NCBI GenBank assembly: GCA_018830295.1
Contig: JAHJSM010000001.1
Coordinates: 129,980 to 193,979 of the forward strand
Source: Patescibacteria group bacterium
GTDB lineage: Bacteria; Patescibacteriota; Minisyncoccia; Portnoybacterales; UBA2143
Reading direction: 5' to 3'
Length of the DNA stretch: 64,000 nt
Shown here: piece after piece, positions 1 through 64,000 of the stretch
How positions within the stretch are numbered: the stretch's first letter is position 1
Layout: every line of letters begins with the position of its first letter
The notes under the pieces: generated by a model
The model's input: the letters and a program-made list of their open reading frames with translations, nothing else
Told to the model about the DNA's origin: nothing
Database searches by the model: none
Program-made: the position numbers and the translations under genes

Positions 1-573
1 AAACCAAAAAAGCAATAAAAAAGCAAAAAAGAAAATCGAATGAATGGGAGATATTAATCTACTAGAAAGCATAAAATCTGCATAGGTTTGCTGATGAATA
101 AATAAATTCCAAACTCTTATAGGATTTATTAAATTAATTGATAACAAAACAGTTATTGAAGCAATCAAAGAAATTGATTTTCTTTTAGTTAATTGATAAA
201 GCAAGGCATAAATAAGCAAAAATACAAAAGCAGGAAAAAGAAATCTATTCAAGGTAATTGTATTAATTAAATTAAGTCCAAAAATTTGACCAGTAAAACT
301 TGAAATATTTTCGGGAAGGAAAGGAAATAAATAAGGCAAATCCTTGCCTTCTGCCCAGCCACTATTAGCAAGCATATAATGACCATCCCTAACTTCTTGG
401 ATACGCATTAAAAAAACATATTCATCGCTAGCTCCACCCAGAGCAATTCCTTCATAAGAATCTTTCTCTGTAAGTTGAAAATAAATTTGAGGAAAGGTAG
501 TGATTACCCCAATTAAAATAGAGGTAATAATAGCTAATTTATGAATAGATATAGTTTTAAAAAATATTTTCAT
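1..573 (-). CDS. Polytopic membrane protein, 3'-partial (N-terminal 191 aa in window; possible GT-C-like glycosyltransferase or polymerase)
   Basis: Hand translation of the reverse complement from ATG at 573 is open to position 1 (MKIFFKTISIHKLAIITSILIGVITTFPQIYFQL...). There are multiple hydrophobic segments. It is not in the ORF track because it runs off the window edge. Confidence 0.5.
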   Translation of the reverse strand, partial: MKIFFKTISIHKLAIITSILIGVITTFPQIYFQLTEKDSYEGIALGGASDEYVFLMRIQEVRDGHYMLANSGWAEGKDLPYLFPFLPENISSFTGQIFGLNLINTITLNRFLFPAFVFLLIYALLYQLTKRKSISLIASITVLLSINLINPIRVWNLFIHQQTYADFMLSSRLISPIHSIFFFAFLLLFWF

Positions 574-577
574 TTTA

Positions 578-1435
578 TTATTTCTTCTTACCTATAAAAT
601 AAAAGCCATATGCTATGTTTTCCGAGCTTTTAAATTTATAAATTAGATAATCAAAAATTTTTATTGGACTAGTAATAATCATAAAAAACATAAATAAAAA
701 CTGATGAAGTTTTTGAAAACCAAAACTTAAAAGCGTAGCTAACCATTCATTAACGATATAAAGCATTGCTGAAGTAGGACCGCATCTAATACCAATCTCC
801 TTTTCTTTAAAATCCTTTAAAAGTTCTCTTAGTCCTTGTTTTGACCAACGATAATAATCATTTGGAGAAGAATGAAAACTAGCCACAAAAGGCGCCGCTA
901 AATAAATCAATCCGTTTGGTTTTAAAACTCTATAAATTTCTTTAACAATTTTTTTAGGATTTTTTACATGTTCTAAAACAAATTCATTTATCACTACATC
1001 AACTGAATTATTGTCAAAAGGCAAACGAGAGATATCAGAGACTATGTCAACATTATTAAAAGGATAAAAATCTATATTTACTACATTGTTATTTATTTTC
1101 TTTATTCCAGAACCTAAGTTAATTATTAATTTATCAGATTCAATATTTTTAATTACTTTTTTAGCACTTTTACCAACAAAAGAAGCTCCAAAAGCATAAT
1201 AAAAAATAAAAAATAATCTTGGATATTTTTTAAATAAAATCTTTAATTTATTAACTATAATATCGCTACTTTCTCGATTTAAAATTTCTGTTTTATTATC
1301 TAAAAAATAGAGCTTATCACCTATTATTTTATAAACTTTGTTACAACCAGAACAAACTAAATTTTGACTATCTAAATTAAGTTTGTTATGACAATCTAAA
1401 CAAACTAAATTTTTAAGTATTCTTTCTTTAATCAT
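578..1435 (-). CDS. Class I SAM-dependent methyltransferase with N-terminal Trm112-like zinc ribbon
   Basis: N-terminal CxxC...CxxC pairs (CLDCHNK...CSGCNK). MTase motifs VVNIDF, DVVINEFVLEHV and VLKPNGLIY. Confidence 0.7.
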   Translation of the reverse strand: MIKERILKNLVCLDCHNKLNLDSQNLVCSGCNKVYKIIGDKLYFLDNKTEILNRESSDIIVNKLKILFKKYPRLFFIFYYAFGASFVGKSAKKVIKNIESDKLIINLGSGIKKINNNVVNIDFYPFNNVDIVSDISRLPFDNNSVDVVINEFVLEHVKNPKKIVKEIYRVLKPNGLIYLAAPFVASFHSSPNDYYRWSKQGLRELLKDFKEKEIGIRCGPTSAMLYIVNEWLATLLSFGFQKLHQFLFMFFMIITSPIKIFDYLIYKFKSSENIAYGFYFIGKKK

Positions 1436-2117
1436 TTATTTTCAACTTTAATTTAAATACATATCTTATTGGTATAAAATTATACGGAATACCCCTTACT
1501 TTCTCTATCGTATAATCATCAAAAATTAAATTTTTTATTTTTTTCAAATCAAAAGAATGTAAATGCCATTCATCATCCATTTTTTTAGATATGTTTGGAA
1601 AAAGAAAATTAAATATTTTCATTCTTTGTAGGACTACCTTGATTCGATTAATTAGTTTCTCGTTAGGCGCTGAAATAACAATAATACTATTGTTTTTAGA
1701 TATTTTTTTAATCTCTTTTAAAACCTTAACAGGATTTTCTACATGCTCTAAAACCTCACTGCAAATTATCTTATCATATTTATTTCGACTAATTTTTATT
1801 GGCAAATTTTCTGCATTACCATTTATAAACCTAATGTTTTTATATCTTTTTTTAGCAATATTTAAAATATATTGTGAAATATCTACTCCAATTAATTTAT
1901 TACTATTTATCTTGTTTAGAATATCACCTACTCCACATCCGATTTCAATAACAATGTCCTTTTTATTAATTTTTAAAAAACTTAAAATGCATTCAACTCT
2001 TTTGTGTTCAATAAATCTAATCACAAAATTAAAATTATCATGATAATGCTCTAAGTCAAATTTTTTAATCATTTCATTATTCCATTTTACGAAATTGTCA
2101 TATCTTTTATTGCTCAT
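1428..2117 (-). CDS. Class I SAM-dependent methyltransferase
   Basis: Motif I VIEIGCGVGD, GVDIS, and CSEVLEHVENP typical of the Methyltransf_11/25 family. Confidence 0.7.
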   Translation of the reverse strand: MSNKRYDNFVKWNNEMIKKFDLEHYHDNFNFVIRFIEHKRVECILSFLKINKKDIVIEIGCGVGDILNKINSNKLIGVDISQYILNIAKKRYKNIRFINGNAENLPIKISRNKYDKIICSEVLEHVENPVKVLKEIKKISKNNSIIVISAPNEKLINRIKVVLQRMKIFNFLFPNISKKMDDEWHLHSFDLKKIKNLIFDDYTIEKVRGIPYNFIPIRYVFKLKLKIND

Positions 2118-2121
2118 AAAA

Positions 2122-2928
2122 TTATTTCTTTTCGCCTAAAACTGTCCAACTATTGTTATTAACTGAATGAATTTCTATGTCTTTAATATTATCAAAATTT
2201 TCAAACAAATCTAATACCTCTTGTTTGGTCCAATAATTAGCAACTTTTGGAATCAATTGATCGAAAACAATACTATGAATATGCCAAAATTTAAAATCCG
2301 ACAACTGTTTCAAATATAATCCTGGACCATTAAATGTTTTGACTGAAATCCACAAAGGAATAGAAACAAAATAACTTAAAAAATGAACTAACCATAAAGG
2401 CAATTTAGAGGTGAGTGCTTTTCTAACTGGATCAACCAATTTAACTATCCATTCATTATTATTATACCCATAAACCCAAATCAGAACTTTTCCGCCCGGC
2501 CTAACAGCTTTGATTAAATTCTTAATAGCTTTCTTAGGATTTTCTAAATGATGAATAACCCCAATGCAAAATACTATATCAAATTTATCTTGCCAAGACA
2601 TTTCATAAATACTACCAAATTTAACACGAGCATTATTAAAACAAGACAAATTTTTCTTAGTTACGGCAACACTTCGTTTATCAAAATCAAAAGCCACCAA
2701 TTCTTTGGCCCCATATTTTAAAGACCAATAACTATTACGGCCCATGCCACATCCAGCATCTAAAACTTTTTTATCTTCAAAATCACTTGGTTTCAATGGC
2801 TTAATCCATTTACAAAATTGTAACTCGTAATTTAAATCTATTACATTATATTTTTGCCATTCATAACCAAAACGTTTTTCTGAACTCATAATATTATAAA
2901 TATCTTTTAGCCCAATTTTGGAAAACAA
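2122..2928 (-). CDS. Class I SAM-dependent methyltransferase
   Basis: VLDAGCGMGRNS motif I, acidic loop AFDFD, IGVIHHLENP, RPGGKVLIW. The true start may be the internal Met (MSSEKRF, about 2889), which would remove the overlap with the upstream AsnB gene. Confidence 0.7.
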   Translation of the reverse strand: MFSKIGLKDIYNIMSSEKRFGYEWQKYNVIDLNYELQFCKWIKPLKPSDFEDKKVLDAGCGMGRNSYWSLKYGAKELVAFDFDKRSVAVTKKNLSCFNNARVKFGSIYEMSWQDKFDIVFCIGVIHHLENPKKAIKNLIKAVRPGGKVLIWVYGYNNNEWIVKLVDPVRKALTSKLPLWLVHFLSYFVSIPLWISVKTFNGPGLYLKQLSDFKFWHIHSIVFDQLIPKVANYWTKQEVLDLFENFDNIKDIEIHSVNNNSWTVLGEKK

Positions 2929-4744
2929 TTAAATTCCATAATATCTTCCGGTTATCTCTTCTGTTTTTTAAATGATCGTTTATTAATTTTTCTACAAACT
3001 CATAATGAAATAAACCCGTCTTGTCTATCTCTGCTTGGCTAAGAATTTCCATCATATATCCCTTCAAATCTTTTTTAAGCCATCTTGTTAAAGGAACGCC
3101 GAACCCCTTTTTATTGCGATAAATAATATTCTTAGGCAATTTATCCTTCATTAATTCTTTCAAAATATATTTCGTCTCAAATCCTCGCAATTTATAATTC
3201 AAAGGAAGAGAATTAACAAAGTCAGCCAAGCGAAAATCTAAAAAGGGCGCTCGCGCTTCTAAACTATTATACATACTCGAGCGATCAACTTTGAATAAAA
3301 TATCATCTTGTAGGTAATATTTCAAGAATAAGGCGTTAATTTTATTTAAATAATTTTTGTCCTGATAATTTTTTAAAAAATCTCCGGCGAATTTAAATAA
3401 TTCTCCCGATTCAACTTTAAACTTAAATAGATTTTCAAACCCGCTAATATATCCGCCTATATTCAAAAAATCGCGAAATAAAGCGGGAAAAGAAACACTC
3501 TGCGCGTATCTTTTGATTTTATAAGAAAGAGTTAAATTTTTATCAGAAACCGGTAGTAATCTTTCTAAAAATTTAGCAAAATTAACTTTAGATTTTAAAT
3601 TGACTAGACCTAATGAGGAAATAATTTTCTGGACCTGATGATTTGGATAACCCATCAATAATTCATCGCCTCCATCTCCGCCTAAAGCAACCTTAACTTT
3701 TTCCGCCGTAAACTCCGAAAGCAGATATGTCGGCAAAATAGAGGGATCGCCAAATGGTTCATCTAATTTTTCAGTAATTTTTGGAATAACATTTAATAAA
3801 TCTTGCGGTCCGAATTCTCGGTGATAATGTTCTGTTTTTAATAATTTGGCCACTTGTTGAGCGTAAGAGGATTCATCAAAACTTGATTCGCTAAATCCAA
3901 TGGAAAATGTTTTAATATCTTCTTTTTGTTTTTTGGCAAAATACGCGATGGTTGAGGAATCAATCCCTCCAGATAAAAAGATTCCGACAGGGACATCCGC
4001 GACTAATCGTCTTTTAACCGAATCGTTTAATAATTCTCCAAAATTTTTAACCGCTGACGGAAAAGCCATTTCTTCTCCGCCAAATTCTATTTGATAATAT
4101 TTACCCAAACTAACTTTATTGTCCTTAAAAACAAGTAATGCTCCATTTTCAAGTTTATGAATATTTTTAAAAATTGTGAGCGGTTGCGGAACATAATCAA
4201 AAGAAAAATATTGTTCAACCGCCAATTGGTTTAATTCTTTTTTAACCGAAGGGTGACATAAAATCGCTTTCATTTCGGAAGCAAAAATTAAAGTATCCCC
4301 CGCTAATGTCCAATAGAACGGTTTTTGCCCATAGCGGTCGCGAGATAAAACAATCTTTTTTTGTAGGCCATCCCAAATAGCGATGGCGAACATCCCGTTA
4401 AATTTTTTAAAACAATCAACGCCATCTTCTTCATATTGATGGACAATAACCTCGCTATCTGTTTGGCTCTTAAACTTATGTCCGCGCGCAATTAAATCTT
4501 TTCTTAACTCTTGAAAATTATAAATTTCTCCGTTGAAAACAACTTGAATTGTTTCATCTTCATTACTAATCGGCTGGCGTCCTTTGTCGCTTAGGTCAAT
4601 AATAGAAAGTCGCTGATGCCCCAGACCAACTCCATCCTGAACAAAAAAACCCTTATCATTGGGTCCGCGATACTCCAGAGAATGCGTCATTCTTTCTAAA
4701 ATATCTCTGTTTCCTTTGCCGTGATAGCCAGCTAATCCGCACAT
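2894..4744 (-). CDS. asnB: Asparagine synthetase (glutamine-hydrolysing), AsnB-like amidotransferase
   Basis: N-terminal MCG (Cys2 nucleophile of the Ntn glutaminase domain) and PP-loop SGGIDSS. Length of 616 aa fits. AsnB paralogues are commonly embedded in glycan clusters, where they amidate sugars. Confidence 0.8.
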   Translation of the reverse strand: MCGLAGYHGKGNRDILERMTHSLEYRGPNDKGFFVQDGVGLGHQRLSIIDLSDKGRQPISNEDETIQVVFNGEIYNFQELRKDLIARGHKFKSQTDSEVIVHQYEEDGVDCFKKFNGMFAIAIWDGLQKKIVLSRDRYGQKPFYWTLAGDTLIFASEMKAILCHPSVKKELNQLAVEQYFSFDYVPQPLTIFKNIHKLENGALLVFKDNKVSLGKYYQIEFGGEEMAFPSAVKNFGELLNDSVKRRLVADVPVGIFLSGGIDSSTIAYFAKKQKEDIKTFSIGFSESSFDESSYAQQVAKLLKTEHYHREFGPQDLLNVIPKITEKLDEPFGDPSILPTYLLSEFTAEKVKVALGGDGGDELLMGYPNHQVQKIISSLGLVNLKSKVNFAKFLERLLPVSDKNLTLSYKIKRYAQSVSFPALFRDFLNIGGYISGFENLFKFKVESGELFKFAGDFLKNYQDKNYLNKINALFLKYYLQDDILFKVDRSSMYNSLEARAPFLDFRLADFVNSLPLNYKLRGFETKYILKELMKDKLPKNIIYRNKKGFGVPLTRWLKKDLKGYMMEILSQAEIDKTGLFHYEFVEKLINDHLKNRRDNRKILWNLIVFQNWAKRYL

Positions 4745-4745
4745 A

Positions 4746-5690
4746 TTAAAAATTAATTTTTTCTTTAATTAAATAAACTGATTTCTTTTGAGATTCGTAA
4801 TAAGTTCTTATCAATATTTCCGCTAAAAGACCCATTAAAATAAACTGAATGCCAATAATAACCAAGAACGCGGTCAATAGCGGCAATGGAGTTAAAATTA
4901 ACGATACTCCAAAAAAGAATCTAAGATATAAAGCTAAAAAACCTGATAAGAAACTAAAAAGAAACAACCAAAATCCAATTCTGCCAAAAAAATGCATTGG
5001 ACGATTTAAATAATCCGTTAAGAATCTAATTGTTAAGATGTCTAATAAAACACGGAAGGTTCGTCCTATCCCATATTTTGATTTTCCGTATTGCCTGGGC
5101 TCATAAGCAATTGGAATTTCAACTATTTTCGCGCCATACCACATTGCGTAAGCCGGAATAAAGCGATGCATATCGCCATAAAATTTAATATCCTTGATAA
5201 CATCTCTCCTATATGCCTTCATTGTGCATCCGTAATCGTGTAACTTTAGCCCAACTATTTTTGAAATTAGCAAATTAGCAATAAGAGAAGTTAATCTTCT
5301 GGTAAAAAAACTTTCTTCCCATCTATGTTTTCTCCATCCAGAAACAACATCATATCCTTCGTCTAATTTTTCTAAAAGATTAGGAATATCTTCTGGCTTA
5401 TTTTCTAAATCAGCATCAATGGGAACAATAATTTCTCCCTTTGACATATCTATTCCTGCTGAAATTGCCGCTGTTTGACCAAAGTTTTTCCTAAAATTAA
5501 TTACTTTAAACGCATTATCGTTTTGAGAAATCTCTTTAAGCGCTTGATAACTATTATCAGTTGAACCATCATTCACGGCAATTATTTCGTATTGCGCATC
5601 TAATATAGACAAAACTTCTTTAAGTTTTTGGTACAACTTAAAAATACTTTCTTCCTCATTATAAATTGGGATAATAATGCTTAATTTCAT
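4746..5690 (-). CDS. GT2-family glycosyltransferase, polyprenyl-phosphate sugar transferase-like (DPM1/ArnC/GtrB-like) with C-terminal TM helices
   Basis: SIIIPIYNEEESI...NDGSTDNS and DADL motifs, with two C-terminal hydrophobic helices. Confidence 0.75.
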   Translation of the reverse strand: MKLSIIIPIYNEEESIFKLYQKLKEVLSILDAQYEIIAVNDGSTDNSYQALKEISQNDNAFKVINFRKNFGQTAAISAGIDMSKGEIIVPIDADLENKPEDIPNLLEKLDEGYDVVSGWRKHRWEESFFTRRLTSLIANLLISKIVGLKLHDYGCTMKAYRRDVIKDIKFYGDMHRFIPAYAMWYGAKIVEIPIAYEPRQYGKSKYGIGRTFRVLLDILTIRFLTDYLNRPMHFFGRIGFWLFLFSFLSGFLALYLRFFFGVSLILTPLPLLTAFLVIIGIQFILMGLLAEILIRTYYESQKKSVYLIKEKINF

Positions 5691-6811
5691 AATGGTTTAA
5701 TAAAAAGTAAAATATTTTTAACTCTTTCCGTCCAAGTATATTTCTGAACATTTTGCCATGCTTCTATTAGAATTTTAGCAGAAAAATCATCTTTTTTCAA
5801 CGCGCTCATAATTCCCTCTGCTAAAGCGCGCGAATTGTCTGGCTCAACTAAAACCGCATTGTTTTCGTTAAGAATTTCCCTCAAAGAAATCAAATCAGAA
5901 GCGACAATTGGTCTTTGGCTTGCCATATACTCAAACATTTTCATCGGCGAAGTCCAACTCTTGGAAATTTCCTCTTTGCCAGAATTAGGCAGAACCAAAA
6001 CATCGGCTGCTTTCAGATAATATGGAATTTCAGAATAAGGCCTGTGTCCCAAAATTAAAATATTATTTAAATTTTTGTTTTTATCTCTAAATCTTTCTTC
6101 ATCCTCTTTAGTCCCGCCAACAAAAACAACAATTGTGTCTTTTTCTAAAAATTTAGACGCGTTAGCCAATATTTGCGCTCCCTTCCATTTATATAAATGG
6201 CCACTATAAAGAACAATTTTTTTGTTTTGGGGCAAGTTTAATTTTTTTCTTGCCTCATCTTTTAAAATATCTATATCAAACTTACCTATATCAACCCCGT
6301 CTGGCGCGACTAAAATCTTATTCTCCGAAATCCCCTTTTCAATTAGAGATTTTTTTAATTGTTTGGTTATGACAATAACGGCTTTCGCTTTTTTGAAAAC
6401 CCTTTTGTGTAGAAAAAGATGTTTTGGCAAGTAATGAAGCTCTAAAATAAGATTTTTCTTAAAGAAAGATATTAGATACAAAAGAAAAGAATCCCGAGAA
6501 TAAATAATATCTGTTTTTTTGAATAATAAATAAAAAAATGCCGAAATAGAAAACGATAAACTTTGGACCCAAAAAAATATTTTAGGAATATTTAAAAAAA
6601 TGAAATCCAAAGAAAATATTTTTTTAATTTTAAAACTCTTTTTTACGCCATAAAAATCAAAAGAATTTTCTTTGATTTGATTAAACCGCCACGGCAAAAC
6701 TAATTCCAATTCTACTCCGGCATTTCCAAACGCCTCGCACATTTTCATAATTTGAATGCCGTGCGCTTTTTCTGTCGGTATTCTTGCATTAGTTAAATAA
6801 ACAAGTTTCAT
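5687..6811 (-). CDS. GT4-family (GT-B) glycosyltransferase
   Basis: C-terminal GT-B domain with the E-x7-E-like region (LPNSGKEEISKSWTSPMKMFEYMASQRPIV). The start codon overlaps the upstream gene's stop (operon coupling). Confidence 0.65.
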   Translation of the reverse strand: MKLVYLTNARIPTEKAHGIQIMKMCEAFGNAGVELELVLPWRFNQIKENSFDFYGVKKSFKIKKIFSLDFIFLNIPKIFFWVQSLSFSISAFFYLLFKKTDIIYSRDSFLLYLISFFKKNLILELHYLPKHLFLHKRVFKKAKAVIVITKQLKKSLIEKGISENKILVAPDGVDIGKFDIDILKDEARKKLNLPQNKKIVLYSGHLYKWKGAQILANASKFLEKDTIVVFVGGTKEDEERFRDKNKNLNNILILGHRPYSEIPYYLKAADVLVLPNSGKEEISKSWTSPMKMFEYMASQRPIVASDLISLREILNENNAVLVEPDNSRALAEGIMSALKKDDFSAKILIEAWQNVQKYTWTERVKNILLFIKPL

Positions 6812-7404
6812 TTTTTTAAGATATAAAAATGATGATACTGATTTTCAAAAGGGACAAAGTCATTTTGAATTTCAAAATATTTTTTGATAATGTTTCTTAT
6901 TTTCCTTGGTGAATACCCCTTTTTGCCTATTTCCCAATAATGAACTCTGCCTGATTTATGTTTTGGATGATAAGGAATCTTAAAGACAATTTTAATCTCT
7001 TTAATAAAAGGAATTTTAAAACTAATTTTAATCGGCGGACCAAAATGCGGCAAACTCAAAACGACATATTTTTTAGTTACCCTTTTTAATTCTAAGAGCG
7101 CCTTTTCGAAATCTTTAAAAGGTAAATGTTCTAAAATCTCCGCGCATAAAACAACACTAAATGAATTATTATCTATGGGCATTTTCATGACATCGGCTAT
7201 AAAATCAGGCCTCAAATCCTCGCTAATATCCAGGGTTTTTACTTTTAACCCCTGTTTTTTCAAACAATCAGCCACTGTCCCATTTCCGATGCCAATTTCC
7301 AAAACTGTTTTTGGTCTCAATTTCAAAACTTCGTCTATTTGATGCCAATAGCTTGTCCACCTATCTTTATAATCATATTTGAAAAAATTATAGTGTTTAT
7401 CCAT
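6808..7404 (-). CDS. Class I SAM-dependent methyltransferase
   Basis: VLEIGIGNGT motif I, LDISEDL, CAEILEHLP. Confidence 0.65.
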   Translation of the reverse strand: MDKHYNFFKYDYKDRWTSYWHQIDEVLKLRPKTVLEIGIGNGTVADCLKKQGLKVKTLDISEDLRPDFIADVMKMPIDNNSFSVVLCAEILEHLPFKDFEKALLELKRVTKKYVVLSLPHFGPPIKISFKIPFIKEIKIVFKIPYHPKHKSGRVHYWEIGKKGYSPRKIRNIIKKYFEIQNDFVPFENQYHHFYILKK

Positions 7405-7410
7405 TAATAA

Positions 7411-8058
7411 TTATTTTTTAGCGATAATAAAATAACCAAGCGGGCAAGGATGAAGTTTTTTAATTTTTTTAGGAATTAACTTATCAAATAACAACGCCTT
7501 ACTAAAAGCAATTAATCTTATGAAATTAAATATAAAAAAATTATGTAACAAATATACAATTACTGAAAATCTTTCTCCATAAGGAATAATTTCAAAATCA
7601 GAAAAACCGCTTTTTCCCAGCGCTCTTTCCAACCCCTGCGAAGTCAGCCGCCTAAAATCATTTGGCTCCCTGGCCTCGTTGAAAATAAAAGGCGAACTAA
7701 TGAATAAACGACCTCCTTTTTTTAAAACTCGATGAATCTCTTTGAGCAATTTTTTCGGATTTTTGATAATATAGATAACATTAAAAAGAAAAATATTATC
7801 TATTGAATTATTATCTAAGGGCAGTGACTGATTTAAATCAATTTTTAAATCTGGCGACTTGTCTAAATTATAATCCGCTCTAATTATCTTAATTTTTTTA
7901 AAATCTAGATATTTATAATAACTTGGATTGCTTCCAGCCGCCAAATCAATGCAAATACCCTTTAATTCTCGGCAATGTTCTTGAACACGCCAATTAAAAA
8001 GAATCCGCGCTATGCTTTTGCCTTGAAAAACCTGCTTAATAAAATCAAAAAATTTCAT
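7411..8058 (-). CDS. Class I SAM-dependent methyltransferase
   Basis: CIDLAAGSNP motif I-like, IFLFNVIYIIKNP, KKGGRLFIS. Confidence 0.55.
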   Translation of the reverse strand: MKFFDFIKQVFQGKSIARILFNWRVQEHCRELKGICIDLAAGSNPSYYKYLDFKKIKIIRADYNLDKSPDLKIDLNQSLPLDNNSIDNIFLFNVIYIIKNPKKLLKEIHRVLKKGGRLFISSPFIFNEAREPNDFRRLTSQGLERALGKSGFSDFEIIPYGERFSVIVYLLHNFFIFNFIRLIAFSKALLFDKLIPKKIKKLHPCPLGYFIIAKK

Positions 8059-8771
8059 AAATTTGCTCTAAATTGGACAAAAGAAGTTGTTGAATTAACA
8101 GAAACGCTTTTTAATTTAAATAAATTATCTCCTTGATTCACTTTTCCCCTTTCAACCGTCCGAGCTGCTTTAAAACCATTATTCTTTAAAGTATCTATAA
8201 TTTCTTTATTATATAATCCGCGAGGATAAGCAAAAAACTCGCATTTTTTACCAAGTTTTTTTTCTATTTCTTTTTTTGAATCAATAATTTCTTGTTGATT
8301 TGATTCTCGGTGATTAACCGTGTGCGGCTGAAAATCAACCAAACCGGAATTATGCATTTCTTGTATCTCATCCCAATTAAGCGCCTTTAATGTTATATTT
8401 TGAGAATTATTAATTTCTTTTCCAATTAACCCCGTAATCAAAAAAATGGTTGCTGGAAAATTATATTTTTTTAGAATGGGAAACACATTTGTGTAATTAT
8501 CATTATAGCCATCATCAAATGTTAAAACAACTATTTTTTTAGGTATTTTGTTGTTATATTTCAAAATATCAATCAGATCAGATAATTTAATAACATTATA
8601 ATTGTTATTTTTTAAATACTTCATCTGTGTTTCAAGCATTTCAGGCTTAACGGTAAAAAAAACATTATTATAATCTACCGAATGATACATCAAAATAGAA
8701 GCTCCTTTTTGACAAAGAAATAAATATTTAAAAAAATAAATAAAAATTTTAAGATATTTCTTTAAAAACAT
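8055..8771 (-). CDS. Polysaccharide deacetylase (NodB-homology domain, CE4)
   Basis: LTFDDGY motif (catalytic Asp-Asp) and HTVNHRE (His motif). Confidence 0.75.
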   Translation of the reverse strand: MFLKKYLKIFIYFFKYLFLCQKGASILMYHSVDYNNVFFTVKPEMLETQMKYLKNNNYNVIKLSDLIDILKYNNKIPKKIVVLTFDDGYNDNYTNVFPILKKYNFPATIFLITGLIGKEINNSQNITLKALNWDEIQEMHNSGLVDFQPHTVNHRESNQQEIIDSKKEIEKKLGKKCEFFAYPRGLYNKEIIDTLKNNGFKAARTVERGKVNQGDNLFKLKSVSVNSTTSFVQFRANL

Positions 8772-9813
8772 TGATTATTTTCAAAACCAAATTATCCAAA
8801 TTATGATTTTGGACCGACTGTTTTCTTAAATGTTTGCCAATTTCCTCCATCTTATCGCTTTGCGCCAAATTAAAAACTTTTTCAGATAAATCTATCGGGT
8901 CTTTTTCATTAAAAATCAACAAGTCGGCATAAGGAGAAAAATCATCTATAAATGTTTTGTTGCAAACCAAAACTGGCAAACCGCAAGCCATTGATTCCAA
9001 AACCGCTTTATCGGGCGAGCCGGTCGGACAAAGATTAACCGACAAATCAGATTCCTGGCAATACTTATACAATTCTTGATTGGGTATCGCTCCCTTAAAT
9101 TCAAAAATATCTTCCATCTTTTTATCGTGGATAATCTGTTTAATTTCGTCAAAATAAGATTGCTGACTTGGCAAGCCAGGACTGCCAATAATAGAAACTT
9201 TTATCGCTGAAGTAAATTTTTGATTGCTTCTTAAAATATCAACTGCCTTAATTAGGGTTTTGTAATCCTTAATCGGCGAAATCCGACCAATAGAAATAAT
9301 ACGGAAAACATCCCTCTTTTTCTTATTAACGGCTGGTCTGAATAAATCCGTATCAATCCCATGCCCAACCACATTTTTTTTCTTTGATTCCAACCCAAAT
9401 CCTTCTTGAGTGGGAGTAACAATTTTATCAGCCAAAATATTGATTAATCGAACTTTCCAATTGATCTCCTTGTGCGAATACCAAGTCACTGTCTTTTTTC
9501 TAAATATCTTGGCGTAAGGCGCGATTAAGATTGTGTATTCTGGGTTTTGATGGCAAAAAACTCCGTCAACTTCTCTAATAAATCTCAAGGCGCCTCTTTG
9601 AAAATTGATAAATTCTCTGAAACGATTTTTGCCTTTTTCTTTTCCCAAGGAAAAAACTTCAACATTATCTGGTAATCCCTCAAGATTGCCTTTTTCTAAA
9701 CAAATCACTTTCAAAACCTCCACATTAAGCGCGAATTTTTTGACCCACCCATAAGTAAAGCCCGCTTGAGCGTCGTCTCTATCAACTTTTCTTGTAATCA
9801 TCAATAATTTCAT
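8749..9813 (-). CDS. GT4-family glycosyltransferase
   Basis: GT-B C-terminal domain: PTGSPDKAVLESMACGLPVLV (E..G.P motif). Confidence 0.65.
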   Translation of the reverse strand: MKLLMITRKVDRDDAQAGFTYGWVKKFALNVEVLKVICLEKGNLEGLPDNVEVFSLGKEKGKNRFREFINFQRGALRFIREVDGVFCHQNPEYTILIAPYAKIFRKKTVTWYSHKEINWKVRLINILADKIVTPTQEGFGLESKKKNVVGHGIDTDLFRPAVNKKKRDVFRIISIGRISPIKDYKTLIKAVDILRSNQKFTSAIKVSIIGSPGLPSQQSYFDEIKQIIHDKKMEDIFEFKGAIPNQELYKYCQESDLSVNLCPTGSPDKAVLESMACGLPVLVCNKTFIDDFSPYADLLIFNEKDPIDLSEKVFNLAQSDKMEEIGKHLRKQSVQNHNLDNLVLKIINVFKEIS

Positions 9814-9815
9814 AA

Positions 9816-10421
9816 TTATTTAATCAAAAACACATGATAGCCCGACGGCTGTTCCCCTGAAAAAAACCTGTCAAAAAACCTAATCAAAGTCGTTAAAATC
9901 CATATTTTTCTCAAGGGCGTTAAATTAAAAACTGTTTCCATATTTCCCCTGACTGGACAGATTTCAATTTCGCTAAAATTCCTAAACAAATATCTGATGC
10001 CATCGTCCGTATAGCGATAATAGTCCTTGTAAACGCCTTTGTGCGCGTGATAAGGGTATAAGAAAGGAACATAGACAAGACACTTGCCGCCAACTCTTAA
10101 AACCCGATAAATTTCCTGAGCAGCTTTTCTTGGTCTTGGAACATGTTCTAAAACCGCTTTGCAAATTACCGCGTCCAATGATTCGTCCTCTAACGGAAGA
10201 TTTTGAACATCGCCGATAATATCTGGCTTGTACGATGTTTCTTTATCTAAGACCCGATAATTTGTCTTCTCAAAAAGAACCTTAAATTTATCTAATCCCT
10301 TTTGAAAACGAAAACCGCCGCCAATATCTAAAATATTTTTTTCTTTGGCGATTTCTCTAATTTTATCCTCAAAAAACCTTTCCCACTTAGTCATAATTGT
10401 TTTTTGTTGATGTTTTTCCAA
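9816..10421 (-). CDS. Class I SAM-dependent methyltransferase
   Basis: ILDIGGG motif I, CKAVLEHVPRP, RVLRVGGKCLV. The start is likely the internal Met (MTKWERFF, about 10394), giving a 4-nt coupling overlap with the upstream GT. Confidence 0.65.
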   Translation of the reverse strand: MEKHQQKTIMTKWERFFEDKIREIAKEKNILDIGGGFRFQKGLDKFKVLFEKTNYRVLDKETSYKPDIIGDVQNLPLEDESLDAVICKAVLEHVPRPRKAAQEIYRVLRVGGKCLVYVPFLYPYHAHKGVYKDYYRYTDDGIRYLFRNFSEIEICPVRGNMETVFNLTPLRKIWILTTLIRFFDRFFSGEQPSGYHVFLIK

Positions 10422-11542
10422 AACCCTATCATTTCCCCAATTATCTTCTCCTTCCCAAATCTTTCTTTGACCATTTTCCTCCCCGCCTCTCCTATTTCTC
10501 TCGCTTTTTCAGAATTGTTAAGTAAAAACAAAATCTTTTTAGCCAAAGCAACGCTGTCACCCACTGGAACTAAAAATCCATTCACGCCGTCAACAACAAT
10601 TTCTTTGGAGCCCGTCGTTGTTGTCGCAACCACTGGCAATCCGGCCGCCATCGCCTCAATCAAAACCTTGCCAAAACTTTCATTACACGAAGAAGAAACA
10701 TAAACATCGGAACTGTGGTAATAATTAATTAATTCCTTTTGGTTAATTTCTCCAACGCAAGTCAAGATTAAATTCTCGCTCTCTTTTGTTCTATCTTGAA
10801 GACAAATCCCCGCTCCGATTTGGCAAAAAGCCAAATTCCCGTATTTTTCATGAACCAAGTTAATCGTCTTGAATAAAGTCGGATAGTCCTTAGCGGAAGC
10901 ATCGCGCAGTCCAATATTGATAATTGTTTTATAATTCTTGTTTTTTAATCTTAATTCCTCCACTTTCTTCTCGTCGTCCTTTTCAAATTTTTCCAAATCA
11001 ACCGGCGTTGAAATAACTCTAATCTTATCTTTGGGAACATCCGCCCTAACTAATTTATCCTTAATCCCCGCGCTTACGACCCGAATTCCATCGGCTCCAT
11101 CAACCAAAAATTTGCTCAAAAAAAGCAAGAGCCAATTATACCAAAACAAATGCCACCATTTTTTGGGCTTGTTTAGCCAATGTTTGTTCTCCCAAAAATC
11201 GCCGTGAAAATGAATTAAAAGAGGCGTCTTAAATCTTTTCTTCAACAACCAGCCCGTCAATCCAGTTAAAAATGGGTCCTGACAAACAATCAAATCAAAT
11301 CTGTCTGGGAAATAGATATTTTTGGCAATTTGAAAAGCGTCCCAAATATAATTTAACTTAGCGGTTGAATTAGTTGGATAGACAGCCAAAGAACCGCTCG
11401 CCGCCTTTCTAAATCCTTTTTTAGAAAAAACAATAATATCCAATTTCCCCGCTCTCCGCGCATATTCCAAATGACGCTCAAAAGCGTCGCCGCTCTCGGC
11501 GCTTAACAATGTCCTGTCTGTGCTAACCATTAAAACTCTCAT
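10391..11542 (-). CDS. GT4-family glycosyltransferase
   Basis: SSSCNESFGKVLIEAMAAGLPVVAT is a canonical GT4 C-terminal motif. Confidence 0.7.
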   Translation of the reverse strand: MRVLMVSTDRTLLSAESGDAFERHLEYARRAGKLDIIVFSKKGFRKAASGSLAVYPTNSTAKLNYIWDAFQIAKNIYFPDRFDLIVCQDPFLTGLTGWLLKKRFKTPLLIHFHGDFWENKHWLNKPKKWWHLFWYNWLLLFLSKFLVDGADGIRVVSAGIKDKLVRADVPKDKIRVISTPVDLEKFEKDDEKKVEELRLKNKNYKTIINIGLRDASAKDYPTLFKTINLVHEKYGNLAFCQIGAGICLQDRTKESENLILTCVGEINQKELINYYHSSDVYVSSSCNESFGKVLIEAMAAGLPVVATTTTGSKEIVVDGVNGFLVPVGDSVALAKKILFLLNNSEKAREIGEAGRKMVKERFGKEKIIGEMIGFWKNINKKQL

Positions 11543-11750
11543 ATTTTTCTTGCGCAGGATGTCTTAGGAACCAGATATTAGTTTGTTCCTTATGTATAGT
11601 TCAAATCACACCAAAAGTTATGTCAACTGCAAAAGTATTGCTTGTTCATAATTCTTATTATCCCTATCATATCCCATCAACCATACTCGGTCAATCAAAA
11701 AATCCACTCTCAAAAGGGCGGATTTTGAAAAAATTATAACAGATTTTTAT

Positions 11751-12209
11751 TTACTTTTTGGTCTCTAATACTCTTTTCGCGCCTTCTCTTTCTTGCCTTC
11801 TTTCTCGCGAACCATACACAAAAACACCCACCAACGAACTTAAAGTAGAAAACCCTATTACACCGCTCAATACTGGATGCCCGAAAATAGCAATAGTTAC
11901 AGTGGCTAAAATTCCTGCTAATCCTATAATTAAACCAAAAACTAAACCCAATTTTGAATTTTTAATATCAGATCCGATAACCATGCTTTCTATTTCTCTC
12001 CTGTGTTTGGATTGACTCTCAGCCATGGTTAGAATTCTTTCAGCCGCTCCAGACACAATTTGATCGTATTGCTCTAAAACAACAGGTGGTGGCAAAGGTC
12101 CGCTACTGAAATGAGCTGTTGCTCGTCCAACAACAACTTGATGATTATTTAATGTCTTTGTCTTTGTTTTCTTGCTCATATTTATTAATTGACATTCTGA
12201 TATCGTCAC
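11751..12209 (-). CDS. DUF2335-like membrane protein
   Basis: PPPVVLEQYDQIVSGAAERILTMAESQSKHRRE resembles the DUF2335 N-terminal signature as I recall it. There are two C-terminal TM helices. Confidence 0.45.
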   Translation of the reverse strand: MTISECQLINMSKKTKTKTLNNHQVVVGRATAHFSSGPLPPPVVLEQYDQIVSGAAERILTMAESQSKHRREIESMVIGSDIKNSKLGLVFGLIIGLAGILATVTIAIFGHPVLSGVIGFSTLSSLVGVFVYGSRERRQEREGAKRVLETKK

Positions 12210-12372
12210 CTACTGCTATCCAGTCATTTAATAATGCTATATAATCTGCTTCATCGGCAGTCTTACTTTTATTGTAAATTTGAAGATTCGCCCCCAAATC
12301 CAAAACATGCGCTACGCCTCCAATAAAAGATGGTCTAGCGAAAAGATAAAATGTTGAACTTTTTTCATTCAT
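12145..12372 (-). CDS. Small hypothetical protein (75 aa), overlaps the start of the DUF2335 gene
   Basis: ORF only, with no recognisable motif. It overlaps the 5' end of the downstream gene in another frame. Confidence 0.25.
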   Translation of the reverse strand: MNEKSSTFYLFARPSFIGGVAHVLDLGANLQIYNKSKTADEADYIALLNDWIAVGDDIRMSINKYEQENKDKDIK

Positions 12373-12438
12373 AATAATTATTTCTATAATAGCATATTTT
12401 AACAGAAATAGACAATACCTTTTATCACATCTGACTGA

Positions 12439-13887
12439 TTAACCTCCCACAACAAAACGCCTTGCGATTTTAAATTCAATCGGCCATTTGAAAAATTTTA
12501 ACTTCCAGCGGAGTTTGCAAACGAGGATGAATAATAATTTAAGAAGCTTATTTGACTTGACTGTTGAACCGAGCGCGCTTTTGATTGAATGGGCGCCAAA
12601 TCTGACGAACGCTTCCAACGATTCCACAAAATCAGGGTCTTCCAGCCATGGAAAATTTTGAACATTCAAATAATTTAATTCATCTTTGACTCGGCTTTCC
12701 CAATCATCAAGCGACTTTGGCTCCTCCCAGCCGGCTTCCAAACATTCGCGATAAAGTTCCGAACCCGGATAAGGGCGGAACGCTTGCGGGCCAAGGATTT
12801 GAATTTTATCGCTCAATTTCGCCAATTCATCAATTAGTTTAAGCGTCTCCATCGCTTCACTCCTTGTTTCGCCCGGCAAGCCGACCATAAAAGAATACTG
12901 CGGAATGATGCCAATAGCAAGGCACATCTTCGCCGAATTAATCACATCCTCGGGCATAATATCCTTTTTAATCTTCTTCAAAATTCTCGGACAGCCCGAT
13001 TCCGCGCCAAAGGATAAAAGATAACAGCCAGATTTTTTGAGTTTGCCCAAAAAATTCTCATCAATCATTCCCTCTCTTAAGTAATTTGCCCTGACGGTCG
13101 TTTCCCAGGGAGTAATTAAATTTTTTTCTATCATGCCCTCAATAATTTTTTTCGCTCTTTCAATCTCAACAAAAAAGTTTTCATCCCAAAAACGCAATTT
13201 CTTCCCTTTAAAATACGGCTTTTCTTGAATAATTCTTAAATCCTCCAAAACCTGTTCGGCCGTTCTCGGCCGCCATTTATTTTTCAAAATCGCGTTGATG
13301 CAAAATGTGCAGCGATGAGGACACCCGCGAGAAGTTAACGAGGGGACTAAATGTAAACTGTCTAAAATCTCTTTGGGCATTAAATCCCAATTAAACAAAG
13401 GCATTTCCGCGGGATTGTGAAGCGCCTGCGGCTTGTTGATAACAACCTCGCCATTTTTCTTGTAGGCGATTCCGTCCACTTCTGACAAATCCCTCCCCTC
13501 CGCGATATGCCCCATAACCAATTCCCCTTCGCCATAGCAAACAGCGTCTATTAAGGGGTGCGCCGCCGTCTGCTCAACAAAAAAACTCGGATGGGCGCCG
13601 CCCCAAATAATTTTACAATTAGAATTTATTCTTTTTATTAAACGACTCGCCTCCAAAGCGCCCGGCGCCTGCGTCGTCATAACCGAAATCCCCGCGTAAT
13701 CGCAATTTTTAATTTCTTTCTCAACCAAATCCAAATAATTCTCCTGCCTCACGCCATCAACAATCACCACTTCTACGCCTCGACTATCCAAATATGTCCC
13801 AATACTCAAAAGCCCCACCGAAATGGAACTATCATAATTCTCCTTATTAACATTAAATGGAGGATTAATAAGTAAAACTTTTGTCAT
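12439..13887 (-). CDS. B12-binding radical SAM protein (class B radical SAM methyltransferase-like)
   Basis: N-terminal B12-binding-like domain (VLLINPP...GLLSIGTYL...VVIVD) and radical SAM triad SRGCPHRCTFC. Confidence 0.75.
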   Translation of the reverse strand: MTKVLLINPPFNVNKENYDSSISVGLLSIGTYLDSRGVEVVIVDGVRQENYLDLVEKEIKNCDYAGISVMTTQAPGALEASRLIKRINSNCKIIWGGAHPSFFVEQTAAHPLIDAVCYGEGELVMGHIAEGRDLSEVDGIAYKKNGEVVINKPQALHNPAEMPLFNWDLMPKEILDSLHLVPSLTSRGCPHRCTFCINAILKNKWRPRTAEQVLEDLRIIQEKPYFKGKKLRFWDENFFVEIERAKKIIEGMIEKNLITPWETTVRANYLREGMIDENFLGKLKKSGCYLLSFGAESGCPRILKKIKKDIMPEDVINSAKMCLAIGIIPQYSFMVGLPGETRSEAMETLKLIDELAKLSDKIQILGPQAFRPYPGSELYRECLEAGWEEPKSLDDWESRVKDELNYLNVQNFPWLEDPDFVESLEAFVRFGAHSIKSALGSTVKSNKLLKLLFILVCKLRWKLKFFKWPIEFKIARRFVVGG

Positions 13888-13968
13888 AAAAAAATATTTA
13901 TTTTATTTCGAAAATTCCCGGAAAAACTTTATGAAATAAAGTTTTGAGGATTTAATTGGAGAAATAAA

Positions 13969-15126
13969 TTAAATATTTATTGCTCCTTCAAAAACATTTA
14001 TCGTCTCCTCAACCAAATTATCCCAACTAAACCTCTTCAAATCCTCGCGCGCTTGTTTGGCTAATTTTCCCGCCAAATCTGGCTTATCCAAAATTGAAAT
14101 AATCGCTTCTAACCATTGTTTCTTATCTCTGTAATCAACCAAAAGCCCCGTCTCCCCGTTCTTAATCGTCTCTGGATTTCCGCCCGCCTTAGTCGTAATA
14201 ATGGGCGCGCCCATTTTCATCGCCTCTAAAAGCGTGTGCGACATTCCTTCGTAATTTGTGTTTAAAACAAAAACATCCGCCGCGCGCAAGTAGTCAACAA
14301 CCTCCCGCCGACCCAATTTTCCCGCAAAAAAAACGCTTTCCCGCAAACCAAGCTCCTTGCTCATTTTTTTCAAATTTTCCATTTCTGGTCCTTGCCCGAC
14401 AACAACAAATTTAATCTTTTTGTACCTTTCAACCAACTGCGGCATAATTTCAATAATCGTATCCACGCCCTTCCAAGGCGCCAGCCGGGCCACCGTCAAA
14501 ATCATTTTACCCTCATTCGGAGGTCGAACCTCCGAATTTTCTGTCGTATCTAAAAAATCAATTGAATTGTAAATAACTTTAATTTTTTCGCCAGCAACGC
14601 CAATTTGTTCAGCCAATTTTTCCAAAAAATGACTGACGACAATAACTCGGTCTGAACTCATTAATATTTTTCTTCTGATTTTCTTCCTTAATTCTATTCT
14701 CCAAGAATATTTTTTTTCCTGAAAAACCGCAATATCGTCATCGCCAATCAATCCGCGCGCTGAAGCGATTTCCCAAGCCGAATCTCCGACAAATCTATTG
14801 ACCAGCGGCTTTCTCAAAACTTTTTTAAGCGCCAAACCTGTCAATCCAGCCGTATATAAATCGTAACTATAAACAATATCCGACCTCGAAGCCAAAACAA
14901 ATCCGCTTATTAAATAAAGAAAACTTTTCAAAAAAGCGGGCCATTTATTAGAAATTCTTTTAACAAAATAAGGATACTGAACGCCATCCGCTTCGCCAAA
15001 CGACAAAACGCGAATTGTGTATCCTTTCTTAATCAACTCCCGCGCCAAAGCGTCCAGCTGCGTCGCCGGCCCCCCAATATCAGGAGGAAAAACCCCGCTC
15101 AAAATTAAAATCCTATTTTTCTTCAT
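13969..15126 (-). CDS. GT4-family glycosyltransferase
   Basis: NTNYEGMSHTLLEAMKMGAPIITT GT-B motif. Confidence 0.7.
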   Translation of the reverse strand: MKKNRILILSGVFPPDIGGPATQLDALARELIKKGYTIRVLSFGEADGVQYPYFVKRISNKWPAFLKSFLYLISGFVLASRSDIVYSYDLYTAGLTGLALKKVLRKPLVNRFVGDSAWEIASARGLIGDDDIAVFQEKKYSWRIELRKKIRRKILMSSDRVIVVSHFLEKLAEQIGVAGEKIKVIYNSIDFLDTTENSEVRPPNEGKMILTVARLAPWKGVDTIIEIMPQLVERYKKIKFVVVGQGPEMENLKKMSKELGLRESVFFAGKLGRREVVDYLRAADVFVLNTNYEGMSHTLLEAMKMGAPIITTKAGGNPETIKNGETGLLVDYRDKKQWLEAIISILDKPDLAGKLAKQAREDLKRFSWDNLVEETINVFEGAINI

Positions 15127-16237
15127 TAGTAATTTTCAAAAAAATCCGCTCCATCTCCCTACCTATTTTATCCCAATCATATTTCTCCCTAACCAATCTT
15201 AGCCCATTGTCTGTCAAAATTTTTCTTAATTCCCCATCCTCTAAAATCTTTTTAATTTTTTCGGCGATACTTTGGGGATTTTGAACTTCGCAAAATAAAC
15301 CTGTCTCGCCATCTTCCAAAAAATCGGGAATGCCGCCAACGAGCGTTCCAATTACGGGCAAACCTGAAGCCATCGCTTCCAGAAAAACATTTCCCAGTCC
15401 TTCCGACAAAGAAGGTCTGACAAAAACATCCGCCATAGAATAATATTTAGGCAAATCGCTATGGCTAATATGCCCAAGAAATAATACTTTATCTTGAAGA
15501 TTTAATTCCTCCGCCAAGTTCTTTAATTTTTTTTCATCAGGCCCTTCGCCGGCAATCAAAATCTTAAAAGGAAAATCCAAATATCGCCCCGCCCCAATCA
15601 AATCCTCAACCCCATTCTTCCCAACCAACCGCGAAACCGTCAAAATCAGTTTTTTATTATCTTTAATCTTTAATTTGTTTTTGAAATCTTTAATTGAAAA
15701 TTTAGTAATGTCCACCCCATTAGGAATCACCTCGCCCGCTTTCGCCCCCATTTTTAACGCCCAATCATACAAAAAGCCGCTAATCGCCTGAAAATAGTCC
15801 GCTCTCTGAAAAATCTGCTCAAACCATTTCTTAAAAACTCCGACTCTTCCCAAAATATACTCCGGCGTATCGCCTTCTTGTAGAGTCAAAAGCCATGGTT
15901 TGTTTGGATATTTTTTCTTAAACCGCAAACCCAAAAATCCGCCAAAGGAAGCCATAATTGACCATGTCAAATCATAATTGTTTTCCTTTTCCAATTGCTT
16001 CGCCTTCTGAAGCCCTAAAAAAGGCAAAAGATATTTATCAAAACCAAAGCCAAAACCAATCCGATAGATATTAACATTACCCACCCTCTCAAAATCAGCC
16101 AACCCGCGCTTGATTTTGGCAGTAATCATATCAAACCGCCAATCGGGCAGCCGTTTCGTAATCTCATCAACGGCCACCTCCGCCCCCCCGACCAAAGGCA
16201 AATACGCTGTGGAAAAAACAAGTATTTTCTTATTCAC
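15113..16237 (-). CDS. GT4-family glycosyltransferase
   Basis: PSLSEGLGNVFLEAMASGLPVIGT GT-B motif. Confidence 0.7.
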   Translation of the reverse strand: MNKKILVFSTAYLPLVGGAEVAVDEITKRLPDWRFDMITAKIKRGLADFERVGNVNIYRIGFGFGFDKYLLPFLGLQKAKQLEKENNYDLTWSIMASFGGFLGLRFKKKYPNKPWLLTLQEGDTPEYILGRVGVFKKWFEQIFQRADYFQAISGFLYDWALKMGAKAGEVIPNGVDITKFSIKDFKNKLKIKDNKKLILTVSRLVGKNGVEDLIGAGRYLDFPFKILIAGEGPDEKKLKNLAEELNLQDKVLFLGHISHSDLPKYYSMADVFVRPSLSEGLGNVFLEAMASGLPVIGTLVGGIPDFLEDGETGLFCEVQNPQSIAEKIKKILEDGELRKILTDNGLRLVREKYDWDKIGREMERIFLKITNEEK

Positions 16238-16354
16238 ATTTTTATGCTTGACAAGCGATTAATTTATTGATACCCTATTTAATAAGGAATTGCTTCCAAG
16301 TTGAACTGTGGCGTTTATCGTCGCGTTTCCGTAAGGAATAAACTTGGAAGTTTT

Positions 16355-16987
16355 TTATTTGGGCCAAATTTGCACATAAATTTCTCTATGAGCGACAATT
16401 TTTCTATAATCTTTAGCAAATTTTTTATTTTTCTGGATAGATCTGTTTATAACACCAGCAACATAGTCAGCCAATTGCAACAAATTATTGCTTTCCGACC
16501 TCTGCATTTTTAACTTTTTTATCAATTTTTTATCCCCTTCATTCATTCTTTTTCTTAGGTATTTTGTTAATTGCCTTCTAAAATCTAAATTGCCGCTCTT
16601 ATCAACTACAATAATAGCGTTCTCTAATTTGTCTTTCGCGTTCTGAAAAACTAATCCGCATGCGTATTTATAAAATGACTCTTTGTTGCGAAACCCATCG
16701 CCCCATAATTTTTTAGGGTCTTTGTTAATAACAACTCCATAATAAAAGAAATTATAAGGAGCAACGGCCTGTAAAAATGCTCTGCGAACTTTATCAGAAT
16801 TTCTTTTGAAGTGGAATTCGCTATTGTCAGACCATCCTAATTCTTTTTTCAAAAGAGCAATTTTTTGGTCGCAAAATAATGCTTCCTCTCTGTCTTCAAA
16901 AACAACCAAGGCAATCGTAAAAAATTTACTAGAACCTTTTTCTGTTTTCAAACCAGAATCCCCAGATTCATCAATAAAAATTAACAT
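16355..16987 (-). CDS. DUF3800 domain protein
   Basis: N-terminal MLIFIDESGDSG, the signature start of DUF3800. Confidence 0.6.
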   Translation of the reverse strand: MLIFIDESGDSGLKTEKGSSKFFTIALVVFEDREEALFCDQKIALLKKELGWSDNSEFHFKRNSDKVRRAFLQAVAPYNFFYYGVVINKDPKKLWGDGFRNKESFYKYACGLVFQNAKDKLENAIIVVDKSGNLDFRRQLTKYLRKRMNEGDKKLIKKLKMQRSESNNLLQLADYVAGVINRSIQKNKKFAKDYRKIVAHREIYVQIWPK

Positions 16988-17032
16988 CTTAAAACTTGAT
17001 TATAAACCACATTAAGTTTAATATACTATAAA

Positions 17033-18136
17033 ATGACCCAAAAATCAATTTTATACATCATCACCAAATCGGTCTGGGGCGGCGCGGCAAAATATGTCTA
17101 TGATTTAGCGACTCATCTTCCAAAAAGCGAATTTCAGATTACTGTCGCCGCGGGCGGAAAGGAAAAATTCGCCCAAAAAATAGCCCAAGCCCAAATTCCT
17201 TATATTGAAATAGCAAATTTCCAACGCCAAATTAGTTTTTTTAGAGAATTTTTCGCTTTTTTTGAAATCTTATCCCTTCTTTCCCGACTAAAACCCGATA
17301 TTATTCATGTTAACAGTTCCAAAGCGGGAGGCGTTGTCGGCGCGGCCGCCTGGTTTTATAAAATTTTCAGCCGGCGCTCGCCTCGCCTTATCTTCACCGC
17401 CCACGGATGGGCTTTTTCGGAAGACCGACCCAAAATACAAATTATTTTAATTAAAATAATTAGCAGAATAACCGCTTTGTTTTACCATCAAATAATCTGC
17501 GTTTCCGAATACGATCGCCAAACCGCCCTCAAAAACAAAATCGCCCCGGCGCGCAAACTAAAAACAATCCACAACGGAATTGATTTTGAAGCAATCTCAT
17601 TTCTCCCCCGCGAAGAAGCCCAAAGAAAACTAATCAACAAAACCTCACCCTTAGTCATCGGAACAATCGCCGAATGGACAAAAAACAAAGGGTTAAAATA
17701 CCTCTTAGAAGCGGTTAAAAAAATTAAAGATAAAGAATTTGATATAATTTTTATCGGCAGCGGAGAAAATCCCGACAAAAAACAAATCCAAGAATTAGTT
17801 GAAAAACACCCCCTCAAAAAAAATATCCACCTAATTGAATTCGTTGAAAACGCCGCCGCCTATCTCAAGGCATTTGACATTTTCGTCCTCCCCTCCCTCA
17901 AAGAAGGCCTGCCCTACACTATCTTAGAAGCCATGGCTGCTGAAGTGCCAATTATAGCCACTAATGTTGGTGGAATACCAGAAATACTTTCTTTAAATTT
18001 AATCCAACCAAAAAACAGCCAACAATTGGCTGAAAAAATTAAATACTTTATTAATAACCGCGAAAATATCAAACAAAAAATATCAAGCAAATTCTCTCTC
18101 GAAAAAATGGTCAAAGAAACAAAAGAACTTTATTAG
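17033..18136 (+). CDS. GT4-family glycosyltransferase
   Basis: PSLKEGLPYTILEAMAAEVPIIATNVGG. Divergently oriented from the DUF3800 gene. Confidence 0.7.
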   Translation: MTQKSILYIITKSVWGGAAKYVYDLATHLPKSEFQITVAAGGKEKFAQKIAQAQIPYIEIANFQRQISFFREFFAFFEILSLLSRLKPDIIHVNSSKAGGVVGAAAWFYKIFSRRSPRLIFTAHGWAFSEDRPKIQIILIKIISRITALFYHQIICVSEYDRQTALKNKIAPARKLKTIHNGIDFEAISFLPREEAQRKLINKTSPLVIGTIAEWTKNKGLKYLLEAVKKIKDKEFDIIFIGSGENPDKKQIQELVEKHPLKKNIHLIEFVENAAAYLKAFDIFVLPSLKEGLPYTILEAMAAEVPIIATNVGGIPEILSLNLIQPKNSQQLAEKIKYFINNRENIKQKISSKFSLEKMVKETKELY

Positions 18137-18145
18137 ATCTCAAAA

Positions 18146-19522
18146 ATGAAAATTATCCTCGTTTCTCCCTCATTCAATGTTCACACGATCGCGCCTCCTT
18201 TGGGGTTGGGCTACATCGCTTCAGTCCTTTTGGATAACGGCCATCAAGTTGAAATCCTGGATCCTTCAAGAAAAAAACTGTCTCTTGATGATGTCGCGGA
18301 AATTATAATCTCCGCGAACCCTGATGTCTTGGGCTTAAGCATTCTTACCTCCAGATACAACGCCAGCAAAGAATTAATCGCTAAAGTTAAAGAAAAGTCG
18401 CCTCAAATTAAAACTATTGTTGGCGGAGCCCATATTTCCGCCCTGCCCGAAATATCAGTTAAAGACATTAAAGCCGATTACGGCGCGATAGGAGAAGGAG
18501 AATATATTTTACTTGAACTTTTAGAACATCTTCAAGGAAAGAGAAAATTGGAAGATATTCTTGGTCTTGTCTATTGGCAAAACGAAATCATTAAAATCAA
18601 TCCCCGAAGACCCAATATTGAAAACTTGGATTCAATTCCCTTTCCAGCCTGGCATCTGATGGATCCCCGAGAATATCCACCTATGCCCCATCAATTCTTT
18701 TTTAAAAAGTATCCCGTGGCTCCGATCATGACCACGCGGGGTTGCCCTCATCTTTGCAGTTTTTGCGCGGCGGAATCAATTTGGGGCAGAAAATACAGAA
18801 CCAGAAGCGTTAAAAATATTGTTGATGAAATTGAACTATTAGTCACTAAATATGGCGTTAAAGAAATACATATTGAAGACGATAATTTTACTTTAATTAA
18901 AAAACACGCCTTAGATGTTTGCAACGAAATCATCAGACGAAAATTAAACATTGTCTGGAAATGCCCCAATGGCGTTCGGGCTGACAGTTTAGATGAAGAA
19001 TTGCTGGCGAAAATGAAAGAATCTGGTTGTTATCAATTGGCTTTTGGCATTGAATCGGGCAATCAAGAAATACTTAACAGCGTTAATAAGCGGCTTGATC
19101 TTAAAATCATACCGGGAGCGGTTAAAAGAGCCAAAGCGGCTGGGTTGGAAGTCCACGGGTTCTTTATGATTGGCTTTCCAGGCGAAACATACCAAACAGC
19201 CATGGACACAATCAAGTTTTCCAGATCCATCGGTCTTGATGTGGCCAATTATGCCACTTTGGCTTACTTGCCCGGGTCGGCTGTCTTTAAAGAATGGATC
19301 AAAAATAAAAAGACTGAGTCCATGGATTGGGGCAGTTTTAATTACTACACGCCCCAAGACACAGTCGGTCTTACTGCGGATCAACTTAAAAAAATTCAAA
19401 GAAAAGCCCTTCTCCGATTTTACTTCTCGCCCAAGGTCTTAATCAGCCACCTTTTGAAATTAAAACTCAAACAGATACCTTACTTGCCTCGAGCCATCTT
19501 TGATTATTTGATTGGAAATTAA
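18146..19522 (+). CDS. B12-binding radical SAM protein (class B radical SAM methyltransferase-like)
   Basis: B12-binding-like N-terminus (ILVSPS...GLGYIASVL...VEILD) and TRGCPHLCSFC. Confidence 0.75.
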   Translation: MKIILVSPSFNVHTIAPPLGLGYIASVLLDNGHQVEILDPSRKKLSLDDVAEIIISANPDVLGLSILTSRYNASKELIAKVKEKSPQIKTIVGGAHISALPEISVKDIKADYGAIGEGEYILLELLEHLQGKRKLEDILGLVYWQNEIIKINPRRPNIENLDSIPFPAWHLMDPREYPPMPHQFFFKKYPVAPIMTTRGCPHLCSFCAAESIWGRKYRTRSVKNIVDEIELLVTKYGVKEIHIEDDNFTLIKKHALDVCNEIIRRKLNIVWKCPNGVRADSLDEELLAKMKESGCYQLAFGIESGNQEILNSVNKRLDLKIIPGAVKRAKAAGLEVHGFFMIGFPGETYQTAMDTIKFSRSIGLDVANYATLAYLPGSAVFKEWIKNKKTESMDWGSFNYYTPQDTVGLTADQLKKIQRKALLRFYFSPKVLISHLLKLKLKQIPYLPRAIFDYLIGN

Positions 19523-19554
19523 AAAATTTAGCCAAACAAAAAACGCGCGACAAA

Positions 19555-21819
19555 CTATTTTTTATACTTCCCCGCCAAAACATCTTGGATAAACAAATCC
19601 GCTTGTTTAGCGTGATCCTCGCCAAATTTTTTTGTCTTCTCCGCTGCTTCAATTGCTTTATCGTTTTCTCCTAAATACGCGTAAGACAAAGCAATATTTA
19701 TTAAATAATTTGGATTATCGGGGTATATTTTCAATAATTCGTTGTAAAAAATGGCTGTCCATTTATAATCGCCCGAGTGGATGGCAGAATTAGCCATTCT
19801 TTCCAATGGTTCTTTTTGGCGATAAGCCAAACTATACTCATCCATTTTATCCAAATATGGCTGAACCTGCCCGCTTTCGCCCGTCACAAACAAAACCATA
19901 ATCATATTAATGTATGATTCAACTACTTGGTCATTGAGATTAATCGCTTTTTGCATGTTGGCTCTTGATCGCGCGAAATATTCTTTCGCTTTTTCTTCTT
20001 CGCCCAAAGAATGATAGTATTTCCCCAAATAAATTTGGCTATATCCCATTTCGTAATATATTTGCGGCCTGGTCGGGCTTAATTCCGCCGATTTTCCAAG
20101 TAAAGTTAACGCCTTATCCAACCGTCCAACATTAAACTGATATGTCTTATTAAGAAACCTAGCGAACATCAAATAATTGCGCGCGCTTATCTTCTCTTCC
20201 ACTTGTTTGTCAAATTCTTGCTCCGTTCTAAAGGCAGCTTGCTTGATCCAATCATCGTCCAAACCGCTTGAATTTCCAACCATCCCCGCGACAAACTCGC
20301 CTAATTGCTGCTGATATTCCTGATTGTTAGGCGTTCCCATTTCAATCACTTCAATAAATTTATTATACGCCTCCTGCGGTTTCTGCGCTCTCGCGTAGAT
20401 CATCGCGTCAATCAGTCCCTTGTTAGCGGAAGCAGGTTTAATGTTGGCGCTAAACAAAACAGGCAAAAAAGCGATTACCCCAATAGTTAATAAAACCAAA
20501 TACGGTTTTTTTGATTGGGAAAAACTCTTGGCGTAATCAGGGCAAAATTGTGACAAAAAAGCAATCGTGATAAATAATGGAATATATGTCACCAGCGCTT
20601 CAAAAATAAAAAAGTTTTGAATAAAATACGCGATCATAATCAAACTGAAAATAAGAGGAACTATAAACCTATCCGAAATTTTGCTTTGATAAAAATATCT
20701 CCAAACATAAATCAGAGGGATAAACAACAAACTTAAGTATAAAATCAAACCAATTAACCCGCCTGTAACCAGTCTGTCAGCGATGATATTATGACCGCGG
20801 TCAAACCAAACCACCGAACCCGCCTTGCGATAAATCTTAGGATTAAAATACTTATCAAAAACCTGATAAAAATTTTCGTATCCATAACCCAAAAATGGCT
20901 TTTCTTTAAACCCCCAATAGGCCGCTTGCCATGTCATTAAACGGTTTTCAGCCGTGGTATCAGTAAAAGAAATACTGGTCGCCCTCCTTAAAACATCGCT
21001 ATTAACCACCCAATCGGCTTTTTTAAATAAAAAAGCGCAACTAGTAAAAATTATCCCCAAAAGCAATATTAAAATAGCGCTGTTTCTAATAAGAATGTTT
21101 TTTCTAAAACGGACGAAAGCCAAATAAACAGTAAAGGCAAAAAGAGAAAGCCCTAAAGCCATAATGCCCCCGCGAGTCAAAGTATTCAAAACAATAAATA
21201 TCTGTAAAAGAATTCCTAAAACATAATACGAACGGAGACAAATGTTTTTTCTTAAAAAAAACAAAATCAAGCCAAAAAATATATTAAAATTTAAATACCC
21301 CGCCACATATCCAGCATTGCCAAGCGTTGAAGCCAGCCGCGCGCCGCCCGCCGATCCCATTATCCAACTAACATCTAAATATTGACCCAAAGCAAACAAA
21401 CTAACCAAAATGCCGCTTAAAAATGACGCCTCAAAAATTATCAGCCAATCTTTTGTTTTTCGGAAAAAACCGCTTAAAACTAAAAGAAATAGAAAAAGGT
21501 GCAAAAGCAAAACTAATCCCTCGCTTCTTTCATTATTGCTCCAAAAACTCAAATAAAAATTACTTCCTAAAAAAGAAGAAGCAAAAACAGTCGCGATATA
21601 CAGAGAAAATAGAATTAAAGCCAAATTTAGTTTGGGCCGATATTCTTTCTTCAAAACAGCCAATCCTAAAAAGGCCAAAAAAATCATTTCAACAATAACC
21701 TTAAAAGCCAATGTTTTTGGAACAATATATGGAAAAAAATAATTGCTTTTAACAATTAAAGGAATAAAGCAAATTCCAACCAACCCCGCCCAGATAATAT
21801 ATTTTAAAAATTTTTCCAT
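19555..21819 (-). CDS. O-antigen ligase/polymerase-like (Wzy_C) polytopic membrane protein with C-terminal TPR repeats
   Basis: At least 10 hydrophobic helices in the N-terminal 450 aa. The C-terminus has TPR-like repeats (AINLNDQ...YAYLGENDKAIE). Confidence 0.55.
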   Translation of the reverse strand: MEKFLKYIIWAGLVGICFIPLIVKSNYFFPYIVPKTLAFKVIVEMIFLAFLGLAVLKKEYRPKLNLALILFSLYIATVFASSFLGSNFYLSFWSNNERSEGLVLLLHLFLFLLVLSGFFRKTKDWLIIFEASFLSGILVSLFALGQYLDVSWIMGSAGGARLASTLGNAGYVAGYLNFNIFFGLILFFLRKNICLRSYYVLGILLQIFIVLNTLTRGGIMALGLSLFAFTVYLAFVRFRKNILIRNSAILILLLGIIFTSCAFLFKKADWVVNSDVLRRATSISFTDTTAENRLMTWQAAYWGFKEKPFLGYGYENFYQVFDKYFNPKIYRKAGSVVWFDRGHNIIADRLVTGGLIGLILYLSLLFIPLIYVWRYFYQSKISDRFIVPLIFSLIMIAYFIQNFFIFEALVTYIPLFITIAFLSQFCPDYAKSFSQSKKPYLVLLTIGVIAFLPVLFSANIKPASANKGLIDAMIYARAQKPQEAYNKFIEVIEMGTPNNQEYQQQLGEFVAGMVGNSSGLDDDWIKQAAFRTEQEFDKQVEEKISARNYLMFARFLNKTYQFNVGRLDKALTLLGKSAELSPTRPQIYYEMGYSQIYLGKYYHSLGEEEKAKEYFARSRANMQKAINLNDQVVESYINMIMVLFVTGESGQVQPYLDKMDEYSLAYRQKEPLERMANSAIHSGDYKWTAIFYNELLKIYPDNPNYLINIALSYAYLGENDKAIEAAEKTKKFGEDHAKQADLFIQDVLAGKYKK

Positions 21820-21932
21820 AAGTAAAAAAATTATTTTCTTATTTATATATTACCAGAAAAAAATATTTTTACAATAAAAAATTAAAAAGCAAGCCCAAAA
21901 CAGACCTGCCTTTTAACTTTTTATTAGCTTTA

Positions 21933-23468
21933 TTATTGCTTAGCCGCGTAGCCGCCAGTATCTCCGCCATAGCACCATCCTGTGACGCTATTGACAGTAA
22001 TCTTATACCATCCATTCTGTTCATCAAGCAAATCATAGACCTCTCCTTCAGAAACATTAGTCAAAATTTCTCCCTCTGTGGAAGGCAAATTTCTTACTCT
22101 TAAAGTGGATACTTTAATAATAATGGTTTCTGAACTTGATACTTCTCCTTCCGTAATATCCGCGCCGGTCGCGTAAGCGTTTCTGTCGGTTTCGTTAATC
22201 TCGTAAATAGAATCTGAATCGTGCCCTCGGTTGGCAAACCGCGCCGCGGTCATATTCATCCATCGCTTTGTTCCAGTATCTCCGCTGGCGATTAGTTGAT
22301 AGACCTTAGAATCGCCAACTGCTCTAACTAAATCGGAAACAGTATACTCATTCATAACTGATTGAGCGACATCTTTAACATCATCCCATGGACTTCCATT
22401 TCCATTCTTATCAAAGTGCTCGTAACTCTCAAAAACATGAGGGCTTAAGATTAAGCGCTTGAACATTTTGCCATTTGCCAATTTAACAATATAGATGTCA
22501 AATTGAGCCATACCAGAGGCGTTTGGATTGCGGATAAGATCGCCATCAATGATAGTTGTTGGCGCCTCTTCAACTAATTCTTCTTCATCTTCTGTCCCTT
22601 CTGTTAATCCCATAACGGCAAAATAGGTAAAGTGATCCGTTTCAGCCGTTAAAGTATTAGTTTCCGCGTTAACTGTTGTTACAAGAGCAACCCATTGCGA
22701 AGTTGATTCTTTCCAATAAAATACTCTTAAGTTTGATTCATTTAATCCGCTGATTTGTTCATCAGTGTAAGTGAAAGTCAAAGTTAATGTTTGGTTAAAA
22801 TTAGTTATTGCTTGCGTGCCGGAAGTTGCTGTAAAATCATATATATACCCGCCAACAACACTTCTGCTGGATGGGGTTGGTCTTGAAGCAGTAACTGTTC
22901 CTTCAGATTCAGCTGTTATAAGGATGTTTGTGGAAACGCTCACTGCCCCGATTGGCAAACTAACAGCCGCTGTGGCATTTTGGTCAGTCGTTAAAGTGGT
23001 CTTTCCGCCGCCGCCAGCCGTCGCCGTCACCGCGCCTGTGGTTGTCGTTGGAGTGGTCGGAGTTGCTGGTACAGCAACGCCGCCTCCACCGCCACTTCCG
23101 CCAGAAGGCGGATCAGTGCTCGCGCAAACCTCACTTGAAGGAGTAACTGTCAAACTTGCTACCGGAGCTCCTGTAGCGCTTATTTCAGAATATGTATTAT
23201 TGCACGAAACAGCTAAAATATCGCCAGTAGTATTTAAGATTTTTCTATCATAAGACCTGATTGTTAGTGTTGAATTTGTTGATAAACTAAAAACAATATT
23301 ATTAGCGCCAACGACCATATCGTCAACTATTGATTCGTCTTGAATTACAAGTGTAACGCCACCAACTTCAATATTAGTATTAGCGTCAAAAATCATTTGA
23401 TCTGCCACAGCTCCAACCGTCATTGGCGCAATCAGTAAAGCTAAAATTGTTATTACAATTTTTTTCAT
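21933..23468 (-). CDS. Secreted Thr/Gly-rich protein with a conserved paralogous domain and C-terminal SH3b-like domain
   Basis: Signal peptide MKKIVITILALLIAPMTVGA. Residues about 300-440 are paralogous to the N-terminal region of the 1203-aa protein. The C-terminus GEVYDLLDEQNGWYKI...GWCYGG is SH3b-like. Confidence 0.6.
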   Translation of the reverse strand: MKKIVITILALLIAPMTVGAVADQMIFDANTNIEVGGVTLVIQDESIVDDMVVGANNIVFSLSTNSTLTIRSYDRKILNTTGDILAVSCNNTYSEISATGAPVASLTVTPSSEVCASTDPPSGGSGGGGGVAVPATPTTPTTTTGAVTATAGGGGKTTLTTDQNATAAVSLPIGAVSVSTNILITAESEGTVTASRPTPSSRSVVGGYIYDFTATSGTQAITNFNQTLTLTFTYTDEQISGLNESNLRVFYWKESTSQWVALVTTVNAETNTLTAETDHFTYFAVMGLTEGTEDEEELVEEAPTTIIDGDLIRNPNASGMAQFDIYIVKLANGKMFKRLILSPHVFESYEHFDKNGNGSPWDDVKDVAQSVMNEYTVSDLVRAVGDSKVYQLIASGDTGTKRWMNMTAARFANRGHDSDSIYEINETDRNAYATGADITEGEVSSSETIIIKVSTLRVRNLPSTEGEILTNVSEGEVYDLLDEQNGWYKITVNSVTGWCYGGDTGGYAAKQ

Positions 23469-23493
23469 ATTTGTTTCTAATGATAAATAATAT

Positions 23494-24393
23494 TTATCTT
23501 ATTGCTTGCCAAAAGAATGTTCGAACACCCGTAGATGTTCCTTCAATACTGCCAGTATTATATATCCTTAAGGAAATCTCATTAGAGATCGTGGAGGAAG
23601 CGGCTTGGATAATAAAGTTTTCTGGCAAAGAACTGGTTGCGGTAACAAATATATTATCACCGGATGCTACCCCAGTCGCGGAAGCGCACTCAGCATAAGC
23701 AGTGCTTGAAGCATTAACTGTAGTAGCGGCAATATTACAAGTGCCAAACATAAATTTAGTAATCGTATTGCCGCCACCAATGTCAAAAGTTCCATCAACA
23801 TCAGCATTTCCGCCAACATGAAGCGTTCCTTGAGTATTTAGCGCCTCCGTAGTAGTGGCTAAACCACCAATCTCTACATCATCCGCGACATATAAATCAC
23901 CGCCGCTGAAATCAAAAGTACCTTCAACGCCATCCGGACCGATATACAGATAATCTGTAGTAGTGGCTGAAGTAGACGTAGCGTGGTCAAAAGTCGCTAA
24001 ACCGGTCACATTTAATGTGCTGTAAAACGAAGCCGCGCCAGTGAAAAGCGAAGTGCTGGTAGCTTGCAAGGCCCCATCTAAATAAGTAACTCCGCCAACA
24101 TTTACATCATTTGCAACAAATAAATCTCCTGCCGTAAAATTCATATTAGAATCTTCAGTAAAATCTGGACCGATATATAGATAATCTGTAGTAGTGGCTG
24201 AAGTAGAAGTAGCGTGGTCAAAAGTCGCTAATCCAGTGAAAGTTGACGCGCCAGTAACAGTTAATGTCCCGGCTGTTTCAATATTAGCGCCAATTGTAGT
24301 AGCGGCATAAACGCTTATAGTAACCAAAAAAACAGAAATAAAAACACTCAATAAACTAGATAAGAAACGATGACTTTTAATAAATTTTTCCAT
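23494..24393 (-). CDS. Secreted/anchored repeat protein (internal duplication of about 75-aa units)
   Basis: N-terminal hydrophobic anchor. GLATFDHATSTSATTTDYLYIGPD occurs twice with similar flanks. Confidence 0.5.
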   Translation of the reverse strand: MEKFIKSHRFLSSLLSVFISVFLVTISVYAATTIGANIETAGTLTVTGASTFTGLATFDHATSTSATTTDYLYIGPDFTEDSNMNFTAGDLFVANDVNVGGVTYLDGALQATSTSLFTGAASFYSTLNVTGLATFDHATSTSATTTDYLYIGPDGVEGTFDFSGGDLYVADDVEIGGLATTTEALNTQGTLHVGGNADVDGTFDIGGGNTITKFMFGTCNIAATTVNASSTAYAECASATGVASGDNIFVTATSSLPENFIIQAASSTISNEISLRIYNTGSIEGTSTGVRTFFWQAIR

Positions 24394-24693
24394 ATTTCAA
24401 TTAATTATTATTTTCTTATTGTTATTTACTATGGGTTAATAAACAACAATAAATAACATTAAATTAATAAACTATTTTTCGACCTTTTTTATATATAATA
24501 ATCAAGAACGCAAACCAACCTCCTTGTGTCTCTGTTTATTCTGATACCCATGTGAATTATAGCACAAGAACAAAAATTAAAAAAACTGCCAATTGTGGAT
24601 AAGTTGATTAAATAAACTAAACCCCCCTCGCAAGAAATCAAGGGTTTTTAGCGTCTACTAATCCAATTTAATGTTAGTAATAGCGCGATTAAT

Positions 24694-25380
24694 TTAATGT
24701 CCTTCTAATTCAATTAATTCTTGTTTTAAAACCGCGTTATCAGGTTCAATCTCTAACGCTTGTTCTAAATAATCAATTGCTTTGGGTATATTATTTTCTT
24801 GCGTAAAATAACTGGCTAAATAAGTATAAAAATCAATATTCCCGGGATATTCTTTGATTCCGCTCAATATCAATGACTCTATCTCATTTTTTTTCTCTGG
24901 AAAATCGCTTCTATACAAATCGGCTAATGAGCGATAATATTGGGAACGCCAAGGATGCAATTCAATCGCCTTTTTGTAATAATCAACGGCCTTTGATTTC
25001 TCCTCCCAAAAAGAACCGTATAATTCGCCCAAGTTAGCGTGAGCCGGAGCAAAACTTGGTTCTATCTCTATAATTTGAAGAAAAACGACTTCTGCTTTTT
25101 CATATTCTTCCAACATCATATAGATATTGCCCACTTTTAAGAGAGTATTATAATCATTTGGATTGTTTTCTAATGAAGAATTGAGCCGACTTAATTCGGC
25201 AAATAATCTATCTATCTGTTCCTGGTCGTATCCAATCGCCAAATACTTTTCAAAATCCCAAGTTTCTTCAACCGTTGGTTGGCTCTTGCTTGAAAAGAAA
25301 TAATCTTTAAACAAAAAAACTGTCGCCCCTGCCGAGCATAAAAAAAATACAATTAATAAAATAATAAATTTTTTGTTCAT
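24694..25380 (-). CDS. TPR-repeat protein with N-terminal signal peptide or anchor
   Basis: TPR-like 34-aa repeats (AEVVFLQIIEIEPSFAPAHANLGELY...). Confidence 0.55.
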   Translation of the reverse strand: MNKKFIILLIVFFLCSAGATVFLFKDYFFSSKSQPTVEETWDFEKYLAIGYDQEQIDRLFAELSRLNSSLENNPNDYNTLLKVGNIYMMLEEYEKAEVVFLQIIEIEPSFAPAHANLGELYGSFWEEKSKAVDYYKKAIELHPWRSQYYRSLADLYRSDFPEKKNEIESLILSGIKEYPGNIDFYTYLASYFTQENNIPKAIDYLEQALEIEPDNAVLKQELIELEGH

Positions 25381-25409
25381 TAGAACTAATTTTAAATGAA
25401 TTTAATCAA

Positions 25410-25445
25410 AAAGTAAAGAGCCCCGAAGGGCTCTTTACTCTCATG
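25410..25445 (-). terminator. Rho-independent terminator downstream of the 1203-aa surface protein gene
   Basis: Perfect 11-bp stem GTAAAGAGCCC / GGGCTCTTTAC with a 4-nt loop, followed on the minus strand by TTTTTGATT. Confidence 0.7.
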
Positions 25446-25465
25446 CTAACAAGAAATTAGCATTT

Positions 25466-28400
25466 TTACTCGTACAATGTCTGTGGCGAAGAGGTCGTCT
25501 GTAATCCTTCGATTAAGTAACCATTCCACCATTGAGCAACTGTAGTCGTAGCGTTTGAGTTGGCGCCATAGTGAGTGCTATTGTTAGACCAGAGATCTGA
25601 CCAAACAAAGTTGCCTTGATTGTCCTCGCTATAAGAATTTGAGTTATTCAAGACAACAGCAGCTTCGGCGGTAGTAGTAGCCGTATCTCCGCATAGATAA
25701 GTGGAAATACTTTCGCCTGTAGTGGCGTCTAATCCGGTAATTGTGCCAACCATCAATTGGAACCTAGCCGTATCGCCAGCCGGGACAACATAAGGCATAA
25801 ATGTCTGTGTAGCCGTATTCTTCCCGTGCAAGTCGTAATGGAAAGATTCAGCCCAAGTGCTGTTATCGTTAACCATTGTTCCATCGTTGCCAGCCGAAAC
25901 CGTGCTATAAGAGGTCTCTCCGCTCAACTTGGCCTGAAGATAAGCTCCATTAACATTGATGTCGCCTCCGCCGCTTGTGGCCGTCCAGAAGTTCAATTGA
26001 GATACAGCGATTGCTTCGGTCGTGTCATTCGCTATGTTGAAGTCAAACATAACTGCGCTGCTCTGTAACGCGGTCGCGCTCAAAGTGTTTAAGCTAACCT
26101 TTGGCTGCGCTAAATGAAGAGTCATCGCGCTACTCGTGCTTTGAGTATAGGTTTCTGACGCTTCGCTGCCCGAAGCCGCGCCATAGCCCTTAATGCCATC
26201 AGTTCCGCCTAATCCAACTTTGATGTCGGCTCCTGACGCGCCGGTCTGACCAGTGCCAATACCAGCTAATTTTGCCTTAACATAAATAACCAATCCTGCA
26301 GTGCTGTCCTTAGGAACTTGCAAAATACCTTTGCTGAATGACCATGTTCTGGTGGTCTGTCCAGTTGAAATGTTTCCAGAAGCAAACGCCGTGCTTTCTC
26401 CAGCTTTATAGAGATAGAACATTGTTACATCATCTGAATCGCCAGCAACTGTTCCGTTGGCTGTTCCGCCATCTTGCAAATTAAGCACTAATTGAGTTAC
26501 ATCAATATTTTCATTGCTAGCGGTTAACTTGATTCTGGCAACTTCAACGGTCTCGCCGGCCGTGACTATCTTTGACGAAGGAGTGCCTGAATCCAAATTA
26601 ATAGTCAAAGTGCCAGACGCGGCAGAAGTCATAGTCGGACCATCATCTTCTGTTAATGTTTCAGTAACTGTATTCCCGGTTGTTACGCCATAAGCAATAA
26701 TAGAAGCTCCGCCATTATCTGTTAATCCCCAATTTTCCGTAGCGTTAGAAGCAACTGATGTTTTATTACCCATCAGAGCGATATTAACGCTTGTTCCAGC
26801 GGCAATAATAATCGCGTCGCTGAAAGCGAATGTTGAGGTAGCCAACGCGCTTGCGATAGCGCTATTGATCGGCGAATATGCCACATCCGAACCGTCATCC
26901 CAAACAGCGTCTCCGTCAACATCCTTAAATATAGTTAAGGAACCCGTATTTGTAGCCGCCTGCCCTCTGCCAGCCATAAGAATTGAAGTTACTCTAATGT
27001 CTTCTCCTGAAGAAGTAGCATCAAATGTCCACGAGGACAAAACAACATTATTCTGACCAGCAATGATTGTGGCAGCCGCAGGCAAAGCGTTTCTAGTTAC
27101 TGTCAAAGAAGCCGCTTTAACTGTCTGAGTGTTTCCATTAACAGCTGAAGACGGGGTGCCTGTAATACTATTTCCCGTTACATCGCCAGTAGCTGTAAAG
27201 CCGGAAGGGGTAATACTCACATAAATAGTATCATCGCTTGCCCAACCGCCGCTTGTGGACAAATCACCTCTAACCTTATAGACAGTATCGCCAACCGGCA
27301 CGGTAAATGTGTCTGTCCATGCAACTGTTACGGCATTATTGGTAATATCGGTCGGACCCGCGACAGCATTGCCGCTTGGGTCAACTAATTCCAAACCGGA
27401 CAAAGCGTCCTTAATGTGAGTAAGCGCGCCCGAAGAGGTAATAGTCAATGTGACAGCGCTAATAGTAACTGGTTCGCCGGTTACGGTAAACTTATACGCG
27501 CCGAGATATTGGTTGTTGCCAACCGCGATATTCCCAGATGATACATCGTTGCTTTTTGTAACTTGCAATGTTCCATTGCCAATTACAAATTCATTATCAC
27601 TTAAGCGAGGATTTGTAGCGCTAGAGCCAGTGCCACTATATGTCGGAGTAATGTTGTATCCATAAGTTAAGCCCTTAACCAATAAATCAGTATTTCTGTA
27701 AATAGCTAATTTAACAGTTCTAGCAGAACCATCCGCAACAGTCGCTTTAACCTGGAACTGATTCGTCTGTCCTTTGTCAAGAGTAATTGTGCCAAAACTA
27801 AAGTTGACATATTTACTGCTCGCCACAACGCCATCAGCAATCTTTGTTCCGTCCTGCAATAACTCAAAATCAACAAGATCGCTTCCTAAACTCGCGCTTC
27901 CTTCTTGGTAAACTTTTACCTGGCTGAATTCAACTTTTTCATCCGAGCCCGCCGCAACCTGGAATGAGAAGAAAGTATAATCTTCTTTTCCTACTGGAGT
28001 GGGAGAAGCCGTTGTCGAAGAAGCGTTTCTGTAAGCGCCTTGCGAAATCGTCGCTGTGCCAATCGTAATTGTGCTGTTGATGGTCATCGTATTGCCGGTA
28101 AGAGGCAATGAAGCGTTCAATGTCGCGCTATCTTTCAATGTCAAACCAGATAAAGCCAAAGCGGGAACCTCGCCAGCGTAACTAGCCAAAGTCGCTTTCG
28201 CGGCCATGTTTCCAGCCAGAATAACTGACTTGGTTGTGCCATTGGCAATCGTGAAGTCATCGGTAAAGGTCGCTTCGTGCAAAGAGTTAAAGGTTTTGCT
28301 CGTATTATTGAGAGGTAAGTTTGTGCTTGCGTCAATAATATCTATTGAGCTAAAGCTCAAATCATTAGCCAAACTAACTCTTTGAACAACCAACGAATCA

Positions 28401-29077
28401 ACGATGACATCGCCGCCAGTCGCGGTCAAATTAACCTTGGTAAAGGCCAATCTCGCCGCTCCGCCAACCGCAATACCTGCCGCTGGAGTGTCAGCCGCTA
28501 AGGTAACTCCTAAAGTCCCTACGCTCGCAACTGCTCCGGGCGGGAAAACCGTGCTCGCGTTCGCAACATCGGCTCCTGCCGTGTATCCTGCTGTGTCGGT
28601 GCCGTTAATCGTGTAAATCGCGTCAGCGTCAAAAACCGCCAAAAACTCCGCGGCAGTCATATTGAGCCAATACTTATTACCGTCATCAGCGCCATCCGCG
28701 GCGTACAATCTGTAAACTTTGTCATTTCCATCTTCTCTGACTAAATCGGTCGTGGTGAGGGAATCCATGGTTGCTTGATCAACATCCATAACATCATCCC
28801 AGTTGTCACCATTTCCGTTTTTATCAAAGTGCATATAACTCTCAAACACATGAGGAGATAGAATTAATCTCTTGAAACTTTTATCACCAACTATCTTGAC
28901 GATATAAATGTCAAGTTGAGCCATGCCTTCAGCATTAGGATTGCGAACTAAATCGCCGTCCACAACGCTTACAGCGCCAACGCTCGCGATCGGGGCTAAC
29001 ATAGCGATTCCCGAAAGAAAACATATGGTGGTAATAGAAGTAAAAATAGAAACTGATTTCTTTAATATTTTACTCAT
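25466..29077 (-). CDS. Giant secreted surface protein (1203 aa; Thr/Ser/Ala/Gly-rich, Ig-like/beta-rich repeats; S-layer or adhesin-like)
   Basis: Signal peptide. The N-terminal conserved domain is shared with the 21933..23468 protein. The rest is a long low-complexity T/S/G-rich region. A strong terminator lies downstream. Confidence 0.6.
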   Translation of the reverse strand: MSKILKKSVSIFTSITTICFLSGIAMLAPIASVGAVSVVDGDLVRNPNAEGMAQLDIYIVKIVGDKSFKRLILSPHVFESYMHFDKNGNGDNWDDVMDVDQATMDSLTTTDLVREDGNDKVYRLYAADGADDGNKYWLNMTAAEFLAVFDADAIYTINGTDTAGYTAGADVANASTVFPPGAVASVGTLGVTLAADTPAAGIAVGGAARLAFTKVNLTATGGDVIVDSLVVQRVSLANDLSFSSIDIIDASTNLPLNNTSKTFNSLHEATFTDDFTIANGTTKSVILAGNMAAKATLASYAGEVPALALSGLTLKDSATLNASLPLTGNTMTINSTITIGTATISQGAYRNASSTTASPTPVGKEDYTFFSFQVAAGSDEKVEFSQVKVYQEGSASLGSDLVDFELLQDGTKIADGVVASSKYVNFSFGTITLDKGQTNQFQVKATVADGSARTVKLAIYRNTDLLVKGLTYGYNITPTYSGTGSSATNPRLSDNEFVIGNGTLQVTKSNDVSSGNIAVGNNQYLGAYKFTVTGEPVTISAVTLTITSSGALTHIKDALSGLELVDPSGNAVAGPTDITNNAVTVAWTDTFTVPVGDTVYKVRGDLSTSGGWASDDTIYVSITPSGFTATGDVTGNSITGTPSSAVNGNTQTVKAASLTVTRNALPAAATIIAGQNNVVLSSWTFDATSSGEDIRVTSILMAGRGQAATNTGSLTIFKDVDGDAVWDDGSDVAYSPINSAIASALATSTFAFSDAIIIAAGTSVNIALMGNKTSVASNATENWGLTDNGGASIIAYGVTTGNTVTETLTEDDGPTMTSAASGTLTINLDSGTPSSKIVTAGETVEVARIKLTASNENIDVTQLVLNLQDGGTANGTVAGDSDDVTMFYLYKAGESTAFASGNISTGQTTRTWSFSKGILQVPKDSTAGLVIYVKAKLAGIGTGQTGASGADIKVGLGGTDGIKGYGAASGSEASETYTQSTSSAMTLHLAQPKVSLNTLSATALQSSAVMFDFNIANDTTEAIAVSQLNFWTATSGGGDINVNGAYLQAKLSGETSYSTVSAGNDGTMVNDNSTWAESFHYDLHGKNTATQTFMPYVVPAGDTARFQLMVGTITGLDATTGESISTYLCGDTATTTAEAAVVLNNSNSYSEDNQGNFVWSDLWSNNSTHYGANSNATTTVAQWWNGYLIEGLQTTSSPQTLYE

Positions 29078-29272
29078 TAATCTGTTTAATTTTAATCTCT
29101 AAGATTAGCTAATTCATATGGTATTAGATAACCTTATTCGATCTTTTTTCGTTTCTCAGCCATATCGACCTGAAAACAAATTATTTTACGGCTGACTAAT
29201 TTATAACTCATACAAGTCCGACTGTCAAGGATTTCGACCCCTCAACAACCAAACCCCAAATTTTTAAATGTA

Positions 29273-29331
29273 GGGGGCTGCCCCCCGCAACGGGGGCAGC
29301 CCCCATCTTTACTGTTTGGGGGGCAGCCCCC
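29273..29331. repeat. REP-like GC-rich palindromic repeat cluster (family A: GGGGGCWGCCCCC units)
   Basis: gggggctgccccccgcaacgggggcagccccc plus an extra gggggcagccccc unit, in the 3'UTR of the anti-sigma gene. Confidence 0.8.
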
Positions 29332-29338
29332 ATCTTAA

Positions 29339-30088
29339 CTACTCACAAACATTAATCACCTCTTCCGTCGTTGTCGTTCCTCCCGTCTCCAATTCTCTCA
29401 AAAAGGTAAGTATCTCATAACCCGGCGTTGTCGTCCCCATTCCCTCTTCTCCATCAACCAACAAAACAGCCAAAATCTGCTGCCCAATATCCTTAATCGT
29501 CTCATCCGCTTCCACTAATTCATTCTTAATATCAGAAGACGCGTTTTCCTTAACTTTATCCAAATCCTCCTTAATCTGCTTCGTTCTGATTACAACCGCG
29601 ACCGCTTCTTCTTTTGAAATTTTATCAATATCTTGGCTGAAATTAGCCAAATTTCCTTTGAAATCAACAACTACCTTTCTCGCTTTTGCGTCCGATTCGC
29701 CTGAAACAAGGGAATTTTTCGTTATTTTCGTCAATTCTTCCAACCGACGGCAAGCGAAATCCGCCTGCAATTGGCTCTTTTCTCCACCTAATAAAGCCGC
29801 GCTTTGAACGCTTTCACCCGCTCTTTTAACGGAATAAAGCAATTCCCCAGGCAAACTCATTTGCGCCGCCTTTAAGGTCATCCAAGGTCCTCCAATAAAA
29901 ATCAAAGCCAGACAAGCCGCCAAAGCCATTGACTGCGTTTGTCTAATCCATTCAAAAAAGCCAACTGGCTCATCAAAGCCAATCTTCGCCATCAAATCCC
30001 GTCGCGCCAAATCAACCCATTCTCCCGATGGCTCAACTTTCCGCAATCCCTTGATTTTTTTAATTAAATCTCTATCTCTTGTCTCCAT
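29339..30088 (-). CDS. Putative membrane-anchored anti-sigma factor
   Basis: Immediately downstream of the ECF sigma gene. Short cytoplasmic N-terminus, single TM (MALAACLALIFIGGPWMTL), then an extracytoplasmic domain. Confidence 0.45.
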   Translation of the reverse strand: METRDRDLIKKIKGLRKVEPSGEWVDLARRDLMAKIGFDEPVGFFEWIRQTQSMALAACLALIFIGGPWMTLKAAQMSLPGELLYSVKRAGESVQSAALLGGEKSQLQADFACRRLEELTKITKNSLVSGESDAKARKVVVDFKGNLANFSQDIDKISKEEAVAVVIRTKQIKEDLDKVKENASSDIKNELVEADETIKDIGQQILAVLLVDGEEGMGTTTPGYEILTFLRELETGGTTTTEEVINVCE

Positions 30089-30141
30089 ACTAAGTATGAC
30101 GAACCCCCGCTCATTTTGTTACACAGTAAGGGGGGAAAGAT

Positions 30142-30242
30142 GGGGGCTGCCCCCGTTGCGGGGGCAGCCCCCATCGGGGAAATCGGGGGCAGCCCCCATC
30201 TTCTAGGCATCGGGGGCTGCTCCCGCAACGGGGGCAGCCCCC
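30142..30242. repeat. REP-like repeat cluster (family A, 3 units), overlapping the 3' end of the sigma factor CDS
   Basis: Units at 30142-30172 (full hairpin), 30185-30197 (half) and 30212-30242 (full hairpin, one mismatch). Each is followed by ATC(T/G). Confidence 0.8.
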
Positions 30243-30745
30243 ATCTTACACTTCAACTCCTTCAACGCCCTATGAATCAACACCCTAACCGTTCCTTCGG
30301 GCTTTTCTAAAATTTGGGCGATTTCCTTGTTTGAAAAGTCATCCAAATAGCGCCAAATGATAATATTTTGATATTTATTCTCAATCTGACCAAGCGCCTT
30401 TTTTACTTCCTCCACATCAGAATCTATATTCAATCGGCTGTTTAAATCAAATTTATCTTCAATTTTAGATAAAATACTGTCTTCTGGGTCCATAATAAGA
30501 TCCGTCCGCGATTTTTTGCGATAAAAATCAATCACCAAATTATTGGCTATTTTATAAAGCAAAGCCCTTGGATTCTCAATAACTGTCTTATCCGAGCCGT
30601 CTTCCGAGACATTCCGCCAAAAACGCAAAAAAACCTCCGAAGTCAAATCCTCCGAGTCCCGAGGCGAACTAACCTTCAAGTAAACAAAACGATAAATCCG
30701 CCCCGCATACCTATCATAAATTTTAACAAACTCCCTCTTCTTCAT
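30203..30745 (-). CDS. RNA polymerase sigma-70 family ECF sigma factor
   Basis: Region 2 (EVFLRFW...YRKKSRTDL) and region 4 HTH (YLDDFSNKEIAQILEKPEGTVRVLIHRALKELK). The C-terminal 15 aa (CKMGAAPVAGAAPDA) are encoded by a REP copy. Confidence 0.75.
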   Translation of the reverse strand: MKKREFVKIYDRYAGRIYRFVYLKVSSPRDSEDLTSEVFLRFWRNVSEDGSDKTVIENPRALLYKIANNLVIDFYRKKSRTDLIMDPEDSILSKIEDKFDLNSRLNIDSDVEEVKKALGQIENKYQNIIIWRYLDDFSNKEIAQILEKPEGTVRVLIHRALKELKCKMGAAPVAGAAPDA

Positions 30746-30754
30746 AGGTTTAGA

Positions 30755-30832
30755 GGGGGGGCAGCCCCCGTTTTTGCGGGGGCAGCCCCCCGATTGGAGA
30801 AGGGGGCTGCCCCCGTTGCGGGGGCAGCCCCC
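30755..30832. repeat. REP-like repeat cluster (family A) between the RAYT gene stop and the sigma factor start
   Basis: Two half-units and one full 31-nt hairpin. The cluster ends 10 nt upstream of the sigma factor ATG. Confidence 0.8.
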
Positions 30833-30838
30833 AAGAAA

Positions 30839-31408
30839 CTATTCAAAATCAAGTTTTTCCTTAATTTGAAGGTCAACTACCTCCTCTTCTGTAACTCGTT
30901 TATACCATTCCGGCGAATTATCCCCCATTATCACCTCTTTGTCGCAAAGCGTTCCTTCGCGCGCTCCGATATAGTCGGGATAACTTGACCATTGATAATC
31001 CTCCAACTTACTAACCAAACCCGCAGAAAGAGGATTTAGGTGAATATATGACGAAAGATGCAGAAGATATTCATCTTTATCAATAATCTTACACCCGAAT
31101 CGACCTTGAAAAAGATGCCCTGTTTTACTATATTTCTTGTTGAAATACATTGAATAACTTGTATGTAAAGATGAAACGAACTTGGAAATAGGCGTTTCTG
31201 TATTTTGCCTTATTGCTAAATGAATGTGATTAGGCATTAAGCAATAAAAAACAATTGTAACATTATATTTTTTGTTATATTCTCTTGCTTTCTTTAAATA
31301 AAAAATATAATCTTCTTCATCTAAAAAGATATCTTTTTTATTATTACCACGATTATAAACATGGTAATACGCTCCTTCATAGTAAATTCTTGGTTTATAT
31401 TCTGCCAT
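30839..31408 (-). CDS. REP-associated tyrosine transposase (RAYT; IS200/IS605 TnpA-like Y1 HuH transposase)
   Basis: YYHVYNRGNNKKDIF and MPNHIHLAI (HuH) match the RAYT/COG1943 pattern. SYIHLNPLSAGLV is comparable to the YIYINPVKHG helix of E. coli RayT. The protein is flanked on both sides by REP hairpins. The start is placed at MAEYKP (ATG at 31408). The longer ORF to 31456 reads through a REP. Confidence 0.75.
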   Translation of the reverse strand: MAEYKPRIYYEGAYYHVYNRGNNKKDIFLDEEDYIFYLKKAREYNKKYNVTIVFYCLMPNHIHLAIRQNTETPISKFVSSLHTSYSMYFNKKYSKTGHLFQGRFGCKIIDKDEYLLHLSSYIHLNPLSAGLVSKLEDYQWSSYPDYIGAREGTLCDKEVIMGDNSPEWYKRVTEEEVVDLQIKEKLDFE

Positions 31409-31416
31409 ATGTATTT

Positions 31417-31471
31417 TGGGGGCTGCCCCCGTTGCGGGGGCAGCCCCCATTTCCACGCGGGGGCTGCCCCC
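31417..31471. repeat. REP-like repeat pair (family A) immediately upstream of the RAYT gene
   Basis: Full 31-nt hairpin at 31417-31447 and a half-unit at 31458-31471. Confidence 0.8.
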
Positions 31472-31527
31472 AATTGTTTTCTATACAGTATAGGCGAAAA
31501 GAGATAAAACAGCAAGAGTTTTGTTCA

Positions 31528-34500
31528 TTACTCCCCAAATGCGTACAAAGTTCCGTCGTCGGAGGCGATGTAGATTGTTCCTGTGGAATCAATCGCGGCT
31601 CCTTGGGAAATGACATCGTTTAATTCTTCGGATTGCCATTTGAGAGAGCCGTCGGGGTTAACCGCGTAAAATGTTTTGCTGTTGGAACCGATGTAAATTG
31701 TTCCTTCCTTGTCAATGATTGGCGAGGCGTGAATTTTTCCTTGCGCGTTGAAAGTCCACTTAGTGCTATCATCTGTCTTATTTAAGGCGTGAAGATAATA
31801 ATCATGACTGCCAACATAGATCACATCTTGCCCAACGACTGGTATTGAATTACTAATCTCGCCAACCTGAACAAGATTAGACCATTTTAGACCACCATCA
31901 GATGAATTGAGAGCGTATAAACCATAAATACCGCCAACAAAAATTGTTCCATTATCATCCAAAGCGGGGGCGGTATCAAATGTGCTTGAAGCGCTTTTCC
32001 AAACGATGCTTCCGTCTTGAGGGTTAAGGGCGTAGACATTTCTACTGTTGTCGCCAGGACCTATTTGGCTAACAGTATAAATAATTCCATCTGAATCCAA
32101 AACTGGCGCTTTGACCCAATCTCCATTACTTAAATCCTGATTTTGCCAAACTAATTCTCCGTTGGGATTGAGGGCGTAAAGACCGTATTTAGAGCCGACA
32201 TAGATGGTTCCGTCGGAGGTGATTGTTGGTGAGGAGCCGTCGTGAATATTGTATTTCCATTTTAATTGGCCTTCTGAAGATAAAGCGTATAGATAATGAT
32301 AATTGTCAGATATGTAAATTGTTCCATCCGAAGCGATGGCGGGCGTCTGGATGGTTCCTATGGTTTGAGTGTTATAAAACAATTCCGCTGTTCCTGTGGC
32401 GTTGTCAAAGCTAACTTTGTAGAGGTTGCCGCTGCCTGCGCCGATATATATTTCCCCCTTCAAACCAATAACAGGAGACGATGGGCTGCTGCTTCCTAAA
32501 ATTATTTCCCTCGGAGTACTGGTCGGAGTTCCTGTAGCTGTTCCCGTATTAGAACTTAATCCGCTATGCCGGATATCGCCTTGAAGCATAGGCCAAGCCG
32601 TGTCGGCTAATTCAGGGAAGACAGCGTCTGGCTCAATTAAACTTAAAGAATTTTGCGGATTGGGAACGGTTTGCAAAACAAAGTCCTGACTGTTGTCATC
32701 TCTGTCTATATTATTCCCGCTCCAATGATGCGCGCCGTTGACCGCCAAAAGTTCCGCCGTAGAACTAGCAAATGCTTGGCGTTCTAAACTACCCCAAGGA
32801 AAACTATCAGTATCAACTGGCTTTCCCTCCGCTCCCAAACTATCTTTTCCCCAAGCGATCAAATCAACTGTTTCGTTATCACTTTTTAATAACTTGATTT
32901 TGCCTCCTGCGGCGGATAGATCTAAATAAGTCGGATCGCCCGTGGAAAGAGCCATGGCCGTCAAATCTGGCTCCATACCATAAGAATAACCAGCAGAACT
33001 AGTAGCGGAAGTTAAGAGATAATAACTATGGCTGGGTAAGTTGAAATTAGGCAAGGAACTAGTTGCTTCGCCGTCAACATTAAAATATATGCGATACCAA
33101 GTAGTAGTTGATTGAGACGAAGCGCGTCGCATAGACCAACCGCTCAAATTGATTGGATCATTGGTTGGGTTGTACAATTCAATAAATTCGTCGGTCTTGC
33201 GGCTATCGCCCAGCTGAACGGATATTTCGCTAATAACTATATTCTCCGCTATGGCTGATGGGCTGGAAGAGGCGATATTGGAAATTTCAGAAAGATTTCC
33301 CATATCATCTTCGGACTTTATTGCCCAGTAATATGTTTTGCTTGGCGTTAAGTTAGATATAGTTAAATTTTCCGTGCTGCTCGCGGAAGACGGCGACGGC
33401 TCGCCGACAATATCAGTTGAAGACGCCCAGTTGAGAGCGGTGATTTCGTAGGAAGTGGAGTATCTGATGATGTATGACGAAACAACGATGCTGTCACCCG
33501 GGGCAGTCCAGGAGAGGGCGACTGTCCCTCGGGTGACTCCCGAAGTTGCTGACAAGTCGGAAACAACCGACGGGGGAGTCGTGTCAACAATTAAATTTAG
33601 CAATACATCCTCGCTTTCGTTTTGAGCCGCGTCAATCGCTTTTACGGCGAGATTGTTTTCGCCTTCCAATAAATCAAGAATGCAATCCCAATCGCCCAAT
33701 CCGTCCGCGGTTGTCGTTGCTGCCGTTGTTGAGGCGAGGGAGACAGAAACAAGAAAACCAGGTGAAGATGTTCCAATCAAATTGATTTGATTAAAACCCA
33801 AAATATCCCCCGAAGCATGAGATGTGATGGAGACCACGGGAACGGAGACGGGGGCTGCCCCCGCAACGGGGGCAGCCCCCGATGCCCCACCCCCAATCGG
33901 AAAAGAAAATCCAAAAGGATGAGGAGACGGAACCGCTGGCTCTTCTTCTACCTCTTCTTCAATTTTCTCTTCTTCAACAATAATTATTTCCTCTATTTTC
34001 TCTACCTCTTTTACTTCTTTTATTACTTCAACTTCTTTTATTTCCTTTACTTCTTCTATCACTTCTACCTTCTCTATTACTTCTACCTTCTCTATCACTT
34101 CTATATTTTTTACTTCCTTAACAACAGGATTATTAACCAATGCCCCGCCAATTCCTGCTGATTGAAATGTTAAACCATTATTTCCGCCAAATAGTTCATC
34201 CCAAAAATTCCCAACAACCTCCATCACATATCCAGCATTTATCGGTCTTGTTTCTTCGGGATTGTAATACATAGATTGTTCCCAAGGATATTTAGATGTT
34301 CCGCCGCCTAATTCAATAACAAAAATACTTTTGCTCGCTTCTATTTCTTTGCTTTTGCCAAGTTTTGCCAAATGAAGCAAATCTATTCCTAATATGGGCG
34401 ACTTTGTTAGAGTTATCGCGCCATTAAATTGAGCAATATATTCCTGTGTTATTTCTTTTAGTTTGTAATTGTTATACGCGATTTTATAGCCGTCTTTACT

Positions 34501-35094
34501 CCATTTTTCTATTCTATCCCACATAAAAAAATTACAAATCTCATCACCTTCCTCATCAACACAAACAGCGTGCGAACCATTGGCAACATAAGCCCAAATA
34601 TGATTTGTTTTAGGACTTTCAATTTCTGTATCAAAGGTTTTTCTATGATGAGCCGTTCCAACTGTTCTAATAACTTCTTTTGTTTCTTTATCAACAAAGA
34701 CAAAGACCGCTTCCCAGTCGCTATAGTGTTTATTTTTAACTGTTACTGGATTATTATTGAAAACAAAAAAAGTCCAATACTCATAAACCCAATGGTCGCC
34801 CTCGTCTTCTATGTGGTAGAAAACGACAATATTGTTGGTTTTTTCAGCAAAAGAGAGATTATTATATTTCGCTCTAGCTTCCGCTCCTTCAATTTCTTCT
34901 CCGTTGACAAAATAAAAATCCAACGGGTCGGTTGGATAATATTGCTCATCAGGGTCAAATTGAAAATTAGGCGCGTAATTTAAGACAGAAGGAGGATTAT
35001 TCCCGTCATTCTGCCCCAAAACAAAAAAAGCAATCGAGCAAATAAAAAAAACAAAAAGTAAGATATATGACTTTGGAAAATAAAAGTTTTTCAT
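31528..35094 (-). CDS. Giant secreted multidomain surface protein (about 1188 aa): N-terminal domain, charged E/V/K/I-rich repeat linker, FN3-like domain, lamin-tail domain (LTD), C-terminal PQQ-like beta-propeller
   Basis: Signal peptide MKNFYFPKSYILLFVFFICSIAFFVLG. LTD-like IVISEISVQLGDSRKTDEFIELYNPTNDPINLSGW. C-terminal repeated G(T/E)IY(I/V)GS...Y(A/L)(L/V)N..(D/N)GS.KW motifs typical of PQQ-like propeller blades. An in-frame REP copy lies at 33850-33880. The start is placed at ATG 35094. The ORF extension to 35193 reads through REPs. Confidence 0.65.
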   Translation of the reverse strand: MKNFYFPKSYILLFVFFICSIAFFVLGQNDGNNPPSVLNYAPNFQFDPDEQYYPTDPLDFYFVNGEEIEGAEARAKYNNLSFAEKTNNIVVFYHIEDEGDHWVYEYWTFFVFNNNPVTVKNKHYSDWEAVFVFVDKETKEVIRTVGTAHHRKTFDTEIESPKTNHIWAYVANGSHAVCVDEEGDEICNFFMWDRIEKWSKDGYKIAYNNYKLKEITQEYIAQFNGAITLTKSPILGIDLLHLAKLGKSKEIEASKSIFVIELGGGTSKYPWEQSMYYNPEETRPINAGYVMEVVGNFWDELFGGNNGLTFQSAGIGGALVNNPVVKEVKNIEVIEKVEVIEKVEVIEEVKEIKEVEVIKEVKEVEKIEEIIIVEEEKIEEEVEEEPAVPSPHPFGFSFPIGGGASGAAPVAGAAPVSVPVVSITSHASGDILGFNQINLIGTSSPGFLVSVSLASTTAATTTADGLGDWDCILDLLEGENNLAVKAIDAAQNESEDVLLNLIVDTTPPSVVSDLSATSGVTRGTVALSWTAPGDSIVVSSYIIRYSTSYEITALNWASSTDIVGEPSPSSASSTENLTISNLTPSKTYYWAIKSEDDMGNLSEISNIASSSPSAIAENIVISEISVQLGDSRKTDEFIELYNPTNDPINLSGWSMRRASSQSTTTWYRIYFNVDGEATSSLPNFNLPSHSYYLLTSATSSAGYSYGMEPDLTAMALSTGDPTYLDLSAAGGKIKLLKSDNETVDLIAWGKDSLGAEGKPVDTDSFPWGSLERQAFASSTAELLAVNGAHHWSGNNIDRDDNSQDFVLQTVPNPQNSLSLIEPDAVFPELADTAWPMLQGDIRHSGLSSNTGTATGTPTSTPREIILGSSSPSSPVIGLKGEIYIGAGSGNLYKVSFDNATGTAELFYNTQTIGTIQTPAIASDGTIYISDNYHYLYALSSEGQLKWKYNIHDGSSPTITSDGTIYVGSKYGLYALNPNGELVWQNQDLSNGDWVKAPVLDSDGIIYTVSQIGPGDNSRNVYALNPQDGSIVWKSASSTFDTAPALDDNGTIFVGGIYGLYALNSSDGGLKWSNLVQVGEISNSIPVVGQDVIYVGSHDYYLHALNKTDDSTKWTFNAQGKIHASPIIDKEGTIYIGSNSKTFYAVNPDGSLKWQSEELNDVISQGAAIDSTGTIYIASDDGTLYAFGE
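33850..33880. repeat. REP family A hairpin embedded in frame inside the giant surface protein CDS
   Basis: gggggctgcccccgcaacgggggcagccccc translated as ...GGGASGAAPVAGAAPVSV... in the CDS frame. Confidence 0.8.
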
Positions 35095-35105
35095 CCAGGA
35101 TCTTT

Positions 35106-35160
35106 GGGGGCTGCCCCCGTTGCGGGGGCAGCCCCCTTCCCCAAATCGGGGGCTGCCCCC
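35106..35160. repeat. REP-like repeat pair (family A) in the short intergenic region upstream of the giant surface protein gene
   Basis: Full hairpin at 35106-35136 and half-unit at 35147-35160. Confidence 0.8.
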
Positions 35161-35165
35161 TTTAT

Positions 35166-35798
35166 CTAATTCTCGCTGCCCCAAACTCCCCACCCCAAAA
35201 ACACCCCAAAAATAGCGCTCATTAAAGAAAAAGTTAATAGATAACTAATCATTTGACAATCAAACAAAAAACCAAACGAATTTCCAATCACAGGCGCGAT
35301 TAAGGAGCCAAGAGCGAATCCAACCCCGCCTCTCCAAGTCAAAGACCATTTTTTAAGTTTGAAGAATAGGGAGTAGAGAAAACTGACAATAATGCCCATT
35401 ATGAAGAAAAATAGCCAAAAGTCGCCTACTGTAATATTTGGATCTAAATTCAAAAACTTATTAAATGTCGCAGCGCTTGCAAGTGGCTCCATAAAAAAAC
35501 TTGAGAGATAAATTCCAATAAGATACAAAGGATACTGGAATATCGCCGTCACAATAAATCCAATCACCAATCCCACAAAAACAACTAAAACCGACACTGC
35601 CATTTTCTTCGCGCTTTTCGAAAACCATTGCAAAGCAATTCCGCCGAATATACTTAAAGCGATAGCAAATGAGTAATGAAAAGTATATTCTATATCAGGA
35701 ATTCCCATATACATCACCACCCCCCAAATCAACCCGCCTAAACCAAACCCCAACGCGACGGTCAATAAATACTTCTTTAACGATATTATGTTGTCCAT
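35166..35798 (-). CDS. Polytopic membrane protein (about 6 TM), function unknown
   Basis: Six hydrophobic helices. No recognisable catalytic motif. Confidence 0.5.
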   Translation of the reverse strand: MDNIISLKKYLLTVALGFGLGGLIWGVVMYMGIPDIEYTFHYSFAIALSIFGGIALQWFSKSAKKMAVSVLVVFVGLVIGFIVTAIFQYPLYLIGIYLSSFFMEPLASAATFNKFLNLDPNITVGDFWLFFFIMGIIVSFLYSLFFKLKKWSLTWRGGVGFALGSLIAPVIGNSFGFLFDCQMISYLLTFSLMSAIFGVFLGWGVWGSEN

Positions 35799-35834
35799 AA
35801 AATTCTCCTTTCTTTTTAATTTTAACTTTTAATC

Positions 35835-35869
35835 GGGGACAGTCCCCATTCAAAATGGGGACTGTCCCC
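35835..35869. repeat. Inverted pair of family B palindromic units (GGGGACAGTCCCC ... GGGGACTGTCCCC) forming a 13-bp stem hairpin
   Basis: ggggacagtcccc-attcaaaat-ggggactgtcccc, 37 nt upstream of the membrane protein start. Confidence 0.75.
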
Positions 35870-35976
35870 AAAAGATATATCCCTATCCCAATGAAATGAT
35901 TTGAAATCCTTTTTCTCCCATTATATCACAAAATCGCTTGCGGAAAAATGGGAGGGTATAACAGCAACAACAACAA

Positions 35977-36037
35977 GGTCAGACCTTCAGAAAGAGAATT
36001 GAGGTCAGACCTTTTCAGTTTTGAAAGGTCTGACCTC
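35977..36037. promoter_or_regulatory. Three copies of the palindromic 11-mer AGGTCWGACCT (two direct, one inverted): candidate terminator and/or operator sites
   Basis: aggtcagacctt at 35977 and 36002, and aaggtctgacct at 36026. Located 30 nt downstream of the pseudo-protease gene stop. Confidence 0.45.
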
Positions 36038-36066
36038 AATGCTTCTTAACCCAAGGATTTTTTTTA

Positions 36067-36819
36067 TTAAAACCCTGCAAATAATTTGATTTGACTGGAG
36101 GGGATTGTTTCAATGAGGCCTTTTTGGTCTACTAGGTTTAGACCGATGACCTCGCCCTTGATATTAACCAACGGACCGCCATTGGCTGAAGAATTTTGCT
36201 CAGTTAAATTGATTTTGAGAATTTTCGCGTAAATACTTCTAATGATGCCTAAATTAACAAAACGATTTAACCCTTCTTCTGTTAATTCGGCGCCTATTAA
36301 AATAATCCTCTGTCCTAATCGCAAGTCCTCAAAATCAACAAAAGAAACGACTGGCAAATTACTCTCGCCTATTTTAAGCAAAGCCAGATTACTTCCCACG
36401 TCTTTTTTCACGACTTCCGCCGCCAAAGAATGACTATTTCTAAAAATTAAATACCGGTCGGCTTTAGTGGAAATATTGTCAGCCGCCGTTATAATCAAGC
36501 CATCGCTCGCAATCACGAAACCCGAACCCTGACTAATTATTTTCTCCCCTTGAAGCGCCTGGACAATAACCAAGCAAGGTCCGACCTTACTCACGGCGTC
36601 TTCTATCGCCGTATTTTCAGTAATAACAATTTTTTCTGTTGGATTGATAATAGTTGTCCCATTTCCCGATTGATGAATAAATTTAATTTTAGAAAATGAA
36701 GGAATTGTGGAAAGATACGGTAAAAAAAACTGGTCAGCCAAAACGCCGCCCAGCCCTCCAATGACCAAAATTGCGAACAAATTAAAAACTTTTTTACGCA
36801 TAAACAAGATTTGCCTCAA
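36067..36819 (-). CDS. Membrane-anchored trypsin-fold (S1C/HtrA-like) protein with the catalytic triad apparently substituted (predicted inactive pseudo-protease)
   Basis: N-terminal TM. GSGFVIASDGLIITAADNI aligns to DegP GSGFII..GYIVTNNHVI (H to D). SNLALLKI aligns to TDIALLKI (D to N). NSSANGGPLVNIKGEVIGLN aligns to NPGNSGGPLLNLNGEVIGIN (S to N). Confidence 0.6.
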   Translation of the reverse strand: MRQILFMRKKVFNLFAILVIGGLGGVLADQFFLPYLSTIPSFSKIKFIHQSGNGTTIINPTEKIVITENTAIEDAVSKVGPCLVIVQALQGEKIISQGSGFVIASDGLIITAADNISTKADRYLIFRNSHSLAAEVVKKDVGSNLALLKIGESNLPVVSFVDFEDLRLGQRIILIGAELTEEGLNRFVNLGIIRSIYAKILKINLTEQNSSANGGPLVNIKGEVIGLNLVDQKGLIETIPSSQIKLFAGF

Positions 36820-36823
36820 ACGA

Positions 36824-37201
36824 CTACCAATTCAATTCTATCTTGCGGCTAATACTCATATATTCCCCCTTTGAAGTAATAGTATCCGAGCCATTGTAGT
36901 CGGCAGTATATTTCGCGCGAGCGTTAAAGTCAAGACTATCCGCAACAGTTCCCCCGCCAGCAACATCGCATCCAATTCCCATTTCTTTCCTCACCTCATA
37001 CAAACATCTCTCCGCGCCGGCGTCAGCGGCGTAAAGCGCGATGACTGATTGGCCTGTTTGCCCGGCTAATCTAGTCTGCTGGATTGTTAGAGTAGCTATC
37101 CCTATCACAATCGTTGAAATCATACTCAAAACCAAAACCGCCAAAACAATGGAAATCGCCCCTTTTTGAAAATTTTTTTCCACTAGTTGTCTTTTTGCCA
37201 T
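36824..37201 (-). CDS. PilX-N-like minor pilin / pseudopilin
   Basis: QKGAISIVLAVLVLSMISTIVIGIATLTI matches the PilX_N-type N-terminal hydrophobic segment. Confidence 0.45.
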   Translation of the reverse strand: MAKRQLVEKNFQKGAISIVLAVLVLSMISTIVIGIATLTIQQTRLAGQTGQSVIALYAADAGAERCLYEVRKEMGIGCDVAGGGTVADSLDFNARAKYTADYNGSDTITSKGEYMSISRKIELNW

Positions 37202-37211
37202 TTATTATATC

Positions 37212-37724
37212 TTAGAACCGCCTTGAAGCAATGGTGCTTTGCAAATCCATTTCAAACTCTTCTTCCACCTGTCCATCTACTGTTCCTATCTTCATGACTG
37301 TCGTAACGAGCGCGCGCGCGGGAAAGGACTCTTTCGTGACATAAAATCCGCCCACCACTTCAAGATCCGAAGGACTTAAATCCTGCCAAACTCCCGCATT
37401 TACTCGCCTTTGAATTTTGTCGCTGGAAAATTGATAATCAATGCTATCTCCATTAGAATTAATAATACTTAAAGAAATCAAACCATCACCTGAAGCTGAA
37501 ATAATTTCGCTCGCTCGGATTTCCTTATTCATTGTTTCTAAAATATAGCCAGCTGATTCTTGAACATTCTGCATCACAAAGACCCTTCGCTGGGTTTTAA
37601 TAACAGAAATAGATATTGTTGACACGCTTAACATAATTAAACTAAAAGTAGCCATAGCCACCAATAACTCAACTAATGTAAATCCGTTCTTTTTATCTTT
37701 GTTTTTCATTATTTCCAATTCCAT
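37212..37724 (-). CDS. Type IV pilin-like / pseudopilin protein (class III signal peptide)
   Basis: KNG|FTLVELLVAMATFSLIML is a canonical prepilin cleavage/methylation motif. Confidence 0.7.
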   Translation of the reverse strand: MELEIMKNKDKKNGFTLVELLVAMATFSLIMLSVSTISISVIKTQRRVFVMQNVQESAGYILETMNKEIRASEIISASGDGLISLSIINSNGDSIDYQFSSDKIQRRVNAGVWQDLSPSDLEVVGGFYVTKESFPARALVTTVMKIGTVDGQVEEEFEMDLQSTIASRRF

Positions 37725-38218
37725 AACCTATCTTCCGCGGTTAGATTCCGCCAAGCGCCGCCCCTTTGCCATTTAACTTCCACAACCACCTTAACTTCAT
37801 CAGAAGATATTTTCGTTAAACTAATTTTACGATAAAATTGACTATTATCGCCTGAATCATATTGATAAAGCCCGCTCACAGTATTAAATTTCAAAGGCAT
37901 TTCAGAAAAAGCCAACAAATTAGGATTGTCGTATTGAACCAAATAATCGCCGCTTAAAACTGTGTCATACCAATCGCTCCAATCCGACTGCGTCCTCCTC
38001 ATATATCTAACCATCTCTATCCCCTCCTGCGCCAAGCCCGAAGCGGTTAATCGCGCTTGACTCAAAGAAGCAGCCCGCAAAGAGGCCTGACTTAAATCTA
38101 AGATGCCAATCATGCCAACGGAAACAATAAAAATCGCGACAATTACGCCGATTAGAGAAAACCCAGATTTGGGGGCTGCCCCCGTTTTAGGGGGCAGCCC
38201 CCAAATAGATACTTTCAT
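37709..38218 (-). CDS. Type IV pilin-like / pseudopilin protein with a REP copy inside the leader-peptide coding region
   Basis: KSG|FSLIGVIVAIFIVSVGMIGIL prepilin-like segment. The leader MKVSIWGLPPKTGAAPKSG is encoded by a family A REP variant at 38171-38201. Confidence 0.55.
   Translation of the reverse strand: MKVSIWGLPPKTGAAPKSGFSLIGVIVAIFIVSVGMIGILDLSQASLRAASLSQARLTASGLAQEGIEMVRYMRRTQSDWSDWYDTVLSGDYLVQYDNPNLLAFSEMPLKFNTVSGLYQYDSGDNSQFYRKISLTKISSDEVKVVVEVKWQRGGAWRNLTAEDRLWNWK
38171..38201. repeat. REP family A variant (loop GTTTTA) within the pilin leader coding sequence
   Basis: gggggctgcccccgttttagggggcagccccc. Confidence 0.75.
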
Positions 38219-38224
38219 ATAGTT

Positions 38225-38782
38225 CTACTCAACTTGAATCAACCCAGCTGTGGTAACCCGAATCGTCTTAGATAAGGAAGAATTTGTAACCTTTAACGAG
38301 ATAGTCCCCGAAAGACCTGGCGTATTATTGCCGTTAATATAGGTGGTTGGCTGGGGCGGTTCAAAAAATATGCTCATTTTCCCGGCAGGCGTTGAAACCG
38401 AATCTACCTCAACGCCTTGAGGAAACAAGGAAACTTCTTCGATAATATCGTCCGATGACTGGTAAGTTGAATTATCGTTTACATCCCCGTAGATAATATA
38501 ATACGAATCGCCTTCTTCAAGATAAACGCCGTAGCCGTAATAGGCGCCCGCGATGTCAAAACCGCTCAAAGCCATATTTTGCGCTTTTCTAATATCGGAA
38601 ACCAATTTCTGAACGGACTGAGCCAAAATATATTTTCTTTGGCCTTGCCTGTAATTTGCTAAAGTGATGGCGGAGATTAAGCTGATAATGAACATTACTA
38701 CTAATAATTCCGTCATTGAAAAACCTCTCTCTCGCCAAAAAATATTTTTCATAATTTTTACCAAGGAATAATCTCCTTCCAA
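38225..38782 (-). CDS. Type IV pseudopilin (GspH/FimT-like)
   Basis: RERG|FSMTELLVVMFIISLISAITLA. The true start may be the internal Met MKNIFWRERG (about 38752), giving a 10-aa leader. Confidence 0.65.
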   Translation of the reverse strand: MEGDYSLVKIMKNIFWRERGFSMTELLVVMFIISLISAITLANYRQGQRKYILAQSVQKLVSDIRKAQNMALSGFDIAGAYYGYGVYLEEGDSYYIIYGDVNDNSTYQSSDDIIEEVSLFPQGVEVDSVSTPAGKMSIFFEPPQPTTYINGNNTPGLSGTISLKVTNSSLSKTIRVTTAGLIQVE

Positions 38783-40014
38783 TCGGGCAAACTCTCTTGG
38801 ACGCCAATTGTTTGGGTTTTTGAACAGGTGTATCCGTCTGAATCAGTTACCCTTAAAACAACATCCTTCTCGCCCGTCGTTGTAAATTGAATTGTCGGAT
38901 CTTGCGCGCTGGAAGAACCTGGATTACCGTTTTCAAATGTCCAAGACCAAGATGATTTTGACGCCCCGCCGTAAACAACCGACTGGTCGGAAAAAAGAAC
39001 ATCTTCTTCCACGCTTGGCTCGGTTGGCAACCAATTGAAATTAATTGATGGATACCGATGCGGTTCGGTCGCGAAAGAAGGACCAACCACCCAGCCGGAA
39101 TCATTACCCTCGCTGTCATAGACCTTTACCCGCCAATAATATGTCGTGCTGTATCCCAGTTGACCGGCCACGGGCGTTTCGGCAACTGTCACTGTTTGAT
39201 TATTTGTCGTCGGACTCGGATTAGATAATCCGCCAAAGTCGCGATCTACCTCAAGAGAACTAAAATCGCTGTTGTTGTCAACTTGGAATTGAAATCTTTC
39301 TTCATCGTCGCCGCTTGGGTCATAATAATTCCAAGAAAAATAGTGAGCCGCGTTGCCGCAATATGTCGTTGAATCTCCGACAGAAACACTAAGATCAGAA
39401 ACAATAGGCGACTGGACATCAATGATTACTTTGTAATTGCCGCCCGCGGCGGCATCGGCGCCGTTAAAACTAATCCAACCAACAACATCGCTACCCCAAG
39501 CCCATCCATGCCAGTCGCCATCCGCGCCAATATACGCCGGGTTGGCCTGACCATGATCAAACCTAATCCATCCGTCCCAACCGCCGCCATAAGAGAGCGC
39601 TCTAGCCCAACCATTAATATTAACATTTGATCTACCCAACTGATTTGACGGAACGGCCTTGGCAATGCAACTACTACCTGGACAAGGATCATTAGAAGGA
39701 GGAACCCCCGTATCGCTTTCGTTAAAACTAATCCAACCAATATGTTCCGACCATGCGTACCCGGAAAAATTACCATTACTCACATCTACATTAACTCCAT
39801 AATTAACAGCGCTTCCGTCAGAAAGATTATTAAAACTAATCCAACCGATGTTTTCCGACCAAGCAAATCCAACAACATTGTCTTCTAATCCAGCTTGAAC
39901 AATAGTAATTTTTTGACCAATACCAAAAAAAACAACAATGGCAACAATTAAAAAAATACTAATAAAAATGACTACTGATGCCAATTGTGTTTTTAAATGA
40001 AAAAATTTTAGCAT
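38758..40014 (-). CDS. Membrane-anchored repeat protein with four G(F/Y/W)AWSE.IGWISFN-type repeats and C-terminal FN3-like and PKD-like domains (putative pilus-associated adhesin)
   Basis: N-terminal signal anchor. Repeats GFAWSENIGWISFNN, GYAWSEHIGWISFNE, GWARAL..GGGWDGWIRFDH, GWAWGSDVVGWISFNG. The C-terminus has a PKD-like segment (WSWTFENGNP...VVLRVTDSDGYTCSKTQTIG). Confidence 0.5.
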   Translation of the reverse strand: MLKFFHLKTQLASVVIFISIFLIVAIVVFFGIGQKITIVQAGLEDNVVGFAWSENIGWISFNNLSDGSAVNYGVNVDVSNGNFSGYAWSEHIGWISFNESDTGVPPSNDPCPGSSCIAKAVPSNQLGRSNVNINGWARALSYGGGWDGWIRFDHGQANPAYIGADGDWHGWAWGSDVVGWISFNGADAAAGGNYKVIIDVQSPIVSDLSVSVGDSTTYCGNAAHYFSWNYYDPSGDDEERFQFQVDNNSDFSSLEVDRDFGGLSNPSPTTNNQTVTVAETPVAGQLGYSTTYYWRVKVYDSEGNDSGWVVGPSFATEPHRYPSINFNWLPTEPSVEEDVLFSDQSVVYGGASKSSWSWTFENGNPGSSSAQDPTIQFTTTGEKDVVLRVTDSDGYTCSKTQTIGVQESLPDWKEIIPW

Positions 40015-40164
40015 AGAAATAAAACCACAAAACAGTTATCCGCTTATCACCACGATTCAATTACATTCTAACAAAAAACTTGCATCCAAACAAAAAAAAG
40101 TTATCCACAACAAAAATATTTATTAAGATTAACTTTTTTATTTAAAAAAATTATCTCTCCTTTT

Positions 40165-41163
40165 TTAAAATAATGTCCTTGAAAAAGAAACAATGAAGCT
40201 TTTAAAAAAAATAGTAATTAAAAGACCAAGAAACATCCAAAAAGCGAAGGAAATGTGAGTTTTTTGTTTTTGCGGAACAAATGAGAGCAAAGATGAAATA
40301 AGTATAAATACAAACATAAAAACTATTGAATTTTCAATTGAGAGAAAAAGTTTTGACCATATCGCTCGGGAATAAAAAATATAATTTATTATTAAATAAA
40401 AACTTATTACAACAAAAATAGTGATAACAATCCAAACTTTTCTTAAAAACTTTTCCAAAATTTTGCGAAAGACAATAATTAATAAAAACAAAATACCCTG
40501 CAATTCACTACTAAGCTGAACTCTAAGTTCTGTTTTGATTAATTGAAAGAATATAAAAATCATAAAATACCCAGTTCCAATCTTCAAATAATTATAATAA
40601 TCTTTTTTTAATGAATTTTTTAATTTTAAAATTCTTTCTTTGAGATTTAACATTTTCCCCTTAAAAGCCATTATGTCCCTGAAAAAAAGAAAAAAATTCT
40701 GACAAATTAAAAAAAGCAAAATTGGAATAAAAGTATTGATCAACAAAGAAAGAGAGGGAAAATAAGGAAACGCCGCGTCTTGATAATACTTAAGAGGCAA
40801 CAATAAAGAAAAAACAAAAAACAATTTAGCATCGCCAGCTGACCACAGATTAAAATACCAAAGAGCGTAACCAATTATTAAAGCAATAGCGCAATTAAGA
40901 AACACTTTCCCAAAATAATCCCACCTAATGGTAATAATCTGCCAAGAAGCGTCTACCGCCTCATGTTTAATGTTTGTATAGTAAAAAACCATTACTGGTT
41001 CAGCTATTAAATTCCAAATAGCTAAAACAATTAGTATCGCGACGCCATAAATCAATCCCGATACAATCCATTTATTTTTTATTTTTCCCTCTTTAAAATC
41101 TTGGTAGCTCGTAATTACACCGATTAAAAAAAGGCATGGTAAAAATAGGAAATCAAGTATCAT
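40165..41163 (-). CDS. A24-family prepilin peptidase, FlaK/PibD/TadV-type (no N-terminal zinc-finger domain), with extra C-terminal TM helices
   Basis: SYQDFKEGKI resembles the archaeal FlaK/PibD motif (VQDFRSREI) with the first catalytic Asp. SAGDAKLF matches the GGDVKL second catalytic Asp motif. Confidence 0.6.
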   Translation of the reverse strand: MILDFLFLPCLFLIGVITSYQDFKEGKIKNKWIVSGLIYGVAILIVLAIWNLIAEPVMVFYYTNIKHEAVDASWQIITIRWDYFGKVFLNCAIALIIGYALWYFNLWSAGDAKLFFVFSLLLPLKYYQDAAFPYFPSLSLLINTFIPILLFLICQNFFLFFRDIMAFKGKMLNLKERILKLKNSLKKDYYNYLKIGTGYFMIFIFFQLIKTELRVQLSSELQGILFLLIIVFRKILEKFLRKVWIVITIFVVISFYLIINYIFYSRAIWSKLFLSIENSIVFMFVFILISSLLSFVPQKQKTHISFAFWMFLGLLITIFFKSFIVSFSRTLF

Positions 41164-41164
41164 A

Positions 41165-42094
41165 TTAACTAATTGGGTTTAACTCTTTATCGCCATAATG
41201 CTTTATATAATCTCGCCAAATTCCTTCGCAAATATCGTAGGCCTTGCAACCATTGCATCTGTCTGTTTTAACGCGAGCCAATTGTTTTCTGGAATTTTCT
41301 ACATTTAAATTTGTAAAATCAGGCGCCAAATGTTCTGTGTGAAAAGTTTTTGATTCCTGAAATTCGCTAATTTGACCTTCGTATCCCACAAAATGACAAA
41401 AAGGAACATAACGAACTGTCCAATGAGGAATTTTATTTTTTCTTCCCAATTCCAAGCATTGACGAACATAGGGGGCAATTTTAGAAATTTTCGGAACAAA
41501 TCGAAAAAAATTATTATTAGCAGCTCCGTAAGTAGGATCCACAAAAATAAATTCAGAATTTTTAAATCCAAATTTTATAATTAACTGCCCAATTTTTTTT
41601 AAATACAAATAATTTTGCTTAATAATAATCGTATTGGTGCCTAACCGTTTGAGCCCCAAATCCTGAATATTTTTTATGCCTCGCGCCATTTGCTCAAAAC
41701 TTCCTTTTGATTGAGTTAGTAAATCATGTAGCTTCGCGTTATGCCCATGAATGGAAAAAATCAAATCAGTTAAACCAGCTTGAACAATTCTTTTAGCAAA
41801 TTTTTCATAAGCAAAAAGTCGACCGTTAGTAGCCATCACTATATTCTTAAATTTCAATTGAGAAGCAAATTTAATTAAATCAAGAATGTCAGGTCTAATG
41901 GTCGGTTCGCCCCCAATTAATTCTAAATAAGTAAAACCATTATTCCTGGCCCATGCCATTTCCTTCATAACTTGTTCGGTGGTTTTATCGACTAAATCTC
42001 TTTTATCAACATTCAAACAAAATTGGCAATTGTTGTTGCAACGATAACCAGTAATAATGACTATTTTATTAATTTTTTTACTTTTATTTTTCAT
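41165..42094 (-). CDS. Radical SAM protein (family 1: CX3CX2C plus C-terminal CX2CX5C-EG-W..Y...G motif)
   Basis: YRCNNNCQFC, IGGEPTIRP, SIHGHNAKLHD...KGSFEQ, C-terminal CNGCKAYDICEGIWRDY. The start is placed at MKNKSKK (ATG 42094), which overlaps the upstream gene's stop by 11 nt. The ORF extension to 42280 lies inside the neighbouring gene. Confidence 0.7.
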   Translation of the reverse strand: MKNKSKKINKIVIITGYRCNNNCQFCLNVDKRDLVDKTTEQVMKEMAWARNNGFTYLELIGGEPTIRPDILDLIKFASQLKFKNIVMATNGRLFAYEKFAKRIVQAGLTDLIFSIHGHNAKLHDLLTQSKGSFEQMARGIKNIQDLGLKRLGTNTIIIKQNYLYLKKIGQLIIKFGFKNSEFIFVDPTYGAANNNFFRFVPKISKIAPYVRQCLELGRKNKIPHWTVRYVPFCHFVGYEGQISEFQESKTFHTEHLAPDFTNLNVENSRKQLARVKTDRCNGCKAYDICEGIWRDYIKHYGDKELNPIS

Positions 42095-43019
42095 AAACAG
42101 GTTGGAATTCACTATCGCCAAAAAGTTTGGAATAACTATTCCAGACACCTTCGCAATTTTGGTAGTATTTGCACTCTTGGCATCTTTTAAATTTAGTTTT
42201 ATTTTTAATTCGCTCAAAATCAATACTTTCCACAATAATGTCTGGCGCGCCAACCTTGGTGTTAAAAGGGCTGGACTCAACCATTTTATCTTCGTGACCA
42301 GACAAACAGCAAAAAGGGATATTAAAAACTATTCCTTTATCTAATTCTAATTTGTCAATTAAATTAAGCGTTTTTTTTAAATAAGGCGCGACTTTTTTAA
42401 TACTAATTCCCACTTCACGCCAATTCTTGGCCATTCTCCCTGTATATAGGGGGTAAATAAAGCAAAAACTTCCGATCCCCATCTGACTAAAAAAATCAAC
42501 AAATTGCAAGTACTCTTTGTAATTATATTTGTTTATAACTGTATTTATCTCTATACGAACCTTTAATTCTTGTAAATTTTCGATAGTTTTTAATATATTT
42601 TTAAAAGCTCCTGGAACATTTACTAAATAATCATGTATTTTATCTTTATGGCTATGAATTGAAATTTTCACAAAATCTAAACCTGATTCGACTAAATGCT
42701 TGCAATAATCAGGATACGCGAGGGCAATGCCATTTGTTTCTATTCTAACAATATCAAATTTTAAATGTTTAGCGAAATTTATTAAGATTTGCAAATCTTT
42801 TCTTACTGTCGGCTCTCCGCCACCGATTCCTAAATACTTAAAACCATCTTTTTTAGCGTCATAAATTATTTTCAGAAGCTCTCTTGTTGAATTGTTAACA
42901 TTCCTTTTTTCTGGATCAATAGAACAAAACCTACAATTCGCGTTACAGACATAACCAGGCAATAACTCAAAGAGGTCTCTATCTTCCTTTTTTAATATTT
43001 TTGTATAATTTCCAAACAT
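42084..43019 (-). CDS. Radical SAM protein (family 1)
   Basis: VCNANCRFC, IGGGEPTVR, SIHSHKDKIHD...PGAF, C-terminal CQECKYYQNCEGVWNSY. Confidence 0.75.
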   Translation of the reverse strand: MFGNYTKILKKEDRDLFELLPGYVCNANCRFCSIDPEKRNVNNSTRELLKIIYDAKKDGFKYLGIGGGEPTVRKDLQILINFAKHLKFDIVRIETNGIALAYPDYCKHLVESGLDFVKISIHSHKDKIHDYLVNVPGAFKNILKTIENLQELKVRIEINTVINKYNYKEYLQFVDFFSQMGIGSFCFIYPLYTGRMAKNWREVGISIKKVAPYLKKTLNLIDKLELDKGIVFNIPFCCLSGHEDKMVESSPFNTKVGAPDIIVESIDFERIKNKTKFKRCQECKYYQNCEGVWNSYSKLFGDSEFQPVYEK

Positions 43020-43023
43020 AAGT

Positions 43024-43323
43024 TTAAACTAATTTTTTATACTGTTCGCCTTCCTCGGTTAAACTCCAAAAATATTCGCCTTTTTTAAGTTCTTTTTTAA
43101 CTAAATTTCTTTTAGATAATTTTTCACCAATAAAAAAAACTTCGCTCCTGTCGCTACAGGTGGCGCACATTTTAATTTTTTTTGCCAATATCAAAACTCT
43201 TTTGCTCGAGATATTGTTTTCAGTTTTTAATATTAATATCAAACATTTTTCAAGGTCGGTTAATGGTCTGTTGCCCTCGGAAGTTTTTATTAATAATCTT
43301 GAAGTTTTTTTAGAATTAATCAT
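43024..43323 (-). CDS. Small winged-helix-like protein (99 aa), function unknown
   Basis: LTDLEKCLILILKTENNISSKRVLILAKKI helix-turn-helix-like segment followed by a beta-hairpin-like EVFFIGEKL...KGEYFWSLTEEG. Confidence 0.3.
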   Translation of the reverse strand: MINSKKTSRLLIKTSEGNRPLTDLEKCLILILKTENNISSKRVLILAKKIKMCATCSDRSEVFFIGEKLSKRNLVKKELKKGEYFWSLTEEGEQYKKLV

Positions 43324-44560
43324 TTTTTAAAAATTTTTTAAAAGCTTTAATAAAAATATCAACTTCCTCTTCTGTGTTGTAAATAAAAAAAGATAATCTC
43401 ATGGAAATAGGAGAGCCAAAAAAATCATGCAAAGGCTGAGCACAATGATGGCCACAACGAACCGCGATAGCATGATCCTTTAATTCATAATTTAAGTAAA
43501 GATTAAAATCATAAAGAGATAATTTTTTGGATTTTAGATAAAACGCTATTAATGAGCTGGGCTTCTGCTGCTTATAATCGATTAAAAATTTAACTTCACT
43601 AATATTTCGCAACTGTTGTTGAGCATAATGAGTGAGGGATTCAATTTTTCTAGTAATCTTTTGATAGCCGATGTCAGACAAAAAATTAATAGCGGAATTA
43701 AGACCGGCTATTCCTGCGTAATGCTGTATGCCGGCTTCAAATCCCGATGATGATGGAAGATATTTAACATAAATATTATTACCTTTTATTTTTACTGATT
43801 GAACGGTTCCGCCACCAACATTAAAAGGGCTAAAATTTTTAAGATGGCCTTCGCGAACATATAAAACACCTATGCCCGTCGGAGCGCCAAGTTTGTGCCC
43901 TGAAAAAACAAGATAATCTATTTTATTTTCTTGAACATCTTCTTTATGCGAGGCGACATATTGCGCGTCATCAACTAAAATCTTCGCTCCTTTACTATGC
44001 GTCAAATCAGCAATTTTTTTCACTGGATAAACTAACCCTGTAACATTAGACAAATGAGTAATCGCGACTAACGCTGTTTTCTTGGTAATAATTTTATTTA
44101 ATTTATCTAAATCTAAAGTTCCATCTTTGTTAGGCGATAAAATTTTAATTTTTAATCCCCTTTTCTTGCTTTGTTCATAATACGGAAGTAAATTACTATG
44201 ATGCTCAAGAGTTGTCAGCACTATTTCATTTTTTTCCTTACTTATTGGCAGTGAGGCCGCGATTAAATTAATGCCTTCAGTCGTATTTTTAGTCCAAATT
44301 ATGTCATCAGATAATGAAGCGTTTATAAATTGCCTTACATTTTCTTTGGTCTTCTCGACTAATTCTTGAACTTGCCAACTTAAATAATGGCTTGAACGAT
44401 TACCGCCGCAAACCCCTAGGTTTTGATAATAATCATTAACTGCTTTAATTACGGACTTTGGTTTTAGCGCCGTACAGGCATTATCAAAATAAATTAATTT
44501 TTTACCATTAATTTTTTTCTTCAAAACGGGAAATTCATTTTTTATATTAATAATGTTCAT
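43316..44560 (-). CDS. Class V aminotransferase-fold cysteine desulfurase (SufS/NifS/CsdA-like)
   Basis: PLP-lysine motif FSGHKLGAPTGIGVLYV. The length and overall pattern fit SufS-like enzymes. Confidence 0.7.
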   Translation of the reverse strand: MNIINIKNEFPVLKKKINGKKLIYFDNACTALKPKSVIKAVNDYYQNLGVCGGNRSSHYLSWQVQELVEKTKENVRQFINASLSDDIIWTKNTTEGINLIAASLPISKEKNEIVLTTLEHHSNLLPYYEQSKKRGLKIKILSPNKDGTLDLDKLNKIITKKTALVAITHLSNVTGLVYPVKKIADLTHSKGAKILVDDAQYVASHKEDVQENKIDYLVFSGHKLGAPTGIGVLYVREGHLKNFSPFNVGGGTVQSVKIKGNNIYVKYLPSSSGFEAGIQHYAGIAGLNSAINFLSDIGYQKITRKIESLTHYAQQQLRNISEVKFLIDYKQQKPSSLIAFYLKSKKLSLYDFNLYLNYELKDHAIAVRCGHHCAQPLHDFFGSPISMRLSFFIYNTEEEVDIFIKAFKKFLKND

Positions 44561-45400
44561 TTACTTAATTGGTCTGACTTTAGTTTTTTGGCCAAAAAAC
44601 TTTAAATAATCCTTTCTCACTCCACAACAATAAGACGATAAAGAACAACGCTCGCATTCTATCATTTTTATCTTTTCCCTCAAAGAATATTCTGGTTTTT
44701 CGCCACGGCTTATTTTTTGATAATCAATGTGATGCTCCTTATATTCTTCTAAATAGCAAGGGGGAATGTGGTCAATAATAAATTTTATATCAAATTTTTG
44801 GCATTTCCTAAATGCTTCCAATAAAAAAGGTCTCGCTTTTTTATAACTGATTAAAATTTCGGGATTTTCCCCAGTCGCTCCTATTATTTTTATAAAACTA
44901 AATTGGATATATTCCACTTTTGGAAAATTTTTATTAACAAAAACAACATAGTTTTTTAAGCGCTTATAATTTAAAGAATTAACAATGCAAGTTAAGCGAA
45001 AATTCGCTCTTCTTTCTTGTAGATTTTTTATTCCTATTATTTTTTTATTGAACAATCCTTTGGTTTGAGTTATTTGGTTATGCGCTGAAGAAATATGAGA
45101 AGGAAAATTTATATTAAACAAATCCACACCAGAATTAATAAGATCAATCGCTAATTTTTTATAATAACAAGTTATTCCGTTGGTCTGCAATTCAACAAAT
45201 AATTTCTTATCTTTCGCTTTTCTAATTACCCAAAAAAGATCCTTCGATAAAGTCGGTTCTCCGCCACTTATAACCAAACCGCTTTTTTCTTGATTAATTA
45301 TCTGCTTAAAAAATTCTTTTTCCAACTGGTCTTTTCTCCCTTTAGCCGAACAAAAAAGACAGTTTTGGTTGCATTGATTTGTGATAGAAATAATACTCAT
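44561..45400 (-). CDS. Radical SAM protein (family 1, short)
   Basis: NQCNQNCLFC, SGGEPTLSK, C-terminal CERCSLSSYCCGVRKDYLKFFG. Confidence 0.7.
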   Translation of the reverse strand: MSIISITNQCNQNCLFCSAKGRKDQLEKEFFKQIINQEKSGLVISGGEPTLSKDLFWVIRKAKDKKLFVELQTNGITCYYKKLAIDLINSGVDLFNINFPSHISSAHNQITQTKGLFNKKIIGIKNLQERRANFRLTCIVNSLNYKRLKNYVVFVNKNFPKVEYIQFSFIKIIGATGENPEILISYKKARPFLLEAFRKCQKFDIKFIIDHIPPCYLEEYKEHHIDYQKISRGEKPEYSLREKIKMIECERCSLSSYCCGVRKDYLKFFGQKTKVRPIK

Positions 45401-45432
45401 TTTGATTTATAGCTAAACGGTTTTTTTTATTA

Positions 45433-47757
45433 TTAATTATTGTTTTTTAACAATTTTTTTATCAATTTGTCTTTATCCCAAAAAAATAGCCCGTAAATAA
45501 ACATTTTTCTAAAATCTTTTGGTAAAAAATATACTTTGTCTTTATTAATTTTGACTTTTTTAAACTTTTTTAACGCTAAAAATGCATGTTTAAAACTAGG
45601 AATTAAACTCTTGCTAAAAAAAAATTTAAACTCTTTTTTGGAAACAGGCCGCCCTTTTGTAAAATGGCCTAACACATAATCTCTCATATCATCTATTAAT
45701 TTACAAGGAACCCCTTGATAGACGCGGTTTGAGGCGTTAAATCCATCTTTAATTGGCGAATTATTTTGGTATCTATTAACTCCGATTATTTTTGAAACGG
45801 AAAAAGAGCCGATGCCAAACATTGAACATGGACGAGGAATATTATAATAAGGAGTTATTTGTTCTGTCTTATCTTTGGGTGAAAAATTAACACCATACCA
45901 TTCGCTTAGACAAATCTTTTTAGAATCCGGATAAGTATAGTTAAATTTAATAGCTATTTGCTGTAGCAACTTTAATGTCCGGTCAATTTTTTTTTGAATT
46001 TGAAGATAAAAAGTTGCTTCATTATCTTTAAAATACTTTTTTAAATAAAAATTTGTCGGTTTCAACGGAAATAAAGAAATATTATCTGGCTTTAATTTGA
46101 TAATATTTTGAAAACTCTTCCTAACTGTTTCGTGGCTATCGCCCTTAAGGCCGATCAACAAATCCACATTAACTGTAAATCCAAAAGATTGCGCGTCTAA
46201 TATTGATTTTTTTACTAATTCATAAGTTTGATAGCTACGATTGGCATATTTTAACACTCTTGGGTCTAAAGATTGAACCCCAAAACTAACCCTGTCAAAA
46301 CCAAACTTCTTAATAATTTGCAATTTTTTGCGAGTAGTAGTAAAAGGATTACACTCATATGTTTTTTCGCCCAAATTACTAAAATTATAATCGTTAAATA
46401 AATTAACTAAAAAATTATCTAATTGCTTTTCATTTAATATAGAGGGACTGCCTCCACCAATATAAATATTATTGAATTCCACACCCGAAAAAACATCTTT
46501 GTAAAAAGCCATCTCTTTAATAATCCGCGCGAGATAACGATTAACTGATTCCTTGTCTTTGGTTACTACCGAAGGAGTCATACAGTAACTACACTTTGAT
46601 TCGCAAAATGGTATGTTAATGTAATAGCTAAGTAAATCTTTTCTTTTGCCTTTCTTAATCTCTTTAATGGCTTTTACCCACATTTTTTTAATCTCAAAAG
46701 CGTTATATGAATTAAATTTATTTAATCGAAAGAACATTGAATTGAAAAAGTATTTTGTTGCTTCTGATCTTTGATAAGATAAAAAATCAGTTAGCCTGGT
46801 TAACGCTTCTAAATGAGCGGTTGTTTTGTCTATTTTTATGGAATCTATTGGATGATGAAAGTTTCCAGTTGCTTTAATCTTTATTCCATCCAGATTTAAC
46901 CATGACTTTATCTCCGGCGTTTTAATATAGTTCAGATAACTTTTGTGCATTCCTAAGCAATATTTTTTTAATTTACATTTTTGGCACTCCGCCAAATAAA
47001 CAACTTCTTCGGCAGGCAATGTTCTCCAAGCATATGGCCATAAAGACGGCTCCAGTGCGCAAAGCGGAAAATGATATAAGCGAAAGTCATTAAATAATTT
47101 AAAATATTTTTTAGCTTCTTCCAGCGCGGGCTGTATCTGCGTATATGTAATCCCGACATTGTTTTTGTTGACTTCCGCTTTTCCTTCAAACTCCAAAAAA
47201 ATTAAAACAATCCTATCGGCTTCAGTAAAATTATTTTTAATGAATTCAAAAAAATTTGGTATTATCGCTAAATTATGGCGATTGGCGATAATTCTTATTT
47301 CAACCTTTTGATTTACTCCTTTCTCGCGCAACAGCTTTTTTAACCCCTCTATTGTTTGGTGAAAACTGCCGGGTATCTGCGTGATGCCGTCATGAATTTC
47401 GGCATTATGGCCATGCAGAGGAATGGCAAAATCAATATTCTGATAAGACAAGCATTCTTTTCTAAAACTGTCATAGAAAAACATTCTTCCGTTGGTTAAA
47501 ATCCTTATAATAACTTTTGGAAATCTTTTCCGTATGTAGTTTAGTAGTTTAAATAAATAAGGACAAATTGTTGTTTCGCCGCCAGTTAAACTTATGCTCC
47601 CAAGTGTTGTGTAGTTATTCTCTTTTAACTTTTCTTCAAAATAATTAACAACTGATTCAAAAGTAAAACAATCTTCTTGGATCATTTCTTCCGTGTTGGT
47701 GCACATTACACAGCGATTATTACACTTGTTCCAAATTGGCATTTCAATATGATTCAT
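45433..47757 (-). CDS. Fusion of two radical SAM domains: N-terminal family 1 domain plus C-terminal HemN-like (class C radical SAM methyltransferase-like) domain
   Basis: Domain 1: WNKCNNRCVMC, TGGETTICP, LHGHNAEIHD, CQKCKLKKYCLGMHKSY. Domain 2: YINIPFCESKCSYCM and IYIGGGSPS (HemN/HemW-type). Confidence 0.75.
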   Translation of the reverse strand: MNHIEMPIWNKCNNRCVMCTNTEEMIQEDCFTFESVVNYFEEKLKENNYTTLGSISLTGGETTICPYLFKLLNYIRKRFPKVIIRILTNGRMFFYDSFRKECLSYQNIDFAIPLHGHNAEIHDGITQIPGSFHQTIEGLKKLLREKGVNQKVEIRIIANRHNLAIIPNFFEFIKNNFTEADRIVLIFLEFEGKAEVNKNNVGITYTQIQPALEEAKKYFKLFNDFRLYHFPLCALEPSLWPYAWRTLPAEEVVYLAECQKCKLKKYCLGMHKSYLNYIKTPEIKSWLNLDGIKIKATGNFHHPIDSIKIDKTTAHLEALTRLTDFLSYQRSEATKYFFNSMFFRLNKFNSYNAFEIKKMWVKAIKEIKKGKRKDLLSYYINIPFCESKCSYCMTPSVVTKDKESVNRYLARIIKEMAFYKDVFSGVEFNNIYIGGGSPSILNEKQLDNFLVNLFNDYNFSNLGEKTYECNPFTTTRKKLQIIKKFGFDRVSFGVQSLDPRVLKYANRSYQTYELVKKSILDAQSFGFTVNVDLLIGLKGDSHETVRKSFQNIIKLKPDNISLFPLKPTNFYLKKYFKDNEATFYLQIQKKIDRTLKLLQQIAIKFNYTYPDSKKICLSEWYGVNFSPKDKTEQITPYYNIPRPCSMFGIGSFSVSKIIGVNRYQNNSPIKDGFNASNRVYQGVPCKLIDDMRDYVLGHFTKGRPVSKKEFKFFFSKSLIPSFKHAFLALKKFKKVKINKDKVYFLPKDFRKMFIYGLFFWDKDKLIKKLLKNNN

Positions 47758-47777
47758 GATGTCTTATATGTTAACTA

Positions 47778-48266
47778 TTAAACCCAACCATGCGCTTTGC
47801 CAAAGGCCATAATCACTAAAGCGCAAACTGGCTTATCTTTACATATTATTTCTTCCGTCGCGATATTTATTTCTTTTTTAAATTTTTCTTTTCTATATTT
47901 CATTATTTCGCTCAATGAATTTTTTATGTCTTTCTCAACTTTTTTTTTGCTATTGCCTTGAATTTCAACAACTATTCCATTCCCTGAATTACCTTCTTCT
48001 TTTATCCAACCTAAGCCAGCGCAAATGGTTTCTCCTTTATTAAGGGTTCTGGATTGAGATAAAATAACATAAACTTTCTTGCCGTAATCGTTATAAGAAT
48101 AATTCGGTTTTTTATTTATAATCTTAGAGTTGTGGGGCAGAACCGACGACAAGCAAATTAAATTTAGATTAATCATACCTGCTTTTTCCAACGCTTTGCA
48201 GTAAGCGCCTTCTTCAGTGGCTCCCTCGCCGCTTCCTTGGGTTAAAAAAATTTTTATTTTTTTCAT
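47778..48266 (-). CDS. pdaD: Pyruvoyl-dependent arginine decarboxylase (PdaD)-family protein
   Basis: TQGSGEGATEEGAYCKALEKAGMINLNLICLSSVLP aligns with M. jannaschii PdaD [36 protein letters not shown], including the Ser-Ser self-cleavage site. Length is about 160 aa. Confidence 0.7.
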   Translation of the reverse strand: MKKIKIFLTQGSGEGATEEGAYCKALEKAGMINLNLICLSSVLPHNSKIINKKPNYSYNDYGKKVYVILSQSRTLNKGETICAGLGWIKEEGNSGNGIVVEIQGNSKKKVEKDIKNSLSEIMKYRKEKFKKEINIATEEIICKDKPVCALVIMAFGKAHGWV

Positions 48267-48277
48267 TAATTTTAATT

Positions 48278-49147
48278 TTAATTAAACTTTACTAATACGG
48301 CGTGATATTTATTGTTTATTTTTAATTTTTTTAAAATTTTATTTCTCTTAAAAATTGTGATTTTATCATTGCTAACCAGACAATGAGTACCCAAGAGAAA
48401 CTCTTTTAATTGATTTTCCTTAAAAGAATCATTGCAACGAGGATATTTCCTATAAAGAATTACATCTTTATAATAGATGCTGGAATTATTTACAACGCCT
48501 TTGAAAAGTAACTGGATTCTTTTATGAAAAAAATCATTTGCGTCGCTGTCTTGCAGAGCATCAAACCAAATTAATAATGGAAAACGCAAATTTTTTTCAA
48601 TTTCAGCGGCATAATTCGGGTTTTCCTTCCTAACAGCTTCTAATATATTTTTATTGTATTTCAACGCATTTTTACAATGGTACGAACAGGGTTGATAGAA
48701 ACTTAAACTAAAGTTTAAACCATATAAAAAATTATTTAAAAGAAAATTCTTTTTCTTTTCAGTTATCCTTTTAAAAAGAATCTCTTTCTTTGTTTTTTCG
48801 TCATAATTTCCAACATCAAAATTTAAATAATTATCTATACAACACTTTGGATAGCCCAACGCTTCGGAAAAATCTCTTAATTGAGATACTGTGGCAAAAT
48901 TACTATATTCTGGATCTTCCTTAGCAAATCTTTGGGCAATTTTTTTGTCTTTGGAAATATAAATATCAAAAAAAATTTCCTTATTAAAAACAGAGTTTTT
49001 TCTCTTAACTTTATTAGAAATTGCAAACAAGCCCTGATTTTGACAAAATTGATTAATCTTCTTGAGCTCGTCTAATGTACTACAACATTCCTTCGTTAAT
49101 TGTTTTAAGCCATATTTAACAGCTATAAAATCTATTTTTTGCAACAT
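48278..49147 (-). CDS. Hypothetical Cys-containing protein (289 aa)
   Basis: ORF in operon context. Scattered Cys (KECCST, YPKCCIDNY, YQPCSYHCKN). No recognised domain. Confidence 0.4.
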   Translation of the reverse strand: MLQKIDFIAVKYGLKQLTKECCSTLDELKKINQFCQNQGLFAISNKVKRKNSVFNKEIFFDIYISKDKKIAQRFAKEDPEYSNFATVSQLRDFSEALGYPKCCIDNYLNFDVGNYDEKTKKEILFKRITEKKKNFLLNNFLYGLNFSLSFYQPCSYHCKNALKYNKNILEAVRKENPNYAAEIEKNLRFPLLIWFDALQDSDANDFFHKRIQLLFKGVVNNSSIYYKDVILYRKYPRCNDSFKENQLKEFLLGTHCLVSNDKITIFKRNKILKKLKINNKYHAVLVKFN

Positions 49148-49163
49148 TTAATTTGTAATGATA

Positions 49164-50285
49164 TTACCGCGCTATTTTCCAAATAAGATTTAATAAATGT
49201 CTAAAGTTGTCTTTATCTTGGGATAAATTAATCCTTATATATCCGCTTTTATTAAACACTTCACCGGGCATTATTGAAATACTATATTCCTTGGCTAATA
49301 TTTCAGCTAATTTAAAAGTGTTTATGCCTCTTATTCTGGGAAAACAGACGCAACCGCCTTCCAGTTCGTAATTTAAAATTATTTTTCTTTCTTTTACTAA
49401 TCTGCTATTTTTTAACGCGAACCAATTATCTTTAATATTTCTTATGTAATCTTTGGTAATTTTGTTTATATTATTTATGGCCAACCCTGTTATTGTCTCA
49501 CTAATTAATGGAACACAATGTGTTGTATGGTCTTTATAATCCCTTATTTTGCTTAATGTTTTTTTGTCGGCGATCATCCAGCCAACTCTGATTCCCACAA
49601 TTCCGGCGCATTTAATAATAGAACCGGTGGCAAATACTCTGTCATAAAAATTTTTAACTATTCCATAACCAGAGAAAAATATTTTTTTTGAAGTATTGAT
49701 TGGTAAAAATCTATAATGTTCGTCAAAAAGAATATCAACCTTATTTTTCTTTGCCGCCTCGGCAATTTCAATTATTTCTTTTTTGTTAAAAGTAAAGCCC
49801 AATGGATTGTGAGGAATGTTAAGAATTAATAAATTCGGCTTAATTTTATTTATTTTAAAAATCAATTTTTCCAATAATTCCGCTTTCCCCTTATATTGCA
49901 ACGCGTCCAAAAAATGCACTTTTGCCTTTAGCGCTTGAGGGATAAGATAGAGTAAAGGAAAAGCCGGATACAAAAGAAGAACTTTTGATTTACTATTTAA
50001 AAAAATATTAAAAAAGATATACAAAGCTTCCGAGGTTCCGCTGGTTACTATTATATCATTTGGCTTTACGCTTTCGTACGCGCGCGATATTTTCTTTCTT
50101 AAATCTAAGGAACCCCAAGTAGAGTTATTTCCTAAAAAAATATTATTGAGAAATGAATTATTTATTTTAATTTTTTGTAAAAATTTGTCCAAGGTAAAAT
50201 CAGGAACGCCGCTTTCAGAAAAATTATGCTTACAGGGTCCAGTTTTAATAAACCAATCTTCCATTTTAACTTTTTTTAAAATCAT
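49164..50285 (-). CDS. PLP-dependent class I/II aminotransferase-fold enzyme (HisC/CobD-like)
   Basis: TSGTSEALY, DEHYRF, and a putative PLP-Lys in GSIIKCAGIVGIRVGWMIA. Confidence 0.6.
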   Translation of the reverse strand: MILKKVKMEDWFIKTGPCKHNFSESGVPDFTLDKFLQKIKINNSFLNNIFLGNNSTWGSLDLRKKISRAYESVKPNDIIVTSGTSEALYIFFNIFLNSKSKVLLLYPAFPLLYLIPQALKAKVHFLDALQYKGKAELLEKLIFKINKIKPNLLILNIPHNPLGFTFNKKEIIEIAEAAKKNKVDILFDEHYRFLPINTSKKIFFSGYGIVKNFYDRVFATGSIIKCAGIVGIRVGWMIADKKTLSKIRDYKDHTTHCVPLISETITGLAINNINKITKDYIRNIKDNWFALKNSRLVKERKIILNYELEGGCVCFPRIRGINTFKLAEILAKEYSISIMPGEVFNKSGYIRINLSQDKDNFRHLLNLIWKIAR

Positions 50286-51202
50286 ATTTCTTGAGTGCGG
50301 TTAAATTTTTGAATTAATTTTAAATTTCTCTTTTCTTTATTGTTGTTGCGAAAAAGAATATTACGATTAGATGATATGCTCTCATCATCCAATCCTACAA
50401 AAATTGGATATTTTTTAAGATCAACTTTATTTTTTATCTCTGATAAAATTTGCGCGATATTTTCTAAAGTTATTAATTTGTATTTTTTTCGATTGTATAA
50501 ATTTTCAAGCAAGGTTCCATGGGTAATAAAAATTGGGAAAAGAGCAATTCTTCCTTTATATTTATGTTTTTCGTAAAAATTGATAACTCTTAAAATTGAA
50601 TTTTTTGTTTCTTTTAAGGAATCTTCTATAGATAGCATTGGAACTCCCGCTAAGATATAAGAGCATATTGAAACGCTTATCTCTGACAGTTTCTTAACAC
50701 ACTCCTCGTAATCTTTCAATGCTAAATTTTTTTTTAAAATCACATTACGAACATAATTTGAATAGGACTCTAATCCGATTCCGTATTCTAACCCTATATC
50801 TCCATTTAATATTCCCTTTATTTGCCGTAATTTATCTAAATCGCAATATTCCGTCCTCCCCTCGATTAAAACACTCTTAATGTTTTTTAACTTTTTAATT
50901 TCTTCCATTAATCTTAATACTTGTTTATAATCAATTTGTTTTTCGTCTAAAATAGAGCCTGAACTTAAAATATCAATACGCCTGATTTTGTTTTGCTCTA
51001 CGATTTTTTTAAGAGATTTAAATTGGGATACTATGTTATAGTTCTTAATATTTTTACAATGGACATCAAAACCACAAATAAAACATCTCTTCCCCTGAAT
51101 AATTTTTCGACAAGGAGGAGTTTTAAAAACTATCATTAATCTATTTTGTGTTTTTCCGTTTATAAATATCTTGTTTGTCGACCAATAAGCCGGTTTTTCC
51201 AT
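50282..51202 (-). CDS. Putative radical SAM-like protein with non-canonical CX8CX2C motif (YhcC/TIGR01212-like?)
   Basis: PPCRKIIQGKRCFICGF. The Gly-rich segment ILSSGSIL lies about 40 aa after the cluster motif. Gene is within the radical SAM operon. Confidence 0.4.
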   Translation of the reverse strand: MEKPAYWSTNKIFINGKTQNRLMIVFKTPPCRKIIQGKRCFICGFDVHCKNIKNYNIVSQFKSLKKIVEQNKIRRIDILSSGSILDEKQIDYKQVLRLMEEIKKLKNIKSVLIEGRTEYCDLDKLRQIKGILNGDIGLEYGIGLESYSNYVRNVILKKNLALKDYEECVKKLSEISVSICSYILAGVPMLSIEDSLKETKNSILRVINFYEKHKYKGRIALFPIFITHGTLLENLYNRKKYKLITLENIAQILSEIKNKVDLKKYPIFVGLDDESISSNRNILFRNNNKEKRNLKLIQKFNRTQEI

Positions 51203-51227
51203 AAATTTATAAAATAATCACAAGTAA

Positions 51228-52280
51228 TTATTTCCAATTCAATAATTTAAGCGATTTTATTTCATCATTAACATTTTTCGCGGAATAAAACTTTAGATAC
51301 TCCCTTTGAATGCCATTGCATTTATTTCTATAATAACAATTCTGGCATTCGTCTACATAATAAAACATTTTGTCGTAAGCGCCAATAAGTTCTTTTTTAT
51401 TAATAAGCCAATTTTCAGTCGGACCAGAATAATAAGTTTCATATATATTTGGATCGTACTGCGCTAAAACGCCATTAAAATGACAAATATGAAAATTATA
51501 AATAAAATACTTCTTTTTTTTTAAGTCATTTTGATTAAACGCGCAAATCGGAAAACCTTCAAAATGAATTTTTCCAGGATATTTATTAACTACTTGAATA
51601 ATTTTTTTACTAGCTCCAGTTAGTTTATATTTTAAGCTCTTATAGGGGCTGCCTATAGCGTGACCAAAAGGCATTAAATTAATTATTCTAACACCTTCTT
51701 GATAATCTTTTTTGTTATTTGAAAATTGGAACAAAAAATCCAATATTTTAATTATATTAGAATCTTTTTTTAAAATAATATCTATGCCGCTTATATTTAA
51801 ATAACTATTAACGGCTCTACTAAAGCCGCGGCGCCACTTCTCGAATATATCGCTCCCATGTCCCGACCAATTACTAAATGTTTTTTGATTATAAAAATTC
51901 ACGGAAACAGCTATGTATACTTTATGTAAATGTTTTTTAACCGACTCTAATTTTTCCCATACTGAATCGTTGGCAAAAGCTAGTCCGTTAGTGTTAAAGG
52001 TTATATAATTTACTTTAGCGTTATTAAATGAAAATTTGATTATTTCAGCAATATCCGGATGAAGAATAACCTCTTGGCCCGTAAAGATAATATTATCCAA
52101 ACCAAGGCTAACCGCCTTAGTTATTTTAATCTTTAATACATCCAACGGAACAAAAGATTTTTTTCTTACTTGAGGTAATTTGCAAATCTCGCACTGAAAA
52201 TTACAAACATCCGAGGCATGAATATACGCTGCCTTTATCGCGTGAAAATTATAAAACGGATAATTATTGTATTTAATCAT
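51228..52280 (-). CDS. Radical SAM protein (family 1)
   Basis: SDVCNFQCEIC, and C-terminal CQNCYYRNKCNGIQREYLKFY. Confidence 0.7.
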   Translation of the reverse strand: MIKYNNYPFYNFHAIKAAYIHASDVCNFQCEICKLPQVRKKSFVPLDVLKIKITKAVSLGLDNIIFTGQEVILHPDIAEIIKFSFNNAKVNYITFNTNGLAFANDSVWEKLESVKKHLHKVYIAVSVNFYNQKTFSNWSGHGSDIFEKWRRGFSRAVNSYLNISGIDIILKKDSNIIKILDFLFQFSNNKKDYQEGVRIINLMPFGHAIGSPYKSLKYKLTGASKKIIQVVNKYPGKIHFEGFPICAFNQNDLKKKKYFIYNFHICHFNGVLAQYDPNIYETYYSGPTENWLINKKELIGAYDKMFYYVDECQNCYYRNKCNGIQREYLKFYSAKNVNDEIKSLKLLNWK

Positions 52281-52291
52281 AGCTTAAGTCG

Positions 52292-53314
52292 TTAAGATAA
52301 TTTCGCGCGTATCGCTTTGATTTCTGCTTCAACTTTTTTCCGCCCAAAAATTTTTACATATTCCTCAAAAATGCCATTACACTCATTAATAAAATAACAG
52401 CCCTTGCAAGCGTTTAAATGATATCTGTATTTTTTCATTTTATCTTTTATTAATTTAATATTTTTTGAAGTTTTTAGCGTGGAATCCATTCCTGAAGAAA
52501 TATTATGCGTCATGAAAAGATCGTAGCAATTTATTTGCTTTTTGTCATTCAAAAAAATTTGGCCGGCAATATCTATTATATGCACATTATTTTTTGTTTT
52601 CTCCAAAATTTCTTTTGGGAAAATACAAAAAGGATAATCTTCAATCTCAACTGATTCAAAATTGTCCAATAAATCAATAAAATTTAATCCAAAATTACTT
52701 AATTCTTTTAGCGGAACAACTAATTTTTTAAAAATATGTTTAGCGCTTCCTATTGGCTGGATATTTAACAAATCAATATTCTTTACTCCTAATTTTATGT
52801 CGCGCGTTATTAATTGACGGAGATAAGGAAAGTTTTTTTTCCAAACAAGATGAGTAACTAAAACTGATTTTGGATTTACGGAAAGACAATTTCTTATTCC
52901 CCGTGTGGTTTTTATAAAACTGCCCTTATTTTTTGTCCAAGATTCATGTAATTTTGCGTTGTGGCCATAAAGCGTAATATTAATACTATCAAAAATAGAA
53001 AAAACTTTTTTCGCAAAAGTATTATTCGCTAATGTTATCCCATTTGAAGTTAAATATATTTTTTTATACATCTCTCTCGCCTTTTCGGATAGTATTAGAA
53101 AATCCGGATGAATTGTTGGCTCCCCGCCAATAATTTCAATTACATGATATCCAGCCCGAGCCCCTGCTTTTATATCTTTAAGTATCTCAGCCGTTGAGCG
53201 CGGTTTATATAAACGCGGCGTTCCGCAACCAAGACAGCGGCAATTACAAGGACCTTCTGTTGTGACGGTAAAAACTTTATTCCACTTTTTTTGCTTAACT
53301 ACATTGTTATTCAT
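52292..53314 (-). CDS. Radical SAM protein (family 1)
   Basis: GPCNCRCLGC, IGGEPTIHP, YGHNAKLHE...KGSF, C-terminal CKGCYFINECNGIFEEY. Confidence 0.75.
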   Translation of the reverse strand: MNNNVVKQKKWNKVFTVTTEGPCNCRCLGCGTPRLYKPRSTAEILKDIKAGARAGYHVIEIIGGEPTIHPDFLILSEKAREMYKKIYLTSNGITLANNTFAKKVFSIFDSINITLYGHNAKLHESWTKNKGSFIKTTRGIRNCLSVNPKSVLVTHLVWKKNFPYLRQLITRDIKLGVKNIDLLNIQPIGSAKHIFKKLVVPLKELSNFGLNFIDLLDNFESVEIEDYPFCIFPKEILEKTKNNVHIIDIAGQIFLNDKKQINCYDLFMTHNISSGMDSTLKTSKNIKLIKDKMKKYRYHLNACKGCYFINECNGIFEEYVKIFGRKKVEAEIKAIRAKLS

Positions 53315-53323
53315 AAGATTGGT

Positions 53324-54367
53324 TTATTTATTAAATATTTCCGAATATTTAATAAATCGTTTCAAAAGTTTTTTATAGATAAACTTATCTCCGTCAAATA
53401 CACTGCCGTACATAAAATTATTGTTAATCTTGGAAGTGGCGCCATCGCCGATACCTAACAGGCTGGCATTATGGACTCTGTTATTGTAAATTTGAACATT
53501 TATCGCGTCAAACCGATCTGCCAACCCGCTAAAAGGGAATGCCCCATAACCAGCTCTTTCAAGTATTTCCAATCCTTGATTTTTCCAAGATATTCTTTCT
53601 TTCACCGTTGGACCCTTATATGTGCCATCATGCCAAACTAAAGTCGCTGGGTTATGTTCAAAATAATACAAATGTATCTGGTTTGGCTTCATATCAACAA
53701 TTTGAACAACATCATTCAAGAAAGAAGTTTGCGATTGATCCTTTAAGCCGCAAATCAACTCTAAATTTACCAAAATTCCAAGCTTCTTGCATTTTTCAAC
53801 CAACTCTTTGATTGACTTTCTTGGAGTAAAAGATCGATTGTTTGATCCTAATACTTTTTTATCCAACGATTGCGCGCCTATAGTTAATCTATTTATGTTG
53901 TATTTTTTTAAAATTTCAAGCTTGTTTTTATTTAATGTTTTTGGACAGCCCTCAAATGAAGAATGGGCGTTTTTAAAATTAAAATATTTATGTAAATTTT
54001 TTAATAATTCATCTAAAGCATTTTCAGAGAGAATTGAAGGAGTGCCGCCTCCGAAATAAAGAGTGTCAAAACCTACCCCATTAAAAATTGAAGCAAATCT
54101 TCTAATTTCTTTAATTAAGCCGTTTGTATATTTATCCGCTTTTTCCCGCGAACTGGGGATTGAAAAACAATCGCAAAAATAACAAGCGCTTTGACAATAA
54201 GGTATATGGATATAGAGACCTATTTTATTATTATTTTTTTTTATAAATTTTATCTCCTCTTCCCATTTATCTAATATTAAATCAGCGGCCAAATCTTTCG
54301 CCTTTTTGCCAAACATAAACTCCTGATAATATTTATATTTTTTGTTGATGCAGCTAATAATTTTCAT
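53324..54367 (-). CDS. HemN-like radical SAM protein (class C radical SAM methyltransferase-like / HemW-like)
   Basis: LYIHIPYCQSACYFCDC and LYFGGGTPS. Confidence 0.75.
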   Translation of the reverse strand: MKIISCINKKYKYYQEFMFGKKAKDLAADLILDKWEEEIKFIKKNNNKIGLYIHIPYCQSACYFCDCFSIPSSREKADKYTNGLIKEIRRFASIFNGVGFDTLYFGGGTPSILSENALDELLKNLHKYFNFKNAHSSFEGCPKTLNKNKLEILKKYNINRLTIGAQSLDKKVLGSNNRSFTPRKSIKELVEKCKKLGILVNLELICGLKDQSQTSFLNDVVQIVDMKPNQIHLYYFEHNPATLVWHDGTYKGPTVKERISWKNQGLEILERAGYGAFPFSGLADRFDAINVQIYNNRVHNASLLGIGDGATSKINNNFMYGSVFDGDKFIYKKLLKRFIKYSEIFNK

Positions 54368-54418
54368 TTACGCCTAAGGCCTTTTGTAAAATGTTTTTAA
54401 GCAAAATTAAGTATCTTA

Positions 54419-57400
54419 TTATAATGCATTGCTCTTATTGATTAAATTATAAACCTTTTTCTCGTCAAAAAAGAATAAAGAACATGCGTATCTCTCAAGC
54501 GGATCTGTGGGTAAAAACACCAAATCTCCCTTAAATTTTATTTTGTTTAACTTTTTTAAGGAATTAATTGCCTCTTTAAAATTTGTTTTAAAGTCAGCAT
54601 TAAAAAACTTTTTAAAACTTTTTTGCGAAAAACACAGCCGGCAAGATAACTGCTGCAGGATAAAATACCTCATTTCATCCTTAAGATTGTATTCTAGCGC
54701 CCAGTAATTTTTTTCATTTGGATTAAAACCAAAGCTTTTTTCTCTGGAAATAAGATGATGCTGCGAAGAATTAAAAATATACGAACTTGCCCTGGTGCCT
54801 AAGGCGAATAATGAGCAAGGAGAAGAAAAGTTTATTGGAGAAGTATAGTCATAATCATACTTATACGACGCTTTAAAATTTTTATTGTAAAATACAGGTT
54901 CAGCGGATGAAAAAATTTCAAACCCCTTATCTATAATATAATACTCTAATTTATCTTCCATTGATTTTAATTTTTGTCGCGCTTCACCAGCTTTTTTATT
55001 AAGTTTTTTATTAAAAGAACAATAATTATTATTACAATACTTTTCCAAATATTCTTGCGTCGGCTTTAAGGGATATATTGTAATCGTATCGGGACGCATT
55101 TTGGTTAATTCTATAAAACTATCCACCACTATTTCGGCTGTATCATTCTTAAGCCCAACCATTATGTCGGTATTTACCTCAAAACCAAATTCCTTGGCCT
55201 TGGAAATAAGTTCTGGTAAAAATTTATAATCTCCATAATTTCTTTTCGTATAAGTTCGCACTTTATTATTAAAAGTTTGCACGCCCATACTTATTCGATT
55301 AAATCCAAATTGTTTAAGTAATTTCAACTTTTTTATTGAAATGCTTTGGGGATTAGATTCAAAAGTTTTTTCTCCATCTTCTTTAAATTTAAAATATCTG
55401 AATAAAATACTTAACAACCCGCTAAGCTGCTTTTCTGATAATATTGAAGGCGTGCCACCACCAATATATAAGCTACTAAATTCTGCGTCAGTAAATGTAT
55501 TTTTAAAAAATTTAATTTGCTTAATTAAGTTTTTAATATAATCCTCTAATTTTTCTTTATTGGCAATCTCTGAATAATACATACAATAACTGCACTTAGA
55601 CTCGCAAAATGGAATGTGGATATAAAAATTTAAAACATCATTTACTTTTTTGTTTTTAATTAAATGGATATGGCTTTCCCATTTCTTCCTTATTAGATCA
55701 GCGCCAACAAACCTTTTTTCTCCCACCCAATGCATCAAATCAGCAAGAAAAAAAATATTATAGTATGGTTTATAATCTTTTAAAAAGTTTTTGTATAATT
55801 CATAATTTTTTTTAGGAGAGTTTTTTTTCTTGATAACAGGTTTAAATTCTTTCCACCCAAAAATTTCCGGATATTCGCGCCATGGACCTTCGCAAATTGA
55901 ATAAAAATCACATTTTTTACAATTAGAACCCCTGCTTTTGCCACGATTAACTCTGTATTTCTTGTAATCATCAATTTTGAACATATCTTCAACCACCATT
56001 GCATCAGGTATGATTTGCTCAGCAATATATTTTTCATAATCCTTCATAAAACAATAAGGTATTGCTTCTGTCATTACTCTTTTGCCGGCTTTTATGCCAA
56101 TATCTAATCCCTTTTTTACATATGGCATAATCTCCGACTTTTTTGGCACAATTAATTTTCTATTTTTCCAAGCGGCGCCTGCTATATGAACAAATGCAAA
56201 TTGAAACTGATCTACATTTAAATCAACCAATAGTTTTGCTATTTTAGGCAGATAGCGATAATTAAATTTTGTAATCACCGTGTTCGTTATGACTCTCTGG
56301 TTTAAACTTTTTAAATTTTTAATACCTTGAATGGTTTGGTCAAAACTGCCTTTTACATTAGTCAAATAATCATGTAACTTTCCTGTATGTCCGTGAACGG
56401 CTGGCGAAAACTCATTTGCCCCAGCTTCTATTGTTTTGCGACAAAATTCTTTATACGCGAACATGCGGCCATTGGTTTGGACCTGAATAATTTGATACCC
56501 CAATTTTTTCGCACGCCTTATTAAATCCAAAAAATTAGGATGTATCGTGGGCTCGCCGCCAGTAAAAACGACTGATTGGCAACTTTCCTTTGCTTGAATT
56601 AATTCTTTTATAATCTCCGATTTTTTTCTAAACAAACATTTTTTTCTTTTGTCGCCTTGTACACAAAAACAACAATGATTATTACATTGGTATCCTATTT
56701 TTATATCTATTCTCTTATTCTCCTTCAGCTTTAATCCTTCTTTCTCTGCTATATTGGATTTATTTTTCATTGAATCAACAAAATTATTAAGAGTATTATC
56801 AATTGCTTTATTTGATTGTAAGATTTTATGGTCAAATAATTCCTTTGTATTTAATTCAATTTTATTAATTTCTTTATGAAAATCCAAATTTTTCAAACAT
56901 TCTAAGATATTATTATCCTTAATATTGCTAATTTTAAATTTTTTCTTAACGGACTGAAATTCTTTTAACATAATAGCGTTGGTAAAAAAAACATCACCAT
57001 TGCAATCAACAACCATCCCAGTATTAAAGAAGAATAAATCGTTATCTATGTCAACATTTTTGACATAGATTTCTCTATGCTTTTTTAAAAATTCTGATAC
57101 GAAATTTAGCTGTCTTTCTAAAATTTTTATTTTTTGAAAGGACCATGGTCTATAAGCTGCCGGTAAAAAATTAAACCCCTTAACGCCTAAATTATGTACA
57201 TAAACAAAATTTTGGAAAAACTTATCCACGGTATTCGGAGCTATCACCATGTTTACAATCACGCGAGATTGATTATTCTTGATTAAATTGATTGTTTTCT
57301 GATAAGTTTGAGGAGAAATACCTTTTCTATTTAGCATTTGAGAAGTTTTATCTCCATCAATACTAATCGAAAGATTCACTTTATTTTCTTTAAGCCAGCT

Positions 57401-57688
57401 AAAAATATTATCATCCAATAAAACGCCGTTAGTGCATAATTCAATATCTATCTTATGACTTTTTTTTCTAACATAAGCAATGATATTTTTTAACAAATCA
57501 ATTTTTAAGAGGGGCTCACCGCCAAAAATTTTTATTTTGCCTTTGTTATCGCCCAATAAACACAAATATAAATCAATTGCCTTAAAAGCAATTGATTTGT
57601 TGATAAATATATTTTTTTTTAGCACCGCGCAATACTTGCAATCTAGATTACATTGGTTGGTGACAATAATTATTAATGGATACTTCAT
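54419..57688 (-). CDS. Triple radical SAM-domain fusion protein (1089 aa): anSME-like domain plus family 1 domain plus HemN-like domain
   Basis: Domain 1: TNQCNLDCKYC, FGGEPLL. Domain 2: YQCNNHCCFC, FTGGEPTIHP, VHGHTGKLHD, CKKCDFYSICEGPWREY. Domain 3: NFYIHIPFCESKCSYCM, LYIGGGTPS. Confidence 0.75.
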   Translation of the reverse strand: MKYPLIIIVTNQCNLDCKYCAVLKKNIFINKSIAFKAIDLYLCLLGDNKGKIKIFGGEPLLKIDLLKNIIAYVRKKSHKIDIELCTNGVLLDDNIFSWLKENKVNLSISIDGDKTSQMLNRKGISPQTYQKTINLIKNNQSRVIVNMVIAPNTVDKFFQNFVYVHNLGVKGFNFLPAAYRPWSFQKIKILERQLNFVSEFLKKHREIYVKNVDIDNDLFFFNTGMVVDCNGDVFFTNAIMLKEFQSVKKKFKISNIKDNNILECLKNLDFHKEINKIELNTKELFDHKILQSNKAIDNTLNNFVDSMKNKSNIAEKEGLKLKENKRIDIKIGYQCNNHCCFCVQGDKRKKCLFRKKSEIIKELIQAKESCQSVVFTGGEPTIHPNFLDLIRRAKKLGYQIIQVQTNGRMFAYKEFCRKTIEAGANEFSPAVHGHTGKLHDYLTNVKGSFDQTIQGIKNLKSLNQRVITNTVITKFNYRYLPKIAKLLVDLNVDQFQFAFVHIAGAAWKNRKLIVPKKSEIMPYVKKGLDIGIKAGKRVMTEAIPYCFMKDYEKYIAEQIIPDAMVVEDMFKIDDYKKYRVNRGKSRGSNCKKCDFYSICEGPWREYPEIFGWKEFKPVIKKKNSPKKNYELYKNFLKDYKPYYNIFFLADLMHWVGEKRFVGADLIRKKWESHIHLIKNKKVNDVLNFYIHIPFCESKCSYCMYYSEIANKEKLEDYIKNLIKQIKFFKNTFTDAEFSSLYIGGGTPSILSEKQLSGLLSILFRYFKFKEDGEKTFESNPQSISIKKLKLLKQFGFNRISMGVQTFNNKVRTYTKRNYGDYKFLPELISKAKEFGFEVNTDIMVGLKNDTAEIVVDSFIELTKMRPDTITIYPLKPTQEYLEKYCNNNYCSFNKKLNKKAGEARQKLKSMEDKLEYYIIDKGFEIFSSAEPVFYNKNFKASYKYDYDYTSPINFSSPCSLFALGTRASSYIFNSSQHHLISREKSFGFNPNEKNYWALEYNLKDEMRYFILQQLSCRLCFSQKSFKKFFNADFKTNFKEAINSLKKLNKIKFKGDLVFLPTDPLERYACSLFFFDEKKVYNLINKSNAL

Positions 57689-57732
57689 AACGCTTCATAT
57701 TCCAATTCTGTTAATTATTTGTCTATATTTTT

Positions 57733-58029
57733 TTACCACGAACCGTGAGAACCGTGGGAACCGTGGGAACCGTGGGAACCGTGGGAACCGTGGGAAGAAT
57801 GCGAACCGTGCGAAGCGTGGGAACAATGAGTTGGACAGGGAGTACAACAGTTACATGTCCCAGCCATAGTAGGATCAGGCTTCATTAAGCCGCCGCTAGC
57901 TAGTCCAATAGTTATCAAAGCCAACCCAATTTTTCGAATGCTTTTTTTACTAATTTTCCCCTCTTCTTCGTTTAAAAAATTTCTAAGATTTTTTTTAATT
58001 TTGGGAACTTGATGGTTTTTATTTTTCAT
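57733..58029 (-). CDS. His-Xaa-Ser repeat precursor-like peptide (HxsA-like; candidate RiPP precursor), with internal hydrophobic anchor
   Basis: C-terminus ...GTCNCCTPCPTHCSHASHGSHSSHGSHGSHGSHGSHGSHGSW. Hand translation of the reverse complement was verified through the stop. Hydrophobic segment IGLALITIGLASGGL after a 33-aa basic N-region. Confidence 0.65.
   Translation of the reverse strand: MKNKNHQVPKIKKNLRNFLNEEEGKISKKSIRKIGLALITIGLASGGLMKPDPTMAGTCNCCTPCPTHCSHASHGSHSSHGSHGSHGSHGSHGSHGSW
57741..57830. repeat. Perfect 9-nt tandem repeat (GGAACCGTG)n encoding (HGS)n
   Basis: gaaccgtg(g/a)gaaccgtgggaaccgtgggaaccgtgggaaccgtgggaaccgtggga... with at least 6 perfect and 3 degenerate units. Confidence 0.85.
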
Positions 58030-58051
58030 AGATTATCTAAATAATTAATGA

Positions 58052-58930
58052 CTATTTCGTCGGAAAAAAATCTTTATGAACTTTATTGTGACAATAAGAC
58101 GCCTTGAACTTGTCATAAAAAAAAGACAAATCCCGGCTAAAATAATATTTACAATATTGATAAATTCTAAGTTCAGGGATCGACTCGCATAGAATAGAGT
58201 CGTTTTTGGCCACTGCAATCAAATACGCGATATTGTCGCTAAACTCGCCCGCGCATGAAGTTGTTCTATCGGTAGCCGCGTCATCTTCCTGCTCTACTTG
58301 TGAATCACACATCAGAGTCGAATCAAAAATTACTGGTTCTTTACTTTGAAAGCTTCTGTGATAATTTTCGCATATTGCCCCCAAACCCGCTTTTATCTCG
58401 TCTAAATCATCAGGTAATTCTGTTAATTTTTGCTCTTTTTCAATTAAAATATAAGGTAAAAAAGCTTCTCTACATTCCGTTACATATTGCTCTAAACCTA
58501 TCCCATTTTTCAACTTATCGGTCAAAACAAAGAAAAAATCATAATCGCGTTCACACCTCTCTTTTCTTAGTTCAAAATCAATTTCTCGATTCTCGTAATA
58601 GCATAAATCTCTATTATTCTGATCTGCGGCTCGCATGACAAGCAATCTTTTAAGTATTGTAGGTAATTCGCTATCTGAATCAGCTTCTGTAAAATCCAAT
58701 TTATCTAAATTAAAATCAAGTATGCATTTTTCTTTTTCTTTATTAATAATTTGATTAAACCGATCCTCCGCGTCAATTGCTTCTTCTGTAATAACTTCTT
58801 CTTCAACTATCAAGCCATCGGCTATTAAATCTTTATTTTTAAAATAATAATTCCCTACAATTGATAATGAAATTAAAATAACGATAAAAACCGCTATTAA
58901 CCAAATATTTTGTTTAAATATTTCTAGCAT
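58052..58930 (-). CDS. Membrane-anchored Cys-rich protein (292 aa), function unknown
   Basis: N-terminal TM (IWLIAVFIVILISLSIVG). At least 12 Cys in the soluble domain. Confidence 0.45.
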   Translation of the reverse strand: MLEIFKQNIWLIAVFIVILISLSIVGNYYFKNKDLIADGLIVEEEVITEEAIDAEDRFNQIINKEKEKCILDFNLDKLDFTEADSDSELPTILKRLLVMRAADQNNRDLCYYENREIDFELRKERCERDYDFFFVLTDKLKNGIGLEQYVTECREAFLPYILIEKEQKLTELPDDLDEIKAGLGAICENYHRSFQSKEPVIFDSTLMCDSQVEQEDDAATDRTTSCAGEFSDNIAYLIAVAKNDSILCESIPELRIYQYCKYYFSRDLSFFYDKFKASYCHNKVHKDFFPTK

Positions 58931-60378
58931 AACTTTTTATTAAATTGGTGACGACTAGTAGCCCATTCCAAGAAAATCTTTTTTATTTTATCATCTTCTT
59001 GCATTTTTTTAAAGATATAATCAAAGATACCTTGACTTAATTGACATCTACTACTTGTGGGTAATTGAGGAAAAATATTGCCCGATTCAACATAACTAAT
59101 AATAGGACAAGTTCCGCAATAAGGTTTATAGACGCAATTGTCACAAGGCAAATTGTCCAAACAAGAAGCTAAACACATCGTTCTTATAGTCGGATTATCA
59201 ATAATATCATCGTAACTATCCGTTAAGACGCTTCCTATTTTAAAAGTTTCTTCACCTATCATCCGTCCCTCATCACATGTATAAACATCTCCGTTATAAT
59301 TATAGAGCGCTTGACCTATACCAGCTCCACAAGGCGAGCGTAATTCAAAATAATTCGGGTCCTTATCAGTTAGTATTTTTGTCAGCATGTTGGTGGCAAT
59401 CATTTCTCGAAAGCGAAGCCCTTTTTTAATATTAAGCTCTAAAATATAATCCAAACTCTTTCTGTAAAATTCTAAAAACTGACTCGTTGAATATCCTATT
59501 TTCTGCCAGGTCTTCCTAGCCATTCCCAAAGGCGTGAGCGGTCTTAAAATAATATTATCCAATCCTAACTCAATGTACTGGTCAATAATTTTTTCATAAA
59601 CAGGAAGAGAATAACGCGTAACTGTTGTCAGAGCGCCTGGTTGGTAAATATAATACTTTTTATATTTTTTAAGTATTTTTTTTAACCACTTAACCGTATT
59701 TTGATGACTATTTTTATTTATTAAAATTCTATTTTTATTATGTAATTTCTCCGGTCCATCTAGGGAAGTGCAGAAAATAACTCCTTTCTTAAGCAAATAA
59801 TTCATTTTTTCTTCGTCCATTCCTGTAAAATTAGAAACCAATCTTAATTCTAAATCCCTTTTTTCTTCCTTGTTCTTTTTTAGGGCATACTCAATAATAA
59901 ACTTAACAACTGGCCAATTTAATAACGGCTCTCCACCTTGGAATTCAATGGCAATATTTTTGTTAGGAGAAGAAAAAATGTAATCAACAATTTTTCTTGC
60001 AGTTTCCTCGCTCAAATCTTTATTCTTATCGTCCACGAAGCACGAAGATGCTTGGCAATAAACGCATTTATGGTCACAACGCAAAGTAACAACAACTATA
60101 TGAAGACTGGGTCCAGCAGAAAAAAGAAATTGATTTTTTCTTCTGTATTTTTCAACATGTTGCTCTAAATTAAATTCATCGCCAATAAAGTTTTTTCTTT
60201 TCAGCTCTAGATATTTTGAAGATTTTTTTTCTAATTTTCCCTGAAGGTATTGATCAAAATCCATGGGAGATAAAAAAATATAATCTCCAATATCATTAGT
60301 TAAAAGATAGTCTTTATTCGTTTTTTTAAATCTGAAAAAACCCAATTTTGAATAATTTACTTTTTTACAATCAATCAT
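58924..60378 (-). CDS. Radical SAM peptide maturase with C-terminal SPASM domain (anSME/HxsB-like)
   Basis: RCDHKCVYCQ, QGGEPLLN, and the C-terminal Cys-rich SPASM-like CGAGIG...YTCDEG...CLASCLDNLPCDNCVYKPYCGTCP. Confidence 0.75.
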   Translation of the reverse strand: MIDCKKVNYSKLGFFRFKKTNKDYLLTNDIGDYIFLSPMDFDQYLQGKLEKKSSKYLELKRKNFIGDEFNLEQHVEKYRRKNQFLFSAGPSLHIVVVTLRCDHKCVYCQASSCFVDDKNKDLSEETARKIVDYIFSSPNKNIAIEFQGGEPLLNWPVVKFIIEYALKKNKEEKRDLELRLVSNFTGMDEEKMNYLLKKGVIFCTSLDGPEKLHNKNRILINKNSHQNTVKWLKKILKKYKKYYIYQPGALTTVTRYSLPVYEKIIDQYIELGLDNIILRPLTPLGMARKTWQKIGYSTSQFLEFYRKSLDYILELNIKKGLRFREMIATNMLTKILTDKDPNYFELRSPCGAGIGQALYNYNGDVYTCDEGRMIGEETFKIGSVLTDSYDDIIDNPTIRTMCLASCLDNLPCDNCVYKPYCGTCPIISYVESGNIFPQLPTSSRCQLSQGIFDYIFKKMQEDDKIKKIFLEWATSRHQFNKKLC

Positions 60379-60575
60379 TTTTTCATTAAGCTTAAAATGT
60401 AATTTGAAAACTCATCTTCAAAAACATTTTTTAATTCAAATGGCGCGTTGGTAATTTCAACCAAAAAATAATTTTCGTTCTGTTCTAAGGTAAAATCAGC
60501 TAAACCGCTATAATCTTTTATAGCCCTCTTGATTACTGATTTCGGATATATTTTTTTATTAAATTGAATTAACAA
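60375..60575 (-). CDS. Small protein (66 aa), paralogous to the N-terminus of the next gene. Candidate Hxs-system accessory (HxsD-like?) or peptide chaperone
   Basis: NKKIYPKSVIKRAIKDYSGLADFTLEQNENYFLVEI. Similar to the DNKIYPLEAIYSTAHVFLDRAYVFLDENSEKKIIV of the upstream gene. Confidence 0.4.
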   Translation of the reverse strand: MLIQFNKKIYPKSVIKRAIKDYSGLADFTLEQNENYFLVEITNAPFELKNVFEDEFSNYILSLMKK

Positions 60576-61015
60576 TTTATTTTTTTCTTTTTAACTTTAT
60601 CGCCTTCATATTTTTCTTCCCAAGGCACAGCGATACCCAAGGGGTCATCTTTATAATTATCCCCCGAACTGTTCTGAGACAATCCAAACATAGGCGAAGC
60701 TGAAACTAAAGCAGTGCCAACAACAAAATCTCTGACCTTTTTATTTCTCTCAGCAATTTTCACCCTCAAGAGGTAATTTAAAAGTTCATTGCAAAACTCT
60801 CCGTACAACTCTTTTAGCTTTTCGGAGCTTATTTTTTTCTTGCCTTTTAAATTAACAATAATTTTTTTCTCGGAATTTTCATCTAAAAAAACATAAGCTC
60901 TATCTAAAAATACATGGGCAGTGCTATAAATGGCCTCTAAGGGATAAATCTTATTATCAAGAAAAAAAGTTATTTGATTTTTCTGAGAATTAATTTGAGA
61001 TTTTATCATTTTCAT
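60569..61015 (-). CDS. Small protein (148 aa) with an N-terminal domain paralogous to the 66-aa protein
   Basis: See paralogy above. No other motif. Confidence 0.4.
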   Translation of the reverse strand: MKMIKSQINSQKNQITFFLDNKIYPLEAIYSTAHVFLDRAYVFLDENSEKKIIVNLKGKKKISSEKLKELYGEFCNELLNYLLRVKIAERNKKVRDFVVGTALVSASPMFGLSQNSSGDNYKDDPLGIAVPWEEKYEGDKVKKKKINC

Positions 61016-61027
61016 TCAACGCGCGCG

Positions 61028-61834
61028 TTATTTTATTAATACTTCTATCACCCCTTCCGCGCCTTCCAACTTTTGCAATGCCTTGCCGACAATAGCTCCT
61101 TGGCATTTGCTATAATTATCGCATTTCATGCCATAACCGGGCCTGGAAGAGCTAATAATATTGTCGCCAATTTTAATCGGCCCATTTTCCGCGGTGACTT
61201 TTGTTGGCACTCTGCCTAAAAGCGCTATTGGCGGATAATTTTCATTATCAAAATTCTCCAAAGCGCCCATAGTTAAATTGGGCTTAGTGGAAACAACTCC
61301 AATTACCATAGTACTATATGCTTTGTCGGACTTTTTTATGTTCATTTCTTTATCTTCATCCAAAACAACTATATCGCCCGGTTCTAATTGACTATCTCCA
61401 TCGCCGCTTGCTTGATAACGCTCGGCGATGTCGCATCCCGGACCTGAATATGAATTAGCATAAACCGCGTTAAATTTAGATGTATTATTTAGGTCAAGAT
61501 AATAAGCAGTGTTGTCTCTATCATAACCATAGCTAAAATCAACTCGATTCATATTACTCATCCCCGCCGGGTCAACATAGTAGCCAGTGTTGTTTTGGTC
61601 ATAGAAAATAGGAGCTCTCATATCAGAGCTGGAAATAAGAGAGCCAGATTTTGTTTGAGCAGTTGAACCGACATTTAAGGGCGCGGCGACATTGCTTCCC
61701 GGAGGCGCGGAAACGGGAGTCGTCCATGCTAGAATAAGGCCATTAACCCAGAATACAGAAGCAATCGCGACAATAATAATGGAAAAATAGAGAGCGATTG
61801 TTTGTGTTTTTTTTGTCATTTTTTTTGTGGACAT
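61028..61834 (-). CDS. Membrane-anchored secreted hypothetical protein
   Basis: N-terminal TM (TIALYFSIIIVAIASVFWV). Ser/Gly/Asn-rich ectodomain. Confidence 0.45.
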   Translation of the reverse strand: MSTKKMTKKTQTIALYFSIIIVAIASVFWVNGLILAWTTPVSAPPGSNVAAPLNVGSTAQTKSGSLISSSDMRAPIFYDQNNTGYYVDPAGMSNMNRVDFSYGYDRDNTAYYLDLNNTSKFNAVYANSYSGPGCDIAERYQASGDGDSQLEPGDIVVLDEDKEMNIKKSDKAYSTMVIGVVSTKPNLTMGALENFDNENYPPIALLGRVPTKVTAENGPIKIGDNIISSSRPGYGMKCDNYSKCQGAIVGKALQKLEGAEGVIEVLIK

Positions 61835-61852
61835 GTGTTTTATATTATTTAT

Positions 61853-62452
61853 TTATTCCACAGGTGGCGCGTCAACCTGTCCTGGCATCATCGGCATAAA
61901 TTGAACAATTATTTCTATCGCCTTAAATTCCTTGATATCTTTAATGTTTTCTTGCGCCGTGACAGTTATCTGCTGACCGACCTTAATATCATTAAAACTA
62001 ATTTCTGTCTTAATAAACATTTCTGGAGGCATAATCGGTTCTGCTGTCGCTTCAAAATTTCCCATCTGTTCTTCCATTTTCTGATTAAACCCTTCCATTT
62101 CTGCTTGATATTGGGCTTGGTCTTTTTCCTTAAACTGATAAATCTTGGTATTCTCATCTGTTTCAATAATTCTATTGTCTAAGTCCGAATCAGCCAAAAG
62201 CGTTAAGGGTTGAATCTTAAGATAAATATTATTATCTTTTATTACTTTCACGATTCCGCTAATAGAAGTTATCTCCATATCTCCCATCATGGGCGCGAAA
62301 CCAGATTCCTCCAATCTTTGCTTAGCCGCGTCCCAGCCGGCTTGATATGTATCACTGCCGCTGTCTGGTTTGTAATAATTGGCGAAGGCAAAGCCAAGCC
62401 CAAAGAAAACCAAGGCGGTGATAACGATGATTGTTGTTATTTGTTTGGTCAT
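61853..62452 (-). CDS. Membrane-anchored hypothetical protein
   Basis: N-terminal TM (ITTIIVITALVFFGLGFAF). Acidic ectodomain. Confidence 0.45.
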   Translation of the reverse strand: MTKQITTIIVITALVFFGLGFAFANYYKPDSGSDTYQAGWDAAKQRLEESGFAPMMGDMEITSISGIVKVIKDNNIYLKIQPLTLLADSDLDNRIIETDENTKIYQFKEKDQAQYQAEMEGFNQKMEEQMGNFEATAEPIMPPEMFIKTEISFNDIKVGQQITVTAQENIKDIKEFKAIEIIVQFMPMMPGQVDAPPVE

Positions 62453-62522
62453 AGTTATTTTACTATTTTTATTTGTTACGGATTAAATGGGATTAACTCT
62501 ATTTTTCGCGCAAAAACCATTT

Positions 62523-62978
62523 TTACAACTCAATACAATATTCCGGATCAACGCAGTCGCAGCCAAAAACCGTTCCATCGCTATCGTCATTCAAAGCCGC
62601 GTTGTTAACGCCCTCCAATGTCGCATTCAAAACAAAACCTTGGTTATTAGACGAAACCCAATATTCGTAAGTCCCCATACCCGGATCGCCTGGAATTGAA
62701 GCAATATACCCACTTCCTTCTATGGCTGTTTTCATAACTGCCCATTGATTACTACCGCTCACCCCAGGATAACCTGCATCCGAGTGGTCATCGTAATACA
62801 GCGTCAGACCCAAAGCGATCTGTCTCATATCACTTACCCTTCGGACATCTCGCGCTTTCTCTCGAGCTGTGTTCAAAGAAACCAAAACAATTGTTGACAA
62901 AACGCCAATAATCGTAATAACCACCAACAACTCAATCAAGGTAAAACCTTTTTGATTCTTCTTAAAAATTTGTAACAT
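62523..62978 (-). CDS. pilA: Type IV major pilin (PilA-like)
   Basis: QKG|FTLIELLVVITIIGVLSTIVLVSLNTAREKAR is a canonical class III signal peptide and N-terminal alpha-helix. C-terminal Cys pair (GCDCVDPEYC). Confidence 0.8.
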   Translation of the reverse strand: MLQIFKKNQKGFTLIELLVVITIIGVLSTIVLVSLNTAREKARDVRRVSDMRQIALGLTLYYDDHSDAGYPGVSGSNQWAVMKTAIEGSGYIASIPGDPGMGTYEYWVSSNNQGFVLNATLEGVNNAALNDDSDGTVFGCDCVDPEYCIEL

Positions 62979-63019
62979 TTTTTTATAACTTATTTATCTT
63001 TCATTCTACCACTTTTTTA

Positions 63020-63808
63020 TTAAAAAACAAACAAGAAGTTTATCCACAATTGTCCGCAGAGCATCACTAGAACAGTCGCGCCCGCCAGAAATGGTCCGAA
63101 GGGGATTTGAGATTTGAGTCCTTTTTTGCCAAAAATAATCAGGGCAACGCCGACAACCGCCCCCGTCAAAAAAGCGAGAAAAAGCGCCGCTAAAATATTG
63201 GGCCAGCCCAAAATCAATCCCATTAAAAAAGCCAATTTAACATCGCCCATCCCCATCCATTTCCCTTTTGAAAAAAGAACCAGCGACAAAAAAAATCCAC
63301 CAGCCAATATTGCGCTTAATATTGAAAATTTGAAAATTGAAAATTCATTGAAAATTGAAAATTGAAAATTGAAAATTCCAGCAATAATTATCGCGGGAAA
63401 AACAATTTTGTCGGGGATAATGTAATGCCGTAAGTCATAGACGAAAATGACTATCAAAAAACAAATAATTATCAGATAATAAAATAAATTTAGAGTTTGA
63501 AAATTAAGAATTGAAAATTCATTGAAAATTGAAAATTGAAAATTGAAAATTAATAGAAATAGACACGCAGTGGTTATTTCTATGACCGGATACTGCCAAC
63601 TGATTTTCTTCCCGCAAGAACGGCATTTGCCAAGCAAGAAAACAAAACTCAAAACCGGAATTAAATCATACCACGACAAAACAGCCCCGCATTGAGGACA
63701 ATGGGAGCGCTTCGCGACAATTGATTCCTTGGTTTCTAAGCGGCAAATGACAACATTCAAAAAACTGCCAACAGAAAGACCAAGGATGAAGATGAGAAAA
63801 TAAAGCAT
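63020..63808 (-). CDS. pilD: Prepilin peptidase PilD (A24 family, with N-terminal zinc-binding domain)
   Basis: N-terminal GSFLNVVI...CPQCG...CRSCG, first Asp motif DLRHYIIPD, second GMGDVKLAF. Two Phe-rich insertions are encoded by heptanucleotide repeats. Confidence 0.8.
   Translation of the reverse strand: MLYFLIFILGLSVGSFLNVVICRLETKESIVAKRSHCPQCGAVLSWYDLIPVLSFVFLLGKCRSCGKKISWQYPVIEITTACLFLLIFNFQFSIFNEFSILNFQTLNLFYYLIIICFLIVIFVYDLRHYIIPDKIVFPAIIIAGIFNFQFSIFNEFSIFKFSILSAILAGGFFLSLVLFSKGKWMGMGDVKLAFLMGLILGWPNILAALFLAFLTGAVVGVALIIFGKKGLKSQIPFGPFLAGATVLVMLCGQLWINFLFVF
63324..63377. repeat. Heptanucleotide tandem repeat (GAAAATT)n inside pilD, patch 1 (4 perfect plus about 3 interrupted units)
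   Basis: gaaaatt t gaaaattgaaaatt cattgaaaattgaaaattgaaaattgaaaatt. Confidence 0.8.
63499..63551. repeat. Heptanucleotide tandem repeat (GAAAATT)n inside pilD, patch 2 (4 perfect units plus flanking degenerate units). About 39 nt are identical to patch 1
   Basis: gaaaattcattgaaaattgaaaattgaaaattgaaaatt is shared by 63339-63377 and 63513-63551. Confidence 0.8.
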
Positions 63809-63816
63809 TATTTATT

Positions 63817-63846
63817 GGGGACAGTCCCCTCTTGGGGACAGTCCCC
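63817..63846. repeat. Direct pair of family B palindromic units (GGGGACAGTCCCC x2), 9 nt upstream of the pilD start
   Basis: ggggacagtcccc-tctt-ggggacagtcccc. Confidence 0.75.
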
Positions 63847-63889
63847 GGATTTGTCCATTTTTAAGCTTTTCGGCTATTAAGCTATTATC

Positions 63890-64000
63890 ATTACGGCTGA
63901 ATACAGTACTCTGGAGCTCCTGCTGTATCAGCGCAGTTACAGCCCAAAATCGTTCCGTCAAGATCATCCCTCAAAGCGGCGTTATTGTCATCCTCTAATG
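63890..64000 (-). CDS. Type IV pilin paralogue, C-terminal fragment (5' end outside the window)
   Basis: The reverse complement ends ...GCNCADTAGAPEYCIQP*. The nucleotide sequence is clearly similar to the 3' end of the 62523..62978 pilin gene (...GCDCVDPEYCIEL*). Confidence 0.5.

Follow-up and report, generated by a model that had tools for sequence, protein, structure and literature searches.

In magnetotactic bacteria the HtrA-family pseudoprotease MamO acts without catalysis, among other things by promoting the proteolysis carried out by its paralogue MamE (PMC4794232). The second protease domain of the plant and fungal proteases DEG7/Nma111p has lost its triad and is specialised in protein-protein interaction, namely trimerisation (PMC3194040). 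Protease-dead DegP (S210A) is still a chaperone and shields cells from toxic secretion intermediates (PMC5023192), and off-pathway pili in E. faecalis are removed by an HtrA that is tethered to the membrane (PMC11326707). The protein considered here, pseudo-HtrA, is encoded in a window of 64 kb (the whole stretch of DNA that was analysed, 64,000 nucleotides) from a Portnoybacteria-like genome of the Patescibacteria. No description of the pseudo-HtrA family was found in the literature on HtrA pseudoproteases, Patescibacteria/CPR HtrA, ClpB, and type IV pili.

Pseudo-HtrA shares a homologous chymotrypsin-fold domain with HtrA, DegP, DegQ, and DegS (S1C), HTRA1 being the best PDB match by both sequence and fold, and it shares an N-terminal membrane segment with the Gram-positive HtrAs (PMC12826053). 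The HtrA family's link to protein quality control is also shared: it is genomic in sister clades, where ClpB and an active HtrA are neighbours, and probably functional as well. In contrast to HtrA/DegP (S1C), however, it lacks the triad, the PDZ domain, and the LA and L3 loops. Like MamO, it consists of an HtrA-derived domain with a degenerate site under selection. The active paralogue of MamO, MamE, is encoded nearby, and an active paralogue accompanies pseudo-HtrA in sister clades (29 of 31 loci) but not in the window or in pilin-linked loci. MamO further has a TauE-like transporter domain at its C-terminus and a di-histidine metal site on its surface; pseudo-HtrA, with 244 aa, a single TM segment, and His only at the non-conserved positions 43 and 124, has neither. 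The NCBIfam MamO model scores pseudo-HtrA at 35 bits against a cut-off of 800, and the two proteins differ in origin, phylum, and gene context. The degenerate domain of DEG7 lies within a long, active, multi-domain protease, whereas pseudo-HtrA is free-standing, bacterial, and probably membrane-anchored. DegP and the E. faecalis HtrA keep the PDZ domain and are active as wild type, and the pili of E. faecalis are sortase-assembled, not type IV.

Gene and Protein Fold

An earlier sequence-only reading of this DNA had proposed a trypsin-fold protein without its catalytic residues at the end of a pseudopilin operon. The open reading frame and the motifs quoted for it (TAADNI, SNLALLKI, and SSANGGPL) are all present on the minus strand, where the following features have been assigned:

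36067..36801, minus strand: pseudo-HtrA coding sequence, 244 aa plus stop (ORF list, Trypsin_2, orthologue starts, dN/dS)
36733..36789, minus strand: single hydrophobic segment, residues 5-23, VFNLFAILVIGGLGGVLAD, preceded by RKK (Kyte-Doolittle)
36070..36606, minus strand: HtrA-type chymotrypsin-fold domain, residues 66-244 (phmmer, AF2, Foldseek, alignment)
36478..36480, minus strand: catalytic His position, Asp108 (D114 in 250-aa numbering), codon GAC (alignments)
36388..36390, minus strand: catalytic Asp position, Asn138 (N144 in 250-aa numbering), codon AAT (alignments)
36181..36183, minus strand: catalytic Ser position, Asn207 (N213), codon AAT, inside SSANGGPL (alignments)

The ATG at 36801 is also the start of the orthologues and of the 98%-identical P0001; an alternative TTG start at 36819 would add six codons to give 250 aa (ORF 36067..36819, minus strand). 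The hydrophobic segment is the Kyte-Doolittle 19-mer maximum of the protein (mean 1.97), and the AF2 model has a helix at residues 2-30. Among 90 family members whose mean identity is 33%, G15, G19, and P28 are kept at 90% or above. The segment is probably an N-in membrane anchor, and a cleavable signal peptide cut between VLA and DQ is possible. A prepilin-like N-terminus has been rejected: the sequence MRKKVFNLFAILVIGGLGG has no G|FxxxE motif and no Pfam N_methyl match, and the class III signal of type IV pilins and T2SS pseudopilins, a G|F/M-x-x-x-E motif with a hydrophobic helix that prepilin peptidase cleaves at the bar, is absent although the four upstream genes have such leaders. The N-terminal TM segment of the earlier reading is retained, as is the lack of a PDZ domain, which was not detected with Pfam; the last barrel strand lies 17 residues before the C-terminus.

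The trypsin fold is supported by a Pfam Trypsin_2 match with an E of 6.6e-17 (63 bits; cut-off 27.6) and by phmmer against the PDB, which retrieved the HTRA1 protease domain (E 2e-15). The AF2 model has a pLDDT of 86.9 overall and >90 across the protease domain, and Foldseek matched it to the HTRA1 protease domain 8se7_S (E 2.5e-17, TM(target) 0.84). Profile-profile comparison with the active Patescibacteria HtrAs by hhalign gave a probability of 99.9% and an E of 3.6e-33. In the phmmer/PDB alignment with HTRA1, His220 (TNAHVV) is matched by D, Asp250 (ADIALIKI) by N, and Ser328 (GNSGGPL) by N; hhalign and MAFFT, the latter run with five HDS-bearing active HtrAs from Patescibacteria, gave an identical D/N/N register. 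The replacements first aligned by eye (H to D, D to N, and S to N) have thus been reproduced by all three methods, and a shift of register that would bring back H, D, and S is ruled out by them.

The motifs GSGF, L1 xGGPL, and L2 GLN are kept in pseudo-HtrA. The LA and L3 loops are deleted, with gaps of about 37 and 16 columns in the alignment with the five active HtrAs, and the L3/LD region is 11 residues shorter than that of HTRA1. A PDZ_2 domain is present in the active copies and in dead relatives that are about 390 aa long. The gene of 818 aa that follows the dead-HtrA+PDZ genes of Moranbacteria is assigned by Pfam to FtsK and not to a penicillin-binding protein. No NCBIfam model reaches its cut-off for pseudo-HtrA (HtrA/DegP equivalogs score 35-65 bits against cut-offs of 400-800), and there is no curated family that covers it. 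Pseudo-HtrA is a descendant of HtrA/DegP (S1C) with a minimal two-barrel fold from which the triad has been lost and, as judged from its residues, it could not carry out proteolysis of the HtrA type.

Conservation and Selection

Members of the pseudo-HtrA family occur widely in Patescibacteria, and in a crude NJ tree the dead clade forms a derived sister group to the active HtrAs of this phylum. Among 121 clade members the His position holds D in 110, N in 10, and S in 1, and the Asp and Ser positions hold N in 113 each. D/N/N is kept in >90% of 120 homologues, and the linker TTIINPTE near the N-terminus is conserved specifically in the D/N/N clade. Conservation of the Asn at the Asp position is likewise 90% or higher in the sister clade linked to ClpB, and the Ser position is highly variable across the wider family. 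HDS is missing in all 80 sister-clade proteins, and the triad in 149 of 150 cluster representatives of the wider family (50% clustering level). Residues common to both clades are G92, G94, D100, G101, G208, L211, G216, and G220, which belong to the cleft-forming motifs, and 25 columns are invariant among 46 pseudo-HtrA sequences.

Because the former active-site residues vary family-wide (D, E, S, or N at the first position; N, G, or D at the second; anything at the third), no common chemical site is evident. Hydrolysis by non-canonical residues, which would make pseudo-HtrA a cryptic enzyme, could draw on the conserved acidic and polar residues E62, N63, D100, D134, R165, N183, and N198. The domain, however, does not contain a single invariant Ser, His, Cys, or Lys, the family is hypervariable at the nucleophile position, and His43, His124, and the sole Cys76 fall outside conserved columns, so that such an enzyme is highly improbable.

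Values of dN/dS for pseudo-HtrA are 0.114 (for the pair with 98% identity), 0.128, and 0.088, and the reading frame is intact in >200 homologues. A recently inactivated pseudogene would account for the missing triad and for that alone; it is refuted by the intact frames, by dN/dS of about 0.1, and by the conserved D/N/N in a family that is deep and diverse, and its probability is negligible. Conservation among orthologues, which the sequence-only reading had named as a check, has thus decided for a conserved pseudo-enzyme over a pseudogene: since D/N/N is kept in orthologues and dN/dS is about 0.1, pseudo-HtrA is a selectively maintained pseudo-enzyme and not a decaying pseudogene.

The Minor-Pilin Operon

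Non-pilin genes of the PilY1/PilY2 type sit in T4aP minor-pilin operons, and PilY1 is a beta-propeller/vWA protein. Pseudo-HtrA resembles PilY1 in that it is encoded by a non-pilin gene predicted to be co-transcribed with a GspH/I/J/K-like minor pilin set, but the two are unrelated in sequence and fold. The surrounding features are:

38758..40014, minus strand: PKD/Ig-domain protein, TM-anchored, 418 aa (Pfam PKD_4, E 3e-7)
38225..38782, minus strand: pseudopilin A, GspH-like, G|FSMTELLV (Pfam N_methyl, E 7e-6; GspH, E 6.7e-4)
37709..38218, minus strand: pseudopilin B, PilV/GspI-like, 169 aa, G|FSLIGV (Pfam N_methyl, E 8e-5)
37212..37724, minus strand: pseudopilin C, ComGF/GspJ-like, 170 aa, G|FTLVELLV (Pfam N_methyl, E 4e-8)
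36824..37201, minus strand: PilX/GspK-like minor pilin, 125 aa, QKG|AISIVLAVL, no Glu5 (PilX_N)
35999..36039, minus strand: hairpin with a 16-bp stem, 28 nt past the pseudo-HtrA stop, then UUCUCUUUCU (RNA fold)

The host operon thus comprises four co-oriented prepilin genes, including the PilX/GspK-like gene without Glu5, and the prepilin leaders are conserved in >20 orthologous operons. That pseudo-HtrA lies on the same strand behind four pseudopilin genes, as first described, is borne out by three N_methyl proteins and one that is weakly PilX_N-like. NCBIfam models match pseudopilin A as GspH (E 1e-6), B as PilV (E 5.5e-10), and C as ComGF (E 8e-9), each below cut-off. The Pfam PilX_N match of the PilX-like pilin is likewise weak and below cut-off (E 1.6e-4), and the N-termini of its orthologues are conserved. 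From orthologue N-termini, the true start of pseudopilin A is likely the ATG at 38752. A GC-rich palindromic repeat at 38171-38202 encodes part of the leader peptide of pseudopilin B.

The gene for the PKD/Ig protein opens a conserved six-gene module, in which it is followed by the GspH-, PilV-, ComGF-, and PilX-like pilins and, last, by pseudo-HtrA. It accompanies the module in most related loci, among them L052, where a PKS takes the place of the upstream rSAM genes. The gap of 22 nt between the PilX-like gene and pseudo-HtrA holds a GAGG. Folding of 35960-36070 on the minus strand gave -39.8 kcal/mol (z = -6.1), and 0 of 200 shuffles were as stable; the hairpin is probably an intrinsic terminator that closes the operon. 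It was missed by the consensus terminator scan because its loop is 9 nt long.

Pseudo-HtrA follows the GspH/PilV/ComGF/PilX-like pilin quartet in 22 contigs and in the window. In 21 distinct contigs and the window the PilX-like gene is the immediate upstream neighbour, at a distance of about -7 to 80 nt; in 1 contig the PKD gene comes in between, and in 2 pilA-pilD lie upstream. Among 25 informative loci of the window's clade, none is without upstream T4P genes. The flanks of the module vary, with an rSAM cluster or a PKS upstream and rmlB, a CDP-OH transferase, a transposase, or an opposite-strand gene downstream. One matching locus per genome was found in the clade, which weakly favours relocation of pseudo-HtrA over duplication. 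A protease in pilus loci is not mentioned in the Saccharibacteria T4P paper.

This linkage also bears on a PilY1-like role, in which pseudo-HtrA would be secreted after a cut between VLA and DQ and would ride with the minor-pilin tip complex as a pilus-associated, non-pilin structural or adhesive part, its dead cleft serving as a peptide-binding adhesin for the host cell. Such a part would fit the last gene of a minor-pilin module at translational-coupling distances, the clade-specific conservation of the D/N/N trio and of TTIINPTE, and the AxA-like site after the hydrophobic segment. Patescibacteria have moreover been reported to bind hosts with T4P minor pilins bearing accessory domains (PMC11623550). 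However, it is the TM glycines and not the AxA-like site that the wider family conserves; orthologues outside the clade have no pilus linkage, the pilin-like class III signal is missing, and no PilY1-like domain was detected with Pfam. A role of this kind is therefore unlikely.

ClpB and Active HtrA in Sister Clades

Metagenomes were scanned for loci of pseudo-HtrA relatives with a 10-sequence alignment as the query. In the sister clades ClpB is immediately upstream of pseudo-HtrA in 76 of 76 loci (68/68 metagenome and 8/8 genome loci); many of these gene pairs overlap, and the median distance between them is about 3 nt. Of the 31 sister-clade loci that extend far enough upstream, 29 have an active HtrA ahead of ClpB, and the active copies at ClpB/pseudo-HtrA loci carry HDS in 31 of 31; the order active HtrA, ClpB, dead HtrA is found in L031, L035, L036, and L043 as well. 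Pseudo-HtrA of the sister clades is accordingly the third member of an operon of active HtrA, ClpB, and pseudo-HtrA. No active HtrA is present within the 64-kb window or in the pilin-linked loci.

The earlier suggestion of a dead protease retained in a pilus operon stands across its own clade but not elsewhere, where the gene follows clpB (76/76). The pilus linkage is specific to one lineage, and the putative pilus role proposed in that reading (chaperone, assembly factor, or decoy) needs to be qualified because outside that lineage the gene comes after clpB and usually an active HtrA. The position of ClpB directly upstream in all 76 loci and of active HtrA in 29 of 31 therefore suggests an ancestral role that looks like general envelope proteostasis or partnership with active HtrA, and not pilus biogenesis.

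The same gene order has been weighed as a sign that pseudo-HtrA is a regulatory or structural partner of active HtrA in mixed oligomers, formed through the protease-domain trimer interface and/or GxxxG-type TM helices. Such a partner might adjust proteolysis, direct it to a site, or switch it on, in the way that MamO acts on MamE, or it might provide a scaffold for oligomerisation comparable to the degenerate second domain of DEG7; in the lineage of the window it would bring such control to pilin turnover. Besides the conserved trio of genes in 29 of 31 loci, the descent of the dead clade beside active HtrAs in the NJ tree agrees with a partnership, as do the small-residue TM motifs of both kinds of protein (G15/G19 in the dead and G25/G29 in the active copies) and the precedents of MamO/MamE (PMC4794232) and DEG7 (PMC3194040). 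The absence of an active HtrA from the 64-kb window and from every pilin-linked locus argues against it, and the trimer aromatics Y169/F171 of HTRA1 are unmatched in pseudo-HtrA, as they are in active bacterial copies. A partnership is put forward only as a tentative possibility.

Another account of the pilin linkage is historical: an ancestral block of clpB, pseudo-HtrA, and rml genes would have been split by inserted T4P genes, and pseudo-HtrA would keep a general envelope or cell-wall-glycan role and merely be read through from the pilin promoter. An rmlB, rmlC, or rmlD gene is directly downstream in the ClpB-linked loci L027 and L029-L033, and likewise directly downstream in the pilin-linked loci L004, L009, L011, L012, L015, L016, L018, L021, and L023-L025. 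An entire T4P super-operon precedes dead-rmlB in L023, L024, and L009. Because rmlB, rmlC, and rmlD are kept downstream in many clades, the adjacency could be partly inherited gene order. As the whole explanation it is improbable, since pilin linkage outlasts the loss of rml linkage (the window, L001, L002, L049, L051, and L052) and the PilX-like gene either overlaps pseudo-HtrA or is separated from it by a few nucleotides.

Proposed Function

The function that we infer for pseudo-HtrA is that of a non-catalytic envelope quality-control or holdase module, recruited into a pilus operon by this lineage, a reading to which a probability of about 0.5 is given. Given an N-in topology, the protease fold would lie on the outer face of the cytoplasmic membrane, where the retained cleft may bind extended or unfolded polypeptide without catalysis, and pseudo-HtrA would act as a holdase or adaptor in the quality control of envelope proteins. 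For the lineage of the window, co-transcription with the minor pilins is presumed, and on that basis the preferred clients of pseudo-HtrA may be membrane-embedded pilin or pilus-priming intermediates, which it would hold, or shield from active HtrA, until assembly. The chaperone activity of DegP S210A (PMC5023192) and the pilus clearance by HtrA in E. faecalis (PMC11326707) are precedents for this reading. Cage chaperoning of the DegP type, by contrast, requires PDZ domains and loops LA and L3, and their absence from pseudo-HtrA speaks against it. A narrower version, in which pseudo-HtrA was captured from the HtrA/ClpB trio by the pilin operon and is now a dedicated pilin chaperone or shield, or a tip-associated peptide-binding factor, is possible but doubtful.

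Implications

The database names "serine protease" and "S1C family serine protease" are functionally wrong for at least several hundred protein clusters of this kind. The dead enzyme is probably important because it is under strong purifying selection in the tiny genomes of Patescibacteria, where it is wired to ClpB and an active HtrA or else to pilus priming genes. The clpB-operon and pilin-operon contexts of one fold provide a comparative system for the recruitment of pseudo-enzymes. Should pseudo-HtrA be a holdase or a regulator of HtrA, it would represent a natural, minimal version (about 180 residues) of the debated chaperone half of HtrA, and a way to study how ultra-small episymbionts assemble and control the pili by which they attach to their hosts. 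If it is a pilin chaperone or tip factor, no earlier accessory factor of a type IV filament would have had a protease fold, and this one would be found in episymbionts that depend on their pili.

The pseudo-HtrA gene and its fold

The sequence-only reading had proposed a trypsin-fold protein with all three catalytic residues replaced, an N-terminal anchor and no PDZ domain, and each of these points was borne out. The gene, termed pseudo-HtrA, lies on the minus strand as an ORF of 250 codons (36067..36819) counted from TTG. The database protein P0001 (98% identical, named "serine protease [Candidatus Portnoybacteria bacterium]") starts at the ATG at 36801, as does every orthologue, and the product is therefore likely to be 244 aa long. 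This ATG has GAGG in front and lies 22 nt from the stop of the upstream gene. Residues are numbered in the 244-aa form, in which D108, N138 and N207 correspond to D114, N144 and N213 of the 250-aa form. Pfam Trypsin_2 spans residues 98-227 of the 250-aa ORF over the full model (1-144 of 144; E 6.6e-17; 63 bits against a cut-off of 27.6), and no PDZ model was matched in the Pfam search. A phmmer search of all PDB sequences matched HtrA-type protease domains, both human (HTRA1, HTRA2, HTRA3) and bacterial (DegP, DegQ, DegS, HhoA, AlgW), with a best E of 2e-15. The aligned pairs (pseudo-HtrA first) were TAADNI/TNAHVV, SNLALLKI/ADIALIKI and SSANGGPL/YGNSGGPL, which give H to D, D to N and S to N. 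The register was unchanged in MAFFT alignments with five active (H/D/S) Patescibacteria HtrAs and in an hhalign comparison of the clade alignment with active HtrAs (probability 99.9%, E 3.6e-33). The AlphaFold2 model, made from 46 homologues, has a mean pLDDT of 86.9, with the barrel domain above 90, and in a Foldseek search of the PDB the top matches were protease domains of HTRA1 (E 2.5e-17; TM-score 0.84 on the target; ~31% identity). Sequence and fold evidence concur on an HtrA-type domain. Residues 5-23 form a single strongly hydrophobic stretch (mean hydropathy 1.97) with RKK in front.

Comparison with active and intermediate HtrAs

Active Patescibacteria HtrAs (406-425 aa, HDS, Trypsin_2 at 126 bits plus PDZ_2) served as the comparison set. 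Aligned with them, pseudo-HtrA has no PDZ domain at all and is missing both the L3 sensor loop and the long LA insertion that the active proteins carry between their first strands; their conserved IQTDAAINPGNSGGPL block is replaced by KINLTEQNSSANGGPL. The missing elements, LA, L3 and PDZ among them, serve allosteric activation and cage assembly in HtrA proteases (PMC12826053, PMC11642142). What remains in pseudo-HtrA is a catalytically inactive HtrA core with trimmed loops and no PDZ domain, behind a single N-terminal membrane segment.

Intermediates between active HtrA and pseudo-HtrA exist among the sequences. Moranbacteria-type proteins of ~380-395 aa are already dead (DNI, TNV, FDA, SNV and others) and keep L3 and PDZ, and several ~400-aa proteins have lost His and retained Ser (EDS, QNS, ASS). 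A neighbour-joining (NJ) tree, crude and without support values, runs from active proteins through partly degenerate and then dead ones with PDZ to dead ones of intermediate length and finally dead ones without PDZ, with the D/N/N clade of the window as a terminal branch. One active protein (P0213) has the same N-terminal linker motif (VVNKTEQ) as the dead lineage, and the motif is therefore inherited rather than an invention of that lineage.

A second kind of dead HtrA (~380-395 aa, PDZ and L3 kept, no triad) was found at loci L035, L036, L039-L041 and L044-L047, where a DUF5656 membrane protein always precedes it; in Moranbacteria an FtsK gene lies 3' of it. The order in L036 is active HtrA, ClpB, DUF5656, dead HtrA.

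Conservation and selection

A word-indexed search returned 248 homologous clusters of pseudo-HtrA, the best 120 of which are 52-98% identical, 218-258 aa long and all from Portnoybacteria or Patescibacteria metagenomes. Among 121 sequences (the best 120 and the query) the His site carries D in 110 cases, N in 10 and S in 1, and the Asp and Ser sites each carry N in 113. Codon comparison gave dN/dS values of 0.114 (98% identity pair), 0.128 (75%) and 0.088 (73%), which show strong purifying selection. The replacements first seen in a single protein are conserved in orthologues, and pseudo-HtrA is a maintained pseudo-enzyme rather than a broken gene. A pseudogene reading is refuted by the conserved substitutions and the dN/dS of 0.088-0.128.

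An exhaustive search of 50%-clustering representatives gave 635 proteins at E <=1e-10. The triad is absent in 149 of the best 150 of these, mostly of 225-265 aa, and H/D/S is intact in one, a protein of 425 aa and PDZ-bearing length. Beyond the clade of the window the His position is D/E/S/N, the Asp position N/G/D and the Ser position almost anything; Asn at the former Asp position is the most persistent replacement (>=90% conserved in two clades). The fold residues conserved family-wide are glycines and hydrophobics (G92, G94, D100, G101, L139-L141, G163, G185, G208, L211, G216, G220), together with a TM motif (G15, G18/G19, P28) and a linker pair (E62-N63), and these features are structural. 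No invariant Ser, His, Cys or Lys was found in the family, so a cryptic catalytic centre is unlikely, and we hold the reading as a cryptic enzyme to be very improbable. The clade-specific D/N/N could, as a conjecture, preserve a hydrogen-bond network tying the two barrels.

Gene context in the window and its clade

Pseudo-HtrA had been placed at the end of a pseudopilin operon, and this position stands: it is the last gene of a co-oriented row, with a hairpin 3' of its stop.

Genes of the co-oriented row in the window
38758-40014, minus strand: PKD/Ig protein, first gene of the row
38225-38782, minus strand: GspH-like prepilin (pseudopilin A), G/FSMTELLV at the processing site
37709-38218, minus strand: PilV/GspI-like prepilin (pseudopilin B), G/FSLIGV
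37212-37724, minus strand: ComGF/GspJ-like prepilin, G/FTLVELLV
36824-37201, minus strand: PilX_N-like protein, G/AISIV, no Glu5
36067-36801, minus strand: pseudo-HtrA, last gene of the row

By resemblance, the four prepilin-type genes form a classic H/I/J/K-like minor-pilin quartet, the GspH-, PilV-, ComGF- and PilX-type similarities (all but N_methyl) lying below curated cut-offs. A hairpin at 35999-36039 (16-bp stem, then a U-rich tract; -39.8 kcal/mol, z = -6.1) begins 28 nt past the pseudo-HtrA stop, and the pilin operon most likely terminates there. Upstream of the PKD gene, GC drops sharply from ~0.45 to ~0.25-0.33 at a 150-nt gap, beyond which lie an A24-like membrane protein and then at least 8 radical-SAM genes. 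Neither an active HtrA nor ClpB is present within the 64-kb window.

Loci of the same clade were taken from one genome per species and from contigs with identical proteins, giving 25 informative loci, and type IV pilus (T4P) genes lie upstream of pseudo-HtrA in all 25. A PilX-like gene is directly 5' of pseudo-HtrA in 21 distinct contigs and the window, with gaps from small overlaps to ~80 nt; these values are approximate, since each ORF in the related loci was taken from its first start codon. In L023 a PKD gene stands between the two, and in two basal members (L021, L025) pilB, pilT, pilC, pilA and pilD precede pseudo-HtrA instead. The order in L009, L023 and L024 is pilT/pilC, pilA, pilD, minor pilins, pseudo-HtrA, rmlB. 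The upstream flank of the six-gene module varies (radical-SAM cluster or polyketide synthase), as does the downstream flank (rmlB, CDP-alcohol phosphatidyltransferase, Y1 transposase, an unrelated 753-aa gene or an opposite-strand gene). Since the flanks vary while the pilin linkage stays, pseudo-HtrA travels with pilin genes in this clade. That its adjacency to pilins is purely historical and its role linked to the rml genes, which recur downstream, is improbable in our estimate.

Other features near the module

At 62523-63808(-), on the strand of the minor-pilin module and 25 kb away from it, are a PilA-like prepilin and PilD, a canonical prepilin peptidase (A24_N_bact + Peptidase_A24); in L009, L023 and L024 the PilD and PilA genes are directly 5' of the module. 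The N-terminal half of the PKD/Ig protein carries an aromatic motif four times (VGFAWSENIGWISFN, SGYAWSEHIGWISFN, GGWDGWIRFD, HGWAWGSDVVGWISFN) and matches no family model in Pfam or NCBIfam. A 210-aa polytopic membrane protein without family match (35166-35798(-)) and a 1221-aa surface protein (31528-35193(-); fn3, LTD, PQQ-like beta-propeller) lie 3' of the operon, and the pair recurs 2-4 kb downstream of pseudo-HtrA in L001, L012, L014, L016 and L022. On the other side is a low-GC cluster (40165-54367(-); 0.29-0.31 against 0.42 in the pilin module) with at least 8 radical-SAM genes, one encoding a 774-aa double-domain protein, a pyruvoyl-dependent arginine decarboxylase, two aminotransferases, a DUF483 protein and a 332-aa membrane protein with weak Peptidase_A24 similarity. 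The two radical-SAM genes adjoining the pilin module best match HxsC-type NCBIfam models, far under cut-off. The block of radical-SAM, membrane protein, PKD and pilin genes recurs in L001, L002, L007, L010, L012 and L016, and L052 has a polyketide synthase in place of the radical-SAM block.

A GC-rich 13-nt palindrome, GGGGGCWGCCCCC, occurs in 22 copies against 0.01 expected, all inside 29273-38202 (9 kb) of the window, as doublets or triplets ~5 nt apart.

Examples of palindrome copies
30142-30172, 30757-30832, 31418-31471, 33850-33880, 35106-35160, 38171-38202

The palindrome stands on either side of ORF 30839-31456(-), which encodes a Y1_Tnp/IS200-like transposase (E 2e-16), and this arrangement looks like a REP/RAYT system. 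The copy at 38171-38202 sits in frame in coding sequence and provides most of the pseudopilin B leader (MKVSIWGLPPKTGAAPKSG/FSLIG, against MFKIFKSNKA/FSLIG in orthologues), and that at 33850-33880 is an in-frame GAAPVAGAAP insert in the 1221-aa surface protein. Between the genes for pseudopilins A and B the repeat also forms a hairpin of 17 bp.

Gene context in the wider family

In eight distant PDZ-less members in genomes (L027-L034, 34-41% identity), clpB is immediately upstream, usually with iscS-nifU before it, and rmlC, rmlB or rmlD is downstream; in L031 an active HtrA also precedes clpB. When metagenomes were scanned with an alignment of 10 sequences from the large sister clade, 80 loci were recovered. 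MAG taxon labels are given throughout as deposited, and several "Saccharibacteria" labels are probably generic. The triad is absent in all 80 short proteins, and clpB precedes the dead HtrA in all 68 loci with any upstream sequence, with a median gap of ~3 nt and overlapping stop and start codons in 29. Together with the eight genome loci, clpB is directly upstream in 76/76 related loci (L054-L133, L027-L034). Where at least 4.6 kb of upstream sequence was available, an HtrA of ~420-450 aa stood before clpB in 29/31 loci, and H/D/S was present in 31/31 of these full-length HtrAs. Active HtrA, ClpB, pseudo-HtrA, often followed by rml genes, is the commonest arrangement; it is a proteostasis operon and, by the NJ tree, probably the older arrangement. 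Here pseudo-HtrA shares an operon with minor pilins, elsewhere with ClpB and active HtrA, the T4P genes of the window's lineage occupying the place of clpB. We found no description of the active HtrA-clpB-dead HtrA order in the literature searched.

The conserved trio, and the glycine-rich TM helices common to active and dead copies, suggest that the dead subunit might act via active HtrA, in mixed oligomers, by localising the enzyme or as a decoy tempering proteolysis. The pairing of MamO and MamE (PMC4794232) and DEG7 with its degenerate domain (PMC3194040) offer parallels for this main rival, which we consider possible, at rather long odds.

Possible function

Functional readings of pseudo-HtrA draw on fold, conservation and neighbourhood. 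By the positive-inside rule its domain would face outward, like that of Gram-positive HtrAs (PMC12826053). Among non-glycine features, the strands and loops of the HtrA substrate cleft (GSGF, xGGPL in L1, GLN in L2) are conserved best, and the simplest activity left to the fold would be to bind extended polypeptide and not cut it. DegP that has lost its protease activity still suppresses toxic translocation intermediates (PMC5023192), and in E. faecalis a membrane-tethered HtrA clears off-pathway pili (PMC11326707). Because of these precedents, a holdase or adaptor role in envelope quality control, aimed in the window's lineage at pilin or priming-complex intermediates, would fit best, with a probability of about one half. 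That pseudo-HtrA is instead a secreted, pilus-associated peptide-binding factor is, in our view, improbable.

Relation to known systems and significance

By descent pseudo-HtrA belongs to the HtrA (S1C) superfamily, whose defining triad, PDZ domain and regulatory loops it lacks, and it should not carry a protease annotation. HtrA-derived pseudoproteases are already known, namely MamO and the second domain of DEG7. Unlike these, pseudo-HtrA is free-standing, with a ~180-residue core and a single TM segment, and it differs in phylum, in breadth (hundreds of clusters) and in having two conserved operon contexts. The family is covered by none of the curated NCBIfam models, full-text literature searches found no description of it, and a recent Saccharibacteria T4P study presents pilus loci without any listed protease-like gene. 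Overall, the pseudo-HtrAs are a solid family of previously mis-annotated pseudo-enzymes, and their apparent link to pilus biogenesis and to HtrA/ClpB proteostasis is intriguing and testable.

What the first reader, a model, noticed from the sequence alone, without database searches (positions are those of the whole stretch)
45433..57688. Multi-radical-SAM-domain fusion proteins (2 and 3 complete radical SAM domains per polypeptide)
The 774-aa protein (45433-47757) contains a complete family 1 radical SAM domain (CNNRCVMC ... CQKCKLKKYC) followed by a complete HemN-like domain (CESKCSYC, GGGSPS). The 1089-aa protein (54419-57688) contains three: an anSME-like domain (CNLDCKYC, FGGEPLL), a family 1 domain (CNNHCCFC ... 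CKKCDFYSICEG) and a HemN-like domain (CESKCSYC, GGGTPS). Each domain has its own SAM-cleaving CX3CX2C cluster. Fusions of two radical SAM domains are rare and three is exceptional. It implies obligatory sequential or processive chemistry on one substrate.
Basis: seen in the sequence. Interest (0 to 1): 0.7.

Follow-up and report, generated by a model that had tools for sequence, protein, structure and literature searches.

The report
Triple radical-SAM fusion in Hxs cluster
Two genuine enzymes that carry two and three complete radical-SAM catalytic domains on one chain sit in a 21-kb, 13-radical-SAM-domain version of the His-Xaa-Ser peptide-maturation system of an uncultured Patescibacteria genome. 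They arose by fusing neighbouring genes that are still separate in related genomes.

Summary
Both ORFs (minus strand) are uninterrupted. The 1089-aa protein has three CX3CX2C motifs and the 774-aa protein has two, each heading its own radical SAM core in Pfam, NCBIfam and AlphaFold2. An artefact is excluded: the triple ORF is intact in three further independent assemblies at 74-85% identity, and its linkers vary in frame.

The context is an expanded His-Xaa-Ser (Hxs) system: HxsD, HxsD-like, HxsB, a 292-aa protein, an HxsA4 precursor with about ten HxS repeats, then the triple fusion and ten more radical SAM domains. The triple is d1 (PapB/HxsB-like core without SPASM cysteines), d2 (HxsC-like with a four-Cys auxiliary site) and d3 (HemN-like).

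In relatives the same modules, in the same order after the precursor, are three genes, d1-d2|d3, or d1|d2-d3. So this is stepwise fusion of collinear genes. The halves of the 774-aa protein also occur alone.

"Exceptional" is overstated: of 253 relatives retrieved, 112 have two, 26 three and 7 four motifs. "Obligatory processive chemistry" is not shown. The chemistry is unknown.

Verdict: a new variant of a known kind; interest is moderate to high.

The parts
60569..61015 (-). HxsD (148 aa)
   Evidence: TIGR03976 63.2 bits, above the cutoff of 50
60375..60575 (-). HxsD-like small protein (66 aa, TTG start)
   Evidence: NF038315 HxsD_rel 73.8 bits, above the cutoff of 41. It is conserved at this position in L001, L007-L010 and other loci.
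58924..60378 (-). HxsB, radical SAM/SPASM maturase (484 aa)
   Evidence: TIGR03978 519.3 bits, above the cutoff of 370, full length. Pfam Radical_SAM plus SPASM.
58052..58930 (-). 292-aa Cys-containing protein with an N-terminal hydrophobic helix; no family match
   Evidence: No Pfam, NCBIfam or PADLOC hit. Conserved between HxsB and the precursor in L001, L002, L008 and L009.
57733..58029 (-). HxsA4-type precursor (98 aa). It has a charged leader, a hydrophobic helix, a Cys-rich CNCCTPCPTHC stretch, and about ten His-Xaa-Ser repeats ending in W.
   Evidence: NF038313 HxsA4 65.2 bits, above the cutoff of 55. A 9-bp tandem repeat spans 57740-57824 with 9.4 copies. Homologous precursors occur in more than 20 loci.
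54419..57688 (-). 1089-aa triple radical SAM fusion (d1-d2-d3), NCBI MBU2579525.1
56759..57688 (-). d1 (residues 1-310). A SPASM-family-type radical SAM core (PapB/HxsB/CteB/anSME-like) without SPASM cysteines. CNLDCKYC at residue 13, FGGEPLL.
   Evidence: On its own it scores PapB 108 bits and HxsB 97 bits, both below their cutoffs. PDB matches are CteB 5WGG and anSME 4K36. Only two further, non-conserved Cys lie after residue 200.
56720..56758 (-). d1-d2 linker (residues 311-323)
   Evidence: pLDDT below 50. It shows in-frame substitutions and a one-residue indel among the three triple homologues.
55814..56719 (-). d2 (residues 324-625). An HxsC/HxsC4-like radical SAM domain. CNNHCCFC at residue 335, TGGEPT, and four invariant extra Cys (546, 590, 593, 599; nt 55892-56053) that probably bind an auxiliary Fe-S cluster.
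   Evidence: HxsC4 171 bits (cutoff 500) and HxsC 112 bits (cutoff 268). The invariant Cys columns hold across 29 homologues. PDB matches are BlsE 7VOB, GDGT-MAS and PqqE.
55739..55813 (-). Helical connector between d2 and d3 (residues 626-650)
   Evidence: Helix 625-642 in the model. The stand-alone d3 gene of L008 starts a few nt after the stop of d1-d2 and includes this segment.
54419..55738 (-). d3 (residues 651-1089). A HemN-like radical SAM domain with its C-terminal domain. CESKCSYC at residue 695, GGGTPS.
   Evidence: HemZ 149, HutW 148 and HemN 139 bits, all below their cutoffs. Sequence matches to HemN 1OLT and NocN 9P2U. Foldseek against 1OLT gives 421 aligned columns and TM 0.67 normalised to the target.
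53324..54367 (-). Stand-alone HemN-like radical SAM protein (347 aa)
   Evidence: 38% identical to d3
52292..53314 (-). HxsC-like radical SAM protein (340 aa) with C-terminal CX2CX5C
51228..52280 (-). Radical SAM protein (350 aa) with C-terminal CX2CX5C
   Evidence: conserved in L001, L003, L004, L006 and L010
50282..51202 (-). RaSEA (TIGR01210)-like radical SAM protein (306 aa) with a non-canonical Cys motif
   Evidence: TIGR01210 122 bits, below the cutoff of 212
49164..50285 (-). PLP enzyme resembling GntC/VioD (cyclodehydratase / capreomycidine synthase type)
   Evidence: NF041364 222.9 bits, below the cutoff of 415. Pfam Aminotran_1_2.
48278..49147 (-). DUF483 protein (289 aa)
   Evidence: PF04467 30.8 bits, above the cutoff of 25
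47778..48266 (-). Pyruvoyl-dependent arginine decarboxylase family protein (162 aa)
   Evidence: PF01862 90.1 bits
45433..47757 (-). 774-aa double radical SAM fusion, NCBI MBU2579517.1. Collinear with residues 326-1087 of the triple at 31% identity.
46834..47757 (-). N half of the 774-aa protein (residues 1-308). HxsC-like: CNNRCVMC at residue 12, TGGETT, extra Cys 233/258/261/267.
   Evidence: HxsC 187 bits, below the cutoff of 268. It occurs alone as a 310-aa gene in L001 at 82% identity.
45433..46833 (-). C half of the 774-aa protein (residues 309-774). HemN-like: CESKCSYC at residue 385, GGGSPS.
   Evidence: HemZ 153 and HemN 143 bits, both below their cutoffs. It occurs alone as the 473-aa gene P0127 in L088.
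44561..45400 (-). HxsC-like radical SAM protein (279 aa)
43316..44560 (-). SufS-family cysteine desulfurase (414 aa)
   Evidence: TIGR01979 404.8 bits, below the cutoff of 475. PF00266 368 bits.
43024..43323 (-). 99-aa conserved protein with no family match
   Evidence: conserved in L001 and L004
42084..43019 (-). HxsC/HxsC4-like radical SAM protein (311 aa)
41165..42091 (-). HxsC4-like radical SAM protein (308 aa counted from the internal ATG)
   Evidence: HxsC4 154.7 bits, below the cutoff of 500
40165..41163 (-). Polytopic membrane protein that ends the cluster; weak resemblance to A24 aspartic peptidases
   Evidence: Pfam Peptidase_A24 E=0.0014, below the cutoff. Homologues end 38 of 80 related loci. 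No BLAST similarity to the window's own prepilin-peptidase-like gene.

Best explanation
The two ORFs are real multi-domain radical SAM enzymes. They belong to an expanded His-Xaa-Ser (HxsA4-type) peptide-maturation gene cluster (window 40165-61015, minus strand, 13 radical SAM domains) in a Patescibacteria genome.

The 1089-aa protein is the end product of stepwise fusion of three neighbouring genes. In other genomes these genes lie, in the same order, directly downstream of the HxS-repeat precursor gene:
- d1 is a SPASM-family-type peptide-maturase core that has lost the SPASM cysteines.
- d2 is an HxsC-like radical SAM domain with a four-Cys auxiliary site.
- d3 is a HemN-like domain.

The 774-aa protein is an older paralogous fusion of the d2 and d3 types.

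Inferred mechanism. Each domain binds its own [4Fe-4S] cluster and cleaves its own SAM, so one polypeptide can perform two or three different radical reactions. The substrate is most likely the HxsA4 peptide encoded 44 nt upstream (leader, membrane helix, Cys-rich stretch, (S-H-G)n repeats). The modules work as one physical unit on it, and fusion fixes their stoichiometry and proximity.

By analogy with the E. coli HXS system, the HxsC-like domain would be the core catalyst acting on an HxS motif, together with the HxsD-type proteins. By analogy with class C radical SAM methyltransferases such as NocN, the HemN-like domain would add or rearrange a one-carbon unit using a second SAM.

Shown: the domain architecture, the motif integrity, the fusion history and the cluster membership. 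Inferred: the substrate, the complex formation and the chemistry.
For: Architecture and integrity.

Real fusion: independent assemblies L001-L003, in-frame linker evolution, and NCBI single CDSs.

Hxs membership of the cluster. HxsA4 scores 65.2 (cutoff 55), HxsB 519 (cutoff 370), HxsD 63.2 (cutoff 50) and HxsD_rel 73.8 (cutoff 41).

Fusion history, with the same order after the HxS precursor in every case:
- d1|d2|d3 as three genes in L064 (Moraniibacteriota: 303, 298 and 466 aa, with a 4-nt overlap and a 17-nt gap) and in L077 (Schekmanbacteria).
- d1-d2|d3 in L008 (64% identity, 5-nt gap) and L010.
- d1-d2 alone in L004, L007 and L009.
- d1|d2-d3 in L006.

Auxiliary site: the four extra Cys of d2 are invariant in 29 homologues, and the same C..CX2CX5C pattern is present in all seven HxsC-like domains of the cluster.

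Precursor: its leader, helix and (SHG)n architecture are conserved across phyla next to these enzymes.

Published role of HxsB, HxsC and HxsD in maturing HxsA: PMC13128918. Sequence relatives of d3 with solved structures are HemN and the methyltransferase NocN.
Against: - No experiment links these enzymes to HxsA4.
- In L003 the triple fusion has no precursor or HxsB upstream.
- The halves of the 774-aa protein occur singly at the same cluster position in L001 and L088, so the modules are not always needed together.
- No domain reaches the curated cutoff of HxsC, HxsC4, HemN, HemZ, HemW or HutW, so functional transfer from those families is weak.
- The cluster also encodes amino-acid-type enzymes (a GntC/VioD-like PLP enzyme, PvlArgDC, a RaSEA-like protein). 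These could mean that part of the radical SAM set works on a small molecule.
- The pTM of the triple model is only 0.51, so no common active-site chamber can be claimed.
Confidence: 0.65

Rival explanations
1. The fused enzymes, or some of their domains, act on a small molecule rather than on the HxS peptide. For example, they could build an arginine- or lysine-derived unit together with the GntC/VioD-like PLP enzyme, the pyruvoyl decarboxylase and the RaSEA-like protein. That unit might later be attached to the peptide, or it might be an independent product.
For: The sub-module r350 + RaSEA-like + PLP + PvlArgDC is conserved in the window, L001, L004, L006 and L010. L003 carries the triple without an adjacent precursor. 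The closest solved relatives of d2 (BlsE, GDGT-MAS) and d3 (HemN) act on small molecules.
Against: d1, d2 and d3 sit immediately after the HxS precursor in the window, L001, L002, L008, L009, L010, L064 and L077. d1's best family matches are all peptide maturases. Many related loci have d1-d2 and the Hxs front module but no PLP/PvlArgDC genes (L007, L009).
Confidence: 0.2
2. One or more of the fused domains is a catalytically silent scaffold. It would bind the peptide or a partner and keep its cluster only for structure or electron transfer, so the protein performs fewer radical reactions than it has domains.
For: d1 has lost the SPASM cysteines of its family. HemN-family members include non-catalytic or chaperone-type proteins such as HemW and the pseudo-SAM PsgB, both of which appear among the NCBIfam hits.
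Against: All three CX3CX2C triads and the GGE/GGG motifs are conserved from 85% down to about 40% identity, including in the unfused orthologues.
Confidence: 0.12
3. The long ORFs are artefacts: separate genes joined by a sequencing error or an assembly chimera.
For: Split versions of the same modules exist in relatives. The window comes from a metagenome-assembled genome.
Against: The triple ORF is intact in three other independent assemblies at 74-85% identity, with frame-preserving changes in both linkers. Five full-length homologues of the 774-aa protein share 54-61% identity with it. The chance of such open frames is about 1e-38 and 1e-27. The models fold confidently across the d2-d3 junction and the 774-aa junction.
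Confidence: 0.01

Closest known systems
HXS (His-Xaa-Ser) system HxsD-HxsB-HxsC-HxsA: TIGR03976-03979 (Haft & Basu 2011, from my own knowledge); antiphage role shown in E. coli (Li et al. 2026, PMC13128918)
   Same: HxsD, HxsB and an HxS-repeat precursor are present and pass the curated cutoffs. HxsC-like radical SAM domains follow. The logic is the same: a ribosomal HxS-repeat protein matured by paired radical SAM enzymes.
   Different: - The cluster has 19-20 genes and 13 radical SAM domains instead of four genes.
- No domain passes the HxsC cutoff.
- The precursor is a 98-aa HxsA4-type peptide with a membrane helix and no peptidoglycan-binding domain.
- The gene order is D, D-like, B, X, A, then the enzymes.
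- The host is a Patescibacteria genome, whereas 99.7% of described HXS systems are in Pseudomonadota and 99.8% have four genes.
- The HxsB-like and HxsC-like modules are fused to each other and to a HemN-like module.
NCBIfam variant models HxsA4 (NF038313), HxsC4 (NF038332, 'rare') and HxsD_rel (NF038315)
   Same: The precursor passes HxsA4 and the 66-aa protein passes HxsD_rel. d2 and the 308-aa protein align with HxsC4 over its full length.
   Different: d2 scores 171 bits and the 308-aa protein 155 bits against an HxsC4 cutoff of 500, so none is a true HxsC4. I found no publication describing the HxsA4/HxsC4 variant.
FbiC (F0 synthase), a fusion of the radical SAM enzymes CofG and CofH
   Same: One polypeptide carries two complete radical SAM domains. 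Each makes its own 5'-deoxyadenosyl radical for one product. The same pair exists as two separate polypeptides in other organisms (PMC11917521).
   Different: There is no homology: CofG and CofH are not among the listed best family matches of any domain. FbiC has two domains rather than three and acts on a small molecule.
HemN / class C radical SAM methyltransferases (HemN 1OLT, NocN 9P2U, ChuW/HutW)
   Same: d3 and the C half of the 774-aa protein have the CX3CX2C motif, the GGG(T/S)PS motif and the full HemN fold including the C-terminal domain.
   Different: They score below every equivalog cutoff, lack the fourth Cys of the HemN CX3CX2CXC motif, and are fused to another radical SAM domain.
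SPASM/twitch peptide maturases (PapB, CteB, anSME) and two-enzyme maturase pairs such as TrnC/TrnD of thuricin CD
   Same: d1's radical SAM core is closest to these families. Two radical SAM enzymes acting synergistically on one peptide has precedent (title and abstract of PMC12093266).
   Different: d1 has no SPASM cysteines. The partners here are covalently fused and belong to three different radical SAM families.

Membership tests
His-Xaa-Ser (Hxs/HXS) system | Precursor protein with tandem His-Xaa-Ser repeats (HxsA family model) | tested here: met
   NF038313 HxsA4 65.2 bits against a cutoff of 55, with about ten HxS repeats at the C-terminus
His-Xaa-Ser (Hxs/HXS) system | HxsB radical SAM/SPASM maturase | tested here: met
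   TIGR03978 519.3 bits against a cutoff of 370, full length
His-Xaa-Ser (Hxs/HXS) system | HxsC radical SAM maturase passing TIGR03977 or NF038332 | tested here: not met
   The best HxsC score is 190 bits (N half of the 774-aa protein) against a cutoff of 267.9. The best HxsC4 score is 171 bits (d2) against a cutoff of 500. Seven HxsC-like domains are present, but all fall below the cutoffs.
His-Xaa-Ser (Hxs/HXS) system | HxsD small protein | tested here: met
   TIGR03976 63.2 bits against a cutoff of 50, plus HxsD_rel 73.8 bits against a cutoff of 41
His-Xaa-Ser (Hxs/HXS) system | [quoted passage not shown] | tested here: not met
   About 20 genes in the order D, D-like, B, X, A, then the enzymes. 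The 98-aa precursor has no Pfam domain.
His-Xaa-Ser (Hxs/HXS) system | Antiphage activity by blocking DNA entry | not testable with these tools
   PADLOC 2023 gives only generic viperin-type radical SAM hits
Radical SAM superfamily (each fused domain) | CX3CX2C triad at the start of a (beta/alpha)6 core, plus a GGE-type SAM motif | tested here: met
   Five of five domains meet it
SPASM/twitch peptide maturases (d1) | C-terminal Cys-rich SPASM or twitch motif binding auxiliary clusters | tested here: not met
   Only C229 and C264 lie after residue 200 of d1, and neither is conserved among homologues
HemN/HemZ/HemW/HutW equivalogs (d3 and the C half of the 774-aa protein) | Score above the curated equivalog cutoff | tested here: not met
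   d3 scores HemZ 149 (cutoff 321), HutW 148 (cutoff 400), HemN 139 (cutoff 325) and HemW 136 (cutoff 205)
HemN-like fold / class C radical SAM enzymes | Full HemN fold including the C-terminal domain, and the GGGTP motif | tested here: met
   Foldseek against 1OLT gives 421 aligned columns, TM 0.67 normalised to the target, E=1.5e-21. GGGTPS and GGGSPS are present.
HemN-like fold / class C radical SAM enzymes | Binding of a second SAM, or methyl transfer | not testable with these tools
   No residue-level test was run
FbiC-type fused radical SAM pair | Homology to CofG and CofH | tested here: not met
   Neither family appears among the listed best NCBIfam matches (25 per protein) of any domain

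The most novel reading that the evidence does not exclude
The expanded Hxs clusters number at least 563 related loci across Patescibacteria, Elusimicrobia, Omnitrophota, Myxococcota, Spirochaetes and DPANN archaea. They may encode an undescribed class of hyper-modified, membrane-anchored (S-H-G)n peptides. In this reading the fused d1-d2-d3 enzyme is a single-chain, three-reaction radical assembly line that works iteratively along the repeats. The result would be a new cross-linked or carbon-bridged His/Ser-derived residue type, used either as a surface antiphage barrier or as a metal-binding structure.
Probability: 0.25. Interest if true: 0.85.

Novelty: new variant of a known kind. Interest (0 to 1): 0.6.

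Why it matters
Radical SAM enzymology has one well-known fused pair, FbiC. I found no characterised protein with three SAM-cleaving domains.

This case comes with a complete natural series of the same modules: three genes, two kinds of partial fusion, and the full fusion. That series is a Rosetta-stone argument that an HxsB-type, an HxsC-type and a HemN-type radical SAM enzyme act together on His-Xaa-Ser repeat peptides. It also offers ready-made constructs for biochemistry, since the fused form guarantees 1:1:1 stoichiometry.

The finding extends the HXS system well beyond its description. The system was shown in 2026 to be an antiphage defence and was described as essentially proteobacterial with four genes. 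Here it appears in a much larger, taxonomically broad family of clusters with 6-14 radical SAM motifs each, including in ultra-small Patescibacteria genomes, where 21 kb is a large investment.

The chemistry of the HxS modification is still undefined (+8 Da in E. coli). The richer clusters may make it easier to work out.

Tried and rejected
- Assembly or frameshift artefact: rejected.
- Literature searches for 'two/three/multiple/tandem/dual radical SAM domains' returned only FbiC-type mentions and nothing on three-domain proteins. A search for radical SAM + Patescibacteria + RiPP gave only general BGC surveys.
- PADLOC gave only generic viperin-type hits.
- Rfam and tRNA scans of the window found nothing relevant to the cluster.
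- I considered filing d2 as HxsC4 or HxsC and d3 as HemN, HemZ, HutW or HemW. I rejected this because all scores are far below the curated cutoffs.
- I considered d1 as a truncated copy of the cluster's own HxsB. It shares only 29% identity over about 130 residues, and PapB scores higher.
- I considered the terminal membrane protein as a prepilin-type A24 peptidase. The support is only Pfam E=0.0014 and two motifs seen by eye, with no BLAST similarity to the window's PilD-like gene, so I left it as a lead.
- The 50%-identity representative library holds no representative matched in one stretch along the whole d1-d2-d3 query, so that exact order could not be shown to be widespread.
- The inter-domain geometry of the triple is not interpretable (pTM 0.51).

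Full report
OBSERVATION

All genes of the region lie on the minus strand. Given the window's composition, an open frame of 1089 codons has a chance probability of about 1e-38, and one of 774 codons about 1e-27.

The 1089-aa protein has CX3CX2C motifs at residues 13, 335 and 695. The 774-aa protein has them at residues 12 and 385. Pfam Radical_SAM matches three separate stretches in the first protein and two in the second.

I modelled both with AlphaFold2, using alignments of 29 and 12 homologues. Mean pLDDT is 86.8 and 85.4. The triple shows three separate six-stranded beta/alpha cores, and the only disordered segment is the d1-d2 linker (residues 310-323). The double has no disordered linker and a pTM of 0.70.

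Foldseek of the triple model against the PDB gives these best matches:
- HemN (1OLT), 421 aligned columns.
- The peptide maturases CteB and anSME.
- BlsE.

These agree with sequence searches of each domain against PDB chains.

NOT AN ARTEFACT

The identical 1089-aa protein is an NCBI CDS (MBU2579525.1, 'radical SAM protein', Patescibacteria group bacterium, contig 744,622 bp). The 774-aa protein is MBU2579517.1.

The triple architecture is intact in Logan assemblies of three unrelated runs:
- SRR20309470 and SRR19044049: 1088 aa, 85% identity.
- SRR22936141: 1090 aa, 74% identity.

In the three-way alignment both junctions carry substitutions and one-residue indels that preserve the frame. This is what a real but weakly constrained linker looks like.

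The 774-aa protein has full-length homologues at 54-61% identity (P0122-P0126).

WHAT THE DOMAINS ARE

I scanned each domain on its own against NCBIfam.

- d1 (residues 1-310) is closest to the peptide maturases PapB (108 bits) and HxsB (97 bits). It has no SPASM cysteines: only two non-conserved Cys follow residue 200.
- d2 (residues 324-625) aligns end to end with HxsC4 (171 bits, cutoff 500) and with HxsC (112 bits, cutoff 268).
- Besides the triad, d2 has four further Cys (546, 590, 593, 599) that are invariant in 29 homologues.
- The same C...CX2CX5C pattern is present in every HxsC-like domain of the cluster. I read this as a probable auxiliary Fe-S site; that is an inference.
- d3 (residues 651-1089) is HemN-like, scoring HemZ 149, HutW 148 and HemN 139 bits, all below their cutoffs. 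Its solved sequence relatives are HemN and the class C methyltransferase NocN.
- The 774-aa protein is collinear with residues 326-1087 of the triple at 31% identity. It is therefore an old paralogue of the d2-d3 pair.

CONTEXT

The ORFs are part of a His-Xaa-Ser system. Upstream of the triple lie, in order:
- HxsD (63.2 bits, cutoff 50).
- A 66-aa HxsD-like protein (73.8 bits, cutoff 41).
- HxsB (519 bits, cutoff 370).
- A 292-aa protein of unknown family.
- A 98-aa HxsA4-type precursor (65.2 bits, cutoff 55) that ends 44 nt before the triple fusion.

The precursor has a charged leader, a hydrophobic helix, a Cys-rich stretch and about ten H-x-S repeats ending in Trp. The repeats are encoded by a 9-bp tandem repeat.

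Downstream of the triple come:
- a HemN-like protein;
- two radical SAM proteins with the CX2CX5C tail;
- a RaSEA-like radical SAM protein;
- a GntC/VioD-like PLP enzyme;
- a DUF483 protein;
- a pyruvoyl-dependent arginine decarboxylase homologue;
- the 774-aa fusion;
- another HxsC-like protein;
- a SufS-type cysteine desulfurase;
- a 99-aa protein;
- two more HxsC/HxsC4-like proteins;
- a polytopic membrane protein.

That makes 13 radical SAM domains in about 21 kb (40165-61015). The cluster is flanked by type IV pilin-like genes, and its G+C content (about 30%) is lower than that of the adjacent 38-40 kb segment (44%).

HOW THE FUSIONS AROSE

A scan of one genome per GTDB species found at least 563 relatives. 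I analysed the best 80 loci with my own ORF and phmmer script.

A common grammar emerges: HxsD, HxsD-like, HxsB, sometimes the 292-aa protein, an HxS-repeat precursor, then d1/d2/d3-type and many HxsC-like radical SAM genes. The median is 6 and the maximum 14 CX3CX2C motifs per locus. The cluster often ends with a homologue of the membrane protein (38 of 80 loci).

Taxa include many Patescibacteria lineages, Elusimicrobia, Omnitrophota, Myxococcota, Spirochaetes, Schekmanbacteria and Woesearchaeota.

The decisive point is that the three modules of the 1089-aa protein occur, in the same order directly after the precursor, in every possible state:
- Three separate genes in L064 (Moraniibacteriota: 303, 298 and 466 aa, with a 4-nt overlap and a 17-nt gap) and in L077 (Schekmanbacteria).
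- d1-d2 | d3 in L008 (the closest non-triple relative, 64% identity, 5-nt gap) and L010.
- d1-d2 without d3 in L004, L007 and L009.
- d1 | d2-d3 in L006.
- d1-d2-d3 only in the window and L001-L003.

So the triple is the end state of stepwise fusion of collinear neighbouring genes.

The 774-aa protein behaves likewise:
- In L001 only its N half is present at that position (310 aa, 82% identical, followed by a stop).
- In L088 only its C half is present (P0127, 473 aa, starting exactly at residue 309).
- In L004/L005 and elsewhere the two halves are fused.

HOW COMMON MULTI-DOMAIN RADICAL SAM PROTEINS ARE

I counted motifs in the 253 relatives returned by the word-indexed search and by the exhaustive search of 1.84 billion representatives. 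Of these, 112 have two, 26 have three and 7 have four CX3CX2C motifs spaced at least 150 residues apart.

Thirty of the 80 loci hold at least one multi-domain ORF. Most common are d1-d2 (about 610 aa) and d2-d2 (about 630-780 aa, in Saccharibacteria).

The representative library shows no representative matched in one stretch along the whole d1-d2-d3 query. That exact order is therefore rare, even though the phenomenon is not.

In the searchable literature I found only FbiC (CofG+CofH) as a described protein with two radical SAM domains. I found nothing for three.

MECHANISM

Established knowledge: in E. coli, HxsB and HxsC (active sites required) and HxsD mature HxsA. Maturation comprises N-terminal processing and a +8 Da change located in an SHRSS motif of the last HxS repeat. 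HxsC binds HxsD. The mature protein blocks phage DNA entry (PMC13128918).

By inference, the Patescibacteria cluster matures its HxsA4 peptide with a much larger enzyme set.
- The d1-d2 unit is in effect a fused HxsB-type/HxsC-type pair.
- d3 adds a HemN-type module. In peptide and natural-product pathways such modules usually transfer a methyl or methylene unit from a second SAM.
- Fusion most simply fixes stoichiometry and proximity of enzymes that already work together.

It does not prove obligatory or processive chemistry, because unfused and single-module states are viable in relatives. The substrate, the reactions and the physiological role (antiphage barrier, metal binding by the His-rich repeats, or something else) remain untested.

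COMPARISON AND NOVELTY

The cluster meets the HxsA, HxsB and HxsD criteria of the Hxs system. It fails the HxsC cutoffs, the four-gene organisation and the E. coli-type HxsA architecture.

NCBIfam already holds models for HxsA4, HxsC4 ('rare') and HxsD-like proteins, so curators have seen variant systems. I found no publication on them. The 2026 study describes HXS as 99.7% Pseudomonadota and 99.8% four-gene.

I therefore rate the finding as a new variant of a known kind. It is a real and well-supported triple radical SAM fusion whose origin is now explained, set in an undescribed, taxonomically broad, expanded Hxs cluster family.

Interest is 0.6. The architecture and the natural fusion series would interest radical SAM and RiPP specialists and would make the HxS chemistry more tractable. 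Against that, multi-domain radical SAM proteins are recurrent in metagenomic data, and no function is demonstrated.

Noticed in passing
window 40165-41163 (-): The membrane protein that ends the cluster has a weak Peptidase_A24 match (E=0.0014, below cutoff). By eye it has two Asp motifs (SYQD..K.K.N and SAGDAKL) like those of prepilin peptidases. Homologues end 38 of 80 related loci. It could be the leader peptidase of the HxS precursor. It has no BLAST similarity to the window's own PilD-like gene.
   Followed up: partly
window 47778-52280 (-); also L001, L004, L006, L010: A conserved sub-module travels with these clusters: a 350-aa radical SAM protein, a RaSEA-like radical SAM protein, a GntC/VioD-like PLP enzyme and a pyruvoyl arginine-decarboxylase homologue, with or without DUF483. 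This suggests chemistry on an arginine- or lysine-type side chain or on a free amino acid.
   Followed up: partly
window 57733-58029 (-) and more than 20 loci (for example L007 7645-7971, L064 9614-9895): HxS-repeat precursors from distant phyla share a leader (PKIKKxIxxFLxSEEGKIxKK), a hydrophobic helix, (SHG)n with roughly 5 to over 50 HxS triplets per ORF, and usually a C-terminal (Q/S)W. The window's extra CNCCTPCPTHC stretch is shared only with L001, L002 and L008. The exact window sequence is not in the protein collection, so the gene may be unannotated in the public record.
   Followed up: partly
window 57480-57869 (+): A 129-aa ORF with a (GNR)n run is the opposite-strand reading of the HxS repeat DNA (9-bp repeat at 57740-57824). 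It is almost certainly not a gene.
   Followed up: yes
proteins P0036, P0047, P0098, P0273, P0311, P0315, P0317: Relatives of 1231-1406 aa carry four well-separated CX3CX2C motifs. They look like four-domain radical SAM polyproteins, one more domain than the window protein.
   Followed up: partly
L016-L019, L027, L031 (Saccharibacteria): A recurrent fusion of about 630-640 aa joins two HxsC-like domains (d2-d2) inside clusters of 6-9 HxsC-like genes.
   Followed up: no
L001 6977-8005; L003 4380-5402; L006 5183-6160: A gene with faint Peptidase_U32 similarity (about 325-342 aa) follows the triple fusion directly in L001 and L003. In L006 it lies two genes downstream of the d2-d3 gene. It is absent from the window, where only 51 nt separate the triple from the next gene.
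   Followed up: no
window 37212-38782, 62523-62978, 63020-63808 (-): The cluster is flanked on both sides by type IV pilin-like genes (N_methyl motif) and a prepilin-peptidase-like gene. G+C drops from about 44% (38-40 kb) to about 30% inside the cluster, which could indicate an inserted island.
   Followed up: no
window 16292-16355 (+): A DUF3800-IX RNA motif (Rfam RF02968, 50.3 bits against a gathering score of 36.8) is the only Rfam hit in the window. No tRNA genes were found.
   Followed up: no
L003 1-1111: In this relative the triple fusion is preceded by an AAA_28 gene rather than by HxsB and the precursor. The Hxs front module must lie elsewhere or be absent.
   Followed up: partly

What the first reader, a model, noticed from the sequence alone, without database searches (positions are those of the whole stretch)
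63020..63808. Heptanucleotide (GAAAATT)n tandem repeats, duplicated at two sites, inside the prepilin peptidase gene: potential phase-variation switch
The PilD CDS contains two patches (63324-63377 and 63499-63551) each with four perfect plus several imperfect copies of a 7-nt unit. The patches share a 39-nt identical stretch about 174 bp apart. They encode Phe-rich inserts (IFNFQFSIFNEFSI...) flanking the catalytic DLRHYIIPD region. Seven is not a multiple of three, so gain or loss of one unit by slipped-strand mispairing would frameshift pilD and switch off processing of every pilin or pseudopilin. That is a classic contingency-locus design. The 174-bp-spaced direct repeats could also mediate deletion of the first catalytic Asp region.
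Basis: seen in the sequence. Interest (0 to 1): 0.55.

Follow-up and report, generated by a model that had tools for sequence, protein, structure and literature searches.

The report
Heptamer microsatellites inside prepilin peptidase gene
Two short 7-base tandem repeats lie in frame inside the gene for the enzyme that matures all pilus subunits of an ultrasmall (Patescibacteria) bacterium. Relatives carry such repeats at the same two spots, and one natural variant lost two units and broke the gene, so the repeats can switch the gene off, although no switching was seen in this organism.

Summary
The gene at 63020-63808 (-) is a type IV prepilin peptidase. It carries two (GAAAATT)n tracts, each with 4.4 perfect units plus degenerate units. 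The tracts share 43 identical nt exactly 174 nt apart and are translated as NFQFSIF-type peptides.

Comparison changes the picture. Heptanucleotide tracts with at least 9 different unit sequences occupy the same two loops of PilD in 14 of 90 non-redundant Patescibacteria relatives. The only other perfect heptamer tracts in 231 kb of flanks lie in leader-peptide codons of pilin genes. The perfect tract core is invariant, synonymous sites included, in five lineages whose other synonymous sites are saturated.

Near-identical natural alleles differ by tract indels. One allele lost exactly two units and is split by the frameshift. Others carry in-frame 18- and 33-nt deletions.

Against a classical switch: the tracts are short, the window allele is identical in five sampled sequences, 0 of 96 loci gathered without regard to intactness is frameshifted, and the same loops also tolerate palindromic-element insertions.

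Verdict: these are real, actively turning-over coding microsatellites. They are most likely a contingency-type weak point of the pilus system (about 0.45). Adaptive, reversible switching is not shown. I found no sign of deletion between the two repeats.

The parts
63020..63808 (-). pilD, a type IV prepilin peptidase (A24 family), 262 aa and intact (the ON state)
   Evidence: Pfam A24_N_bact plus Peptidase_A24. It is 100% identical to NCBI MBU2579534.1 from a 744,622-bp Patescibacteria contig. C37, C40, C62, C65, D125 and G188-D189 are invariant in 30 homologs. The best structural match is FlaK 3s0x.
63497..63551 (-). Site-1 heptanucleotide tract, residues 86-104, at the end of TM2, the loop and the start of TM3. 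Layout on the coding strand: (AATTTTC)4, AATG, AATTTTC, AATTCTT, AATTTTC.
   Evidence: TRF and frame mapping. It is a clean 54-nt insertion relative to P0003 and P0005. AF2 places helix 72-91, a loop 92-102 with pLDDT below 50, and helix 103-128.
63521..63551 (-). Perfect core of the site-1 tract, 31 nt or 4.4 units
   Evidence: window arrays.
63321..63377 (-). Site-2 heptanucleotide tract, residues 144-163, at the end of TM4, the turn and the start of TM5. Layout: (AATTTTC)4, AATG, (AATTTTC)2, A, AATTTTC...
   Evidence: TRF and frame mapping. It is identical in window, L005 and L001-3. The same structure occurs in homologs 61-74% identical in protein sequence. AF2 places helix 133-152, a turn 153-155 and helix 156-180.
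63347..63377 (-). Perfect core of the site-2 tract, 31 nt. The 10 codons it covers are invariant in five diverged lineages.
63335..63377 (.). 43-nt direct repeat, copy A. It is identical to 63509-63551, 174 nt away.
63509..63551 (.). 43-nt direct repeat, copy B
63434..63436 (-). Codon of the first catalytic Asp (D125), lying between the two tracts
   Evidence: Invariant column D125. Coordinates read.
63242..63244 (-). Codon of the second catalytic Asp (D189, in the GMGD motif), downstream of both tracts
   Evidence: Invariant columns G188 and D189. Coordinates read.
62523..62978 (-). Pilin gene directly downstream, with leader MLQIFKKNQKG|FTLIELL. It is a substrate of PilD and has no SSR in its leader.
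   Evidence: Pfam N_methyl 7.9e-11 and translation.
63891..64000 (-). 3' end of a paralogous pilin gene upstream of pilD (...GCNCADTAGAPEYCIQP*), cut by the window edge
   Evidence: The C-terminus resembles that of the downstream pilin.

Best explanation
The two patches are translated heptanucleotide microsatellites (unit AATTTTC on the coding strand). They sit in the two hairpin loops (TM2-TM3 and TM4-TM5) of a Patescibacteria prepilin peptidase, on the side of the membrane opposite the two catalytic aspartates. Seven and three share no factor, so the tract reads as the same 7-residue peptide (NFQFSIF) in every frame, and that peptide is tolerated there.

The tracts are slipped-strand indel hot-spots. 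A gain or loss of 1 or 2 units shifts the frame and removes at least Asp189, which stops maturation of every pilin. A change of 3 units, or slippage between the longer sub-repeats, only alters loop length.

I think the tracts are kept pure, at about 4.4 units, by repeated unit turnover and/or selection for mutability. That would make pilD a low-rate contingency (phase-variable) locus, together with neighbouring pilin genes that carry the same kind of tract in their leader-peptide codons. The window allele is in the ON configuration.

Shown: the anatomy, in-frame translation, family-wide recurrence at these two sites, nucleotide-level invariance of the core, and natural in-frame and out-of-frame tract variants in relatives. 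Inferred: the membrane side of the loops, turnover as the cause of purity, reversibility, and any adaptive use such as phage escape or host detachment.
For: 1. Recurrence at the same sites. Among 90 non-redundant pilD loci, 14 carry at least one perfect 7-nt array of 3 or more units. That is 22 arrays in 68.6 kb of pilD against 5 in 231 kb of flanks, while periods 4-12 other than 7 give 1 and 3 arrays.
2. All 5 flank arrays lie between the ATG and the G|FTLIEL cleavage motif of pilin genes.
3. TRF, which allows imperfect arrays, gives period-7 densities of 0.27/kb in pilD, 0.23/kb in pilin leader zones and 0.019/kb elsewhere.
4. The units differ between lineages but the tracts are all 21-36 nt, with a mode of 31 nt. 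Units seen: AATTTTC, GTATCTG, GTTTCAA, TTGGAAA, TTTGGGA, TTTCGGA, ATTTACT, AATCCTA, AATACTT.
5. Codon identity among five lineages that are 61-74% identical in protein is 185/206 inside the site-2 patch against 725/1457 elsewhere (Fisher 6e-31). The 10 codons of the perfect core never vary.
6. Inside NFQFSIF patches Ser is TCA in 20/21 cases against 18% outside, and Phe after Ile is TTC in 30/31 against 31% outside.
7. L213 equals the intact alleles L216-218 except for a 14-nt loss, which is 2 units, and this splits pilD. L213 and two of the three intact alleles (L217, L218) carry neighbouring ENA accession numbers.
8. Alleles that cluster at 90% or more identity differ by in-frame 33-nt and 18-nt deletions within the site-2 patch.
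9. Between strains differing by 4-12 substitutions per 8-9 kb, the only indels lie in repeat DNA, and 3 of 4 of them are in pilus genes.
10. Heptanucleotide SSR phase variation is established elsewhere, including an intragenic (AATTTTG)14 with a frameshift in hmw1a (PMC2651432, PMC8262952).
Against: 1. The tracts have only 4 perfect units, so the expected slippage rate is low. Proven heptanucleotide switches have 13-38 units (PMC2651432).
2. The window allele shows no variation in five sequences.
3. None of the 96 loci collected without regard to intactness is frameshifted. The three frameshifted loci and the one nonsense allele came only from a search aimed at short fragments.
4. Of those four disrupted alleles only one is a tract slip. 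The others are a T-run frameshift, an out-of-frame loop deletion and a nonsense codon. This also fits plain pseudogenisation.
5. The site-2 segment is 65 aa in 33 of 33 motif-bearing homologs.
6. The same loops and pilin leaders also hold in-frame palindromic insertions. That points to permissive sites rather than purpose-built switches.
7. A general mutational bias toward 7-nt SSRs in bacteria is already proposed (Mrazek 2007, as cited in PMC4679880 and PMC4692102), so period 7 alone does not show selection for frameshifting.
8. (GAAAATT)3 also occurs intergenically in many phyla, including the CPR (candidate phyla radiation, another name for Patescibacteria).
9. No read-level data were available.
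Confidence: 0.45

Rival explanations
1. Passive low-complexity insert. Heptamer SSRs arise from a general polymerase-slippage bias and simply persist where the encoded peptide does not matter, namely the outer loops of PilD and the cleaved pilin leaders. They have no switching role, and frameshift variants are just deleterious accidents.
For: The same sites hold unrelated in-frame insertions: translated palindromic elements such as VILSEAKNL...LRMT and VIPNLIGNP...WIPAFAGMT in PilD loops, and a 72-nt palindromic insert in a pilin leader that is polymorphic between L206 and L207. In-frame length variants are tolerated. Heptamer over-representation is known (PMC4679880, PMC4692102). None of 96 loci gathered without regard to intactness is OFF. 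The unit is common in intergenic DNA of many phyla.
Against: It does not explain why the perfect core is invariant at synonymous sites in lineages that are saturated elsewhere. It does not explain why perfect tracts are absent from the intergenic and other DNA of the same loci and from the other 63 kb of the window. It also does not explain why non-triplet units dominate in coding DNA, where units divisible by 3 would cost nothing.
Confidence: 0.3
2. Protein-level structural element. The 7-residue periodic, Phe-rich peptides are selected as helical (heptad) extensions of the TM2-TM3 and TM4-TM5 hairpins, and the DNA repeat is only the way they arose.
For: AF2 models both patches as helix end, short turn, helix start. 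Tracts of different units converge on about 10 codons. The site-2 segment length is fixed at 65 aa when the motif is present.
Against: Peptides from different units have little in common (NFQFSIF, GIWYLVS, LGFGIWD, NPKSYIL, SSFKFQV). Close relatives lack one or both patches entirely: P0003 lacks site 1, and P0005 and P0006 lack both. Selection on the protein cannot hold synonymous sites constant. Model confidence is lowest in the patches, with pLDDT 48-57.
Confidence: 0.1
3. Nucleic-acid element embedded in the CDS. The repeats act as RNA or DNA, for example as binding sites for a cold-shock or S1-type protein, or as an internal or antisense promoter, in the way heptamer repeats just upstream of start codons have been proposed to act in other bacteria.
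For: Nucleotide-level conservation. (GAAAATT)n lies 9-10 nt upstream of start codons of rpmA- and rsmH-like genes in other CPR genomes. There are weak sigma-70-like matches TTGAAA-17-GAAAAT on the antisense strand within both tracts. PMC4679880 proposes such roles for TAACTGA repeats.
Against: Other lineages have quite different units at the same sites, so what is conserved is periodicity rather than sequence. The promoter matches are 9/12 and only about 1.6 sd above the shuffled expectation. There is no Rfam match, and there are no inverted copies nearby.
Confidence: 0.05
4. Deletion cassette. The two 43-nt direct repeats, 174 nt apart, mediate an in-frame deletion of TM3-Asp125-TM4 and produce an inactive 204-aa protein.
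For: The geometry is right: 43 identical nt, with a spacing that is a multiple of 3. Slippage between longer sub-repeats within a patch does occur in relatives.
Against: A search with the predicted 204-aa product returned only full-length proteins of 234 aa or more among the best 120 hits. Many homologs have a tract at only one site. Such a deletion would be irreversible.
Confidence: 0.02

Closest known systems
SSR contingency loci (slipped-strand phase variation), for example Neisseria opa CTCTT repeats in signal-peptide codons (own knowledge), H. influenzae tetranucleotide loci, and the heptanucleotide repeats of hmw1A/hmw2A (PMC2651432, PMC8262952)
   Same: A non-triplet perfect tandem repeat lies inside, or at the 5' end of, genes for surface structures, and unit loss gives a frameshift null allele. 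The repeat is kept pure while the flanks diverge. The companion tracts in pilin leader codons mirror the opa layout.
   Different: There are only about 4 units, against 7-38. The target is a cytoplasmic-membrane processing enzyme, which acts as a master switch, rather than an adhesin or glycosyltransferase. There are two tracts per gene, placed mid-gene and translated as part of the mature enzyme. The organisms are environmental Patescibacteria, not host-adapted pathogens. Neither a switching rate nor reversibility has been measured. OFF alleles are rare in assemblies.
Heptameric SSRs / STRR-type repeats of cyanobacteria, Xanthomonas and Beggiatoaceae (PMC4692102, PMC4679880; Mazel 1990 from own knowledge)
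   Same: Short arrays of 2-6 units of a 7-nt unit. The very unit GAAAATT is found as short arrays in Bacteroidota, Thermoanaerobaculia, cyanobacteria and CPR, often just upstream of start codons or as inverted pairs.
   Different: Those repeats are overwhelmingly intergenic and dispersed in many copies. Here the arrays are coding, in frame, and restricted to two sites of one gene in 64 kb.
Rickettsia palindromic elements inserted in frame into genes (own knowledge; reviewed in PMC10969869)
   Same: Repeat DNA is tolerated in frame at permissive surface sites of proteins. Relatives of this PilD do carry palindromic inserts at the same loops, for example the P0026 DNA GTCATTCCC...GGGAATGAC.
   Different: The window's patches are direct tandem repeats with no inverted arms, so they are not such elements.
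Type IV prepilin peptidases PilD/TcpJ and the archaeal preflagellin peptidase FlaK (GxGD aspartyl proteases)
   Same: The domain pair A24_N_bact plus Peptidase_A24, four Cys, two catalytic Asp, and adjacent pilin genes. FlaK is the best structural match.
   Different: SSR-encoded inserts of 18-20 residues in two loops are not a described feature of the family, and close relatives lack them.

Membership tests
Peptidase A24 (type IV prepilin peptidase, PilD) | N-terminal A24_N_bact domain with a four-Cys motif, plus the Peptidase_A24 membrane domain | tested here: met
   Pfam 3.3e-33 and 7.3e-18, both above the curated cut-offs. C37, C40, C62 and C65 are invariant.
Peptidase A24 (type IV prepilin peptidase, PilD) | Two catalytic aspartates, the second in a GxGD motif | tested here: met
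   D125 (YDLRHY) and G188-D189 (GMGD) are invariant in 30 homologs.
Peptidase A24 (type IV prepilin peptidase, PilD) | Fold of a GxGD membrane protease | tested here: inconclusive
   In the Foldseek PDB search the top hit is FlaK 3s0x_B with probability 0.95, but E is 0.74 and TM is 0.39/0.51. There is no PDB hit by sequence.
Peptidase A24 (type IV prepilin peptidase, PilD) | Genomic association with substrates that carry the G|F(T/S)LxE class III leader | tested here: met
   Pilin at 62523-62978 with KG|FTLIELL and N_methyl 7.9e-11. A second pilin 3' end lies upstream.
SSR contingency (phase-variable) locus | Perfect tandem repeat, unit not divisible by 3, inside the CDS, placed so that a frameshift destroys function | tested here: met
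   Two arrays of 4.4 perfect 7-nt units, both upstream of the D189 codon and one upstream of the D125 codon.
SSR contingency (phase-variable) locus | Tract length in the range known to give high switching rates | tested here: not met
   Four units meets the permissive screening threshold of 3 or more units for 7-mers, but proven heptanucleotide tracts have 13-38 units (PMC2651432).
SSR contingency (phase-variable) locus | Unit-number polymorphism between closely related strains, with ON and OFF alleles | tested here: inconclusive
   It was not seen for the window allele in 5 sequences. It was seen in a homolog about 70% identical: 4 units intact in L216-218 against 2 units split in L213. None of 96 loci gathered without regard to intactness is OFF.
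SSR contingency (phase-variable) locus | Repeat maintained (purity and presence) while flanking sequence diverges | tested here: met
   The core codons are invariant in 5 lineages. Patch codon identity is 90% against 50% elsewhere.
SSR contingency (phase-variable) locus | High-frequency, reversible switching within a clonal population | not testable with these tools
   This needs raw reads or culture. Only assembled consensus sequences were available.
Dispersed heptameric SSR / STRR family | Many copies dispersed through the genome, mainly intergenic | tested here: not met
   There are only two arrays in 64 kb, both coding and both in pilD. The unit itself does occur intergenically in other genomes.
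In-frame palindromic element (RPE-like / MITE-like) | Terminal inverted repeats or a hairpin-forming sequence | tested here: not met
   The repeat finder reports no inverted arms within the patches, only direct copies.

The most novel reading that the evidence does not exclude
Patescibacteria of the Parcubacteria type run a pilus 'phasome'. Short heptanucleotide (and some octanucleotide) SSRs are kept pure by selection in two outer loops of the master prepilin peptidase and in the cleaved leader peptides of individual pilins. They would give stochastic, reversible ON/OFF control of all pili (through pilD) or of single pilins. This would let these episymbionts hedge between host attachment or DNA uptake and escape from pilus-dependent phage. 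It would be the first set of contingency loci described in the candidate phyla radiation, and the first in which a prepilin peptidase is the switch.
Probability: 0.35. Interest if true: 0.8.

Novelty: new variant of a known kind. Interest (0 to 1): 0.6.

Why it matters
Type IV pili are the organelles that Patescibacteria use to bind hosts, move and probably take up DNA (PMC12206443). My literature searches returned no paper linking phase variation with this phylum or with a prepilin peptidase. If the tracts are switches, one 7-nt slip would turn off every pilus of the cell. That would be a simple bet-hedging device in organisms with very little regulation.

Even if the tracts are not adaptive, three things follow:
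- A conserved membrane enzyme can carry actively turning-over non-triplet microsatellites in two loops for long evolutionary periods.
- 'Split' or 'partial' pilD calls in metagenome bins may be slip alleles, or assembly breaks at these tracts, rather than decayed genes.
- The tracts are ready-made markers for strain-level population dynamics, testable directly on existing reads.

Tried and rejected
1. Dispersed mobile repeat. None lies in pilD or next to a pilin motif, and there are no further copies in the window. The unit is therefore common, but the patch is not a copy of a mobile element.

2. Concerted evolution of the two patches within each gene. The effect is weak: 8.75 against 8.30 identities out of 11, permutation p about 0.05. 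I do not rely on it.

3. My first enrichment count was misread. I took gene-relative offsets as absolute coordinates and wrongly placed the arrays of L160, L172 and L174 inside pilD. This was corrected, and the arrays turned out to lie in pilin leaders.

4. Deletion product of the 174-nt repeats. None was found.

5. Known RNA family. None was found at the patches.

6. Internal promoter. There are only 9/12 consensus matches, and the total count in the region is within 2 sd of the shuffles.

7. Solved-structure homolog by sequence. None was found. By fold there is only a weak FlaK match.

8. Truncated alleles. A search with residues 1-104 returned only short proteins. Four could be inspected at the DNA level, and only one is a tract slip.

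9. Literature. No paper was found that links prepilin peptidase or Patescibacteria with phase variation.
Full report
WHAT IS THERE

The window has 35.5% G+C. Its last complete gene, 63020-63808 on the minus strand, encodes a 262-aa protein with the two Pfam domains of bacterial type IV prepilin peptidases: A24_N_bact at 3.3e-33 and Peptidase_A24 at 7.3e-18. It is identical to NCBI MBU2579534.1 from a 744,622-bp Patescibacteria contig. The four cysteines, Asp125 and the Gly188-Asp189 of GMGD are invariant in 30 homologs.

The gene lies between two paralogous pilin genes. One is 62523-62978, with leader MLQIFKKNQKG|FTLIELL. The other is a 3' end at 63891-64000.

- TRF reports period-7 arrays at 63321-63377 and 63497-63551.
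- Each contains a perfect 31-nt core, at 63347-63377 and 63521-63551. These are the only perfect period-7 arrays of 3 or more units in the 64 kb.
- All seven exact (GAAAATT)2 matches in the window fall in the patches.
- The patches share 43 identical nucleotides (63335-63377 = 63509-63551), exactly 174 nt or 58 codons apart.
- On the coding strand the unit is AATTTTC. Since 7 and 3 are coprime, three units read NFQFSIF in any frame. The patches encode residues 86-104 and 144-163.
- An AlphaFold2 model (mean pLDDT 75.7) puts each patch at the end of one helix, a short low-confidence turn, and the start of the next helix: 72-91/103-128 and 133-152/156-180.
- From the established topology of PilD/TcpJ (both Asp residues on the cytoplasmic face; own knowledge), I infer that these are the two loops on the outer face. 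This is an inference and was not tested.

THE WINDOW ALLELE ITSELF LOOKS STABLE

DNA of the closest relatives comes from different samples: L005 (93% aa identity), L001-3 (87%) and L004. The site-2 patch is identical, with the same unit count, in window, L005 and L001-3. The site-1 patch is identical in window and L005, and it is a clean 54-nt insertion relative to L001-4. L004 has the site-2 region replaced by a divergent segment between near-identical flanks, a mosaic pattern that points to recombination.

THE FAMILY VIEW CHANGES THE PICTURE

Among 105 anchored homologs, NFQFSIF-type peptides occur at site 1 in 28, at site 2 in 33 and at both in 16. With the motif present, the site-2 segment is always 65 aa, while site 1 varies.

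DNA of 90 non-redundant pilD loci shows perfect 7-nt arrays of 3 or more units in 14 genes:
- There are 22 arrays in 68.6 kb of pilD, against 5 in 231 kb of flanks.
- All other periods from 4 to 12 give 1 array in pilD and 3 in the flanks.
- The arrays sit at the same two loops, but the units differ between lineages: AATTTTC, GTATCTG, GTTTCAA, TTGGAAA, TTTGGGA, TTTCGGA, ATTTACT, AATCCTA, AATACTT.
- Array lengths cluster at 28-36 nt.

The five flank arrays are all in pilin genes, between the start codon and the G|FTLIEL cleavage site. An example is MNNNSKFKIQNSKFTIG|FTLIEL from (AATTCAA)4.5. I first misread their coordinates and corrected this.

With TRF, which allows imperfect arrays, period-7 density is 0.27/kb in pilD, 0.23/kb in pilin leader zones and 0.019/kb elsewhere.

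THE TRACT IS CONSERVED AS DNA, NOT ONLY AS PEPTIDE

I compared five lineages that are 61-74% identical in protein: window, P0004, P0026, P0070 and P0087.
- The 10 codons of the perfect site-2 core are identical in all five. Differences appear only in the degenerate 3' part.
- Where the residues are identical, codons are identical in 185/206 cases in the patch against 725/1457 in the rest of the gene (Fisher 6e-31; the pairs are not independent).
- In all NFQFSIF-like patches Ser is TCA in 20/21 cases (18% outside), and Phe after Ile is TTC in 30/31 (31% outside).

Selection on the peptide alone cannot do this. The cause is either rapid unit turnover, meaning repeated loss and gain, or selection on the repeat itself.

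TRACT INDELS DO OCCUR IN NATURE

A search with residues 1-104 returned only short PilD fragments. Four of them lie inside contigs.
- L213 is identical to three intact alleles (L216-218, from three samples) over about 730 nt, except for a 14-nt deletion. That is exactly two AATTTTC units (4 down to 2) at site 1, and it splits the gene. The downstream part is otherwise undamaged.
- L214 is a frameshift at a T-run about 10 codons upstream of its (GTTTCAA)n tract.
- L215 is an out-of-frame deletion in the site-2 loop.
- L219 is a CAA-to-TAA codon inside the patch, on a contig with only 2.7x coverage.

Within 90% clusters, P0177 lacks 11 residues and P0182 lacks 6 residues of the site-2 patch. Both are in-frame slips between sub-repeats.

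I also compared near-identical strains.
- Strains 4-12 substitutions apart over 8-9 kb differ by four indels in total. These are one 8-nt unit of (AATGTTAA)n at the 5' end of a pilin gene, 21 nt (three heptamer-like units) upstream of ftsW, and a 72-nt palindromic insert in a pilin leader.
- In a fourth group of alleles (8 substitution columns over a 1.6-kb overlap) the only indel is the 14-nt loss.

WHAT SPEAKS AGAINST A CLASSICAL SWITCH

- Four units is short. Proven heptanucleotide switches have 13-38 units, although 3 or more is used as a screening threshold (PMC2651432, PMC8262952).
- Of 100 sources, only the three found by the targeted search have pilD in two frames. None of the other 96 loci gathered without regard to intactness does (L219 has a stop, not a shift).
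- The same loops, and the pilin leaders, also hold in-frame palindromic elements, as expected of merely permissive sites.
- Heptamers are reported as the most abundant long-SSR class in many bacteria, and a polymerase-slippage bias has been proposed (Mrazek 2007, as cited in PMC4679880 and PMC4692102).
- (GAAAATT)3 occurs in intergenic DNA of many phyla, often just upstream of start codons. None of those hits lies in pilD or near a pilin motif.

MY READING

The patches are active, translated microsatellites at two permissive loops. They make pilD, and some pilin genes, unusually prone to frameshift and to loop-length change. The following together favour a contingency-type role over passive junk, at about 0.45 against 0.30:
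- concentration of the tracts in pilus genes;
- purity of the core;
- convergence of different units on the same sites and the same length;
- the leader-peptide tracts, which copy the opa design (own knowledge);
- the clean two-unit OFF allele.

Rate, reversibility and benefit are unproven. A purely structural role (0.10), an embedded RNA or DNA element (0.05) and a deletion cassette (0.02) are less likely. A search with the predicted 204-aa deletion product found nothing shorter than 234 aa among the best 120 hits. No Rfam family matches the patches, and the promoter-like matches are weak.

COMPARISON AND NOVELTY

The mechanism, slipped-strand mispairing at a non-triplet coding SSR, is well known. 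The following are not described in the papers I could search:
- the target, a prepilin peptidase;
- the placement, two mid-gene tracts translated as part of the mature enzyme;
- the companion tracts in pilin leaders;
- the phylum.

I rate it a new variant of a known kind, with interest 0.6. Read mapping on existing metagenomes would settle the question.

Noticed in passing
L160:2920-2953 and 3475-3495; L172:3537-3562; L174:3380-3411; L134:2353-2373: Perfect heptanucleotide arrays lie inside the leader-peptide codons of pilin genes, between the ATG and the G|FTLIEL cleavage motif, all in frame. The units are (AAAACTC)5, (AAAGATC)3, (AATCCGC)3.7, (AATTCAA)4.5 and (TTTTCAA)3. They are the only perfect heptamer arrays outside pilD in 231 kb of flanks.
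   Followed up: partly
L206:1640-1711 versus L207:1712; also the leaders in L153, L131, L178, L194, L145, L143: A 72-nt palindromic element (arms CCAGCACCACTTTT / AAAAGTGGTGCTGG) is inserted in frame exactly at the G|FT codons of a pilin leader. It is present in one and absent from the other of two strains that differ by 4 substitutions in 8 kb. Similar palindromic inserts lengthen pilin leaders in several other loci and duplicate the cleavage motif.
   Followed up: partly
Homologs P0014, P0016, P0026, P0027, P0034, P0067, P0071, P0080, P0083, P0094, P0096 (site 1); P0023 (site 2); DNA seen in L206:6001-6831: Other PilD relatives carry, at the same loops, in-frame inserts that read like translated palindromic dispersed repeats, such as VILSEAKNL...SLTLRM and VIPNLIGNP...WIPAFAGMT. 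The P0026 DNA has GTCATTCCC...GGGAATGAC termini. This is reminiscent of Rickettsia palindromic elements.
   Followed up: partly
L209:6161-6196, L210:4524-4559, L211:5689-5716; also L149:2406-2441, L208:8891-8919: An octanucleotide array (AATGTTAA)n sits at the 5' end of a gene downstream of pilD in the pilus cluster. Each unit holds an ATG followed shortly by TAA. There are 4 units in two samples and 3 in a third sample of the same species. The same unit recurs in two other lineages.
   Followed up: partly
window:57740-57824 (-), with genes 51228-60378 (-): A 9-nt repeat (GAACCGTGG, 9.4 copies) encodes ...SHGSHSSHGSHGSHGSHGSHGSHGSW*. This is a His-Xaa-Ser repeat peptide (HxsA-like), and it lies directly upstream of a 1089-aa triple radical-SAM protein and among four more radical-SAM/SPASM genes. 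Radical-SAM or HxsD genes also lie near pilD in L215 and L219.
   Followed up: partly
window:29273-38202 (about 24 copies) and 63817-63846: A dispersed palindromic 13-mer, GGGGGCAGCCCCC or GGGGACAGTCCCC, gives 30 matches with up to 2 mismatches against 0.23 expected. The copies occur in pairs or triples. Two copies 17 nt apart lie between the upstream pilin stop and the pilD start codon and could form a strong hairpin.
   Followed up: no
L006-L125, for example L061:122, L017:2560, L087:217, L066:499-568, L022:715: (GAAAATT)3-5 arrays occur in Bacteroidota, Thermoanaerobaculia, cyanobacteria, Saccharibacteria and other CPR. They are often 9-10 nt upstream of a start codon or a tRNA gene, next to arrays of related heptamers, or arranged as inverted pairs about 30 nt apart.
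   Followed up: partly
L209:10720-10760 versus L211:10243-10263: A 21-nt insertion (three heptamer-like units ATTCTAA/ATTCAAG) in an imperfect heptamer array about 40 nt upstream of ftsW distinguishes samples of one species.
   Followed up: no
Alignment A2 (window, L001-L005): pilD of close relatives is mosaic. Blocks of near identity alternate with divergent blocks, and the boundaries lie at or near the two tracts, which suggests frequent recombination within the gene.
   Followed up: no
L173 (contig end), L147, L201; proteins P0121, P0127 ('partial'): Several public contigs and gene calls end at or near these tracts (L173 within its array; P0127's call ends in the site-2 tract). The repeats probably break short-read assemblies and produce 'partial' pilD annotations.
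   Followed up: no
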